Source: Trypanosoma brucei (lineage: Eukaryota). From it: DNA of 64,000 nt. Numbering within the stretch: position 1 is the first letter of the stretch; each line of letters opens with the position of its first letter. A model generated the notes under the pieces. It did no database searches. It was not told the DNA's origin and worked only from the letters and a program-made list of their open reading frames with translations. The stretch lies in the NCBI GenBank assembly GCA_000002445.1, contig CM000207.1, positions 2,656,001 to 2,720,000 on the forward strand, read 5' to 3'. Below are positions 1 through 64,000 of the stretch, one piece after another. Both the position numbers and the translations under genes were made by a program.

Positions 1-429
1 GCAGCGATGGTTCTACAGTAATAATATAACGATGACACTTCGGTCATACGCATGACCTTGCTAATTGTTTAATACCTGTCGTGCCTGACCCTCATAGTAG
101 TTTATAATGGAAATGTCTTTGGCTTTTTATTCGCCTTTTTGGTTTTATCGATGCCACCTCAGTGCGCATACTTATGTGAACTATACATTCCTTAAATGAC
201 CTCAACCTTTTTCTATTGAGCAAGCATGGAATCGGAAAAGTACCACTATTGTTCATTTTTACTTTATAAAGCTTTGCTGAGGGGTTCAATCTCCCGGTTA
301 CTCTCCATGAGAATTCTTCGAGTTTGCACATTATTCAGAGACCCCTTCTTTTGTTAATACCATCTGTAACGTAAAAGATGTACTAAGAGTGCAATCTGCA
401 CTTTGCGTATACCTTGTTTTCGACTAATT

Positions 430-760
430 CATCTCCATGTTTAAGATAACATACATCGTCATATTAGTGTTTGATACTGTATATATTCCCTCCCCATATA
501 TCGCTCTTCTAATTATTTCTCCCCTACTATTACTACAAGTGCATCTATTTTATCATTATCATACACATTTTGCACTTGCCCTATTCCAATATCAGTACAC
601 ACACACACACAGAACATTTTTCTCTTATTATTATTATTATTATTATTACTATTATTATTACTATTATTATTATTCTCATCCTCATTACTGCTCTTATTAT
701 AATATTAGTATAGTCACACTCACAACATACTACTATTACTACTATTTCTAATACTCTCAT
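430..760 (-). repeat. VSG-associated 70-bp repeat tract (TAA/TGA triplet run plus GT-rich GAGAGTGTTGTGAGTGTG-like block), inverted orientation; outer end of the left arm of a large inverted repeat
   Basis: (ATT)n/(TAA)n run 620-700 followed by CACTCACAACAT block. Reverse complement resembles the 70-bp repeats at 7545-7700, 11560-11725 and others. Translation gives an artefactual poly-Tyr ORF (437..751). Confidence 0.6.
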
Positions 761-1193
761 ACCCTAACTAATATCCGTAAAATCGACAAAAACTAAAAAA
801 AAAGAATGTTGCTTATTAGTACACGCATTTCATACACTAACATCATACTTTACACCTATAGACTACTATTATATTAAAATTTTGTATTTTTAATATCTTT
901 ATCATTTACACATCTTCATAAATTTTAAAATTGAGCAAAAAATTCACTAGAAGTTTCAAAATACCACACAACTCATAAAGACAATTATAATCAGAAATAA
1001 TTATTATTTACAAGGAACCTGTAGTCTTTGAAAGCATTATTTTCCTATTTTCAATTGCTAGTGCAATCTCTCTGTTGGTTATATTTGCATTTTGAAGAAG
1101 TTTGCGTCCCTTCAGTTCCTGTTTGTATTGCTGTTTTCTATATTGCTTTCGTGTTAGATTTGCAGTTTTTTCCATCCTTCTCACTTTTTTAAA
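761..1193 (-). other. Inverted copy of the ingi-flanking sequence (VSG 3'-flank-like, AT-rich); reverse complement is nearly identical to 7127-7545
   Basis: Sampled stretches are exact reverse-complement matches, e.g. 961-1010 vs 7288-7345 and 781-840 vs 7465-7530. Confidence 0.7.
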
Positions 1194-4100
1194 ATTTTCT
1201 TCGTGCCTTCGTGGGAGTTTCCCCCCACTGGCGCGACCATCAGCCATCACCGTAGAGCCCTGAGATGCTATCGGTCTGGCGACTGTGGCAGAGTCTCCCT
1301 TTTTTATTCAGCCTAACACACTCTCTATAATTTTTGTTGTAGCTCCGCAGTTGAACGGAATACAGCAGATGGGGCGAGAAGCCACCCAACCCGGACTCTC
1401 CCAAAGATGTCAATTAGCAACCCTTTTGTTTTTATTTTTGTTATTCGTTTATTATTCTCTCCCCCTCTTTCTGTTTTTGTTGCTTGTTGACTGCATACCC
1501 CCTCTGTCTCTGAGGGTGTCTGGACTATTCCTGCGTCCGGTGCTTTTCCTGCTAGCTCCACACTCGGCAATAAGGGGGAAAGTTGCAGAAAGGAAAGTGG
1601 GTTGTATAACTGTTACATTAGGGGAGGACTTCACATGCGGCCGGTTCCGTTCAACCGCAATGAGAAATTGCGCCAGCCTTTTAGAGAATCATACATCCTG
1701 CACACACACACCTTATACAGCTAACCTGACACGTAGTTCCTTCAAACCGGGACAGCTCATCAGGTGCAGCGACGTTTCTTCGCAGTCGCCGCGTTGTCTG
1801 GTAACAGCGCGCTCTACCTTCATACCGTGCATCTTATTTTGATGGAGGGTGAGGCCAGTTTTGCTAGCACACTGCCTTCAGCATGTCGGGCACACCAACA
1901 TGGATGTGTTTGTATGCGGGGAATCAGTGGCACACAATTTTGTGCTTTTGCTGCATTTAAGCTCGACTCCCTCACCTTTGTGGAAAGCCTTACAGTGTCG
2001 GATGAGAGAATCCCTGCAACTGAGCACTTTTTGACACACACCACACTGCACCTCTCCTTTCCCAGTGGCGTCAACGTTTTCCTCACGGGCACGCTTACGA
2101 GGGAATTGCACCACCACTACGGTACCGTCCTCCATCACTATGCTCTTATGTTTGAATTTCTTGTGTAGTGACCGGGAAGAGCGTGTACCGAAGCTCGTCT
2201 CGCACAGGTCACATTGAAACGGCAGCTTCCGTGTATCCTGAGAGACTGGCGCTGCTGGGGCTCTACCATCTCCTTGCAATGAGTCCTCGTTCTCTCGCCC
2301 CCTTTTCACGCGGCAACTACCGCTACCTATGCCATGTATTGTTCTAAGGTGGTGTAGTAGTGGGCCTGGTACTGCGAATTTGGAGGCACAGATGGTACAA
2401 TGAAGCACCTGCGGTCTCATCGGGACTCGTGTGCTCGATGGTAGAGGAACGATCGCCACCACTGGAGGGGGCTCCGGGGGGATATCCACTGCGGGTGTTG
2501 CATCGCCGTATTTGATCCTCCGGAGGGCATCAGCTCGCACAAAGCCATGTTTGTTTACCATGTGCGTTACAGTACTCGAGCGGCATTGGTATGTGGCATC
2601 ACATTCCGTACATTTGGTCGGTTCGGAGGTTCTCTGAAGAGTGCGTGTCGCAACAGTTGGGACTGTTTGTATTGTTGGCCCTATCGCTGCATGTTGTGGG
2701 TTGCACCATCGGCACTGTGGAGGCACACTCGGGTTGATCTTTCGCAACATCCATCCATAGTGTCTTGAAGACCCAACCCGAAAGCGTGCCAGTGCTGTTT
2801 CTTCTTCCCTCGTCAGTTCTTCTTTATGTTTTGTTGGAAAGTGGTTGCCCGTGATACCAAACCTATGAGTGTTCTCATGGACTTCTTCCGACCTAAGCAC
2901 TCGCTTCGCATAAGCAATGATGTCGGGGATCCATGTATCTCGCAACTGTGGTAAATCAGCGGCCTTTTTGGCCATTTCATCACAAACCTCATTCCGTTTC
3001 ACGCCACAATGGCCAAACACAAATTGCAGTCGGATACGTATCTTCCTTCTCTGAACTTGAAGCAGAAGCCTCCATAGTCGTCTTAGAATTGGGTCCGTTA
3101 CGGCTAGGGTGCCTGTCTGCAGTGCTGTTAACATTGACAGCGAGTCAGAGAAGATGGACAACCTGCTAGGTGTGCTTCTGTATGCCGGAAGCCATTTCAG
3201 CAGCCGTTGCAGTTCTATCTCTAATGCTACGCATTCCGCTCTGTAACTGCATGAGAGTTCCCCTGCTCCGGTTTTGGGTGCACAAATCAGCGTGTTGTTT
3301 CTATAGAGCAGGGCAGCTGCTCCGGACTTCTCACCGAGGGACACGGATCCATCAGTCCACAATTCGTAGTGCTCTCGCCGCGGTGGCTCCTTCCCCCTCC
3401 GTGCAAAATGTCGTTCAATCCACTTTTCGGAAGCCTCCCTTTTGACATCGTCAGGGTCATCAGCGCACACAGGCTTTATCTGCGTGTGAAATAGCGGTCG
3501 GCAGCTGTGGCGGAGCGTCGATGTCTCCAGTGGGTGCTCGCGTGGCTCAATGTGGAGAAGAGGGTACGACAGCATGATGCGGGAATGTTGGGCTCTGACT
3601 GGGTGTTTGCTGTGGTATACTTCTTCAGCACTGCGCCGCAAACATCCGCCTCGTGACTCACACATCAGCATGAATTTCATGCTGTGCACAAGAGTGGCCG
3701 TCTTGAGTGGCAGGAGGTTTGCTTCCAGCAGAGAGTCCTCTTTGCGCGTCCCATGCGGTATGCCGGCTATGATGCGACTGGCTTTGTGTTGTGCTGCTGC
3801 AAGGAGGTCGCGACTTCGTTCCGAAGCGTCCCAGTACCATACCTCAATGCCATACATGGTGTGTGCCTGTACGAGTGCTAGATAAAAAGCTCTCAGCACT
3901 TGTCGTCTTGGCCCCCATGTAGAAGCTGAGATGGCTGCTATCTGCAGTAGTCGGAAGTCCATCTTGCGTCTCGTTTCGGCCGCATGTGTTGCCATCCCCT
4001 GCAGACGCTGGAATGTTACTCCGAGAAGCTTCGGTGTCCTGTCAGCTCCTATTCTTTCGCCGTCCAGTTGCAATGTAAGGGGATGGCGCTCTGTACACCC

Positions 4101-6440
4101 CAAGAGTGTGCACTTTGTTTTTCGCTACGTTGACAGACATAAAGTACTCTTTTGACCACTGTAACACAACGTTTAGGCCGCATTGCAGTGTGTGGTTGAT
4201 GACATCCCTCTCTGTGTGCCTCGCAAGTAGCGTTAGGTCGTCTGCAAAGAATCCGTGCTGCAGTAACGGCACTTCTGCAAGGCGTTGGCTCAACGAGTTC
4301 ATGACAATAATGAACATGATTGGGCCAAGGACAGTTCCTTGTGGCACTCCTCGCTCAAATGTTCTGCTTCTGGAAAGCTTCTCCTTGAATCTCACTCTGC
4401 CAGTTCGGTTACTCAGAAATGATACGCACCACTTCACAATGTAGGGTGATACCTTCATTCTGTGCATTTCCCTCGCAATTTTGTCGTGGTCTACTGTATC
4501 GAATGCCTTCGCGTAGTCAACGAATACAGCACCCGTACGAGATTGGTGCGTGGGACGGCAGAGGGCAGCGCGGACGTGCAGGAGTTGTTCGAGTGTTGAG
4601 CATCCGGGGCGAAAGCCTGATTGCTGCGGCGTCAGCTGGGACTCAACAGTGTCTCTATGCCTCGCGGCAATTATGCGCTCCATGACTTTGCAGAGACAGC
4701 TCGTGAGCGTCACAGGCCTGTAAGAATCGAGGTCCTCCGCCTTTTTTCCGGCCTTCAGGATGGGGATGATAACACCAATCTTCCATGCAGGCAGCACGAC
4801 TCCCGTTCGTAGGCTCTCATTGAATAGCCTTAGAACAACATTCAGCGCTGTTCTGCCGAGATATTGCAGTGCCTCGTTGTATAAGCAATCAGGTCCGGCT
4901 GCGGATCCACTCGGAAGTAGTTTGATCGATCTCCGTAGTTCAGCCATCGTGATGGGACTGAACTCACTCGCTATCGTCTTTATGGGTGCTGGTGGGTGTG
5001 AGTCGGGGTGCCTTCTTGCACGGGACGAGTACAGTTTACTGAACCTCTCAGCTTGACGGTAGTCCGTGATGGCCGCGTTATCAACAAGTACCGCCAGTGT
5101 GGTTAGTGGTCGTGGCGCATATACCTTCTTGACAATGTGCCAACTGCAGCGGTCTGACACCGCAAGTCTGGAGCATAGCGTTCTCCATCTCTTCTTTGTG
5201 GTACGGTCCAGGATCTGCTTACGCGTGGCTACCAACATTTCCCTTCGGTGGGAGGGTCCGCATCCAGCGATCTCTTCATCGAGTTTAGTGAGCGTTGGTG
5301 TCCAATGTGGTGGCGTTGCTCTGCAGCCACGGGGGACGAACATCTTCGTCGCAATGCGGATGGCGGAGCTCAATTTCTGTTCCAGGGTGTTGACGTTCTT
5401 CTCTCTACCAATTTTCCTGCAGAGCTCGTCAACCTTGAGACGGAAATTCCTCCAGTTAGCTTTTAGCCATACGTACATGGGCATTCGAGGCCGCGTGCAA
5501 CTCAGTGCATCTGTGTCGTCTCCAACGATAACGTCGAAAAATATGTTATGGTGATCGCTATCGGGAGAATACAGCGATGTCCACGTGTACACTGTGCAAT
5601 TCCTTGACAGTGTCACATCAAGGGTAGATTCCCCGTGGTGGCGCGCGTACCTGGTGCACTCACCAGTGTTGCAGACCAGAAACTGGTTGTCAATGCACCA
5701 CTGTGTGAGGGTTTCACCCTTGGTATTTGGTGGGCTCGTGCGATCCCATGCCAACGCGTGTGCGTTAGCGTCTGCACCGATGAGCTGGGCACCGTCAGTT
5801 GTCAGAAGCGTATCTAGGTCAGTTGCCGTGAAGGTGTGTTTTGGTGGGATGTATGCCGACGTGACAGTCAGCGCCGTTCCACGTGCAAGGTGAATTGTTG
5901 CATGCACTTGTTCAATGCGACCAACAACGGCCATACCGGTCTCGACTAGTAAGTCCTCCCTCACTAGTATTGATACACCACCTCCTTTGCAGTTACGAGC
6001 TATTCCGTGATGTTGGTAGCCAGCAACGCTAAAGCAAGCCTCCTCTCCAAGCGTCATCCTTGTCTCGCTCAACAGACAAAAGGCGATCCGCTCATCAACA
6101 AGGGTTTTGTGGAGTGCTAATCTCTTTCCTTGAGATAGCCCGGCGCAGTTCCACTGCATCCCGCGCAACGACGGGCCGGGATTCTCTTCCACATCACCGG
6201 ACAGCAGCATCTTAGTGCGGATGATACTGCTGATGGCACGCTTTGACGTGCCCAGGGACCGACAAATGAAAAACGGTGTCCCAGCAAGACGCTGCTGATC
6301 CCTGTGCTGTATCATCGGGGAAAGCCAAGAGGCAGCAGTGTTTCCCATGAAAGGAACGCTGCTAGCTCTTGGCTTCCCCCGATGATACGGGGTACTGGAT
6401 CCTGGCACCACGTTGAGGTGCCTGACATGCGGAAGGCAGT
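1194..6440 (-). mobile_element. ingi non-LTR (LINE-like) retrotransposon, full length (~5.25 kb), degenerate (one frameshift and a premature stop)
   Basis: Two overlapping minus-strand ORFs (4042..6462 and 1878..4103). They encode an N-terminal APE-type endonuclease, a 2A-like GDVEENPGP motif, a reverse transcriptase with an FADD box, an RNase H-like region and four C2H2 zinc fingers. About 98% identical at protein level to the element at 34021-39272. The 3' end (GAAGAAAATTTTAAAAAA, read as a T-run at 1194-1199) matches ingi 3' ends. Confidence 0.9.
1878..4103 (-). CDS. ingi ORF, C-terminal part: RT thumb, RNase H-like (ELWTDGS) and C2H2 zinc fingers. It ends ~50 codons early, at a TGA where the other copy reads TGCGGAAGG.
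   Basis: 741-aa ORF in the track, in a different frame from the 4042..6462 ORF. Zinc-finger motifs seen: HCTICASKF...HHLRTIHG, CDLCETSFGTRSSRSLHKKFKH, CGVCQKVLSCRDSLIRHCKAFH. Confidence 0.8.
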   Translation of the reverse strand: MGCTERHPLTLQLDGERIGADRTPKLLGVTFQRLQGMATHAAETRRKMDFRLLQIAAISASTWGPRRQVLRAFYLALVQAHTMYGIEVWYWDASERSRDLLAAAQHKASRIIAGIPHGTRKEDSLLEANLLPLKTATLVHSMKFMLMCESRGGCLRRSAEEVYHSKHPVRAQHSRIMLSYPLLHIEPREHPLETSTLRHSCRPLFHTQIKPVCADDPDDVKREASEKWIERHFARRGKEPPRREHYELWTDGSVSLGEKSGAAALLYRNNTLICAPKTGAGELSCSYRAECVALEIELQRLLKWLPAYRSTPSRLSIFSDSLSMLTALQTGTLAVTDPILRRLWRLLLQVQRRKIRIRLQFVFGHCGVKRNEVCDEMAKKAADLPQLRDTWIPDIIAYAKRVLRSEEVHENTHRFGITGNHFPTKHKEELTREEETALARFRVGSSRHYGWMLRKINPSVPPQCRWCNPQHAAIGPTIQTVPTVATRTLQRTSEPTKCTECDATYQCRSSTVTHMVNKHGFVRADALRRIKYGDATPAVDIPPEPPPVVAIVPLPSSTRVPMRPQVLHCTICASKFAVPGPLLHHLRTIHGIGSGSCRVKRGRENEDSLQGDGRAPAAPVSQDTRKLPFQCDLCETSFGTRSSRSLHKKFKHKSIVMEDGTVVVVQFPRKRAREENVDATGKGEVQCGVCQKVLSCRDSLIRHCKAFHKGEGVELKCSKSTKLCATDSPHTNTSMLVCPTC

Positions 6441-6462
6441 GTGCTAGCAAAACTGGCCTCAC
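4042..6462 (-). CDS. ingi ORF, N-terminal part: AP-endonuclease domain, 2A-like peptide (GDVEENPGP at ~6171-6198) and most of the RT domain. Truncated by a frameshift near 4042-4103. The extreme 5' end of the listed ORF reads through the fold-back junction and is not genuine.
   Basis: 806-aa ORF in the track. Motifs seen: MQWNCAGL...LSETRMT (endonuclease), FRPGCST, VFVDYAKAFDTVDHD, FADDLTLLA (RT). Confidence 0.8.
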   Translation of the reverse strand: MRPVLLAHCLPHVRHLNVVPGSSTPYHRGKPRASSVPFMGNTAASWLSPMIQHRDQQRLAGTPFFICRSLGTSKRAISSIIRTKMLLSGDVEENPGPSLRGMQWNCAGLSQGKRLALHKTLVDERIAFCLLSETRMTLGEEACFSVAGYQHHGIARNCKGGGVSILVREDLLVETGMAVVGRIEQVHATIHLARGTALTVTSAYIPPKHTFTATDLDTLLTTDGAQLIGADANAHALAWDRTSPPNTKGETLTQWCIDNQFLVCNTGECTRYARHHGESTLDVTLSRNCTVYTWTSLYSPDSDHHNIFFDVIVGDDTDALSCTRPRMPMYVWLKANWRNFRLKVDELCRKIGREKNVNTLEQKLSSAIRIATKMFVPRGCRATPPHWTPTLTKLDEEIAGCGPSHRREMLVATRKQILDRTTKKRWRTLCSRLAVSDRCSWHIVKKVYAPRPLTTLAVLVDNAAITDYRQAERFSKLYSSRARRHPDSHPPAPIKTIASEFSPITMAELRRSIKLLPSGSAAGPDCLYNEALQYLGRTALNVVLRLFNESLRTGVVLPAWKIGVIIPILKAGKKAEDLDSYRPVTLTSCLCKVMERIIAARHRDTVESQLTPQQSGFRPGCSTLEQLLHVRAALCRPTHQSRTGAVFVDYAKAFDTVDHDKIAREMHRMKVSPYIVKWCVSFLSNRTGRVRFKEKLSRSRTFERGVPQGTVLGPIMFIIVMNSLSQRLAEVPLLQHGFFADDLTLLARHTERDVINHTLQCGLNVVLQWSKEYFMSVNVAKNKVHTLGVYRAPSPYIATGRRKNRS

Positions 6463-7126
6463 CCTCCATCAAAATAAGATGCACGGTATGAAGGTAGAGC
6501 GCGCTGTTACCAGACAACGCGGCGACTGCGAAGAAACGTCGCTGCACCTGATGAGCTGTCCCGGTTTGAAGGAACTACGTGTCAGGTTAGCTGTATAAGG
6601 TGTGTGTGTGCAGGATGTATGATTCTCTAAAAGGCTGGCGCAATTTCTCATTGCGGTTGAACGGAACCGGCCGCATGTGAAGTCCTCCCCTAATGTAACA
6701 GTTATACAACCCACTTTCCTTTCTGCAACTTTCCCCCTTATTGCCGAGTGTGGAGCTAGCAGGAAAAGCACCGGACGCAGGAATAGTCCAGACACCCTCA
6801 GAGACAGAGAGGGTATGCAGTCAACAAGCAACAGGAACAGAAAGAGGGGGAGAGAATAATAAACGAATAACAAAAATCAAAACAAAAGGATTGCTAATTG
6901 ACATCTTTGGGAGAGTCCGGGTTGGGTGGCTTCTCGCCCCATCTGCTGTATTCCGTTCAACTGCGGAGCTACAACAAAAATTATAGAGAGTGTGTTAGGC
7001 TGAATAAAAAAGGGAGACTCTGCCACAGTCGCCAGACCGATAGCATCTCAGGGCTCTACGGTGATGGCTGATGGTCGCGCCAGTGGGGGGAAACTCCCAC
7101 GAAGGCACGAAGAAAATTTTAAAAAA
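6424..7126 (+). mobile_element. Partial ingi: last ~690 bp (end of ORF plus 3'UTR) in plus orientation, fused head-to-head to the 5' end of the minus-strand ingi
   Basis: ORF 6413..6598 (CLTCGRQCASKTGLTLHQNKMHGMKVERAV...) equals the ingi ORF C-terminus at 38575-38741. Sequence 6600-7126 is nearly identical to 38745-39272 and ends GAAGAAAATTTTAAAAAA (7121-7126). Confidence 0.85.
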
Positions 7127-7544
7127 GTGAGAAGGATGGAAAAAACTGCAAATCTAACACGAAAGCAATATAGAAAACAGCAATACAAACAGGAACTGAA
7201 GGGACGCAAACTTCTTCAAAATGCAAATATAACCAACAGAGAGATTGCACTAGCAATTGAAAATAGGAAAATAATGCTTTCAAAGACTACAGGTTCCTTG
7301 TAAATAATAATTATTTCTGATTATAATTGTCTTTATGAGTTGTGTGGTATTTTGAAACTTCTAGTGAATTTTTTGCTCAATTTTAAAATTTATGAAGATG
7401 TGTAAATGATAAAGATATTAAAAATACAAAATTTTAATATAATAGTAGTCTATAGGTGTAAAGTATGATGTTAGTGTATGAAATGCGTGTACTAATAAGC
7501 AACATTCTTTTTTTTTAGTTTTTGTCGATTTTACGGATATTAGT

Positions 7545-7700
7545 TAGGGTATGAGAGTATTAGAAATAGTAGTAATAGGAGAGTGTTGTGAATGTATATA
7601 CGAATATTATAATAAGAGCAGTAATAATAGTAATAATGATAATAATAATGATAGAAAGGGGTTGTGAGTGTGTTTTATTATTATTGGGAGATTTATGATA
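7545..7700 (+). repeat. 70-bp repeat (plus orientation), right arm of the inverted repeat; upstream boundary of the VSG 8635-10215 cassette
   Basis: GGAGAGTGTTGTGAATGTATATACGAATATTATAATAAGAGCAGTAATAATAGTAATAATGATAATAATAATGATAG ... GTTGTGAGTGTG. Confidence 0.8.
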
Positions 7701-8634
7701 AACCCAAAATAGCGGAAGAGGTGTTAACGAAAGAAACGGCTAGATTTCATTTTAACAGCACTTTTATTTATATAAAGAAATACAGGAATTGCATTAGCAG
7801 AAACGTTGGTAAGGGGAAGCTATCCTAAGTCAATCGCTTCGGGAAGGCAAACGGCAATTTTCGAGGCTGATGTAACGGCAGCGGCACAATCGATGAACGT
7901 GCAATAACTTGAATAGAGCCAACGGCGAACGTCAAGGATGACGCAGAAATAAACTATTGTTACACACCAATTGGTAAAACTAATGTTGCAATTAGCAGCA
8001 GAGCTAATTCTCATAGAGATATTGCTGTAAAGCAAATGACTGTTGGCAATGACTGGGGTTGTGAGCCCTCAAAACTGAACAAAGCTTTACAATACAGAGA
8101 TCCGGTAGAGGAATTTAAACAGCTAACAGTAAAGGGTCATAAAAAGCGAAGGGGTCTTCGTGTGTTTCATTTAATTTTGTAAGCGGTGGAAGTCTATGAC
8201 CGCTGACTAGCAGCGATGTGAAGCAGATAAGACAGTGGATCAACCAGAATTTAAGGGGAATCACCAATTTTACAGAAAATTCGGTAAAAAAAATAACTAT
8301 CACAGGGCAAACTGCTGTAAGGATTAAGATATAGACAGATGGCGCCACCAACATACAATGCTATTTTTTGTTTTCTTCATAACGCGGAGTGCAAGCAAAG
8401 GTGACTAAGTATTTTTGTAGCAGCTATTCTGATGGCGGCACTGCAAGTAACAGATAAACAAAGAATGACCGACCGGAACTCAAAAAACAGGCTGCAAGCC
8501 ACACTTACTCGTGCTTGGCAGTAAGAGCCAAATCCCCAAAACTGTAAGCACGTAGCATTCTAACCCTAAGCACACTTAACTGCAGGATTTATAACATATA
8601 CCTAAGTATAGCGAGAAGCAAAGACGTTAAAAAG

Positions 8635-10215
8635 ATGCACACCGCACTAATTTGCGCGGTATTACTTACAATGGCGATGGTGTTGCGACAGCAGGCACAA
8701 GGTGCCGTGAAAGACAACGAACACGGCGGTGATTGTGCCGCCCTTTGTGGCCTCATCCAATTTGCCGAACCAAATACGCCAGCTATCAGCCTTCCTCAAG
8801 AGATAACAGAAATAGCTGACGAACTGTTGGCAGTGAACCTGAGCATGAGCGAAGCTGCACTTCAGCAACTAGTAACAAAGCACAAAGACAAGAGCTGGGA
8901 TGACATTCCAGCCAGCGACAAACCAGCCGCACAACCTTACAAGGAGCACTGGCAGCACTGGCAAAAGTTGGCAGCAGACCCAAAACCGGAAACTGTAAAA
9001 TTCAAACTAGAGCAGTTCAGAAAAGTCAGTCAAAACACCATGGCAAAAAACAAATTTCATCTTATAGCTGACGCGGCGTTGGAGTTAGCGACAGAGGCAA
9101 AAATGCTACTGCAGAAGAAAACCAAAACGGATATAGACACAAAACTAACAAAAGCACTAAATGGCAACAATGCACCCACAAACACGTTCACGTTTTCAGG
9201 CAAGACCCGATCGCAACTGTGCGGAACTGGAACGACAACACCTGGAGAACAAGCCGGAAAGGCGTTATTGGTTGACCTTTTGTGCATTTGTGCGGGTGCC
9301 AATACAGATACCACAGCAGGCAAAAGCTGCTGCAAGGGATGCGAAACAAACCCAAACCACGATGAGTGGCAACCAGCTACAAACGCCAAACTACGAGCCG
9401 AACACATAGCCAAGCAATGCCCAACCACAAGGGCAACAGCAGATAAGAGCACAACAAAGCTCCACCACCTGCTAGGAGATTTCTATACGCAAGTAAACAC
9501 GGCAAAAGGCACAGGACAAGAGATGAAATACGCCCTCGGAACTGTCGGCGGCAACGGAAACGACGGTTGCACCGGCAAGGTAGGAAGCACCAACAACGGC
9601 AGATGCGTCAAGTACACGGACAACAGCATTCTTAAGGGGACACCGCAACTTGACTGGGTGCAGAACCTCATCGACGCCGCTGCCGACTATGACGCAAGGA
9701 CAGACAACATGAACAAGATACAACGGATAGCGGATAAAATGGAGGTACTAAACAAAACCGCAACAGCATTGCTTTGGGAACAACAGCCAGTCCCAATCCT
9801 CCAAACAAAAGCGGCAACAACTACAACTCATCAAACAGCAGAGGAGACAAAACAAGAATGTAAGGCGATAACGAAAGCAGCTGACTGCAACAGCAATGGA
9901 AACTGCAAATGGACCAAACCAGACGTAAAAACAGGAACTCACTGCGAATTAAATACGACAACGAGCGAACAAGCAGCCCAAACAGGCGGAGGAGCTGCAG
10001 GAGCAACCACAACTGTAAAATGCTCTGATTATGGCACGAAAGACAAATGCGAAGAAGTCAACAAAGGAAAAGACAAACCTGTCTGCGGCTGGAGAATAGG
10101 CAAAGATAATGAAGATGATAAAGGTACAGAAAAATGCCGTGATTCCTCTATTCTACCAAACAAACACTTCGCCCTCAGCGTGGTTTCTGCTGCATTTGCG
10201 GCCTTGCTTTTTTAA
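8635..10215 (+). CDS. VSG: Variant surface glycoprotein (VSG), apparently intact (526 aa): N-terminal signal peptide, Cys-rich C-terminal domain, GPI-anchor signal
   Basis: Single uninterrupted ORF. N-terminus MHTALICAVLLTMAMVLRQQAQG. C-terminus ...CGWRIGKDNEDDKGTEKCRDSSILPNKHFALSVVSAAFAALLF*. 70-bp repeat ~900 bp upstream and 16-mer 3'UTR element downstream. Confidence 0.9.
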   Translation: MHTALICAVLLTMAMVLRQQAQGAVKDNEHGGDCAALCGLIQFAEPNTPAISLPQEITEIADELLAVNLSMSEAALQQLVTKHKDKSWDDIPASDKPAAQPYKEHWQHWQKLAADPKPETVKFKLEQFRKVSQNTMAKNKFHLIADAALELATEAKMLLQKKTKTDIDTKLTKALNGNNAPTNTFTFSGKTRSQLCGTGTTTPGEQAGKALLVDLLCICAGANTDTTAGKSCCKGCETNPNHDEWQPATNAKLRAEHIAKQCPTTRATADKSTTKLHHLLGDFYTQVNTAKGTGQEMKYALGTVGGNGNDGCTGKVGSTNNGRCVKYTDNSILKGTPQLDWVQNLIDAAADYDARTDNMNKIQRIADKMEVLNKTATALLWEQQPVPILQTKAATTTTHQTAEETKQECKAITKAADCNSNGNCKWTKPDVKTGTHCELNTTTSEQAAQTGGGAAGATTTVKCSDYGTKDKCEEVNKGKDKPVCGWRIGKDNEDDKGTEKCRDSSILPNKHFALSVVSAAFAALLF

Positions 10216-10275
10216 ACCAAATTTCCCCCCTCTTTTTAAAAAACTTTGCTAAAATTTTTGCTACTTGAAAACTTC

Positions 10276-10291
10276 TGATATATTTTAACAC
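10276..10291 (+). promoter_or_regulatory. Conserved VSG 3'UTR 16-mer TGATATATTTTAACAC (mRNA-stability element)
   Basis: Exact 16-mer 61 nt after the VSG stop codon. Confidence 0.8.
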
Positions 10292-10404
10292 CTAAATTAA
10301 GCCGAGTTTTTTTGTTGTTTGTTAAGTTTGAGATTCTGTAAAAAATATTTTCTGTTTTTCTGGCAACTAAAATTTTTTTCTTTTTCCCGTTTTTTTTTAT
10401 GTGC

Positions 10405-22331: not shown

Positions 22332-23840
22332 ATGAACACTCACGCGGTAATCGCTCTAGTGGCAGTAGCGGTAGCCGAAACACGCGCGACACCCGATGCA
22401 ACAGCCTGTACCACAAACTGCTGCTGCTGGGAAAGACTTGAAAAACAAATAGACGTCTACAGAGGCGATTACTCAGCAGCCGAAGAAAACCTAGAAGAAA
22501 ACAAAAAGAACTTCGGAAAAATCATCGCAGCAACTGTACTAGGCAGCGAAGACCTAAAAGCGAAGCTAGCACCAGTACTGCTATCGGCGGCAGAGATCAT
22601 CAAGGAAAGCGAGGAAGAGTTAGCAAAAGCAAGTCCTGCTACGGCAGCTGCCAAAGCACAAATCGCGGAGCTACGGACAATGTACCTCGTCCAGCAGCAA
22701 CGTCTAGCAACAGGATGTGGAGAGATTAAAATCCACGTGCAAGACGACAACTTCATCAACACCGAAAAATAAGTAACAAAGGCTAGCCTAGGGACCATCG
22801 CGAAAAATAGTTGCGAAGGTGACCTTAAAAGCCTGGACGCCCAACCTATAGACAATACAAACATCGACGAAGAGCAACCCACGCCCAAAATAATAACCCA
22901 CGTACATGTCGAGGCGCGGTGTCAACGCGACGGCACGGGCACCAACGAATGCCACGACGGCCAGCTAGGGGGCGGCGGACAGCTGGAGTTCGCACTAAAA
23001 TACGACGACAAAACAACAAAAGACATAACAACATGGGTCACCGGGACAAGCACAGCGAAACAGATATCGGCCACGGCGGTAGACTTCATCGGCAACCTAA
23101 ATACAGAAGTCAATACGGCGATAAAAGGATTAAAAAACACCAATCCAGCACCCGCATGCACCAAAAAAATTCGCGACTACGCCACCATCGCAGAGAACAG
23201 CAAATTCAATTTGATGGTAACAAAAGCGCTTATCGGCAAAACAGAAGCGGAAGAGGGCCAAGAGTCAAAAGACCCAGAATTAGCGACAGCAATAACAAAA
23301 TACTACGGTACCGAAGGCACAAAATTTGAGGAGCAACTTTGGAAGGCAATTGAAAGAACGCCAGCTTACTTCGGAAATCAGAAAAAAGAGCAAATCGCAA
23401 AAATAGAAAACCTAGAAACACTAACAGCAGTCGGTGAAGCCACAGCTAGAGGCCTCGTCAAACAAATAGCTGCCGAAGCACAAGCACGAAAAGCGGCTTC
23501 TGGTGACAATCAATCGGCAGAAAAACAATGCAGTGGAAAAAAGGGAACTGAATGCACAGGAGATTGCGAATGGGATAAGGAAAAAGAGACTTGCACGCAC
23601 AAAAAGAAAGGGAAGGTAGAAATCAAACCAGGAGCAGCTTCAGAAAACAAATGCTCTGCCACACAGACCCCTGAGGATTGCACCAAAATAAGTGGAACAA
23701 CTCCAACAGGAAAGAAAGCCTTTTGTGAATGGATTACTTATGTCGAAGACACTGGTCCAGTAACTCCTGGATGCCGCTCTTCCAGTTTTCCTGTAACTAA
23801 GAAAATTTATCTGATGGCTGCTGCTATTGTGAGTTTGTAG
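22332..23840 (+). pseudogene. VSG pseudogene (frameshifted); signal peptide, Cys-rich C-terminal domain and GPI signal present
   Basis: ORF 22332..22772 MNTHAVIALVAVAVAETRA... ORF 23211..23840 ends ...CSGKKGTECTGDCEWDKEKETCTHKK...FCEWITYVEDTGPVTPGCRSSSFPVTKKIYLMAAAIVSL*. The middle part is in other frames. Confidence 0.8.
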
Positions 23841-24139
23841 TATATTAAGGATTCTAAAATTCTAAGGATCTTTGATCAATTTTTTGAAACTTTATGAAGT
23901 TCTATTTTTTTTAGGAGGAGTTGGTAAAGTTTTATAAAATTATATATATATATATATATATATTAATACTTTTATAAAACCTTTGCGAAATATACAAATT
24001 TTGATATTACGATATTTTGGTGTGAAAGTCGCTAATGTATAAAAAGTAGCACAGTGATGGGGTTAAAAAATATATAAGATTCTAATTTTATTTATTCTGT
24101 TTATTTTATTAATTTTGAAATACTGGTTAGGTTAATCGC

Positions 24140-24185
24140 AATAACAATAATAATGATAGGAGAGTGTTGTGAGTGTGTGGAACCT
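24140..24185 (+). repeat. 70-bp repeat (single copy)
   Basis: AATAACAATAATAATGATAGGAGAGTGTTGTGAGTGTGTGG. Confidence 0.7.
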
Positions 24186-25019
24186 TTTTTTATAACGCAA
24201 ATAGTGGGGAAGATCAAATTAACTGCCATGGTGGAAAATATAAAACAATGGAAAGGGTTGAAATGGTAGTTAGTGAGCAACTGGATAAGAGAAAGTTAGA
24301 GGAGTATTAGTAGAGGAAGATCAAAAGTCAAAGACAGAGACATATAGATAACAAAAATAGAATGTGGTTAATTTTAAATGAAAACATTACGAGTGGCTTC
24401 ATCATTATACACAAGGACGTGGTGGAGGGGAGAATAATGGAGAGACAGAGTTTCATGTCCAAAGCATATGGAGCCGCTAGGTTATCCACAGCAATGATAT
24501 AAGTAGTTTATAAGGTCGCTCTGATGGGAAGATTATGACGAAAACAGATGGTGTGAAGTTTCAGCAAACGAAACTACAAAAATACTTAGTATAGCGAACC
24601 AAGTAGCGCACCTAGATGAGAAACGTCTCTTGGAAATGCATAGAGACGGACTGTGTATGCACGAACTGCACTGTATGGGGTTGAGGCTACATTCTAAAAC
24701 AGAAATTGTCGATGTGTGCTCAAAGATACGTTTCATAACATAACCATACATCATTTAATATCTAAATCATAAAAATATAAAGGCATTATCAATATATGTA
24801 AACATGTTAGTGTCCCACTACTCTATTTTCATAGCTTTTTAATGCATTTCTCATAATGTTCCATATTTTCAAAGCTAAATTACTTCCAAAAACTTGGACT
24901 CTTGAATGTTTTACTGCTTCGATTGTTGTCATTAGATTTCCTTTTTCCAAGCTTAATATCTCTTCAATATTATACAGAGGTAAACATAACAGAAAATGAA
25001 CGTAAGAACGCAACAGTTT

Positions 25020-25260
25020 TTGTAGTTATAGTTCAAAACTCATGCAACACAAGGATGGTGTAGGCTCATATTGAGTGACAAACTAAGCCATGTTGAAATT
25101 ATTACAATTGCTATGGGAGGTTTGTATAGTCATGTAAAAAGACCTAGATGAGTTATGGAATTTTTAGAAAAACAGAATGTAAGTGATGAGGATATTGTAA
25201 TCCATTTAGACGGATGTGATGTTATAGTTTCTGATGGAAAGAGAAGTATGAGAGTGCAGT
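25020..25260 (+). pseudogene. Fragment of a glycosyltransferase pseudogene (GT31/beta-1,3-GalT-like family common in trypanosome VSG arrays). Plus-strand copy of the segment also present at 60107-60331 (minus).
   Basis: 25028-25160 is the reverse complement of 60140-60250 and translates ...QTHATQGWCRLILSDKLSHVEIITIAMGGLYSHVKRPRWVMEF... Confidence 0.55.
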
Positions 25261-26221
25261 AAATATTTTATACAAAATACTGCGGAAAATGAAGATAAAT
25301 TTAGTGAGGAGGGTGTCGTCAAAGAGTCAGCTAAGAGATGTTATTGGTTCTTTAATGTTTGGCAGAGAAAGACAAGAAGAAGATAAAAATTGCGTCTTTT
25401 TCTTAAAATACCTCCTAGTGGGAAACACTACCTTAGTGGTGATTTGATAGCAAGAGTTTGGGCATTTAGGAAAGTTGAATATACATATGGAGAGTTGCTT
25501 AAAGGAAATGGAGTGATGAATAGTGTTCTGAGCAGAGTATCCACAAACCTTTGTTAACTTGAAGTGTCACATAGGAAGAAGCTATTGGACAGATATTTGT
25601 TTTGAAGAGAGGAATGATTGGGTTAGATTATGAGGAGAGATTCTTTTCTACTCCAATTAGTGGTGAAATTGGGAAGGTTCCATTTATTCATTTTCCTGGA
25701 TAGCCCATTGCACAGGAAGTTAAGGAAAGATGATTTTTAAATGTCTTAGTTTGTACAAGAAGTTGAAATGAAGTTTGGTACGAAGGATATTGGAAAAATT
25801 AAGACTTTTACTATAAATGAAGGAAGATTTAATTTCAATATAGAGCTATCTGTGGTGAAGTGTCTCAAACAGGTATTTTTAAAGCAAAGAAGCCTTGAAG
25901 AAAAGCGTCACTGCACCAGAAAAGCTGACTGTAGAGGCCAGGAAGCTTGCAGCAATACAAACGAACACCACAACTTATAGAATCTCAATAAATAGGCGCG
26001 ACAAGAGGCCTACCTCGTCGGAACCGCAATAACAAGTTAAAGACAGTGTGGATAGCAGTCACGAAACCAGCAGAAATTTTCTCACTAGCTCAAAACCCGG
26101 CATCAGATCCCAAAAATCTCAATATTAACCTTACGAACTGCGTCCCCATTCTGTCCAACAGCATAAAACCAATGTTACAGCACTGTTCCAACTGATGAAA
26201 GGCGCACTGTAAGGCTTTGAA

Positions 26222-27533
26222 GTGCCGCAACTAAACCTAAGTGATCAAGAAATAAAGGCGTTAACAGACATCAGCGTCGTGAACGCACTAGCATACGCCA
26301 ATGCCACAGAGATCGACAAAAAGCTAAAGGAACTTCGCCCAAAGCAGACAACCCGGACAACTAAGCTTCCGGAAACAAAAAGAGCGGTGGAAGCAGCAGC
26401 GCATATTAACAAATTTTTTGAAGTGTCTGTAGCCGTGAAAAATGCGATCGATCAAAAATAGAGAAGTCAAAGAACGCACTAGTGAATTTCAATGCAAAGT
26501 TTCTATCAGATGTAACAGGGAGGGGAAAAAGACCGGACTATCGGCGACGCCTGAAACTTCATGGCGCTATCAAAGTCCAACGCAGTGATCGTTCCATAAC
26601 CTTCTATGGCCATAAATTTAATGAAACAGGTGCTTGAAGCAGGAGAAGAGGCTACAACGTAAGGAAGCCGCTAATCGACGACCTGAGTTTCCTCTGCTCA
26701 CGCGACCCAACATGGAAAAAAAACTATGGGAACACACATACAACGGCATAACAGCAGGATTCGAAGCCTACTTCAACCCATCAGGCGTGCTAAAGACAGC
26801 TTATAAAACATTCATAAAACTCCTTTTCATACAATCAGCAAATCGACGCCTTCAACTCTATCCGCGGCATTAGTTTCTGTCAGAAACAACATCGCTTGTC
26901 AGCAGAGGGACTGCGACAAAGGAGGAAAAACAGGCTTGGTCATCATGGGTTATGCAGCAAACTCAGGAACTGGCTGCACCGGTGCCAGCAGCCAGGCGTG
27001 CGTCAACTACAAACTCCAGCTGAGCACGGGAGGAAAATGAATCCCGTGGGAAACCAAGATTCTTGAAGAAATTAAAACTGCAGAAATGGCACTGGAATCA
27101 ACCGAAGTGGAAGCCGGTCAAGTACAGCTCCTGCACATCAACTTTGCAACATGACAAATCTACGATAGCGAACTCGCTCCAAACTCGAGCAACACACAAT
27201 CCAAATCGAACAAACAAATAGAAAGATTAGATCCCAACAGAGCAGCAGGTCGCAAACAGTGCAAGCCAAAAAGACATGTAAAGCAAAGAATATCCAACGG
27301 AAAGAAAAGAGCAAGTGACACAGAGGGTGCAAGCGAAGCTAAAGCAGAAGAGGAGCAGAAAAAATATGCAGATGGAGCTGCGGGCAAGCAACAGATAAAT
27401 GCAGAGGGAAACCACAAAGCGAGTGCATCTATCCGTATTGTAAATGTAAATGTGAAACTTGCAAGGATTTCAGTTTTCTTGCAAATTAAAAGCTTTCTCT
27501 AATTGCTTCTGCCTTTGTGGAGTTGATATTTTA
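26222..27533 (+). pseudogene. Degenerate VSG pseudogene (multiple frameshifts; C-terminal tail interrupted by a stop)
   Basis: ORF 26222..26461 is helical N-terminal-domain-like. 27440-27533 reads CKCKCETCKDFSFLAN*KLSLIASAFVELIF* (GPI-signal remnant). 3'UTR-like sequence with GTTTTAACAC at ~27615. Followed by a 70-bp repeat. Confidence 0.6.
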
Positions 27534-27769
27534 AGAATTTTGAGAAACATTTATGTAATTTGTTAGTATAAGAAATTTCTAAGTTTTCATAAATTTTAAC
27601 ATTTTTTCATGGAAATGTTTTAACACATTTCAGAAAATTTCGTATATGTAAAATTTGCATGGTAATGGCATATGGATGCAAATGAGTGTGATGAAAATGT
27701 ATGAAAAATAAGAGCTATTATAAAATTTTTAAGTGCGGTTTATTTTCAAATTTATAGATATTAGTCAAG

Positions 27770-27865
27770 GTGATGATATTATTAATAATAATGATTATGA
27801 TTATGATAGGAGAGGGTGGTGAGTGTGTATATACGAATATTATAATAATAGTGGTAGTGTAGGCT
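27770..27865 (+). repeat. 70-bp repeat
   Basis: ATTAATAATAATGATTATGATTATGATAGGAGAGGGTGGTGAGTGTGTATATACGAATATTATAATAATAGTGGTAG. Confidence 0.8.
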
Positions 27866-29586
27866 AAATGACATTCTATAAGATGCACTTGAAACAACGT
27901 CCCAGGGTGTAATGGCAGTAAGTTGGTGATACAGTGAGGAAGAAAGTGTAATAGTATTAGGTGAAACGCCGAAATACAAAAAGGGATATGATGAAGGAGA
28001 TAGAATATGTACAGTTACATGCACAAAAATTATGATGAGCATCATCATACACAATGAGATTAAGGAGCGACAGAGTGGAATGTATACATGCCATAAGGAG
28101 CGGGGATGTTATCCCAAGGTGTGTGAAAGAAAACGGAAGACAAGGAAAGAAAAAACTAAGTAAAAAGACAGTAGACATGAGAGTTCAGAACTAAGAAGAT
28201 AATACATGAGGATGAACCTATGATGGCCCACATTTCACACAGAAATGGATAGATGTTGCCACAAAAATGGTGGTGAATGGAAATTTAAGCTGATGTCAGA
28301 TCCTAATGTACGGTTGTGAAAAAATCAATAAATGGAGAAGGAGAAAGAGAATATGTAAGTGTCAGGTAATTTTGAAGAAATGTTTTCATCATATATAATA
28401 GTAAGCACTAAAATTTGTGGGAAAAAATATAATTATATCGGAAAGAAGAATGTTGAAACCAGTAATTATAATCGATTACCGTTGAAAAACAAAAAAGTAG
28501 AATAAAGACGCGTAAACTGATTAAAGTAGCGCATGTATGAATCTTCTGGAAAGGTTTATAAAGTAGATATAGTTGGTATAGAAACTACACTATTTCCATG
28601 CTACAGGTCCAAAGATTAACCTGCATAAAATGTTTGTTCGCTAAATACTAAGTTCAAAACTGAACCCCATTTAATAACTAGAATAAAGGTTTCGAAGAAG
28701 CCAATGTAGTTGTAAAATTGACTATAATACCACTTGCACAATCAGCCTCGAAACAGTCGTTGTTCGAAGAAATCCTAGCCTAGACCGCGGACGGGGACTA
28801 TGCGCAGACGTTACATTATTAATGAATTTAAAAGTAAAAAGCCAAATTTACGGACAAATACACTACAGTAGAAACCATAAGATTTAAATAACTAAGTTAA
28901 TATATAAGAATCAGGTTTTATAGCAGAAACGAATTAGAGTTATTCAGCAATAGAAACAGTAGATATAGATGCGGAGTGAAACACATTGCAATGGAAAGTA
29001 GAAAAATTGCTATTAAACTGCGTGTTTTTAACAGAATTCTCACCCATTGAAACACAATCAACGTAGCTCTCAAATGGTAAAGACTGAATTCTTGAGTAAA
29101 GGAAATAGGTGACCGAGGAAAGGAAGGTTAAAAAGAATCAGAGAAGAATTTTAAAAACTGATGATTAAAAATAAACAGAAATTTCTATCAAAAATTTCTT
29201 CTTTAGAAGAAAAGCAATGACAATAGCTAGTAAAGTCAGACAAAAAACATACAACATTCTACGACAATACACGAACCTGAAATTGAAACTGACAAGAAAA
29301 AGTCAAAGGTGCACAAGGCAGACAGAGGTCAGTTTTCCCGACAATAGATTGAGTGAGATATTCAAGATACAGTATCCAGCAAGCGGCACACTCAGCCAGC
29401 AAACAAGACCTGAAGAAGTGGCTCCACGAACATATCAGGTGCCTCCAAAAAGCGTTCGATGTCTGCCCTACCTTTTGATTCACACTGGAAAACTGTTGTT
29501 TTAAGAAAAACACAGCGAAAACATCAAAACTTGCACTATATCCATAGTTCATTTTTTAATTCATTTACCATCCAGCTGAAGGTTAA

Positions 29587-31098
29587 GTGATGCCCGGCAG
29601 GAAAGTCTCTATAACCAGAAAAAGTCTGATGTCCGCTGTTGCAGCACTACTGACGCTAGTGTATGCCACAACACAAGCATCACCGGCGCCCATAACCGAG
29701 GCTGACACTGGACAAGCACAGATAACAGACGTCTGCAAGGAGGCGTTTTATTTGTCTGAGCTGCGAAAAAAACTCGCGGGAGGTGTCAGAAGAAGACGAA
29801 CACAAAGACAGAAATTACTGAAGCTAAAGAGGAAGTATAGGCTTGTGGCGACCCTTGCAACCCAAGCCAACGACAGGTGTCTTTACGCCGCTTTAGCTGC
29901 CAAGCTTGAGGGGCAAGCAGAGTCGGTACAGCAACAGGCCGACAAGGCCGACGATACAGCAACCACGGCCGTGGAACTAATTGCCGAACATGTAGGCAAA
30001 CTCAAGTACGCGCAAAAACTACCGAAAACAAAGACAGCCGTAGACGGCAACGGCTACAGCCGAGCGAGCAGCGGTGGCAATATTCACCTAGAGTTAACTC
30101 GGGAGTCAAGCGACAACGGGGGCTGCAAAGAAATTGACAGCTGGGGAAAATTCAGCAGTGAACATTCTGCAATAAACGCACCCAAGTTAACAGAAATTAA
30201 AATTACGTCAAACACTAACCTCACGACAAAAATATTCAAAGACAAAATAACCATTGGCGGGTTCAGTACATGCACAGGATCCGCAGTAGCAAAAACAGGG
30301 ACGTTCTAGAATGTACTAAACAGCTGCACGGTGCCACATAGCGAAACATTAACCTATGCGCGTAACAGCCCAGACTACTCTTACAGCACAAGCACAGCAG
30401 CATTCTACACAAATCATGACCCTGAGCAAGGTTGCAAAGATGCGACAGAAGTTGCTAAACCCGGAGCAGCTAACGACATCAAACTCCGCTATGCAGTATG
30501 CGAAGCGCTCGAAACTATACAAACAGACGGGGGCAAGGTGCCACCCTTAAATGGCAAAACACTGAAAGGCGACAAACTAGTAACAAATATACTAAGAAAC
30601 TGCTTACCTGCATACCGAGCAGTAGGTAAGCCGTGAGACTTAGTCGAAGCGAAGAATTTAAACGTTTTATAGAAGCAGCATATGGGCAGACGACGGGAAA
30701 TTCAAAGAGATTTTCGATACCCCACTCGACTCACGACAGATAACCGTCAAACTGAGTGACAAAACCGAAGACAAAGAACTAACTGCACTAGCTACATCTA
30801 GCGAATGCAACGAAGCGACTAGCCATAGCACTGGACAGCGGAACAAAAAAGAAGTTGAAACATCAAAGAAACAACCTGCCGGTGCACCAGTTGCTTCCAA
30901 AGAATCAGAAGAAATATGCAAGGACAAGGCACAAAAGGAGTGCAAAGAGGAAGATGGGTGCGTATTCAAGGAAGGAAAGTGCAAAGCTAAAGTAACCACA
31001 ACAACAGGGTCGACAGGAAACACCACAGGAAGAAGTTTCGTTCTAACAAAGAAGTCCCCTCTTTTGCTTGCATTCTCCCTCGCATTATTAAATTTCTA
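29587..31098 (+). pseudogene. VSG pseudogene (frameshifts and stops); signal peptide and GPI-signal tail recognisable
   Basis: ORF 29587..30309 MMPGRKVSITRKSLMSAVAALLTLVYATTQA... ORF 30331..30636 follows. Other frames over 30700-31098 give ...EEICKDKAQKECKEEDGCVFKEGKCKAKVTTTTGSTGNTTGRSFVLTKKSPLLLAFSLALLNF*. Variant 16-mer TTTGATATATTATAAC at ~31175. Confidence 0.8.
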
Positions 31099-31349
31099 AA
31101 AGATTATGCTCAATTTTATGAAAATTATGAAACTTTCTATTGTGAGAGAATTTGATAAGATTTGATATATTATAACTCTTTTCGATTAAAATTTGTAAAC
31201 TGTTCAAACATTCAAATATTTTGAAAACATAAAAATTGAGCAAATTTAATATGAAAGCGACTTATCGGTGTAAAGCAATAGAGTGATAGGGTTTGAAAAA
31301 TTATTGATATCCTCATTTGGTTTATTTGTTTATTTTATTAATATTGTTT

Positions 31350-31435
31350 TATGACGATGGTAATAATAACAATAATAATAGGAATGTGTTGTGAGTGTGT
31401 GTATACGAATATTATAATGAGAGTAGTGGTGAAGA
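31350..31435 (+). repeat. 70-bp repeat
   Basis: GATGGTAATAATAACAATAATAATAGGAATGTGTTGTGAGTGTGTGTATACGAATATTATAATGAGAGTAGTGGTG. Confidence 0.8.
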
Positions 31436-32345
31436 GAAAATTGATGAACAAACACAAGCACTTACAGAAATTACAAGGACGAAATGAGAGTAAGTAAGTT
31501 AGTATGAGAGTGTGTGAGGGCACGAGTAATATTATTATTAAAGGGAAGCAAAAACATAGAGAGGAAAAAGGAGATCGAATGTACGCAACTTAAGACACAA
31601 ATATGATAATAGTCATTATCATACACAAGAAGGCGATGAAAGGGCTATCATGTATAAACCAGAGTGCAGTGTACAGGGAAAATGGACTCTCCACATTATC
31701 TTAAGTGAAAGAAGTAGCAATAAAAGTAAAAAATTGAACGAAAATAACAGTATGTAATAAGATAATATGCGACAACGAAGCGAACCACAAAAGGAAATGA
31801 TGCGTCATTATGAGAAGTAGTAGCTCGTTATGATCAGTATAGTACTCAAAAATGAAGATATAATACTGCAAAAATGATAATAGAGACGGTGTTTTTTTTC
31901 TTAATGGCGGGACCCTATGTTAGGAACTAAGGTCAGTTGACAATACTGATTAATAGAATAAATAAAATTTATTTGGGATAAGAAGTGGTTGAATTCCGAA
32001 AAAATTGAAATGGAGGATTTTTTAAAATAACCTTGAAGTTATATAAAAATTATACAGATGCTTCAAACATAGATCTATATGCTTGATAGGTTGTAACTGG
32101 CCGCAACGAAAAATAAGGCGTAGTCAGGGCCGACGGACAACAGAAAATCGACAAATCCGAACACGACATAACGGTTTAGAGGCTGTCTGCGTCAAAGGAG
32201 AAGCGCTGCCGATGCACAAAGGCCATAGCGGTCAGCCGAGAAATGCTATAGTTAAAAAACCAACATAAGCAGCACATTAAAATCAACCTAGCCATTTACA
32301 AACAAAGATCCCTAAACAAAGCAAAGCACACGTAAGTAAGCGACA

Positions 32346-33730
32346 ATGCGGTGGATCGGCATTTCCCTCGTCTTTGTCATAATTGCAACAGCAGATTTCG
32401 GCGGCTCAACAACGGGGGACGCAGCCCAAGACAAACTTGAGACAGCATGCCAGGAGGCAGCATTCGCCGCAGAAGTGGCACATACCTACGAAGCAAGGGC
32501 AGTTGAGGCGGAAAGTGCTTGTCAGCAAATCGTGAAGCAGGCACTTATTTGGAACTTAGCGGCACAAACAGAAATAAAACACGAAAGAAGCGTCTTACTA
32601 GCAGCACTTTCTGCATCAGCGACGGCACTCGCCTCCGAAGCAGAGAAACAAGAAAAAGAAAAGGCAGAAAAACTACAAAAAGCAGCACAGGCATTCGCCC
32701 GGCGAGCGGAGGCTTTACAAACGGCGTATAAAATGGCTGCAACAACTTACGCAGCAAACAGCAACCCTTTCACAGCTCCAGCGAACACCGGCTACACGAT
32801 AACGAGCGGCGCAGCCAACGAACGATAAAGTACGTGCGGCGACGAGGCGAAGAAAGGTGACGGTAAGAACCGAGGCCCAAAGCGTTTGCGACCGCCGCAC
32901 TGAAGAAACTGAAGATAACAAAAAACTCCGACATCCACAAACTACTAAAACAGCGTCCGTCAGCGTTACATCATCAAACAGCAACTGCGACACGGCCAAT
33001 TCGGCAACGAGCAGCATAAAGTCATGCACCGGAAACATAGGAGGCGGCACTGCGTTTAAACTGGCGAAACAAAAAGGCCCGCAGCCAACCAAGAGCAGCA
33101 TCTTCTAGTCAGAGGACCGCAGGAATGGATGCAAAAAAAAGCTGGAAACTGACGTCGACAAAAAAGACCCAACAAAAGTTTTTCTAAACACGATATGCTT
33201 GTCGGAACTACATGCAACCAAGGACCTGCCCAAGCTAGTCGACATCAATCCAAGCTCACTGGCAGCAGACGACAGCGTGATAACAGCAATCCGAAACGCC
33301 AATACAGCGTTCAGTAACATCAAAGACGTCAGCGATGGCGCGAAAAACAGCGAGTTAGTCGAATATGTAACCAAGGCCTACGGTGAAACGCTTGAAAAAT
33401 TTACAGACGAGTTTATCACAAAGATGAACAAGTAACATTTAAAGTATGGAGCTTCTAAAGAGAAGGCAACCAGTACCCTTGAGGAATTAGCAACAAAAAA
33501 AGAAGCAGGAACAGCAATAAGTTTTTATCATGAACAGCAGCAAAGAAACAAAACAGAAGATTCAACTAAGGAAAAAGAAGCAACAGACAAAACAGGAGAA
33601 AAGAAAGACGGGAATAGTAAAGCCAAAGTTGTAAATTGCACAAGTCATGCCAATCACAATGTGTGATCAAAGGAACAGAATTGTAAATGAGAAAATAATG
33701 CTTAAAAAAATTCAAGTTTCCTTGCAAATT
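32346..33730 (+). pseudogene. VSG pseudogene (frameshifted; degenerate C-terminal tail)
   Basis: ORF 32346..32828 MRWIGISLVFVIIATADFGG... (signal plus helical N-terminal domain). ORFs 32857..33108 and 33199..33435 in other frames. Tail ~33700 reads KFKFPCKLN (degenerate). 3'UTR-like sequence at 33730-33900. Confidence 0.7.
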
Positions 33731-34043
33731 AAATTTTAATATGATTGCTGCTGATTTTGTGAGATTTCTATTATCAGGAATTTTGCTCAATTTCACAAAA
33801 TTTGCCATTAACGGAGATTTATCTATATTTGGTAAAATATGAAATATTTTAAAAACCATTTAATAAAATGCATAAACTACATAAATTAATAAAAATTTTA
33901 CGTATAACATTTTGTTATGAAAGTGGAATATTTTTTCAAAGTAATGGGCAAATAGGGTATGAAAATGAATCATATTAATAAACTGTTCGAATTATGTTAA
34001 CTAGTAATAGTAAGAATGCCTTCCGCATGTCTGGCACCTCAAC

Positions 34044-37000
34044 GTGGTGCCATGGTCCAGTACCCCGTATCATCGGGGGAAGCCAAGAGCTAGCAGCGTT
34101 CCTTTCATGGGAAACACTGCTGCCTCTTGGCTTTCCCCGATGATACAGCACAGGGATCAGCAGCGTCTTGCTGGGACACCGTTTTTCATTTGTCGGTCCC
34201 TGGGCACGTCAAAGCGTGCCATCAGCAGTATCATCCGCACTAAGATGCTGCTGTCCGGTGATGTGGAAGAGAATCCCGGCCCGTCGTTGCGCGGGATGCA
34301 GTGGAACTGCGCCGGGCTATCTCAAGGAAAGAGATTAGCACTCCACAAAACCCTTGTTGATGAGCGGATCGCCTTTTGTCTGTTGAGCGAGACAAGGATG
34401 ACGCTTGGAGAGGAGGCTTGCTTTACCGTTTCTGGCTACCAACATCACGGAATAGCTCGTAACTGCAAAGGAGGTGGTGTATCAATACTAGTGAGGGAGG
34501 ACTTACTAGTCGAGACCGGTATGGCCGTTGTTGGTCGCATTGAACAAGTGCATGCAACAATTCACCTTGCACGTGGAACGGCGCTGACTGTCACGTCGGC
34601 ATACGTCCCACCAAAACACACCTTCACGGCAACTGACCTAGATACGCTTCTGACAACTGACGGTGCCCAGCTCATCGGTGCAGACGCTAACGCACACGCG
34701 TTGGCATGGGATCGCACGAGCCCACCAAATACCAAGGGTGAAACCCTCACACAGTGGTGCATTGACAACCAGTTTCTGGTCTGCAACACTGGTGAGTGCA
34801 CCAGGTACGCGCGCCACCACGGGGAATCTACCCTTGATGTGACACTGTCAAGGAATTGCACAGTGTACATGTGGACATCGCTGTATTCTCCAGATAGCGA
34901 TCACCATAACATATTTTTCGACGTTATCGTTGGAGACGACACAGATGCACTGAGTTGCACGCGGCCTCGAATGCCCATGTACGTATGGCTAAAAGCTGAC
35001 TGGAGGAATTTCCGTCTCAAGGTTGACGAGCTCTGCAGGAAAATTGGTAGAGAGAAGAACGTCAATACCCTGGAACAGAAATTGAGCTCCGCCATCCGCA
35101 TTGCGACGAAGATGTTCGTCCCCCGTGGCTGCAGAGCAACGCCACCACATTGGACACCAACGCTCACTAAACTCGATGAAGAGATCGCTGGATGCGGACC
35201 CTCCCACCGAAGGGAAATGTTGGTAGCCACGCGTAAGCAGATCCTGGACCGTACCACAAAGAAGAGATGGAGAACGCTATGCTCCAGACTTGCGGTGTCA
35301 GACCGCTGCAGTTGGCACATTGTCAAGAAGGTATATGCGCCACGACCACTAACCACACTGGCGGTACTTGTTGATAACGCGGCCATCACGGACTACCGTC
35401 AAGCTGAGAGGTTCAGTAAACTGTACTCGTCCCGCGCAAGAAGGCAACCCGACTCACACCCACCGGCACCCATAAAGACGATAGCGAGTGAGTTCAGTCC
35501 CATCACGATGGCTGAACTACGGAGATCGATCAAACTGCTTCCGACCGGATCCGCAGCCGGACCTGATTGCTTATACAACGAGGCACTGCAACATCTCGGC
35601 AGAAAAGCGCTGAATGTTGTTCTGAGGCTATTCAATGAGAGCCTACGAGCGGGAGTCGTGCTGCCTGCATGGAAGATTGGTGTTATCATCCCCATCCTGA
35701 AGGCCGGAAAAAAGGCGGAGGACCTCGATTCTTACAGGCCTGTGACGCTCACGAGCTGTCTCTGCAAAGTCATGGAGCGCATAATTGCCGCGAGGCTTAG
35801 AGACACTGTTGAGTCCCAGCTGACGCCGCAGCAATCAGGCTTTCGCCCCGGATGCTCAACGCTCGAACAACTCCTGCACGTCCGCGCTGCCCTCTGCCGT
35901 CCCACGCACCAACATCGTACGGGTGCTGTATTCGTTGACTACGAGAAGGCATTCGATACAGTAGACCACGACAAAATTGCGAGGGAAATGCACAGAATGA
36001 AGGTATCACCCTACATTGTGAAGTGGTGCGTATCATTTCTGAGTAACCGAACTGGCAGAGTGAGATTCAAGGAGAAGCTTTCCAGAAGCAGAACATTTGA
36101 GCGAGGAGTGCCAAAAGGAACTGTCCTTGGCCCAATCATGTTCATTATTGTCATGAACTCGTTGAGCCAACGCCTTGCAGAAGTGCCGTTACTGCAGCAC
36201 GGATTCTTTGCAGACGACCTAACGCTACTTGCGAGGCACACAGAGAGGGATGTCATCAACCACACACTGCAATGCGGCCTCAACGTGGTGTTACAGTGGT
36301 CAAAAGAGTACTTTATGTCTGTCAACGTAGCGAAAACAAAGTGCACACTCTTCGGGTGTACAGAGCGCCATCCCCTTACATTGCAACTGGACGGCGAAAG
36401 AATAGGAGCTGACAGGACACCGAAGCTTCTCGGAGTAACATTCCAGCGTCTGCATGGGATGGCAACACATGCAGCCGAAACGAGACGCAAGATGGACTTC
36501 AGAATACTGCAGATAGCAGCCATCTCAGCTTCTACATGGGGGCCAAGACGACAAGTGCTGAGAGCTTTTTATCTAGCACTCGTACAGGCACACACCATGT
36601 ATGGCATTGAGGTATGGTACTGGGACGCTTCGGAACGAAGTCGCGACCTCCTTGCAGCAGCACAACACAAAGCCAGTCGCATCATAGCTGGCATACCGCA
36701 TGGGACGCGCAAAGAGGACTCTCTGCTGGAAGCAAACCTCCTGCCACTCAAGACGACCACTCTTGTGCGCAGCATGAAATTCATGCTGATGTGTGAGTCA
36801 CGAGGCGGATGTTTGCGGCGCAGTGCTGAAGAAGTATACCACAGCAAACACCCAGTCAGAGCCCTACATTCCCGCATCATGCTGTCGTACCCTCTTCTCC
36901 ACATTGAGCCACGCGAGCACCCACTAGAGACATCGACGCTCCGCCACAGCTGCCGACCGCTATTTCACACGCAGATAAAGCCTGTGTGCGCTGATGACCC

Positions 37001-37382
37001 TGACGATGTCAAAAGGGAGGCTTCCGAAAAGTGGATTGAACGGCATTTTGCACGGAGGGGGAAGGAGCCACCGCGACGAGAGCACTACGAATTGTGGACT
37101 GATGGATCCGTGTCCCTCTGTGAGAAGTCCGGAGCAGTTGCTCTGCTCTATAAAAACAATACGCTTATTTGTGCACCCAAAACCGGAGCAGGGGAAATCT
37201 CATGCAGTTACAGAGCGGAATGCGTAGCATTAGAGATAGAACTGCAACGGCTGCTGAAATGGCTTCCGGCATACAGAAGCACACCGAGCAGGTTGTCCAT
37301 CTTCTCTGACTCGCTGTCAATGTTAACAGCACTGCAGACAGGCCCCCTAGCCGTAACGGACCCAATTCTAAGACGACTATGA
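34044..37382 (+). CDS. ingi ORF part 1 (endonuclease, RT, RNase H-like); terminated by TGA where the other copy has TGG (Trp)
   Basis: 1112-aa ORF. ...LAVTDPILRRL* here vs ...LAVTDPILRRLWRLLLQVQRRK in ORF 1878..4103. Confidence 0.85.
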   Translation: MVPWSSTPYHRGKPRASSVPFMGNTAASWLSPMIQHRDQQRLAGTPFFICRSLGTSKRAISSIIRTKMLLSGDVEENPGPSLRGMQWNCAGLSQGKRLALHKTLVDERIAFCLLSETRMTLGEEACFTVSGYQHHGIARNCKGGGVSILVREDLLVETGMAVVGRIEQVHATIHLARGTALTVTSAYVPPKHTFTATDLDTLLTTDGAQLIGADANAHALAWDRTSPPNTKGETLTQWCIDNQFLVCNTGECTRYARHHGESTLDVTLSRNCTVYMWTSLYSPDSDHHNIFFDVIVGDDTDALSCTRPRMPMYVWLKADWRNFRLKVDELCRKIGREKNVNTLEQKLSSAIRIATKMFVPRGCRATPPHWTPTLTKLDEEIAGCGPSHRREMLVATRKQILDRTTKKRWRTLCSRLAVSDRCSWHIVKKVYAPRPLTTLAVLVDNAAITDYRQAERFSKLYSSRARRQPDSHPPAPIKTIASEFSPITMAELRRSIKLLPTGSAAGPDCLYNEALQHLGRKALNVVLRLFNESLRAGVVLPAWKIGVIIPILKAGKKAEDLDSYRPVTLTSCLCKVMERIIAARLRDTVESQLTPQQSGFRPGCSTLEQLLHVRAALCRPTHQHRTGAVFVDYEKAFDTVDHDKIAREMHRMKVSPYIVKWCVSFLSNRTGRVRFKEKLSRSRTFERGVPKGTVLGPIMFIIVMNSLSQRLAEVPLLQHGFFADDLTLLARHTERDVINHTLQCGLNVVLQWSKEYFMSVNVAKTKCTLFGCTERHPLTLQLDGERIGADRTPKLLGVTFQRLHGMATHAAETRRKMDFRILQIAAISASTWGPRRQVLRAFYLALVQAHTMYGIEVWYWDASERSRDLLAAAQHKASRIIAGIPHGTRKEDSLLEANLLPLKTTTLVRSMKFMLMCESRGGCLRRSAEEVYHSKHPVRALHSRIMLSYPLLHIEPREHPLETSTLRHSCRPLFHTQIKPVCADDPDDVKREASEKWIERHFARRGKEPPRREHYELWTDGSVSLCEKSGAVALLYKNNTLICAPKTGAGEISCSYRAECVALEIELQRLLKWLPAYRSTPSRLSIFSDSLSMLTALQTGPLAVTDPILRRL
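34258..34284 (+). other. 2A-like 'self-cleaving' peptide motif GDVEENPGP near the N-terminus of the ingi polyprotein
   Basis: GGTGATGTGGAAGAGAATCCCGGCCCG translates to GDVEENPGP, matching the D(V/I)ExNPGP 2A consensus. The same motif is in the first ingi (~6171-6198, minus strand). Confidence 0.8.
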
Positions 37383-37412
37383 AGGCTTCTGCTTCAAGTT
37401 CAGAGAAGGAAG

Positions 37413-38741
37413 GTGCGTATCAGACTGCAATTTGTGTTTGGCCATTGTGGCGTGAAACGGAATGAGTTTTGTAATGAAATGGCCAAAAAGGCCGCTGATT
37501 TACCACAGTTGCGAGACACATGGATCCCCGACATCATTGCTTATGCGAAGCGAGTGCTTAGGTCGGAAGAAGTCCATGAGAACACTCATAGGTTTGGTAT
37601 CACGGGCAACCACTTTCCAACAAAACATAAGGAAGAACTGACGAGGGAAGAAGAAACGGCACTGGCACGCTTTCGGGTTGGGTCTTCAAGACACTATGGA
37701 TGGATGTTGCGAAAGATCAACCCGAGTGTGCCTCCACAGTGCCGATGGTATAACCCGCAACATGCAGCGATAGGACCAACAATACAAACAGCCCCAACTG
37801 TTGCGACACGCACTCTTCAGAGAACCTCCGAACCGACCAAATGTACGGAATGTGATGCCACATACCAATGCCGCTCGAGTACTGTAACGCACATGGTAAA
37901 CAAACATGGCTTTGTGCGAGCTGATGCCCACCGGAGGATCAAATACGGCGATGCAACACCCGCAGTGGATATCCCCCCGGAGCCCCCTCCAGTGGTGGCG
38001 ATCGTTCCTTTACTATCGAGCACACGAGTCCTGATGAGACCGCAGGTGCTTCATTGTACCATCTGTGCCTCCAAATTCGCAGTACCAGGCCGACTACTAC
38101 ACCACCTTAGAACAATACATGGCATAGGTAGCGGTAGTTGCCGCGTGAAAAGGGGGCGAGAGAACGAGGACTCAGTGCAAGGAGATGGTAGAGCCCCAGC
38201 AGCGCCAGTCTCTCAGGATACACGGAAGCTGCCGTTTCAATGTGACCTGTGCGAGACGAGCTTCGGTACACGCTCTTCCCGGTCACTACACAAGAAATTC
38301 AAACATAAGAGCATAGTGACGGAGGACGGTACCGTGGTGGTGGTGCAATTCCCTCGTAAGCGTGCCCGTGAAGGAAACGTTGACGTCCCGGGGAAAGGCG
38401 AGGTGCAGTGTGGTGTGTGCCAAAAAGTGCTCAGTTGCAGGGATTCTCTCATCCGACACTGTAAGGCTTTCCACAAAGGTGAGGGAGTCGAGGTTAAATG
38501 CAGCAAAAGCACAAAATTGTGTGCCACTGATTCCCCGCATACAAATGCATCCATGTTGGTGTGCCTGACATGCGGAAGGCAGTGTGCTAGCAAAACTGGC
38601 CTCACCCTACATCAAAAGAAGATGCACGGTATGAAGGTAGAGCGCGCTGTTACCAGCCAACGCGGCGACTGCGAAGAAACGGCGCTGCACCTGATGAGCT
38701 GTCCCGGTTTGAAGGAATTACGTGTCAGGTTAGCTGTATAA
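37413..38741 (+). CDS. ingi ORF part 2 (C-terminal region with four C2H2 zinc fingers), in frame with part 1
   Basis: 442-aa ORF. Motifs seen: HCTICASKFAVPGRLLHHLRTIHG, CDLCETSFGTRSSRSLHKKFKH, CGVCQKVLSCRDSLIRHCKAFH, CLTCGRQCASKTGLTLHQKKMHG. Confidence 0.85.
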   Translation: MRIRLQFVFGHCGVKRNEFCNEMAKKAADLPQLRDTWIPDIIAYAKRVLRSEEVHENTHRFGITGNHFPTKHKEELTREEETALARFRVGSSRHYGWMLRKINPSVPPQCRWYNPQHAAIGPTIQTAPTVATRTLQRTSEPTKCTECDATYQCRSSTVTHMVNKHGFVRADAHRRIKYGDATPAVDIPPEPPPVVAIVPLLSSTRVLMRPQVLHCTICASKFAVPGRLLHHLRTIHGIGSGSCRVKRGRENEDSVQGDGRAPAAPVSQDTRKLPFQCDLCETSFGTRSSRSLHKKFKHKSIVTEDGTVVVVQFPRKRAREGNVDVPGKGEVQCGVCQKVLSCRDSLIRHCKAFHKGEGVEVKCSKSTKLCATDSPHTNASMLVCLTCGRQCASKTGLTLHQKKMHGMKVERAVTSQRGDCEETALHLMSCPGLKELRVRLAV

Positions 38742-41099
38742 GGTGAGTGTGTGCAGGATGTATGATTCTCTAAAAGGCTGGCGCAATTTCTCATTGCGGT
38801 TGAACGAAGCCGGCCGCATGTGAAGTCCTCCCCTAATGTAACAGTTATACAACCCACTTTCCTTTCTGCAACTTTCCCCCTTATTGCCGAGTGTGGAGCT
38901 AGCAGGAAAAGCACCGGACGCAGGAATAGTCCAGACACCCTCAGAGACAGAGGAGGTATGCAGTCAACAAGCAACAGGAACAGAAAGAGGGGGAGAGAAT
39001 AATAAACGAATAACAAAAATCAACACAAAAGGGTTGCTAATTGACATCTTTGGGAGAGTCCGGGTTGGGTGGCTTCTCGCCCCATCTGCTGTATTCCGTT
39101 CAACTGCGGAGCTACAACAAAAATTATAGAGAGTGTGTTAGGCTGAATAAAAAAGGGAGACTCTGCCACAGTCGCCAGACCGATAGCATCTCAGGGCTCT
39201 ACGGTGATGGCTGATGGTCGCGCCAGTGGGGGGAAACTCCCACGAAGGCACGAAGAAAATTTAAAAAAAAAATTCCTGCTCCAACCCCTGGTCTAGGACT
39301 TTTGCAGTCTTACAGATCGCTGCGAATGTCGCTGGCTCGAAAGGTTTGCCTGAGGCCTCTCCACATTTGGTTACAGCTCCGCATGGGATTGCTACTGTTG
39401 CAAAAAGTCCCTGCAGCGTTGTGCTTGCAATTGCCATGAAATCCTGGTCTTGTGTATTGTTGTAATGGAAATAGCGAGTGGGATGCGCAGGTGAGCTACT
39501 TGGCTAGGCTTGGTGTGATTTTTCCTTTAGAACCTGGGACAGGGGTGTGGTATTGGTTTCTAGCTTATCGCCGCTTGCAGCAGCTATTGTCCAGGTTACA
39601 CGGTTTATATCGGCGCTGAAGTTGTGACTGCACGCAATAACCGTATCTGTAGTCAGCTGTGAATCTGGTATGTTAATTGGGTGTCTAATAATAACCGTGC
39701 AAAACGTTGTTTTGATGCTTGACAAGTCTGTGATTTGTATTCGACGACAGTTCGTGTGCCGAGAGCGGTGGTTGGCACCGGCAATGATGTGAATTTTCCG
39801 GCGTTTACTTGCGCGCCGAGGACTGGTCCGCCAGCCCTCACCTACAACTGTGTATCCATGAATAACACGGGTAGTGCTGCCGCCAGAGGGTTAATGTGCG
39901 TTTAAATTAGTGATCACCCAGTTGTTACTAACAGAATGCATTCTTTACACATTTTTCCTGTGCCAGAAAGAGGTGACAGTGCTTTTTGCGCAAGAGCTTT
40001 GGACTGAGAATTTTAAGCTGCCGTTAGTTTTAGGGTTTGAATAGTTGAGCCATGTAATTTGCTTTCGGTTCCGACTTTCTTGATGTGGTAGAGACGCACT
40101 GAATCCCCTGGCTGAAACGTGTATTTGCAAATCGCTATGCATTTCGCCGCTACCTATAGGGTTTTGACATGTGGTAGCACAAGTTAAGTCGCCAGGGCTG
40201 CACTTTCTTAAAGGAAAAATTGTGCTGCCATTTGCTTTTTACCTAAGTAAATGAGTTTTGTTGATCAGCTATGAGTGTTTATGCTTGTATGCGCTACCGG
40301 TTGTGAAGGTCACGAGGTATAATTGTGTTTTGCGGGATTTATAATCTATCCATACACCAATGTATCAAAACATTTGGTTCTACCGCTTTCAGATAAATGT
40401 GTTAAGTTCATAAATCTTCTAAACCTCTCTATATAGAAATTTTCAATATTTATGGGTGTTTGTAGGTTTTTTATACTTTTATTTTATTTTTACAGCTTCT
40501 TTAATAACAAAGTGACGGTGAAGTTTTTATTGGAAACTATTGTTCTCCTGCTCGTGGTTCGAACTATTCCCTCCTTCACGCCAACACAAATTTAGATTTG
40601 GAAAATTGTATCCTTAAAGTGCTTTTCGTGTTGCTTTTGTTTTATTAATACAATCTGTTAGTATTGCATTAGTCACAACATTTATGTTAAATATTTGTTA
40701 CGCGAGATCTCTTAATGTCTGTTCAGTATAACAATACGGTATTGGTCTAGTGTCACAAGTAATTCTCTCTACTTAACAGTGATCCTCCGTGGTTTCATAT
40801 ACGTGGCTTCTCATTTTATTCACGGTGCTCCGTAGTAAAGCTTTAGTCAACAGCGTCTGCTTTCGCTATAACTGTGTACAACGCTGTAGCTACACTTGGT
40901 CCGTCCGTTCCTCTGCGAGTATTAATGATCTCAAACTCCAAATTCTTTTGTATGATGCTTTTTTGTTCATTTCTCCTTTTCCATAAATAATTTTTCTCAT
41001 GATAGCAGTCTTTTACTGACTCACTATCCCACTCACTCACTTAATTTGATTGTACCACTGCCACTGTTTTAAGTCTTTTTATTTTTCTATGCATTTATT

Positions 41100-41215
41100 A
41101 TGCACTAACATAATAATAATTATATTATCATATGCAGCCTTCTTTAATATCATTAATATTATAATTATTAGTATTGCTACTATTATAAACACAACTAATA
41201 TCCATTTAAAAACAA
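41100..41215 (-). repeat. Weak, degenerate 70-bp-repeat-like AT-rich tract (inverted)
   Basis: TAATAATTATATTATCATATGCAGCC...ATTATAATTATTAGTATTGCTACTATTATAAACACAAC: triplet-rich but lacks a clear GT-rich block. Confidence 0.3.
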
Positions 41216-41479
41216 AATATAATAATTTGTAATATCACGCTTTTTTCATATTCTGTCACCATATTACTCTGTACATATAAAACACTGTCACATTCATTCA
41301 CTAAAATTTGCACATTTTTATTAAAAAGTGTTTAAACATATCGAACGTTATCAAATTCTTAGAAAAATATATAATTTTCACAAAAAAGCAAAGTCTTCAT
41401 AAATTTCATAAAATTTAGAAAAAATCCTTATAATTTTAATAATCCTTATAATGCTAATAAGCTAATAAACTTACGGAAG

Positions 41480-42999
41480 CAGCATCAATCAGAGCCAATT
41501 TATTATTGAAAAGAATGCTGGAATTCTTGCAAGCATTATTTTCCCATTTGCAACCATCTTTACACTCATCTTGCTTTTTTTATCGGAGCACTTTTTGTCC
41601 TCTTTTGGTGTCTCTCCTGTTCCTGTTGATGTGTTTTTCGATCCTGTTTTAGGTTTGTACACATTATTTTCAGCATCACGATCGCATCCAAGTTTTCTGC
41701 ATTCGTCTTCTGTTTTGGCAGTGTGTTTTTCGTATTATTTTTGTGCTTCTAGTTTCTTCTTCCGCATTAAGATTTAGCGTCCTCTACTTTTTGTACTTCC
41801 TCTACGGATGTTTTGCTTCTTGAAGTTTGAATAAGATCATTGAGGCGGTTGCGATCAGTGACGTCTTTTAGTTCCTGGGTCTTCCCGCAGCTAGGATCTT
41901 CTTTTTTTGGGACTTGCGTTGATTTTACACTGTTCCAGATCAAGTTATCAAATTCTTCTTCTGAGCTCCCGTACATTTCCTTGACTTTCTGTGCTATGGA
42001 AGTTGCTTCTACTGGTGAAATTTTAGTCGCTGTTAGTTTCTTGTATATTAACCTGTAGACGTCCAGTTGTAATTCTGCGTCGCTGTGCGACTGCCATGGA
42101 TCGCAGTTGGTGTCGCTGATGCCTGTTTGCGTTAAGGCTGTAGCTATTTCGGCGTCGGCGTGGGCTATTTGTTCGGCCATTTGTTTCGTCGCAGTTGCCC
42201 ACTGTTTGGATGTTTTACCTGCTGGTTTGCCAACCGTCTTGTCTGTTGCCGAAGTTGCTGATGTGAACAACTTCCCCCCTTTCACTGCTAGCTGAGCGGC
42301 GTCAGAGCTGCCTTCGCCACAGGACGCACCCGCCGCACAACACATTGCCGCTGTCGAGGTGTGGTCGCTCGCTGCTGCTGGGTCTTGTTCTATTGTTTTC
42401 AGGTCTAACTTCCACTCCGTTCTCGCTGCAGCGGCTTTGGCCGGTGGCTGTGCTTGTTTGATGTATTCCGAAAGCGGACAGTACTTTGTTGGTATCTCTG
42501 TCTTGCCGGCCGCCGGCTTTATCTTTATAAATTTGTTGGCGGCGCTGATCGTTTTGCCGACGTCCGTGTCTATCTGCATCACTGCCATGGCCTCAAGCGC
42601 TGCAGCTGCGGCTGTCCCTTGTTCTAGGTCAATTATGACGTTGCTTGTGCGATCGCGAAACTGTTTCTTTGTTTCTTCTAATCTTAGTGAACATCGTTCG
42701 TAAAGGTTGACAATCGGTACTAACCGCCCTTTAAACCCCGCATCACTTGCTGATATCATCGCCAGTGGTGCCTGTAGTGAACGAATTTCCACCTGGGTGC
42801 TAGTATCTGCAACCGCTTGCAGCTGTTTTATCGCTTCGCCTGCGTATATAGCGTGTTCCGTGTCGTCCGTGCAATTAGGCGTGCCCTGTGCAATACTGGC
42901 TGGTAGGCGTAGACCGGCCGAAGTGAGGAAAAAAACTAGCCAAATTGACATCTGTAGCCAGTTTGCGTCTTTGTGCCTTTTTTGGTGGTCTCCCGGCAC
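41480..42999 (-). pseudogene. VSG pseudogene: N-terminal domain intact in one 410-aa ORF; C-terminal domain frameshifted or stopped
   Basis: ORF 41767..42999 (signal MSIWLVFFLTSAGL..., ends ...EEVQKVEDAKS*). Reverse-strand frames over 41500-41767 give ...DECKDGCKWENNACKNSSILFNNKLALIDAASVSLLA. Minus-strand 3'UTR at 41300-41480 with a degenerate 16-mer. Confidence 0.8.
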
Positions 43000-44049
43000 G
43001 CGGCTTTAAGCCAATATGCTGTCTATAACGTCTGTTTCTACGATATTGCGGCGTGCTATGGTGTTAGTTTTCCAGTTTGTTAGCTATCCTGGTTTGTAGC
43101 TCTCTGAATACACGCAAAGGAATTGAAAGCAAAGGCACTCTCCATTTTAAGGGCTGCCATTGCTTCAAGTATGCAAAAGAGTGGTATACAGCCTATTGTG
43201 TGGTCCTTCTTCATTCTTGGCTTTTGCTTGCTCCCCCTTTGTTGCTGCCATTGGCACTGTTGCCTTATGAAAAAGTTTGTGGATACTTGCATGCATTTAC
43301 TCTTCCGCAGCCACTGCCTCCCGCCGCTGCTTTCTCATCGCTTGTGATAGAGCTTTGACTCAGCTGGCTTGCCGCTCCTTGCCAGTCGCTGAGACAATGG
43401 GGTATCATATGCTCTTCTCATTGACATTTTAACTTATCTCGCTTTTGTACAAACCCATCTCTACCCCTTATGTACCAAATCTCCCTACCCTCCCAACTGA
43501 GACACCTTACAAAATAACTCATATTTGTTGGTCGGATGTTCTGATCCATACCTTGGATCTTAACAAGCGGCTCCGCTATAAGATTGAAAAACACAGGTCT
43601 CACAATCTATGCAGCAGAATCTATCTTTTTTTAAGTGAGATGCAATACATTATCGGTGCGTCCTGTGTAATTTTTTTCTTTACTATGTTCTCGCACATCT
43701 TGTCGTCTCAGTCTGTATTAACTCTCCTCTTTTTAGTATAATGTCGCTGGTCCTGTATCCTGTAGATGATGTAGCGACAAAGTCTTTCTCATACAAAGGT
43801 TCTTCTTGTGAATTCTTATTCCCTTCAATATATCCGTCTGTATGATGATCCATATTCGCATATTTTCGTTTACAACAGCGTGTGTTCCTCCCCTTTCCCG
43901 CTCTCTAGTTTTCATTCTGCATTTTTTAATGTTAATATTCTTGGTCGTCCTTTGCACTATTCTCACACATAAACTCCATTTTTTCCCTTACAATGATTTC
44001 AAGTGCATCTATTTTGACTGTGCATTTAGTGTTCAACACCACCCATATT

Positions 44050-44105
44050 GTATTATTAGTATACACACACTCACGACACATTCCTGCCATTATTATCATT
44101 CATAA
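44050..44105 (-). repeat. 70-bp repeat (inverted orientation; upstream of the minus-strand VSG 41480-42999)
   Basis: Reverse complement reads TGATAATAATGGCAGGAATGTGTCGTGAGTGTGTGTATACTAATAATA. Confidence 0.7.
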
Positions 44106-44239
44106 AATAAACAAAATAGGAGACCGTTTATGATAGCAGTATCTTTTTAACCATATCACCTCGCTACATTACACCCAAAGTCCACCTTTTAACAAATTTT
44201 CGTGTATTCAACTTCTATTAAACATTTTGCATACTTTCA

Positions 44240-44400
44240 TCAAAACGTGTTAAAATATATCAAATTTAAGCTGAATTTTATGAAATTTATGAATTATTCA
44301 TTTTGAGAGAAATTTCTAAAAGTGAGCAAAAATCCTAAATATTTTTTTCCTCAAATCAAAAATGCAAGCAAAAGAGGGTCCTTTATCACAAAAGAATTTT
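44240..44400 (-). pseudogene. VSG 3'-end fragment (minus strand): tail of the C-terminal domain plus 3'UTR with an exact 16-mer
   Basis: Reverse complement of 44247-44262 is TGATATATTTTAACAC. ATGCAAGCAAAAGAGGGTCC at ~44360 is the reverse complement of a ...DPLLLAF GPI-tail coding sequence. Confidence 0.6.
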
Positions 44401-44860
44401 CCATGTGGTGTTTGTGTGGTTTTTCTATCATTTTTACTCGTTCCCGCTTATTTTTCTACTTCCTTCTTGATTTCCTCACTCAATCTGAGCATTTTACCCT
44501 AGACGGATTTTGGGTTAAAAACGTACCCCTGGGAGTTGAGCGTCTTTGTTCGTTGGGTGTCAGCGGCAGATTGTGTAGTCGCTCCTTAATTTCTGATCTT
44601 TATAATCGCCATTTCACAAATAGTTTCCCCTTTCTTTATTTACTTTTTGAAAACAAATCGTTTGGCTCACCGAAACTGCAGCGCGCCAGCGTAAAAAAAT
44701 GTCGCGTGCAGTGTCATAGGCCGCGGTCCATATTTTTTTAAAATTGATACCGCGCGCAGCACGAAATGCAGAGCTGAAATCCACAGAAGCAAAAAAAGTT
44801 AAAACTACGGGCTAAGGTGCAGGTGAAAAAATTAAGTGGAGTTGGACGTGGGGGGCAAAT

Positions 44861-45035
44861 AAGGGTTAGGGTTGCATTAAAAAAGAGCGGCTGCATCATT
44901 AAAAAAAAAAAGAGAGCTAAAGTCGCTACAGTTCACTGCTATTAAAAAAACTTATTAGTAGCAGGAGAAATAACCCTAACCCTAACCCTAACCCTAACTA
45001 ACCTAACTACCCCCCCCATTCCTACCTACCTACAA
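44861..45035 (-). repeat. Telomere-hexamer inverted pair unit: plus strand reads AAGGGTTAGGGTT, ~95-bp A-rich spacer, then (AACCCT)4 and TAACCTAACTACCCCCCC
   Basis: GGGTTAGGGTT at 44863-44873; TAACCCTAACCCTAACCCTAACCCTAAC at 44971-44998. The reverse complement of the right end (GGGGGGGTAGTTAGGTTAG(TTAGGG)4) matches GGGGGAGGTAGTTAGGTAGGA(TTAGGG)3 at 10423-10463. Confidence 0.75.
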
Positions 45036-45149
45036 AAATAAAAAAACAGGAAAGAAGAAAAAAAATTTTAGCTGTCAGAAAATATTTTTTTACAGAATCA
45101 CAAATTTTTACAAACTTTACAACAAACAAAAAAACTCGGCTGGTTTTAG

Positions 45150-45165
45150 GTGTTAAAATATATCA
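45150..45165 (-). promoter_or_regulatory. VSG 3'UTR 16-mer (reverse complement GTGTTAAAATATATCA on the plus strand)
   Basis: Exact reverse-complement match, downstream (on the minus strand) of VSG 45245-46796. Confidence 0.8.
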
Positions 45166-45244
45166 GAAAGTTTTCAAGTAGCAAGAAATTTTTTGCAAGG
45201 AAAATTTTAAAAAGAGGGGGGGAAACTTAAAAAAGCAAAAATGC

Positions 45245-46796
45245 AAGCAAAAGAGGGGCCTTTGTTACAGCAGAAATAACAACTGCTCCTTCCTTAACTT
45301 TGCACTCATTTTTTTCCTTATCCCAAGTGCATTTGTTTTTGTCATATTTACCCTCTTCAGTGGCTGTGCATTCATTCTTTTCTTTACTCCCGTCTTTCTT
45401 TTCTCCTTCTCTGTCAGTTTTGTCTTTTTTGGCGTCGTCTTCGGTTTTGTCTATTTTTTTTCTCGTGTTGCTTGTGTCTCTTCATAATTACGGATCGCTA
45501 ATGCTTTTTCATAGTCGGGGCTGTCGCTTAGTTCACTAATTTGTCTCCTCCACTGCTTTCCGATGCGCCAAAGTCAAGTTTCTGCGACTCGTAAGGCTTG
45601 ACAAATTTTTCGTCTGCAGTTTTCGATTCTTTCCCAAACAGTGACTCAGCTACCGCTTGTTTGTCCGCTGGCTTCGTGGTGCTGGTGGGCTTCCCTGTAA
45701 GAATCAAGTAAGCGATGTCCTGCACTTTCGCGTCCCCTGCGAGATCACTTACCTTCCTTTCAACAGGTCTGGCTTGTGTGCTTATTAGATGTTGTTGGGC
45801 TATACATATTGAGTGTGCTACGTGCTTGGTGCTAACGATATATTTTTTTTCGGGGGTTTCTTCCGGTTTGCAGTCCGTCTCGTCGTCTGGCCAGCCGACT
45901 ATGTGGTTTGTGGTCAGGGTGTATTCCGGCGTGTGCCGGGCAATCGAAAGAATCGCCAGGCCGTGGTCGATGTCGCTAAGGTTGTGGGCTGAGCCGCCGG
46001 CAGAGGTGCAACCTATGCCTCCTGCGGCCGCTGCTGCCATGCTGTCGATGCTGCCTATTGCCCCGATGTGTATTTTCATTTTGGCCAGAGCAAATTCGCT
46101 GTCGGAAACCGCTTTGTAGCTTTTTAGGTCGCCGATGTTCCCTGCAGCGGCTTCGATCTTGCTGTCAACGGAATCATCCTTTGGACACGCTTCGTCCGTT
46201 ACAGCCTTTGATGTTACTGTGGTTGTGCAGCCTCGGCTGCTGCCGCCCATCGCCGCTTGTTTGGTGGCATCCGGTTTTGCTTCGCTCATTGTCGGGTTTG
46301 TCGGTTGTTGAGCGAGCAGTGCTTTTAGCTGTGCGTTGCGCCTTGTTAGTACATCGACGGCTGTTTGTAGCTTCGGCTTTTTGGTGCCTATCTCGTTGTG
46401 AAGTTCTTTAATCGTTGCTTCCGTCAAAGCTGATAGAGTTAGCAGCGCCACCTTCGTCTTGGTGTCGCGGACTTTGCAGGCTAATAGCCTCAGTTTTCTT
46501 TGGTCTGCTGCTAAGTTTTTTAGAGACTGTTCGGCGCCGGTGATTAGGCTGGTATAAGTTGAGATCAGTTTGTCGTTGAATTTTTTTTCGTGGTAGGGCG
46601 TTGTTATATCGGTGTTGAAACTTGAGCCTTTCTTCGGTAGTGCGGCGCAGGTGTTGTATACGATGAGAGCTGTGCTTAGCATTGCTAGAATCGCCCCAAT
46701 TGTGTGACTGACGTTGATTGTGGAGTGCCGCTCCACGAGGCCGCTTATTTTGTGTGTCGCCAAAAAAGCAACCGGGGTTTTTTTGGTTGCATGCAT
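45245..46796 (-). pseudogene. VSG pseudogene: 422-aa N-terminal ORF with signal peptide; C-terminal domain and GPI signal in two other frames
   Basis: ORF 45528..46796 MHATKKTPVAFLATHKISGLVERHSTINVSHTIGAILAMLSTALIVYNTCAA... Reverse complement of 45245-45470 translates ...DGSKEKNECTATEEGKYDKNKCTWDKEKNECKVKEGAVVISAVTKAPLLLAFL. One shift is at the A8 run ~45465-45475. Confidence 0.85.
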
Positions 46797-47729
46797 TTGA
46801 AGTGGCTGTCGGGGATGTTTTCGTTAGAGACGGCTTTGCTGCGACCCTAGTGTTTCTCGCGTCTAGGCTTCTTGTCAAATAAGGAGTTGATAATTTTTTT
46901 GCTAAGAGATGTTTATCTACTCTGTGCTAGCTTCTGACGTCTGTTGATGATGTTTGTGAGCAAAAAAAGAAATTTAGTCCATAAATCACAACATTAAATT
47001 TTAATTCATGTCGTTGTATATCTAAATATATAACACTAAAAATATATTTCACCGTGTGCTACTAGTGTTTTCTAACTACTGGTGTGTGGATGCATCTTCA
47101 ACAATGATATAACTCTGATGCTTCTTTATTCCAAGTGGATTTGAGCATTTCCGCTGTGTTAACCTGTTTTTCCATCGGTATCTTCAGTGCCATGTTAGAA
47201 AATTGTGTTCTTTGACTCATTATTTTGCTTTGAAGTTGGCTTATGTTTTCTATCAATACCACGTCAGTGTGAATATTTATATGAATTATCCGTTTCTTGA
47301 ATGGAATAAACAGTTTGCCATTGTGTAAATAGAGGTGTCGAAACATCAATTGAAAATTTCTTTACTGTACAAAGCTTTTTTAGAGCTCTAATTGTCGGAT
47401 TTTATTGTTTTCTCGCTGGTTTACATTTGGAGTTTAGTGAGGAGTATCTCCTGTCTCTATCGTAGCGCAGAACGTAGGAGCTACCTTAGTTGGTCACTGT
47501 ACTCCGTCTCTTTATGATTCCTACCTCATTATTTATTGATACGATAGTTCTTGCTCCATTTCTGTGTTTGAAAGTCCGCATAATTCAGCCTCTGCCTGGG
47601 CTTTTATTAAAAATAAATATATGATCCATCTTCTCTATTCTTTCTCATTCACTTAATCTCATTAAACATTACCATTGTTGGAAGTTTTTCTATTTTTTGT
47701 GATATTTTTTCGCCATAATTTGCAAAAAA

Positions 47730-47800
47730 AACAACATACACTCACAATACTCACCTATCATTATTATCATTATTTTGTTACTCTATTACTAATATCAATA
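47730..47800 (-). repeat. 70-bp repeat (inverted)
   Basis: AACATACACTCACAATACTCACCTATCATTATTATCATTATTTTGTTACTCTATTACTAATATCAATAAAG. Confidence 0.7.
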
Positions 47801-47879
47801 AAGTAAACAAAGTAAACAAAATAAATAAAATAAGGAAAATAGTGAACTTTTTACAAACAATTTCCGCACTCATTTGCTT

Positions 47880-48480
47880 CGTCATATCCTTTTAATATAC
47901 GTTTTACTAACATTCTTAATTTTTATTGTTTCAAATTTTTAACAATTTTCACATTTTAATTAAAATGTGTCATAATTATTAAAATTTAGAAAAAGTTCAC
48001 AAAATTTTAAAAAGTCTCTCAGGCTAGGAAATTTCATAGTCTTGTTAAAAGTAAACAAAAACCTAAAAAAACTTAAAGAAGCAATGCCGCAAAGAAGCAA
48101 CCATCAGAGCAATTTGCTTATTTACAGTAAAATTAAAAACACGGCATTTAACTTTGTCCTTTTTATCCTCGTTATATTTCCCATTTCTCTATCCACAATG
48201 CTTTTTGCAATCCCTGTTTAATGCCTTACATTCCTGTTGTGTGGTGAGTTTGCTGCAGTGAGGTTTACTATCTTTTCCTCTTGCTTCTTGGTTTGCTTTT
48301 TCTAGTTTTTCTTTCACATCCTTGTTCAATATGCACTTTTTGCCTTCTTCGCTATCCTTGTTAAAAACGCATCCCTGGCATCTGCTCGCTTTTTGGCATA
48401 TTCTGCCAGCGACAGATCGGTCAGTCCCTCCTTAGCAGCTCCTCATAATAATTTCCTACTTCCAAATAACTCTCTTTTTA
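47880..48480 (-). pseudogene. VSG 3'-end fragment (minus strand): Cys-rich C-terminal domain plus degenerate GPI tail plus 3'UTR-like sequence; no N-terminal domain
   Basis: Reverse-strand translation of 48100-48480 gives ...CQGCVFNKDSEEGKKCILNKDVKEKLEK...KVKCRVFNFTVNKQIALMVASLRHCFF*-like sequence. AT-rich UTR at 47880-48100. Confidence 0.6.
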
Positions 48481-48686
48481 GATTATTTATCCGTTAAAAG
48501 CAAACAGGATCGGGAAAAGCCATAGGCGGCACGCTGCCGTTTTTTAAGAGAAAAAGAAAAGAAATTTGGTTCCGTTTCTATCACAAGAAGCAGAGCTGAA
48601 ACTCTCAAAAGTGTGAAAAGTGTAATTATGACAAATCGCTAGCGAGTTTGGTTCTTCAAATTTAAGCAAATATTTCTGCACTGTAA

Positions 48687-48800
48687 ATAAGGGTTAGGGT
48701 TCACGTAAAAAAGAGCTGCTGCATAACTAAAAAAAAGCTAAAGTTGCAACGCTTCACCACCAGTAAAAAACAAAAAAATTAAAAATTATAACCCTAACCC
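48687..48800 (-). repeat. Telomere-hexamer inverted pair unit (TAAGGGTTAGGGTT, ~85-bp A-rich spacer, ATAACCCTAACCC)
   Basis: Spacer has the shared core AAAAAAGAGCTGCTGCATAACTAAAAAAAAGCTAAAGTTGCAACGCTTCACCACCAGTAAAAAA, as in the unit at 44861. Confidence 0.7.
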
Positions 48801-48999
48801 GCAAGAGGCTAGCTCGATAACCTGCGAGGCTCGTGCCGCTGACCAATCAAAAGATTACAGTGGCCGCCAAAACAAAAATATCGAGGCCCAAAAGGAATGA
48901 AAAAAAAATTAAAATCATTAAAAAGTTTTAAAAATAGTGTTGAAAACGAAAAAGATGATAAACTAAATAAATTAAGTGGCGCCTCACGGCTGAGGTGCG

Positions 49000-49152
49000 A
49001 ATAAGGGTTAGTGTCATCGTAAAAAAAGCCGTTGCATTAATTAAAAAAAAACAAAAAATTATAATAAAGGGATAATCGGGCAATAAAAAAACAACTGATA
49101 AGAGGAGAAATAACCCTAACCTGAATAACCCTAATCCTAAGCCTAAGCCTAT
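49000..49152 (-). repeat. Telomere-hexamer inverted pair unit, more degenerate (AATAAGGGTTAGTG, spacer, AATAACCCTAACCTGAATAACCCTAATCCTAAGCCTAAGCCTA)
   Basis: Same spacer architecture (AAAAAAAGCCGTTGCATTAATTAAAAAAAAAC...). Hexamers partly mutated (CCTAAG, CCTGAA). A tandem second copy 200 bp from the unit at 48687. Confidence 0.65.
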
Positions 49153-49413
49153 CCATAAACTGAGCCCGGATAACCCTCCCTAGCCTCCATACCTAACTTT
49201 CCTAACCTCCTTTCTTCTTTTCTCCTCTCGTCTTACGCAGATTTATGCACAAAAAAATCAACAATAAAAAGGGGAATTTTTACTCATCAGAAGAAAAAAT
49301 TTACAGAATCACACATGCAGTCAGATTTTTTATAAAAACACACAATTTCCGGTGAACTTACGTGTTATAATATATAAAATTTCAGCAAAGGTAAATTGAG
49401 GGGAGAAATTTGT

Positions 49414-50973
49414 TTAGAAAAGCAAGGCCACAAAAGCAGAAATAATTAGAGCCAATTTTTTGTTGAGGAGAAAACTGGAATCACGGCAGTAAGGTTTTTC
49501 AAGTGTTCCTTTACCATCCTTATAAGTGATCCATCCGCAAACAGATTTTTTTCCATGGGGAGCTGTTTCTTGCACTGCCTCATATTTCTCTTTGCTTTCT
49601 ATGCCTTTACATTTTGAAGTTTGCTCTCCATCTCCTCCTGTATTGGTCTGAGCTGTACCTTTACTTTTATCTACTGTGCACTTTCCATCTTTTTCCGTTG
49701 TTCCTTTCCATTTGCAACAATTTTCTGTGCATGTTTTGTTTGCTTTATGGCCATCGCAGGTTGCTGATTTCTTGGCTTCCGACAAAGCACTTTTGGGTTG
49801 GTTTTCGAGTGGCTCGCCAGTAAATTGGCCCAGGGTTTGTGCGCTTCTCGCCCGCACGAGAAATTGGCTTAGAATAGCTGCTTCCTTTGCCATTTTTCGA
49901 CATCTTTGTCTCTTTCCCTGAGCTCAGTAATCGCAGCTTAAACTTGGACCAACCATGGTATCTGCTTGCCTGCCGCCGTGGATGTGCGTGTGAAGTACGT
50001 CGAGTAGTCAACGCACATTTTGTCCGCAGCGCCGTCGCAATTTGTGTCCGTGTCTTTGCCTAGGCTCGATGTGCCGCCTGCGGCGGTTGTGTGGCGTCCG
50101 ATCAGGTTTATTAGATTGCTGCTTGCGGTTCGTAGGCTGGTCGGCGTGACCGGTCCTGGGTTGACCTCAGCGCATTTCGCGAGCAAGGCTTGTAGTCCGC
50201 CGTCCGGTCCGTTGCCACTGGCCCAGTAGTTACTTAATTGCGCGTGTGTGCAGACTACGGTTTCCGTGACGGCTGAGCCGAGGCAAAGACAGGCCAGGTC
50301 TTTTTCTAGTGATTTGCCCGCATTTTTGGTTTTGCATGCGGTGCCATCCCTGTCTGCTGCGGCTAGAACTTGACGTTTGGGCCTTGAGCCATCTGCCTCT
50401 TTGGCTTCTGCTCCGTACAAGGCTCCTAGAAGGTAGTTCCTTGCCTTTATGGACCGAGTTTGAGCCACCGAACTATACGCTGTTGCGTATAGGTTGTAGT
50501 GGAAAAGCGCAGCGTCACCCAGCGGCTTAATTTCCAGTCTGCATAAGAGTGCTCCTTGTGCTCCTGTGGGCGGCTGGTTATCTTTAAGCCATTGTTTGTT
50601 GGCGTCGTTATCTATAATGCCTTTCTTTGCTGTCCGCCACGCCTCCCATCCGCTTGCCCAGTGGGTCTTGTAATCTTTACTTTCGTACTGCGCTTGGACG
50701 TCTTCCCAGGCCGCTCCTTCTACAGCTTCTTTGAATTTGTCTTTCCATTGCTGGTCTGCACGTCATGTTCAGTTTTTTGATTTCTGCCAAGTCAGCTGCG
50801 GCAGACGCTACTTCAATGACGGCTGGCGGTGCTTGTTTGGCTAGTTGTATGAGGTGGCATAGCGCGCGATATTCGACGGTATTTTCTCCAGCGCTTGTTG
50901 CCGCATCTGCTGCTGATCCAAGCAGCGTTATTAAGGACAAGCAGATAAAGAAAGGCCTTTTAATAGCTAGCAT
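49414..50973 (-). pseudogene. VSG pseudogene (frameshifted) with an intact C-terminal domain and GPI signal
   Basis: ORF 49414..49893 ...CGWITYKDGKGTLEKPYCRDSSFLLNKKLALIISAFVALLF*. ORFs 49938..50468 and 50677..50973 (signal peptide MLAIKRPFFICLSLITLLGSAADA) in other frames. Minus-strand 3'UTR at 49300-49414 with the variant 16-mer (plus strand GTGTTATAATATATAAA). Confidence 0.85.
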
Positions 50974-51229
50974 GGTCTTGCTTCTTTAGCTGGAAAAGGG
51001 GGAATAAATCGGTGTATTTCGTTTTTTTGTCCGTCCTCTGTTGTTATTTTCTTCAGCAGAAATGTTGAGTTAAGTTCGGTCGCTTTCGTCTTGGTTTGTA
51101 AATAGGAGTTTTAGGGACACCATAGGATAAATTGAACGTTTTGGATGGTCGTTCTCTTTAAGCGTTTGTGCTTTTACTTCTTAGTTTACTACAATTTGTG
51201 GCATCTAAAGTCTGCCCATGTGCTGTCGA

Positions 51230-52390
51230 CTATTTCAAGTTTGAATGGTAGGCAGGCAGCCTTATTTTTTCTTTTAGTTGGCTTCTCAACGGAATGTATC
51301 CATATGCGTTTACGTGGTGCAAAACAATAAGGTTAGGATTTTCTTCTACAAATTTCTCGAGTGGCCTTTTCACATGCATCACAAAATGACAATCTTTCAT
51401 ATCGACCGTCAAAAAGTCCTCAATTTTAAGTTTATTCTTTATAACTTCTCCAACAATAATATCTTCATTGAGTGCTCTAAAATCCATATATGTTTCCAAA
51501 TTTCTGAATTTAATCGTTAACTTTACTAATTTTTTCAAAGGTTTATAATCAACTATTTCCTTCACCACATCCCTGTATAGTGTGAACGCATAACCAATGG
51601 TATGCCATGTAATTTCATTACTAAATTCTTTATAATAACCAACAGCTCTCCCCATATTCAATTTCTCTTGTGGTAATATTTCAAGGTATTGCAAATACAT
51701 TGGCACCCTCATAAATATATCATCATCTGCTTTCATTATATAGGGATTAGCTGACTTGAATGTATAAACTGCAAATTTGAATCACAAATATGTTTTTCTA
51801 CTCATCGTGAGATCTTATTCCCAGCCCCAATTCCTCAACCCTCCAACTTTTTTATTTGCTGTTGGATTCACATCACAAACAGGTAAAATTATAATATCCT
51901 GGTATAACTCTGCATCTCCTTCAACAATTTCTCTGAGCTCGCAATTATTATTTGTATGAGGGGAATGAGCATATACTATAAGCAACTTCCCACTAAAATT
52001 ATTTGACTTACGTGCCAATTCATGGTAACTCTAACAAGTTTCCCTCTGTAGATTCCTTCTTCTGAATCTTTCATCATTATCTATGGAAGATATTCCAGAT
52101 ACAACAAAATAATCTTCAGTTTTCCAAATACTCATAACATCCTGCGAAACAAATCTCATATACTCATCTTCAACAATCTCCAGTGAAATGGATTCACCCT
52201 CACTAAACAAACTGTATAGTACACATATAAAATAATTACCATAGAAATAAAAGATAAACAACTCACTTTTGCATAGATACCTCCCATATGGTTTATAACT
52301 TCCTGTTTTCGTACTAATGAAAACTTTAAATATCTTATAATATCATTGTATAAAACAAAAGAGAGGAAGTTAGTTGCAGCATGATTCAAG
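51230..52390 (-). pseudogene. Glycosyltransferase pseudogene (GT31/beta-1,3-galactosyl/GlcNAc-transferase-like; trypanosome 'UDP-Gal/UDP-GlcNAc-dependent glycosyltransferase' family), frameshifted
   Basis: ORF 51230..51736 has the family's characteristic K-x-DDD-[IV]-F motif (MKADDDIFMRVPMYLQYL). Adjacent minus-strand ORFs 51815..52018, 52031..52261 and 52156..52389 continue the same gene in other frames. Confidence 0.6.
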
Positions 52391-52408
52391 TTTTATTGTT
52401 TAACAAGT

Positions 52409-52470
52409 TTGCATTTTTTACTTATGATATATATATATCGGCCTATATATATATATATATATACATATAT
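52409..52470. repeat. (TA)n / (ATAT)n microsatellite
   Basis: ATATATATATCGGCCTATATATATATATATATACATATATC. Similar (TA)13 runs at 14933-14959 and 23941-23968. Confidence 0.9.
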
Positions 52471-53149
52471 CTATTATTTATGGCCCCCACATGCTGGGTA
52501 TGGTGCCCAACTCCTGTTTTGTAGATTCATCCATAATGAAATTATGGCGCAGACGCTTTGTCGTGCGCATGGCATCGAGGCTACCCAGTGTATTTCAGGT
52601 TAAGTATCAGTCTTCATATGTTATTCACCAATGGCTGTCCTGAATACACTATTTCTTGTAGAGTTCATTTGTTTTCCCATATCAATACCGCGGTGTTGTG
52701 CATTCTTATGTGATCTATACATTCTTTAAATGTGCTCAATCTGTTGGCATTGAGCTATTAAGTTGGGAGAATAATAATTTTAAATTATCTGTATAAATTT
52801 TTTTGTTGGATTCCAGCAGTACTTGCTGATTCTGTTCACGGTTTTGCCATCTTTTGCTTGCATTGTAGTCAGTGGCCTCCTTTTGTTTGCCGCTGCGTAC
52901 AACATAGTAGCTACATCTGTCTTTCCATTGCTTTGGTTCTCTCAAGGAAGGAGTGCTGCATGTTGCTGCGTCTGAAAATCCTTCTGTGCTGCTATGGTTG
53001 AAAGCGCAATAAATCTATTGTCCTCTGTGAATTTTCTTTCAATAATCTTCTTGCTTTATTTTACTCGCTCTTTGTCACTCTCTTACTCACATGGTATTCT
53101 TGATATTGGTTTTAGATCTTGTGGTTTTCGGGTGTATTTAGTGCTTATC

Positions 53150-53240
53150 ACAGCCCTTATTATAATATTTGTATATACACACTCACTACACTTTCCTATC
53201 AATATCAATATAGTTGTAGCTATTATTGTAACCCTAACCG
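53150..53240 (-). repeat. 70-bp repeat (inverted), ending in a single AACCCTAACC hexamer pair
   Basis: CTTATTATAATATTTGTATATACACACTCACTACACTTTCCTATCAATATCAATATAGTTGTAGCTATTATTGTAACCCTAACCG. Confidence 0.7.
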
Positions 53241-53439
53241 TATTATATCCTTAACTAATATCGTACAAAAAATATTTAAAATTCGCATAGCACCCGTTTT
53301 TCAAACTCTTCTACCCTACGATTTTGCTCATATATTTTATAGTCATACACATTTTAATAAAGCTTAAACTTTTTCCAGATTTTTAAAATTTGCAAACTTT
53401 ACAAAAAAAAATGTTAAAAAATATAAAATATAGCAAATA

Positions 53440-55041
53440 TAGCAATTCTTTACAAATTTCGTAAATTTCAGAAAAATCCTTTGATAAATTTAATTACAGG
53501 GGCAAACATTCAACCAAAAGAGGTGCCTTTTTTTATTAGAACGGAATTTCTTCCTGTGGTGTTTGCTTTTTCATTACTCCCTACTTTCACGCCATTTTTG
53601 AGCTGGAACTTCCCGTCTTTGAATCCACATCCATCCTTTTCGTTGCATTGATTTTTGTCAGTTATTCCATCGTAGTTAGTTGTTTATGGTTCGGCGCCTG
53701 GTTTGGGGGTTGTTTCTCAGTTTGCGCCTGGATCTTTTCTTTGTCCAGTGCCGTTCTCTTGTAAGCAAACGGCAAGTACTGCCCCATACGCGTCGTTGTT
53801 TGCCAGGTCTTCGAGCGTTTTACCACCGTTGTTGTCTGCGGGGTCGTAGTCAAGTTTTTGGTTTTTTATTGGTTCGGTAAACTGAGTATGAACTTTTTTC
53901 GTACCCATCCCAAGTAAGTCTTTTACCGCCGCTGCTGCGGCTGCTGTGTTGACACCTTTTTCAGGTTTTCCTTTTAGCACTCCCAACGCTATAGCTTGCA
54001 TGTCTGCACCGCCTGAAAGATCGTCCAGTGTCTGTTCTCGTAGTAGCGTTTGGATTTTAATACTTATCACCCTTGTTGTGCATAGTGTATGTATTCGCTT
54101 TTGTGGCCGATCAATCTTGACAGTTTGGCGTCTGAGTCTTTTGTGCAGCCAGCGGCGCCACTGTCACCTTTGATGTAGGCCTTTTCGGTGTTGAGGGCTG
54201 TGTTTGCTTGATTGAAAGTACCGAGGGCCACGCCGGCGCTTATAGCTCTCGCTGTTCCTGCTGACCCAGATTGTCCGCAACCTTTTTTATCTGATGTTGA
54301 CGCCTGCATTGAACTCATTTTCCCTATCGCGATAACTTTCACCTGCTGTTGTTTTATGCTGAAGGCGGCGTCGGGCGTGGTTTTTATGGTTTTAGTGCCT
54401 TTTAGCGCTAGAGTGCCCTATTTTAGCGTCGCATCGACGGAGCGTTCCTGTTTTCAAAGTTCGGTTGTGTCAGGGGCGGCATCCGCGGTTATCGTGCAGC
54501 TGCGGCTCGATGCTATTGCTTCGTTGCCGTTGGTATTAGACCTTTTTGTAGTTGCTCCAGCCATTGCCACTTTTAGATTTTTTGCAAGCAGCACCTATAG
54601 CTGCCCTAGCCGGCACCTTAGTGTGGCAATTTTGTCCCGCAGCTGCTGACCGTACTCCTTAATTGATTGTATTTGCCTTGCAAGTCGAATTGTTGTGAGT
54701 GCTTCTATCGCGTGATGTTGATTTTTAGCCTTTTCTTCTTTTGTTTTACAGGCCGCGAGCGTATGCAATTTTATGTCACGCTGTAATTTAGTTTCCCTGC
54801 TCTTCGCTGCTCTGATTGTGGTTTCATAATTTCCTATTACATGCTCCAGATATTTATGCTCATGGCACGGCTGTGATATAGTTGTCTGGTCGGCGCTGTC
54901 AGTCACTTTGGTATGAGCTATTGCGATGGCTATTGCTACATCTGCTAGTAATTGAAGATACTGCTTTGTGTTGAGCAGCGTCATTGGTAGTTTTTCAAGC
55001 TGGATAGCCTCGGCTAAAGACGTAATAGAATAAAGAATCAA
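53440..55041 (-). pseudogene. VSG pseudogene (frameshifted); signal peptide, B-type-like N-terminal domain, C-terminal domain and GPI tail recognisable
   Basis: ORFs 54595..55041 (MILYSITSLAEA...), 54067..54342 and 53717..54070 in different frames. Reverse-strand 53480-53660 gives ...TDKNQCNEKDGCGFKDGKFQLKNGVKVGSNEKANTTGRNSVLIKKGTSFG and ...APLLVECLPL. Confidence 0.75.
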
Positions 55042-56586
55042 AGCTTGTGAGCGATTGGCTTGTTCGCACCAATGTTTATTACATGAAACAGTTCGGTGAT
55101 TTTCATTACAAAAACTGAAGATAGTTGAGATTGGCGTTTACCTTTCAATTTTTAATTCATGGGCATTTACAATACTCTAACGGATACAGCATTTTACCTA
55201 TAAAATTCACAATTATTCTCCACATTCTCCACGCTCCTACTGCCAACAGAAGTCATTAAAAGCCTCTACATATCGCAAACATCACTTTTTTCTTGGCCTG
55301 TGATTCTAATGCGCGTCAAATTCCGCCATCCATATGTGCTGCCAATAACAACACAGCGCCACCGCTTACTAGTGGCATTATTCCTATTTTGGATACCCTT
55401 TATAGCCTGGATTATTTTACAGCGCCTGTTACTCAGCGGCGGTAACCTTTGTGTCAATTATAATTTTATGCTCTTCTTATTTTTGCTTGATGCGCTGGGC
55501 TGACTGTTGAATAGCAAAAAAGTTTTATGAAATTTGTACTCTCCTTTAGTGCAGTTCATGTTTTGCCTCTATGTTAGTATGGAATTAGTGGAGTTGCAGA
55601 GCCAAGTCCCTCTACATAATGAAGCGTGTCCGATGGTTCATGCATGCACTATTTTAAACAGTTTCCGTGTGTCAACTCTTATATCACAATAACCTATAAC
55701 ATATTAGTACTCCTAGTTTTAAACAAATTCTCTCGATAACATTATAGCCACGGTCGCAAATGTTGGAATATTTAATATATCTTATAAGAAAAAGAGTTTG
55801 TCATTATTTTATAGTTATACAATCCCTTTGTGTTGCTTCTTTTGATTGATATTCATAGTTATATCAATTAACCATATCATTGTCGTTTCGGTTCACCTCC
55901 CTTTTCATTTATCCATTTGTAGTGATGCTCGAAGCATCGCTACATCCTCTTGCATCATTTCTTTTGTTGTGTGATGAAACGAAATCCTTTCTATTACTCT
56001 AAATTTCCTTTTCTCTTCCTTTCCTTCACTGCTACTGTTATCGCTCCGGATAACGTTGCGAAGACAACTAGAATGCACACTCGAATATGCCTCTTCCTTG
56101 TGTTTAATGATGACCATTATCATCTTAGTGTATGAAACTGAGTACATTCCATCTCCACCTATCTGTTGTTTGTATTTTTCTCAATAATTTTACTTATGCC
56201 GTCAATCACTCCATCTCATTTACATACAGTGAACTACTGCTATTGTCATAAGTGCTTGATTTTAGTTATTCCCTTCTAACTTCAACACCACTTTTATTAT
56301 ATGATGAATAAACACATTCACAATACGCTTCTATTATTATTGCAATGCTATTATAATTTTAAATAATGTCCACAAAGTAAACAAAATATACAAAAATTAG
56401 ACTACCAATTATTTTTCATACCCTATCACTGTACTAACAGATATCGAAAGAGCACATTAACGCTAAAAAATTTACTAATCTGAACATTTACGTGAAAGAG
56501 TGTTTAAAGTTTTCGAAATCTCTAAAAATAGAAAATTCTTTCAAAATAGCGAAATATCATAAAGTTCATAAAATTAAGTAATACAA

Positions 56587-56900
56587 TTAAAATTCCACAA
56601 ACATCATTAACGCAACAGCCATCAGAATAAATTTCTTATTGACGATAAAACTGGAAGAGTGGCATTTGAAACTCTTATCACCTCCACTGGCATCCTCTCT
56701 TATCCACCCACAAAATTTGTTCTTTCCAGATTGTTTTTGAACCGTCAGCCGCCTTACATTCCGTCTTTGTCTTAAAATCGGCACATGTCTTGCCATTCTT
56801 ATTTTTCCCATCATTCTCTCCTGCTTGGTTTGCTTGTTCCGCTGCCTTCCTCACTCAAGGTGCACTTTTTGCCATCGCCTACTTTGAGGTTAAAAACGCG
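56587..56900 (-). pseudogene. VSG 3'-end fragment: C-terminal domain with GPI signal
   Basis: ORF 56587..56814 ...NKFCGWIREDASGGDKSFKCHSSSFIVNKKFILMAVALMMFVEF*. A weak inverted 70-bp repeat at ~56290-56360 lies downstream on the minus strand. Confidence 0.65.
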
Positions 56901-57206
56901 ACCCCGGCAGCTGAGTGATTTCAGCCGCTGACGTGGTGGCGCCTGATTGAGCAACTACTGCTTAGCTGCTGATCGTGCTAATCGCTATCCACAAAATATT
57001 ATTAGATCTCTTAATTTCCTCTTTGAAAGCAAATTGTTTCGCACAGTGAAATCGCCACACGCCAGTATAAAATAGTAATAGTAATAATTTTGAAGCCGCG
57101 CGCACCGCAAAAAGTAAAGTTGAAATTCACAAGAGCATAATGAGCAAAAGCTTAACAAATCGATGCGAAGGTGGAGGGGGAAAATATGAAGGTAAATATG
57201 TCTTCT

Positions 57207-57340
57207 GGGTAAATAAGGGTCATATCACGCGTCAAAAAAAAAGAGCCAGTTCACACCTAAAGGAAAAAGCTCATGTCGTGATGCTTCACTGCTAGTAAAA
57301 AAAACCAAAATAAAAATAAAAAGTCATAACCCTAGCCCTC
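57207..57340 (-). repeat. Telomere-hexamer inverted pair unit, degenerate (GGGTAAATAAGGGTCAT, ~100-bp A-rich spacer, CATAACCCTAGCCC), followed by (CT)6
   Basis: Spacer core AAAAAAAAGAGCCAGTTCACACC...GCTTCACTGCTAGTAAAAAAAACC is homologous to the other units. It sits directly after the 3'UTR of VSG 57625-59181. Confidence 0.6.
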
Positions 57341-57561
57341 TCTCTCTCTCCTTCCTATCTATTCTCCTGCCTTCTTTGTGTTTACGGCGCTTGGGTTGGT
57401 GGACAAAAAATCAACAAAAAAAATTAAATTCTAAAATGCCAAAACCTTTTTGAAAAGAACCTGAAACCTAAAAATAAAAAAAGGAGAAAAGTTTTAGCCA
57501 TCATCAAAAAGATTACACGCTTAGGCAGAACGAAAAATTAATTATTTTCAGGGTAACTTAC

Positions 57562-57577
57562 GTGTTAAAATATATCA
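57562..57577 (-). promoter_or_regulatory. VSG 3'UTR 16-mer (plus strand GTGTTAAAATATATCA)
   Basis: Exact reverse-complement match. Confidence 0.8.
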
Positions 57578-57624
57578 AAATTTCAGCAAGAAAAATTGAT
57601 GGGGGAAAATTTAAAACAGCAAAC

Positions 57625-59181
57625 TCACAAAAGAAGCAATAAGAGAATTTTTTTGACAAGGAAACTCGAATCATTCCACTTGCCTTCAATCCAACCGCAA
57701 ACATTTTTTTTATATTTTGGAATTTCACCTTTGACTGCAGCACATTCTTCAGGAGTTTTAGCCGCACCACACTTATCTGTTGTTTTTGTCTCCTCATTTC
57801 CTCCTGGCCCTGCTTCTTTTGCTTGTTTTTCTACATGTGTCGTATTCAATTTGCAGTGTTCTCGATCCTCGTCATTTTTGCCTTTGCATTCGCAGGCTGG
57901 CCGCTTTGTTTTGCATGGCGCCGCTTTTGTTATCGCTTCGCATTCTTCCTCTTTTTGCTGTGGTTTGGCAGTGCTGGCGATTGCTTGAACTTTCGGTGTA
58001 AGTCGGCTGAAGGCCTGTTAAATTTTCTTATGCAGCTGGAGCTGCAGTTGTAGGTTGAACGCTTGTTCTCTCAGATCCGCCAGCCTGCTTGTTGTCTTCG
58101 TTATTTCAGCATTTCTCCTTTTTTGCTCGGCGATTAGTTCGACTGCTTCTAGCAGCTTTGTTCGCCATGCTGCTTTTGTCAAGACTACCGTGTCGCTTTT
58201 GGCGGTCGTCTTGTAGACAATGCACAGCCCTGAGTTCGATTGTCCGGCACATCCTTGGCTAGCCAGCTGGCAGAATATGATTTTGCCTTGTTTGGGTGTG
58301 CCTCGTCCTAAAAATGCCGCTAGGCTAGTCAGAATCTCGCTGGCAGTAATTTCCGTCAAAGGGCTGTCTGGACATTTACTGATTATGGCTGTAGTATCTG
58401 TGTCGGCATTGGCGAGGTCGGCGTGCGTGCTCTGCGCCGCGGGTATGTCATCCGCGCATTCTTTGAAATTGCCGCTGCCGTCTGTACTTTCTGCTGCTCA
58501 TAAGCAATAAAGCAGCGCTGCTAACGTTTTAGCCTTGGTTGTCTCCGGGGTGTCTGCCACGCAAAGAAGTGTTCTCGTGCCAGGGTTTCCGTTGTTCGCT
58601 TTTAGGTTGTCAAGCGTTAGCTCCGACAGTTGCGTAACCCCTTGGCTGTAAGCCGCTTCTAGCAGTTTTTTTACTGCATTTTCGGTCAGTTTAGAGTCTG
58701 CAGATGCTCCCGATGTTAGCTGCAGTATTGCGGCTGCGTCTTCTTCTGCAATTGGCTGGAGCAGCGCCGATAGCTGTCCCTTCTCATGTTCGCTGATTCC
58801 ATCAATGGCTGCCTTCTTTATCATTGTCTTGCTTTCTTTTTCCTTGTCAAGCTCATCTTCCGCTTTAGTCCAACCGTCCCATCGCAGTTTCCGTATTTCA
58901 TCGACATTTTCCCCCTTGTTGCTATATTTGGGCCTCTCCTGACCCTCGTGTGGTTTTTCAAACTTCTTCCGCCATGTGTCGTCACTTAGTGTTGCATTCA
59001 GTTTGAGTATCTCCTGAAAGTCAGCGTCTGCTGTGCCTTTTGAGGCTAACTCCGGGGTTTTGCTTGACGGTAATGCGACTGGTGCACAGAGATCTAGAAA
59101 AAGGTTTCCGTTGTCCCCTGCGTTTATAGATCGCACCGGTCGCCTTATTAGTACCACCGTCGCAGCAAACGTTAGTAACAT
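57625..59181 (-). pseudogene. VSG pseudogene (frameshifted); signal peptide and GPI tail present
   Basis: ORF 58498..59181 MLLTFAATVVLIRRPVRSINA... ORF 58018..58359. ORF 57625..57849 ...CGAAKTPEECAAVKGEIPKYKKNVCGWIEGKWNDSSFLVKKILLLLLL*. Confidence 0.8.
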
Positions 59182-59435
59182 TTTTTATTAATCATTATGT
59201 TGCTATTACGCGTTGCTATTGTCCTAGCAATGTTTGTTGGATTTAAAACGAGCGTTTGTGACGTTACACCGCAGGAAGTTGGGCTACGCCACCATTTAGT
59301 AAGGGGAAAAGACTGGGATGCGATCTGCTAGGGTCTCAGTTTGTGAGCGGTTTTTTGTGGTGATTTTTACAGTTTCTCAGGCTTAAACCAATCCTCTCCT
59401 TTAAAATCATCACCACCAATACCGCAATATTCAAA

Positions 59436-60331
59436 TTACGACTTACCCCCATCTATTGTGTAACATTGAATTTCTCCCAACTCGTCAGCGGTAAGTTTTC
59501 TTCCCTTAAACTCCACATACCAACTGAGATTTTTCAAAATTAATTTTTCCCTCTCCTCACACGCAAATGCTTGCTCTGTTAATTGAATGAATAAATGGAT
59601 CCTCTCTAAAATCACCATTATTTGAAATAGCAAAACATATCTCTTCATAATTCAGTTCAATCATTCTCTTACTCAAAAAACCCTGTAAAACAGCTTTTTT
59701 CTGCAAAGCAGTTCAAATCGGTAAGGGCTTGTAAATGCTTTGATCACACAACCATTCACTCGTTATTTACTGCAAGCGATTTCTCATACGCAAATTCAAA
59801 AATTTTAAATGCCTACACTTGTGCTATCACACCACCACCCTTAAGATAGGGTTTGCCACTAGGAGATGATTTTAGCAAATGAGGTAAATATTTATCCTCT
59901 TCGTTTCTGTAGCCCACATTAAAAAACAAATAACAACACAGCACATGATATTTGTGAACATGCTTTTCACTAAACTTCTTTTTATTAGTTGCACCATTTT
60001 GTATAAAATATCCCACAGAAGTTTCATGCTTTTGTTGATCAGCAACAATAACATCATACCCACCCACAGTTTTTAAAAAATCCTCATTATTTTCATCATG
60101 CCTTTATCAATATTCCATAACCCATCTAGGTCTTTTTACATGACTATACAAACCTCCCATAGCAATTGTAATAATTTCAACATGGCTTAGTTTGTCACTC
60201 AATATGAGCCTACACCATCCTTGAGTTGCATGAGTTTGAACGACAAACACAAACACTATAGGCTTTTTAGTATAATTCACTGACACATTGTTTACGTTAT
60301 TCATTTCGTTATCTTGAAGAGCTTTGAGCAT
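59436..60331 (-). pseudogene. Glycosyltransferase pseudogene fragment (N-terminal/central part, same family as 51230-52390), frameshifted
   Basis: ORFs 60107..60331 (KKPIVFVFVVQTHATQGWCRLILSDKLSHVEIITIAMGG...), 59813..60067 (MGGYDVIVADQQKHETSVGYFIQNG...) and 59436..59648. Segment 60140-60250 is duplicated in reverse orientation at 25028-25160. Confidence 0.5.
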
Positions 60332-60601
60332 AAAAACACTAAATGTGAATACAATCGTGATAATGAAATTTTCAAGATATAAAATTTCATTACCTTATAT
60401 ATTTAAAAAATTGGAGGGTGATAAAAGAAAAAACTTTAAAAACTTGATTAAACTACTTGGTTGCGGTTCAAAGATTCTTTATTAATGAACATTTTCTCAA
60501 ATATATAAGTAAATTCTTGATTTTGTTATGATATATATTTGTTAAAGAGTATATGCTCAGTTTTTGCAACTTATATTCGGCACTGATCAATTGTTTTTGT
60601 A

Positions 60602-61700
60602 TTATAATTTAACTCCACACTCATACCTACTGTTATACGCTACACGTATTCCGGTGCTCACTTCTTTTCCTTCGCTGGCGACGTTTTTGACGCTGAAACA
60701 TACTCCGCCACTGGTTGTGCCGTCGCAGCTGTCACCGTCACTGGCTCGCAGCAGTGGCTTCGGCGTGTGGACCCGCAGCAGTCGTTCGATGGCTTGCAGC
60801 CGCGCTTGAAGCTTTGACCTTGTTAGCTGTAGAGGAGGACGGCTATGGCAGTATTTGGGGGGCTCTTGCAGATTATTGTCTGTTTCTACCGTGTTGTCGT
60901 TGGAACATTGGGTGCTTATCTTCACATTTTTTCCTCATAGTTGATCTGCACCTGAACTTGATCCGCGGGCGCAGACACAGGCGATTGGAGCGGCAACTGT
61001 TTTTACCCTGAGCGAAGCAGCATCTCCGCGGCAGCCGTGACCGAAGTTGGTGCCCCCGGTGCCGAAAGCCGTGTTTTCTGCTGCTGTTTGTTTGCCCTGC
61101 GTTGGTGTGCCGTGAGAAGCTAAGTTCAGGTTTTTTTATTACTTCTTCGGTAAATTGGTTTATTTGGGACACTAGGTTATCTCTGGTTGTTTTGAGCTGA
61201 AACGCTGTTTCGGCTGCTTTGCGTACTTCCGTTTGGAATGCTAGAAGTTGGGCTTTCGGCATGCTTCTGGTTTTAAGGTTTTTAATGTCTTCCATGTTCG
61301 TCCCTTCGTGCACTTCGGTTACTGCTTTTATCCAGTGTGTCCAATATTTATCCCAATCGTCGTGGCCAGAAATTGTTTGTGGTTTTGTTCTGTGGTAGGG
61401 TTTCTTGTTGGCGTCCTCTACGAACATCTTTAACCACTTGGTATCGGCTGTATATGTGTTGAGTCTCTGGGTTTCGTCGTATTCTGCCGAAGAATCTGAC
61501 GCAAAAGTGGGGAGCGTCAATGGGCCGTCTGCTAGTGCCATTAATTCGCATAATTGTAAGAAAATTTCGGCATTATCTCTTGCTGCTACCGCGGCCCGTT
61601 TCTTTGTGATGTGCATTGTTACTAGAATAACTAAGTGAAGGAATCTGTCGCTCATGGCGGTTGGTCTTTTCGGTTGTGCGTAGACTGATAGAAAGTTCAA
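60602..61700 (-). pseudogene. VSG pseudogene (N-terminal domain ORF of 275 aa, then frameshifts; atypical or degenerate C-terminus)
   Basis: ORF 60873..61700 MNFLSVYAQPKRPTAMSDRFLHLVILVTMHITKKRAAVAARDNAEIFLQLCELMALADG... has VSG N-terminal-domain character. ORF 60602..60925 continues in another frame. Confidence 0.6.
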
Positions 61701-62489
61701 GGTCAGTTTTAAGCAAGAGTTTCTACCTTTCTCTAAGTTTGTTTGTTTAATACTTTAAAACACAGCGTCTTTTTCCGGATATAAAACAGCTGAACTTTTG
61801 GTACTTTGAGTTTGAGTACGTAAAAAAAAATGATATGTAACAGCTTCTCTTCCATACACGGTTTTGGGTTGAACAAACTAGTTTATCGTCTCGTTTTGTC
61901 ACTATCCTCATTCTCTCAACAACTGACCAAAATTCCTACCGTAACCACCCTCTTTTCCCCTTTGCTCTGTGGTCTTGTATTCCTTTTCCTTCCAATTAAC
62001 ACACATTCTATGAATCCCTTGTTAGAGCATTTAACGCTGCACATTAAGACCCACAATCACGTTTAAAACTGCGGTTGTAAACCGTCATCTCTGCAATAGC
62101 ATCTAACGATTTTTGTTTCAAATATGGGCATCATTTTTTCGTGATATACCATTTTATAATGCGCTACACAGTTCCGCTTCCATTTGTTTCATTCTGTATT
62201 TTCTTTCTTCTTTTTTCACCACCTTTTGCTGCTCCCGCTGTTTCGTGGCGACTTCACCATCACCTTACATCAGACTCTTTAACTTCATAATTACATCTTC
62301 TCCAACATCCCCCTGTATGATAATTACCACAGAAATTTTTGTTTATGAAACTGCGCATACTCCATCTCCTTTTCTCTATCTCCTTCACTCACTATAAAAC
62401 TTATTTACTCATTCCAATTCGCTAACTTACCTCCATTATCGTTTTCTATTGTGTTAATTGCTTCTATTTTTGGCACTTATTCCGTTATC

Positions 62490-62620
62490 ACAACCATACT
62501 TATAATATTATCATATACAAAATAGCAATACTCTCCTATTATTATCATTGTTATTATCTTTATCACTGTTATTATTGCTGCTCTTATTATAATATTAGAA
62601 TATACATACTTACACAGTTT
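62490..62620 (-). repeat. 70-bp repeats (inverted; about 2 copies)
   Basis: CTATTATTATCATTGTTATTATCTTTATCACTGTTATTATTGCTGCTCTTATTATAATATTAGAATATACATACTTACACAG. Confidence 0.8.
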
Positions 62621-62989
62621 TCTACATTTATACTTACTATTAGAGCCCTCACTAATATAACCCTATCTAATACGCATAAAATAAAACAAATTAAAAAATG
62701 AACCAAAATAGATTAGCATTTATACTTATACCCTATCACCATACTAATTTACACCCATATGTAACTTCTACACTTAAATTTAATATTTTTTAGATTATAT
62801 TATATTGAAAGTTTTCGCATTTTGTAAGGGTTTGCAAAAGTATTAAAATATATCAAATTTTAATAAATTTCGTTAATTCGTCCAAAATAGGTGATTTTCA
62901 TAATTTCCATAAAATTGATCAAAAATCCTTTGTATGCTAGAGTGGTATCAGACGTATAAAGTAAGATCTATCGGAGAAATTTTCTTATT

Positions 62990-64000
62990 TAGAAGAAATC
63001 TGGAACGTTTTAATTTTTCTTCAATCCAACCGCAAACAGATTTTTTGCTGGAACCGCAGTTACTTAGACTCTTTCACATTTCTTCGTATCTAGTCCTTTA
63101 AATTGGGAAGTTGGCTCTCCTGTTTCTTTTCTTACTTATTCTATTGCTTCTTTTTGTTCCTTGCTCAATGTGCACTTTTTCTTGTCATCTTTTGCTTCGC
63201 CGTTCCAGTTGCATGGGGAAGTGCAATCTGTTTGTTTGACTACCTTATTGCACTCTTTTTCGGCTTCTTCTTGCTGTTTTTTTGAAGCACTCTCCTCTAC
63301 TGGGGCTGCTGTTGCTGTTGTTTTTTCTCCTACAAGAATTGCTATGACTGTGTCATTTAGTAGTTGTAGTTCTTTTTCGACTTGCTGTGCTTTTTTTGCA
63401 TTATCTTCGTCGCTCTTTACTTTTTCAGCAGCGCATCGCAGTGCTGATAGCCATTGGTATTGTCGTTTCGCCGTTGGCAAAGTGCTTTGGCTTATATTGC
63501 ACACATTGGCCTCCATTTGTGACCTTGTTGCCGGTGCATCCTGCGAAGCCGCCGCCTACGGTGCTGTCAACCACGCCGAGCACTAGTGCTTTACCGGCAT
63601 TTGTGCTGCTTTCTGCTTTGATTTGAGTCTGTAGCGCTGCCCAGGCCGATTTCAGTGTTACATCGGTGAGGTGGCCGGCACCTCCGAATTTGGCGCAGTG
63701 TTCTATTAAAGGGTCGCCTGCTGCTTTGTCGTTGCTGTTTGGTGTCCAGTCTGTGCTGGTTTCGCTACCTTCAAGCCCCTTTCCACACGCCTGTTTCGTG
63801 TTCCCGTGTGCGTTGCTGGCTCCGCAAAGGCAGAGCAGATCCCAGAAAAGCGCCGTGCCTGCTTTGTTGTTTGTGCCTGCCGCTTCTTCGCTGCATACGT
63901 TTTCGCGAGTGGCACTTCCCGATTTGAGACCGTCAGAGTTTGCTGCGCCATGGCCGTATAGCGAATCTTTGCATAGCTGTGCAGCGGTCGGAGCTGGAGT
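62990..64000 (-). pseudogene. VSG (minus strand), partial: the 5' part runs off the window end. C-terminal region atypical or frameshifted. 3'UTR with a near-exact 16-mer.
   Basis: ORFs 63136..63516 (...CNKVVKQTDCTSPCNWNGEAKDDKKKCTLSKEQKEAIE) and 63706..63951. TATTAAAATATATCAAAT at ~62839-62856 is the reverse complement of a 16-mer variant. Confidence 0.6.

Follow-up and report, generated by a model that had tools for sequence, protein, structure and literature searches.

The ingi locus and its inverted arms

Within the 64-kb stretch of Trypanosoma brucei DNA analysed here (the window), a full-length but defective copy of the retroposon ingi (ingi#1) is joined at its 5' end to an inverted copy of its own tail (Table 1). 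Both ingi tails are followed by the same flanking sequence, which in turn runs into 70-bp repeats, and an intact VSG lies beyond the repeats on the right.

Table 1. Features of the ingi#1 locus (positions within the window)
Feature	Position	Strand	Remarks
Left 70-bp repeat tract	604..732	-	motifs GTTGTGAGTGTG at 715-726 and ATATTATAATAAGAGCAGTAATG at 683-705, minus strand
Flank F', left-arm copy of the sequence after the ingi A-tail	733..1184	-	452 nt; 0 mismatches vs 7127-7578
ingi#1, full-length but defective	1185..6438	-	98.1% identical to ingi#2 over 5254 nt
Left-arm template, last 688 nt of ingi#1	1185-1872	-	counterpart of 6439-7126
Internal copy of the short inverted repeat	1873..1893	-	zinc-finger codons of ingi#1
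Junction overlap	6418..6438	+	same 21 nt as the ingi#2 internal site; reverse-complements the 5' terminus of ingi#1
Inverted partial ingi, last 688 nt	6439..7126	+	includes the AAAATTTTAAAAAA tail as in ingi#1
Flank F, right-arm copy	7127..7578	+	extends ~18 nt into the first 70-bp repeat unit
Right 70-bp repeat tract, outer junction zone	7579..7690	+	
Intact VSG after the right 70-bp tract	8635-10215	+	97% identical to T. brucei Lister 427 VSG-352
Chimeric string marking the joint of ingi 5' end and inverted ingi			CACCACGTTGAGGTGCCTGACATGCGGAAGGCAGTGTGCTAGC

A repeat finder delineated inverted arms at 716-1903 and 6408-7595 (1188 nt, 99% complementary, with 4504 nt between them), which BLAST and MAFFT refined to 733-1872 and 6439-7578, that is, to 1140 nt with five substitutions and no indels (99.56% identity). 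The large inverted repeat around ingi put forward in a preliminary description of the sequence is thereby borne out, with arms ~4.5 kb apart. Near-perfect identity runs from 1872 on the left (6439 on the right) to 733 (7578) and covers an ingi part of 688 nt and a flank part of 452 nt; a homopolymer of nine T/A has the same length in both arms. All five mismatches lie in the ingi part (6810, 6834, 6835, 6878 and 6890), and their clustering (P ~1e-4) calls for a further cause, such as a short conversion patch from another ingi or error-prone synthesis. Compared with ingi#2, the arms have 10 variants in common, as well as an identical A-tail, and these shared private variants identify them as copies of each other. 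The spacer (1873-6438) is the remaining body of the full-length, minus-strand ingi#1, whose 3' end, previously set at 1194, lies at 1185 when the A-tail is counted.

The 452-nt flank is unique within the window. It had been considered beforehand that this sequence might be a dispersed repeat, but the only other similarity found across the 64 kb consisted of two weak 76% matches of ~85 nt each. Copy F' contains a degenerate stretch resembling a VSG 3' end.

At the outer end, the junction falls within the first 70-bp repeat unit, where identity ends sharply and homeology goes on: beyond 7578 and 733 there are ~80 nt of homeologous 70-bp-repeat sequence (~82-88%), after which the arms are unrelated. 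Since the left tract (646-732) is only homeologous to the right one at this level, it sets the outer limit of the left arm. The arms thus do end in diverged 70-bp repeats, as first described, though the limit of identity had to be moved to 733/7578, inside the first unit. A larger, older palindrome was considered and rejected, as comparison of the whole window with itself revealed no further inverted similarity of high identity linking the plus array to the minus array.

The locus forms a divergent strand switch, with a minus-strand 70-bp repeat to the left and plus-strand VSGs to the right. The second ingi copy, ingi#2 (34017-39269), is unrearranged and sits at the convergent switch of the array, such that the two inverted ingi copies bracket the array's only plus-oriented part. 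Looked up by exact match, neither three VSG products of the window nor the nearest VSG in the database led to the locus in another assembly, and the search for VSG homologues yielded protein-database entries only, without contigs.

ingi#1 carries two ORFs in different frames, which points to a frameshift. Neither ingi#1 nor ingi#2 has a target-site duplication. No upstream flank of ingi#1 is left, as would be expected if sequence beyond a break had been lost or replaced, and the ancestral allele would be expected to read flank F, ingi, the 12-bp repeat GTGAGAAGGATG and the lost upstream sequence. No Rfam family reached its gathering score within the window; sub-threshold, microRNA-like Rfam matches at ~6300-6390 fall on a hairpin in the ingi 5' region.

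The inner junction and a short inverted repeat carried by ingi

The ingi 5' terminus reverse-complements a site in its own zinc-finger-coding sequence ~690 nt from the 3' end. The 21-nt sequence concerned, GTGCCTGACATGCGGAAGGCA, occurs four times in the window (with 0-2 mismatches) and not at all in shuffled sequences: as the reverse complement of the 5' ends of ingi#1 (6418-6438, no mismatch) and ingi#2 (34017-34037, one mismatch), and as the internal sites of ingi#2 (38561-38581, no mismatch) and ingi#1 (1873-1893, two mismatches). The overlap between terminal and internal sites is 19-21 nt, or 26-28/31 if extended, and the 31-nt extended match scores 27 as against at most 20 in shuffles. 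This short inverted repeat predates the event: in ingi#2, which is not rearranged, the two sites match at 20 of 21 positions. What counts here as the canonical ingi 5' terminus rests on two sequences, those of ingi#1 and ingi#2.

The copied arm begins at the first base past the 21-nt overlap (6439 being the complement of 1872), and within 6418-6438 the inner breakpoint cannot be placed any more finely. With two ingi copies to compare, the sole informative site of the junction, 6423, is not polarisable. A DNA duplex of 6418-6438 with 1873-1893 was calculated at ~-26 kcal/mol and the next best site in the element at -14.4, so that the internal site is predicted to be by far the best annealing partner of the 3' end within the element. 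The preliminary description had correctly located the junction at the ingi 5' terminus and its internal counterpart; the match is, however, longer than the 17 nt it gave, and what it had taken for a single self-complementary site is a pair of short inverted repeats ~4.5 kb apart.

The internal site of ingi#1 departs from the 21-nt sequence at two positions, one of which creates a TGA stop (CPTC*). Two differences within 21 nt, compared with none across 1060 nt of the arms, suggest that ingi#1 was probably already defective when the copying took place.

Origin of the inverted duplication

On the basis of these sequence features, we consider it likely that the inverted duplication is recent and a product of DNA repair or replication synthesis in a subtelomeric VSG array. 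The same evidence argues, with comparable confidence, for ~1.1 kb of DNA having been duplicated by fold-back repair at the short inverted repeat that ingi carries, which would probably make the locus another instance of a mechanism already known, with the transposon itself providing the seed. The arms are of high identity and in inverted orientation around a spacer; a short inverted repeat older than the event bounds this spacer and contains the junction; and the arms include DNA that is non-repetitive within the 64-kb window, namely the flank. Besides, a pair of junctions of which one shows microhomology and the other homeology fits templated fold-back repair synthesis. The earlier proposal of fold-back on microhomology is supported in each of its predictions that could be tested within the window.

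We infer a break, its resection, the direction of synthesis and the enzymes from the product, and the events may have run as follows. A resident, defective ingi held two inverted copies of the 19-21-nt sequence, one at its 5' terminus and one in its zinc-finger codons. A DNA break beside the ingi 5' end would have been followed by long resection, leaving a 3' single strand that terminated at the 5' boundary of ingi and could have paired with the internal site, either within the same strand or on the sister chromatid. Synthesis primed from this 3' end would have made a reverse copy of the terminal 688 nt of ingi and the adjoining 452 nt, before quitting its template inside the 70-bp repeat and being joined to, or continuing on, the 70-bp repeat belonging to a VSG cassette in plus orientation. 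This second switch must be assumed, since fold-back alone would leave a product that is dicentric or capped by a hairpin. The reverse order of junction formation would account for the final sequence equally well: a broken end in the right 70-bp repeat may have invaded the left repeat and copied 1.14 kb, to be captured at the ingi 5' end through the 21-nt microhomology.

An artefact of assembly or library preparation, whether repeats wrongly joined or a chimeric read that folds back on itself, would have to be suspected in a region like this one, as libraries that are amplified or sequenced as long reads can contain inverted chimeras, and both ingi and 70-bp repeats are difficult to assemble. 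We nevertheless regard it as unlikely. Missed-adapter chimeras are perfect, spacerless palindromes with an arbitrary breakpoint and ligation chimeras lack microhomology, whereas the arms here flank a 4.5-kb spacer and the breakpoint falls at a 21-nt microhomology; together with the five clustered arm differences, this speaks against a missed-adapter or fold-back read. Moreover, those five substitutions, with no indels even in homopolymers, indicate two separately supported sequences rather than a single locus used twice, and both junctions are free of gaps and N runs. The inverted duplication is probably real.

[quoted passage not shown] This scheme has a certain economy: a cDNA covalently joined to flank F' would have precisely the plus strand of 1184-6438, with the 21-nt sequence as its natural 3' end; removal of a flap is unnecessary; the short repeat is intrinsic to ingi; and a target-site duplication is absent. 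However, the frameshift of ingi#1 and the stop in its annealing site are probably older than the copy, which would have required the mobilisation of a dead RNA in trans. Copying of at least 452 nt of duplex target followed by joining in a 70-bp repeat also resembles host repair synthesis more, and ingi#2 bears the same short repeat yet lacks such a structure.

We give very little credence to ordinary homologous recombination or independent insertions, be it two separate ingi insertions beside copies of a repeated flank or an inversion of the 27.5-kb segment between ingi#1 and ingi#2, with the junction at the short repeat by chance: although inverted ingi copies at the divergent and convergent switches, both devoid of target-site duplications, make some ingi-mediated rearrangement of the region plausible, an inversion between 1185-6438 and 34017-39269 cannot generate the right arm and its predicted cross-matches of target sites are not significant, the ingi fragment of the right arm fits ingi#1 (five differences, 10 shared private variants) and not ingi#2 (97.8%), and a chance truncation inside the 21-nt overlap has odds of ~21 in 5250. 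Independent ingi insertions are excluded by the shared private variants, the identical A-tail and the identical flank, of which the window holds no further copy. LINE twin priming is likewise excluded, in agreement with the original reading of the locus, because the inverted piece duplicates both the tail of ingi and the adjoining flank.

Relation to known systems and to the VSG archive

Short inverted repeats near double-strand breaks give rise to palindromes and inverted duplications in Tetrahymena rDNA, in budding yeast and in the fold-back inversions of tumours. The fold-back proposed for ingi#1 would share with these systems a pre-existing short inverted repeat that anneals within one strand near a break and primes synthesis, and in the product, likewise, a spacer delimited by the short repeat separates two inverted arms, with the junction inside that repeat. 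In contrast to them, the repeat here is borne by a retroposon (5' terminus versus internal coding site), the spacer is the 4.5-kb body of the element, and copying ended after 1.14 kb at a homeologous 70-bp junction without a large palindrome; at the ingi locus, moreover, we infer the break and the proteins. In Leishmania, linear amplicons with inverted duplications reportedly form at inverted repeats in an MRE11-dependent manner. The parallels include a trypanosomatid host, an inverted duplication nucleated by retroposon-derived repeats and break processing. There, however, dispersed degenerate repeats of hundreds of bp yield extrachromosomal, drug-selected amplicons, while here a 21-nt pair within one element is associated with a small chromosomal product.

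In LINE-1 twin priming, as at ingi#1, an inverted piece of a retroelement adjoins the remainder, and the junction typically shows microhomology. Yet twin priming inverts a segment not otherwise present, does so within target-site duplications and never copies the flank, whereas the ingi locus has no target-site duplication and duplicates its own tail plus 452 nt of flank.

Chromosomal breaks in T. brucei are mended by homologous recombination or by microhomology-mediated joining, the latter using 5-20 bp, tolerating mismatches and having been proposed to act in 70-bp repeat recombination (PMC3045614), where it could begin or finish conversion tracts (PMC3045614, PMC2377438). The 19-21 nt with two mismatches at the inner junction come near this range, but the reported joining involves direct microhomologies and deletions, whereas here the microhomology is inverted and templated sequence was added (PMC3045614, PMC2377438). 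As for the product, the 1.14-kb inverted repeat is, judged by its arms, hairpin-capable. In T. brucei, siRNAs are produced from seven long, near-identical inverted repeats on the megabase chromosomes (PMC3447711). With a size range of 422-10,011 bp, at least 99% identity and separated arms, those repeats resemble the ingi locus. The latter, for its part, lies in a VSG array and has a readable mechanism.

African trypanosomes keep their antigen archive in VSG arrays, and how the order and the strand switches of these arrays come about is poorly documented at the base-pair level. The ingi#1 locus offers a readable example, with one junction at a short inverted repeat carried by a transposon and the other in the 70-bp repeat that already bounds VSG gene conversion. 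Should the chimeric junction recur at other ingi copies, ingi would be more than a passenger: it would actively shape subtelomere architecture and supply hairpin RNA. As a long shot, the T. brucei ingi family might even constitute a built-in fold-back device, its terminal/internal repeat (21-31 nt) recurrently triggering the copying of tail and adjacent DNA, at insertion or after breaks, and making VSG-array strand switches as well as hairpin loci that feed ingi-directed RNAi; its first ~16 nt, a reverse copy of its own zinc-finger codons, could then be a fossil of snap-back in reverse transcription.

Our literature search turned up neither an ingi fold-back nor a terminal/internal complementarity in ingi, and a search with sequence strings retrieved no trypanosome paper quoting the ingi 5' terminus. 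The ingi 5' signature had no hit in a metagenome scan, and a protein search with the ingi N-terminus matched only relatives from T. vivax, T. grayi, T. theileri and T. congolense. Unlike T. brucei ingi, the ingi relatives of T. cruzi, T. congolense and T. vivax have CCCTGG... termini.

Anatomy of the inverted repeat around ingi#1

In the window's first 9.5 kb, a repeat finder detected a single large inverted repeat (716-1903 and 6408-7595; 1188 nt, 99% complementary), whose structure was resolved by BLAST of this region against the whole window and by a three-way alignment. Together, these approaches confirmed, with slightly corrected coordinates, the inverted repeat that the preliminary description had placed around ingi#1, the minus-strand retroposon copy. 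The 3' ends of ingi#1 and of the right-arm ingi fragment carry an identical AAAATTTTAAAAAA tail, followed by the same 452 nt of flank. Over their full 1140 nt, the arms (733-1872 and 6439-7578) differ by five substitutions and no indels, with no substitution in the flank portion. Identity stops sharply at 7578/733, ~18 nt inside a 70-bp repeat unit, past which the arms are homeologous for ~80 nt and then unrelated.

Coordinates of ingi copies, inverted-repeat parts and complementary sites in the window
Feature	Position	Strand	Remark
ingi#1, full-length	1185-6438	minus	98.1% identity to ingi#2 over 5254 nt
ingi#2	34017-39269	plus	BLAST partner of ingi#1
Partial ingi, last 688 nt	6439-7126	plus	Directly adjoins ingi#1 5' end
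Flank copies, 452 nt	733-1184 and 7127-7578		Each beyond an ingi 3' end
70-bp repeat tract	604-726	minus	Left of ingi#1
21-mer site	6418-6438		Reverse complement of ingi#1 5' end; 0 mismatches
21-mer site	34017-34037		Reverse complement of ingi#2 5' end; 1 mismatch
21-mer site	38561-38581		ingi#2 internal, ~690 nt from 3' end; 0 mismatches
21-mer site	1873-1893		ingi#1 internal; 2 mismatches
31-nt terminal/internal pair, ingi#2	34017-34047 and 38551-38581		
31-nt terminal/internal pair, ingi#1	6408-6438 and 1873-1903		

Across 679 ingi positions (6439-7117), the arms have 10 variants in common relative to ingi#2, the plus-strand copy that is not rearranged, and differ from one another at five. 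Within the 64 kb, the flank has no further copy apart from two weak matches (76%, ~85 nt) near VSG 3' ends. The shared variants, the identical tails and a flank without further copy in 64 kb show the arms to be copies of one another, which, as far as one window allows, rules out independent ingi insertions. The five mismatches (6810, 6834, 6835, 6878 and 6890) all fall inside 81 A-rich nt (left-arm counterpart 1421-1501), a clustering with a P of about 1e-4; counting GG to AA as one event gives about 1e-3. Four of them are G/A differences; polarised against ingi#2, the derived state is on the left arm at three positions and on the right arm at two. Both error-prone repair synthesis and conversion of a short patch by another ingi would fit this cluster.

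The flank itself (7127-7320) contains a 55-codon ORF (MEKTANLTRKQY...) and, in another frame, a degenerate stretch resembling a VSG C-terminus (FKDYRFLVNNNYF, then a stop), with 76% similarity to the VSG 3' ends at 13754-13839 and 41487-41553, hinting that the insertion site of ingi#1 may have been close to the 3' end of a VSG pseudogene.

Complementarity between the ingi terminus and its interior

GTGCCTGACATGCGGAAGGCA, a 21-mer, is present at four positions of the window and absent from shuffles. As it lies both at the 5' terminus and internally, a pair of short inverted repeats, ~4.5 kb apart, is built into ingi, the unrearranged ingi#2 included. The ungapped match between terminus and interior amounts to 20-21 of 21 nt and extends to 26-28 of 31, the maximum in 30 shuffles being 20. 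At the rearranged locus, the two parent sequences overlap over exactly this 21-mer and the copy arm starts one base on. In a calculation using DNA parameters, pairing of the plus-strand 3' end (6418-6438) with 1873-1893 gave about -26 kcal/mol, compared with -14.4 for the next best site of the element.

The internal copy codes for part of a C2H2 zinc finger (CLTCGRQC). In ingi#1, it bears two substitutions (1878-1893), Leu to Pro and Gly to a TGA stop, the latter cutting the last zinc finger short right at the putative annealing site. A frameshift is also present in ingi#1, near 4042-4103.

Proposed fold-back copying and its alternatives

The fold-back duplication proposed in the preliminary description is supported by the sequence, the anatomy being what fold-back yields, with the copy arm beginning right after the 21-nt overlap. 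At the ingi 5' boundary, a 3' end of the plus strand would anneal to the complementary internal site of the same strand and be extended, copying 1872 down to 733 into 6439-7578. The left arm would have been the template, since it is the sole arm continuous with the full-length element, and the position of the outer junction inside a 70-bp repeat implies that a second switch, or homeology-based joining, would have followed there. Chromosomal breaks in T. brucei are repaired by homologous recombination or by microhomology-mediated joining, which uses 5-20 bp and tolerates mismatches, and the authors who described this joining proposed it as a way in which conversion tracts can begin or end at 70-bp repeats (PMC3045614). 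The steps may also have run in reverse order, with an end broken within the right-hand 70-bp repeat invading the inverted left-hand repeat, copying 1.14 kb and being captured at the ingi 5' end; the product would be identical to that of fold-back.

An inversion between the oppositely oriented ingi#1 and ingi#2 is plausible at the scale of the whole region, yet it would not create the right arm, and the target-site duplication cross-match that it predicts was not significant. The structure is also predicted if ingi#1 cDNA had snapped back on itself during insertion, but we consider such coupling to retrotransposition quite improbable given the frameshift and an internal annealing site with 2 differences in 21 nt, one of them the TGA stop, against 0 in 1060 nt of the arms. 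The frameshift and the concentration of differences in the annealing site suggest that ingi#1 was probably dead already when the copy arose. An artefact seems improbable, its usual kinds being argued against by the spacer of 4.5 kb, the junctional microhomology and the five clustered substitutions without indels. Twin priming, already deemed unsuitable beforehand, fails because the inverted piece duplicates both the element's own tail and the 452-nt flank.

The duplication is a new example of a well-known rearrangement class, distinctive in that the transposon itself carries the priming repeat and that the second junction lies inside a 70-bp repeat; its interest would rise if the chimeric junction proves recurrent. 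Our literature search returned no report of such a structure or of ingi terminal/internal complementarity. One published account describes seven long, near-identical inverted repeats within the core genome of T. brucei that yield siRNAs (PMC3447711).

VSG array setting and ingi 5' ends

The window is a T. brucei VSG array, in which the ORF at 8635-10215 shares 97% identity with Lister 427 VSG-352. Between ~7.6 and 34 kb, VSG ORFs and 70-bp repeat motifs have plus-strand orientation, and between 40 and 64 kb minus-strand orientation; to the left of ingi#1, there is no VSG ORF in the window, just the minus-oriented 70-bp tract. Given these orientations, the strand switch at ingi#1 is divergent and that at ingi#2 convergent. 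ingi#2 sits exactly at this plus/minus switch and probably also took part in a rearrangement; a target-site duplication was looked for at both window ingi copies and found at neither.

Both window copies begin with CCTTCCGCATGTC..., whereas CCCTGGTGAC... opens the ingi-like elements fetched from T. congolense (L001) and T. vivax (L002), and CCCTGGCTCAGCC... opens L1Tc (PMC1874656). The first 16 nt of T. brucei ingi differ from CCCTGG..., the terminus of its relatives in T. cruzi, T. congolense and T. vivax. When the 5' end of L001 or L002 was reverse-complemented and compared with its locus, allowing up to 3 mismatches, it had no other match. As far as this small sample goes, T. brucei ingi seems to be alone in having the short inverted repeat, and its 5'-most ~16 nt may have been copied in reverse from its own zinc-finger codons. 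L1Tc reportedly has a ribozyme-attenuating downstream region. Just downstream of the conserved 5' signature, both ingi copies contain a hairpin (6309-6388 and 34067-34146; 34-nt arms, 88% complementary, 12-nt loop) with sub-threshold, microRNA-like Rfam matches.

Follow-up and report, generated by a model that had tools for sequence, protein, structure and literature searches.

Silent subtelomeric VSG array cassettes were reportedly characterized by Berriman et al. in 2005 and by Marcello & Barry in 2007, and intact genes make up a minority of the VSG archive. The arrays are tandem, are interrupted by ingi elements and consist mostly of pseudogenes. Each of their cassettes carries a 70-bp repeat upstream of the gene and a 16-mer in the 3'UTR, and activation follows an order that leads from telomeric VSGs to intact array VSGs and then to pseudogenes (PMC3467770). 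Telomere-proximal VSG loci provide the other point of comparison for the locus described here. In expression sites the distance from VSG to telomere is 200-1590 nt (PMC2567434), and TTAGGG-like repeats are given as a mark of telomere-proximal VSGs in the portion of PMC3708902 that cites Aline & Stuart 1989; according to this portion and to PMC2567434, these repeats occur a few hundred nt downstream of the gene, with the G-rich strand pointing outward.

The gene under study lies on the plus strand at 8635-10215 of a 64,000-nt stretch of T. brucei brucei TREU927 DNA (contig CM000207.1, positions 2,656,001 to 2,720,000; hereafter the window), and further VSG cassettes are found on both sides of it. 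Its cassette consists, in order, of a 70-bp repeat, a flank, the VSG, a 3'UTR that carries the 16-mer, a module some 400 nt long, an orphan VSG fragment and the 70-bp repeat of the next cassette. The upstream 70-bp repeat, the 16-mer in the 3'UTR, the tandem arrangement, the ingi elements and the neighbouring pseudogenes are all as in silent subtelomeric arrays, from which this cassette differs in nothing of kind. Overall, we consider it very probable that this is a silent-array cassette of TREU927 with an intact and already annotated class-B VSG (XP_827750.1), and that the telomere-like hexamers behind the gene belong to a repeated, telomere-derived family of flanks.

The coding sequence (8635..10215, plus strand) runs from ATG to TAA and specifies a class-B VSG of 526 aa. 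It comprises a signal peptide at about residues 1-23 (8635-8703), an N-terminal domain at residues 13-370 (8671-9744; Pfam VSG_B, PF13206, E 1.2e-75, profile positions 2-351 of 352), a C-terminal domain at residues 409-525 (9859-10209; Pfam Trypan_glycop_C, E 4.4e-25, profile positions 1-104 of 104) and, after the omega-site residue Asp503, a GPI signal of 23 aa (S504-F526, 10144-10212). The protein aligns over its full length, GPI signal included, with the functional VSG3 (PDB 6ELC), which occupies an expression site in strain 427, and its hydrophobic N-terminus MHTALICAVLLTMAMVLRQQAQG and 23-aa tail SSILPNKHFALSVVSAAFAALLF align with the VSG3 counterparts, both signals being assigned by this alignment. 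The uninterrupted frame, the two full-length Pfam domains and the VSG3 alignment bear out the initial annotation, which had described a clean 526-aa open reading frame with signal peptide and GPI signal.

The same protein is present in the TREU927 reference annotation as XP_827750.1 (EAN77420.1, Q38CQ0), under the name "variant surface glycoprotein (VSG), putative", with 526 of 526 residues identical and zero differences between the two products. The gene at 8635-10215 is an already annotated reference gene and an ordinary silent-array VSG. Its reference annotation is free of the atypical label, and the TREU927 annotation has separate product names for other cases ("VSG, atypical" and "VSG, pseudogene"). 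The "atypical" label was seen on one T. equiperdum match.

An intact relative is found in another strain. Lister 427 VSG-352 (AGH60929.1, M4SXX4) aligns without gaps and is identical at 509 of 526 residues (97%); its set of Cys (including Cys34, discussed below), its C-terminal domain and its GPI signal are all the same. The two proteins differ at 17 residues, several of which are grouped at residues 239-253, where the TREU927 and Lister 427 alleles each agree with a different EATRO1125 relative. This pattern is mosaic and resembles what gene conversion might leave. ARB50559.1, in which the C-terminal two-thirds contain residues specific to TREU927, may be a mosaic derived from the gene at 8635-10215. 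Since an intact orthologue of 97% identity exists in another strain, the gene at 8635-10215 is itself not young. The protein matches included no near-identical TREU927 paralogue of the kind that the initial annotation had suggested looking for among telomeric and minichromosomal copies. No expressed copy was found in the literature searchable by VSG-352, XP_827750, Q38CQ0, EAN77420 and ARB50559, in the supplements of PMC4858185, PMC10374056 and PMC12137147, or in the protein cluster to which the gene belongs, which together make a weak negative.

A hidden defect, such as a missing conserved Cys pattern, had been raised as a concern about this gene. In an alignment of 36 class-B sequences, all of the invariant or near-invariant Cys (8 of 8 in the N-terminal and 8 of 8 in the C-terminal domain) are kept, and no conserved Cys is absent. 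The alignments also place a Cys at residue 34 (codon TGT, 8734..8736, plus strand), the usual position of Phe in the class-B consensus GxNxxxFxxLC, which brings the mature N-terminal domain to 11 Cys, an odd number. This Cys34 also occurs in Lister 427 VSG-352, while P0015 and P0002 have Phe instead. The AlphaFold2 model of the protein has a mean pLDDT of 76, with most of the N-terminal domain above 85, and its predicted N-terminal fold matches those of solved class-B VSGs (8B3W, VSG11 and VSG3): Foldseek scores against solved class-B VSGs range from E 7e-17 to 3e-9, the match to 8B3W (mVSG1954) having E 7e-17 and a target-normalised TM-score of 0.80. The solved proteins mVSG1954 (8B3W), VSG3/MITat1.3 (6ELC), VSG11 and VSG615 share the domain family and the predicted fold, but their N-terminal domains are only 16-23% identical to that of the protein studied here, which is normal for VSGs, and they lack the extra Cys34.

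These observations bear on whether the gene might have a cryptic defect, or be atypical, and be unable to make a working coat, owing to the extra Cys34 or to the spacer of the GPI signal (SSILPNKH...). The replacement of the consensus Phe, the 11 Cys of the mature N-terminal domain and the lack of an expressed copy in the searched papers and supplements lean that way, but we regard such a defect as very unlikely, given that both Cys34 and the GPI-signal spacer are kept in Lister 427 VSG-352, that the GPI signal is kept in ARB50559.1 as well, that the conserved Cys are complete, that the N-terminal model is confident and VSG-like, and that the reference annotation has no atypical label. The proposal that this gene is a candidate functional silent donor gains support from the identity with the reference protein, the conserved Cys, the VSG3 alignment, the class-B fold and the Lister 427 orthologue.

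As had been claimed, no other VSG in the window is uninterrupted. The sole other open reading frame of VSG size (12257..13804, 515 aa, A-type) was considered as a second intact gene and rejected: the frame closes with ...CCKWEKYCLQRLRFSCK, and the degenerate GPI signal, CKDYGFLVNNKIFLLSTTFMSLVTY, falls outside it, in the +1 frame. The earlier count of nine other copies proved too low, as about 14 other VSG-sized units are present, besides at least four orphan C-terminal fragments. Nor are all of them frameshifted; some are, but the unit at 22332-23837 is interrupted by one in-frame stop, and that at 57628-59184 by two, without any frameshift. Pfam recognised no N-terminal domain in the units at 18.8, 32.3, 41.8, 45.5 and 54 kb. 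Among these, the VSG identity of the 45.5-kb unit was confirmed through the match of its N-terminal domain to VSGsur (PDB 6Z79, E 7.7e-5), and the other four are VSG-like by position and C-terminal remnants only.

On its left side the cassette is bordered by an inverted repeat of 1188 nt, the right arm of which (6408..7595, plus strand) is 99% complementary to the left arm (716-1903). The right arm contains the 3' portion of one ingi retroelement, a flank and the start of a 70-bp repeat; by blastn, 6900-7657 matches 1411-646 at 97.3%, and 6900-7126 matches the 3' end of a second ingi (39043-39269) at 99.6%. The 70-bp repeat (7557..7685, plus strand) comprises about 1.3 copies by our reading of the sequence (GGAGAGTGTTGTGA..., TAA/TGA triplets, ...GGTTGTGAGTGTG), with triplet repeats detected by TRF at 7609-7654, and it resembles the 70-bp repeats 5' of other cassettes, for example that at 11596-11707 (82% by blastn). 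About 950 nt of upstream flank separate it from the coding sequence. Within this flank, TTCTAACCCTAA at 8558-8569, 65 nt 5' of the ATG, was considered as a second telomeric relic and discarded: the match needs two mismatches, and matches of this quality are also seen within ingi elements and in other places.

The 3'UTR begins with a C-rich motif, TTTCCCCCCTC (10222-10232, plus strand), and contains the exact VSG 16-mer TGATATATTTTAACAC at 10276-10291 (plus strand), in agreement with the initial annotation. Exact copies of the 16-mer number six in the window, the other five standing behind pseudogenes or fragments, and the element is not peculiar to the intact gene. It is followed by the proximal part of the module (10292..10438, plus strand), which includes GATTCTGTAAAAAA (10332-10345) and GTAGTTAGGT (10430-10439) and is defined by homology: 187 of 207 columns (90%, z ~38) are identical to a minus-strand pseudogene flank at 45229-44999. 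Next comes the telomere-like hexamer tract (10439..10464, plus strand), with 4.3 copies of period 6, a 95% match and one mismatch. The tract begins 147 nt past the 16-mer and 224 nt past the stop codon, contains (TTAGGG)3 at 10444-10461 and points its G-rich strand away from the VSG. It is indeed the only plus-strand telomere-like tract in the window, and (TTAGGG)3 does lie about 150 nt past the 16-mer, but it is not the best preserved, a distinction that belongs to a minus-strand tract at 44971-44998 (4.7 copies, 100% match).

The distal part of the module (10465..10616, plus strand) includes ATGCAGCGGCT (10574-10584) and TAACCCTTATTTG (10603-10615), the latter a C-strand-like motif in inverted orientation, and was likewise delimited by homology, being 67-76% identical to other module copies (z 2.6-8.9). 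Homology to the module stops at about 10616. Beyond this point the flank of the intact gene shows no homology to the three minus-strand flanks (z <3), which continue to be homologous to one another. Further downstream lie an orphan fragment of a VSG C-terminal domain that has a GPI signal of its own (11024..11377, plus strand; ...CRSSSFLVNKKLALMSACFMDLLF*; Trypan_glycop_C, E 4.2e-14, profile positions 31-104) and then the 70-bp repeat of the next cassette (11562-11734, by blastn).

Three sister modules are found on the minus strand, each behind a pseudogene. The one at 44858..45165 follows the frameshifted A-type VSG of the 45.5-kb unit, the N-terminal domain (45531-46823) and C-terminal domain (45230-45481) of which are in different frames. 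It shows, in order, an exact 16-mer (45150-45165), the perfect (TTAGGG)4.7 tract, which starts 151 nt past this 16-mer, and ATGCAGCCGCT...AACCCTAACCCTTATTTG; it is followed by a C-terminal remnant that includes an exact 16-mer (44247-44262). The second (48686..49377) lies behind a B-type VSG with two frameshifts (49417-50985). Its hexamers at 49114-49146 are degenerate, a further submodule extends from hexamers to TAACCCTTATT (48686-48803), and an orphan C-terminal fragment comes next at 48192-48431. In the third (57212..57577), behind the B-type VSG with two in-frame stops, only CTAGGGTTA remains of the hexamers, and an orphan C-terminal fragment follows at 56590-56850.

The full order of motifs (16-mer, GATTCTGTAAAAAA, GTAGTTAGGT, hexamers, ATGCAGCSGCT and TAACCCTTATT) is seen in two VSG units, that of the intact gene and that at 45.2-46.8 kb, and a degenerate form of it in two further units, as judged by blastn and by eye. 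A conserved 3' module some 400 nt long, with hexamers at a fixed position, is thus common to the intact gene and three pseudogenes. Its copies form a diverged family of repeats that are 67-90% identical, with significant homology both before and after the hexamer tract. In two of its copies the hexamers have 0-1 mismatch in 26-28 nt, compared with about 70-80% identity in the distal part. Behind three of the four modules lies a C-terminal-domain fragment confirmed by Pfam, and behind the remaining one a short C-terminal remnant that carries an exact 16-mer. In cassettes that lack the module, about 150-220 nt separate the 16-mer from the 70-bp repeat that comes next, and the flanks of hexamer-free VSG units have only the 16-mer in common with it. 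Because the right-hand junction behind the intact gene differs from that of the three minus-strand copies, accounting for the family takes two or more independent events or, failing that, a subsequent rearrangement. The module was not found in three T. equiperdum loci (about 34 kb with roughly 8 VSG units, which have no bearing on telomeric flanks), and hence it is not universal. The literature searched yielded nothing specific on interstitial or telomere-like repeats in VSG arrays.

How the hexamers came to lie behind the gene can be viewed in several ways. A product of chance or slippage in AT-rich intergenic DNA, unrelated to telomeres, might be suspected from the shortness of the tract (26 nt) and its low-complexity surroundings; against this, TTAGGGTTAGGG is matched 8 times in the window when one mismatch is allowed, compared with 0.13 expected by chance, and all clear tracts have the same orientation and the same position behind a VSG, within a homologous module. 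This origin is already disfavoured, to the point of having almost no probability. A telomere-type origin of the 3' flank is plausible, its ancestry being read from the hexamers and the literature: the orientation is telomeric, and the distance of 224 nt falls within the 200-1590 nt of expression sites (PMC2567434). The initial annotation is followed this far in seeing a telomere relic, but recency is unsupported. Unlike in telomere-proximal loci, the tract at 10439-10464 has only about four repeats, is internal and leads into no terminal telomere array; after it come unique, non-telomeric DNA, the orphan C-terminal-domain fragment and about 50 kb of further VSG cassettes. A tract of 4.3 repeats followed by such DNA is at most a relic and does not make this a telomeric locus.

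The initial annotation had gone on to see a recent transposition from a telomeric site. On this model the VSG would have moved, with a telomere stub, from an expression site or a minichromosome, and would be intact because it has had little time to decay. Besides the orientation and distance noted above, such a move would fit the near-perfect hexamers, the lack of any other intact VSG among about 15 units and the right-hand junction that the module behind the gene shares with no other copy. The 99% inverted repeat, which ends in the upstream 70-bp repeat, would also fit recent recombination bounded there; it is the sole sign of recent change, and it hints at a change that could have affected either side. 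Nevertheless, the same module stands behind three pseudogenes, one of them with a longer, perfect tract, and consequently it neither dates the arrival of the VSG nor explains its intactness. The module copies have diverged from one another by 10-30%, and within the window intact genes number 1 of 4 among module-bearing units and 0 of 11 among the remainder, an association that is not significant (Fisher p ~0.27, by our own arithmetic). Together with the intact 97% identical orthologue in Lister 427 and the lack of a near-identical TREU927 paralogue among the protein matches, these observations make a recent move unlikely, and we do not retain it as the explanation for the intact frame.

We therefore return to the reading of an array cassette with a flank from a repeated family. 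From established VSG biology, the gene at 8635-10215 would be silent in place and would be used through gene conversion into a telomeric bloodstream expression site, with the conversion probably limited 5' by the 70-bp repeat and 3' by the conserved region of the C-terminal domain and 3'UTR. Being intact, it could be copied whole and would rank above pseudogenes in the activation hierarchy. A VSG locus close to a telomere would be the ancestor of the family of hexamer-bearing flanks. The flank might have reached the array when a telomeric VSG and the DNA behind it served as the template for repair of a break in a resident array gene, the copy then being rejoined in front of the C-terminal part of that resident gene; the copied flank would later have been duplicated and have diverged.

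The gene itself has little discovery value, as it is already in the reference annotation, and the precedence of intact array VSGs over pseudogenes is textbook knowledge. The analysis does correct one point: a few TTAGGG repeats 3' of an array VSG should not be taken for evidence of recent arrival or of function, since in this window they belong to a flank family that stands mostly behind pseudogenes. It is conceivable, at rather long odds, that the module, in which the VSG 3'UTR is followed by about 150 nt of conserved sequence, the short TTAGGG tract, about 110 nt and an inverted CCCTAA-like motif, is more than a product of decay and is a maintained "telomere-mimic" flank, which might add 3' homology to expression-site telomeres or provide for TRF/RAP1 binding or base J; if so, it could raise the probability of activation or recombination for some array VSGs. 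A genome-wide census of the module might reveal a traffic of material between telomeres and arrays.

The plus-strand VSG at 8635-10215 is the only uninterrupted unit among the approximately 15 VSG-sized units in the window, as proposed in the initial annotation. Its ORF runs cleanly from ATG to TAA and encodes a 526-aa protein in which Pfam recognises both VSG domains in full, the B-type N-terminal one at residues 13-370 (E 1.2e-75) and the C-terminal one at residues 409-525 (E 4.4e-25). The protein is identical to a T. brucei brucei TREU927 entry named "variant surface glycoprotein (VSG), putative" (XP_827750.1 / EAN77420.1 / Q38CQ0); the window therefore comes from the reference genome, the gene is already annotated and the feature already known, and its reading as a functional silent donor, a function predicted from sequence, agrees with this annotation. 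The 3'UTR carries a C-rich motif (10222-10232, +) and the conserved 16-mer, which is exact as reported (10276-10291, +). It is followed by a telomere-like hexamer tract of 4.3 copies with one mismatch (10439-10464, +), 224 nt past the stop codon and 147 nt past the 16-mer, matching the roughly 150 nt noted previously. Such tracts are far above chance expectation in the window, with 8 matches to TTAGGGTTAGGG at up to one mismatch versus 0.13 expected.

A cryptic defect, such as a missing conserved cysteine, had been suggested as the test of this reading. In an alignment of 36 class-B sequences, no invariant or near-invariant cysteine is missing from this VSG, which retains C38, C196, C217, C219, C232, C262, C312 and C324 in the N-terminal domain and C409, C418, C424, C437, C463, C472, C484 and C501 in the C-terminal domain. 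The protein also aligns end to end, GPI signal included, with VSG3 (6ELC), a functional coat protein, and its AlphaFold2 model (mean pLDDT 76, N-terminal domain mostly >85) matches class-B VSG structures, the best being mVSG1954 (E 7e-17, target-normalised TM-score 0.80). The sole oddity is Cys34 (TGT, 8734-8736, +), at a position where the family consensus is Phe, which brings the mature N-terminal domain to 11 cysteines, an odd number. While absent from the 89% and 84% identical relatives, Cys34 is common to Lister 427 VSG-352 and is therefore not a fresh lesion.

VSG-352 (509/526 residues identical, or 97%, with zero gaps) and ARB50559.1 (89% identical) are the two further members of the 90%-identity protein cluster of this VSG, while EATRO1125 relatives are 72-84% identical and have ends that look truncated or frameshifted. 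Differences between the TREU927 and Lister 427 alleles are clustered at residues 239-253 (about 9349-9393; TNPNHDEWQP...KL versus TSPNNSNWDT...KP), and each version agrees with a different EATRO1125 relative; this patch looks like segmental gene conversion inside a small VSG subfamily. The proposed search for an expressed copy gave a weak negative: VSG-352 and the accessions were not found in the searchable literature or in three supplementary sets, and the protein cluster contains no expressed clone, though the same collection has clusters resembling expressed TREU927 clones.

The VSG cassettes lie on the plus strand from 8.6-33.8 kb and on the minus strand from 41-64 kb, and one ingi-type retroelement sits at each strand switch: at about 1.2-6.4 kb (1878-6462, -; long ORF split into 741 and 806 aa) and about 34.0-39.3 kb (34044-38741, +; 1112 and 442 aa). 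The initial annotation was largely right, with three details overstated. It counted nine other VSG copies of full-length size, against about 14 others found here, to which at least 4 orphan C-terminal fragments can be added. Several of the other units are indeed frameshifted, but those at 22332-23837 (+, one stop) and 57628-59184 (B-type, -, two stops) carry in-frame stops only. Almost intact is an A-type VSG with a 515-aa ORF (12257-13804, +), whose N-terminal domain is complete and C-terminal domain mostly present; its sole visible defect is a frameshift just ahead of a degenerate GPI signal, leaving the latter in the +1 frame near 13750-13850, and an exact 16-mer follows at 13917. The window has six exact 16-mers, of which all but the one behind the intact VSG sit behind pseudogenes or fragments. 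Among the cassettes, an ORF fragment at 51233-51781 (-, FKFAVYTFKSANPYIMKADDDIFMRVP...) weakly resembles a galactosyltransferase in Pfam (E 0.043) and may be a glycosyltransferase pseudogene.

The hexamer-bearing 3' flank belongs to a module present in four copies, with the motif order 16-mer, GATTCTGTAAAAAA, GTAGTTAGGT, (TTAGGG)n, about 110 nt, ATGCAGCSGCT and TAACCCTTATTTG. The full order is found behind two VSGs, the intact one (10276-10616, +) and an A-type VSG broken by frameshift (45.2-46.8 kb, -; module 44858-45165, -). Degenerate copies follow a B-type VSG carrying two frameshifts (49.4-51.0 kb; module 48686-49377, -, including a second submodule at 48686-48803, -) and the two-stop B-type VSG at 57.6-59.2 kb (57212-57577, -), where the hexamers are reduced to CTAGGGTTA. 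Hexamer position is fixed, and an inverted CCCTAA-like motif lies ~110 nt beyond. The tract behind the intact VSG had been considered the best preserved; that of the 45-kb copy (44971-44998, -) is longer, with 4.7 copies, and free of mismatches (100% match); it begins 151 nt past an exact 16-mer. When homology was scored by segment, these two flanks were 90% identical (187/207, z about 38) from stop codon to hexamers, whereas hexamer-less VSG units shared the 16-mer alone with the intact VSG. From hexamers to TAACCCTTATTTG all copies are 67-81% identical, mostly significantly; beyond it the three minus-strand copies are homologous to each other (z 8-27) but not to the plus-strand copy (z <3). 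A VSG C-terminal-domain fragment separates each of the four modules from the next 70-bp repeat, compared with about 150-220 nt from 16-mer to repeat in ordinary cassettes. Three are Pfam-confirmed orphans (11024-11374, 48192-48431 and 56590-56850), and the fourth, after the 45-kb module, consists of a short remnant carrying an exact 16-mer at 44247.

The orientation and spacing of the tract agree with published expression-site telomeres, where 200-1590 nt separate VSG and repeats (PMC2567434), and TTAGGG-like repeats are described as a mark of telomere-proximal VSGs in a passage citing Aline & Stuart 1989 (PMC3708902); it is therefore reasonable to see this flank as telomere-type in ancestry. 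We infer that the composite layout of full VSG, hexamer flank and tail of another VSG resembles the outcome of copying a telomeric VSG into an array gene already in place. The recent arrival proposed initially is unsupported. The module copies form a family that has been duplicated and has diverged; three of the four here, including the one with the best tract, lie behind pseudogenes, so tract preservation does not date the event. Within the window, the association between module and intactness is not significant (1/4 intact with, 0/11 without), and Lister 427 holds a 97% identical, intact orthologue. No near-identical TREU927 paralogue occurs among the protein matches, in a reference set that excludes minichromosomal VSGs. 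One hint of recent change beside the gene is a 1188-nt inverted repeat (arms 716-1903 and 6408-7595, 99% identical, extending to 646 and 7657) bracketing the minus-strand ingi element, although it indicates neither the date nor which side changed, the cassette or its mirror image. Each arm comprises an ingi 3' part, about 430 nt of flank and the start of a 70-bp repeat; the outer ends fall within 70-bp repeats on both sides, beyond which the sequences differ. A divergent strand switch is marked by this inverted repeat, which resembles a recent inverted duplication, or else a conversion delimited by 70-bp repeats, and is compatible with the 70-bp repeat as a recombination boundary.

Following established VSG biology, this VSG would be silent in place, and its activation would proceed through duplicative gene conversion into an expression site at a telomere, limited upstream by the 70-bp repeat and downstream by the conserved C-terminal-domain/3'UTR region, after which the 16-mer would support high mRNA levels in bloodstream forms. 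Telomeric VSGs are activated first, then intact array genes, then pseudogene-derived mosaics (PMC3467770). Donation of a 3' end at switching could restore a near-intact copy such as the 515-aa A-type VSG.
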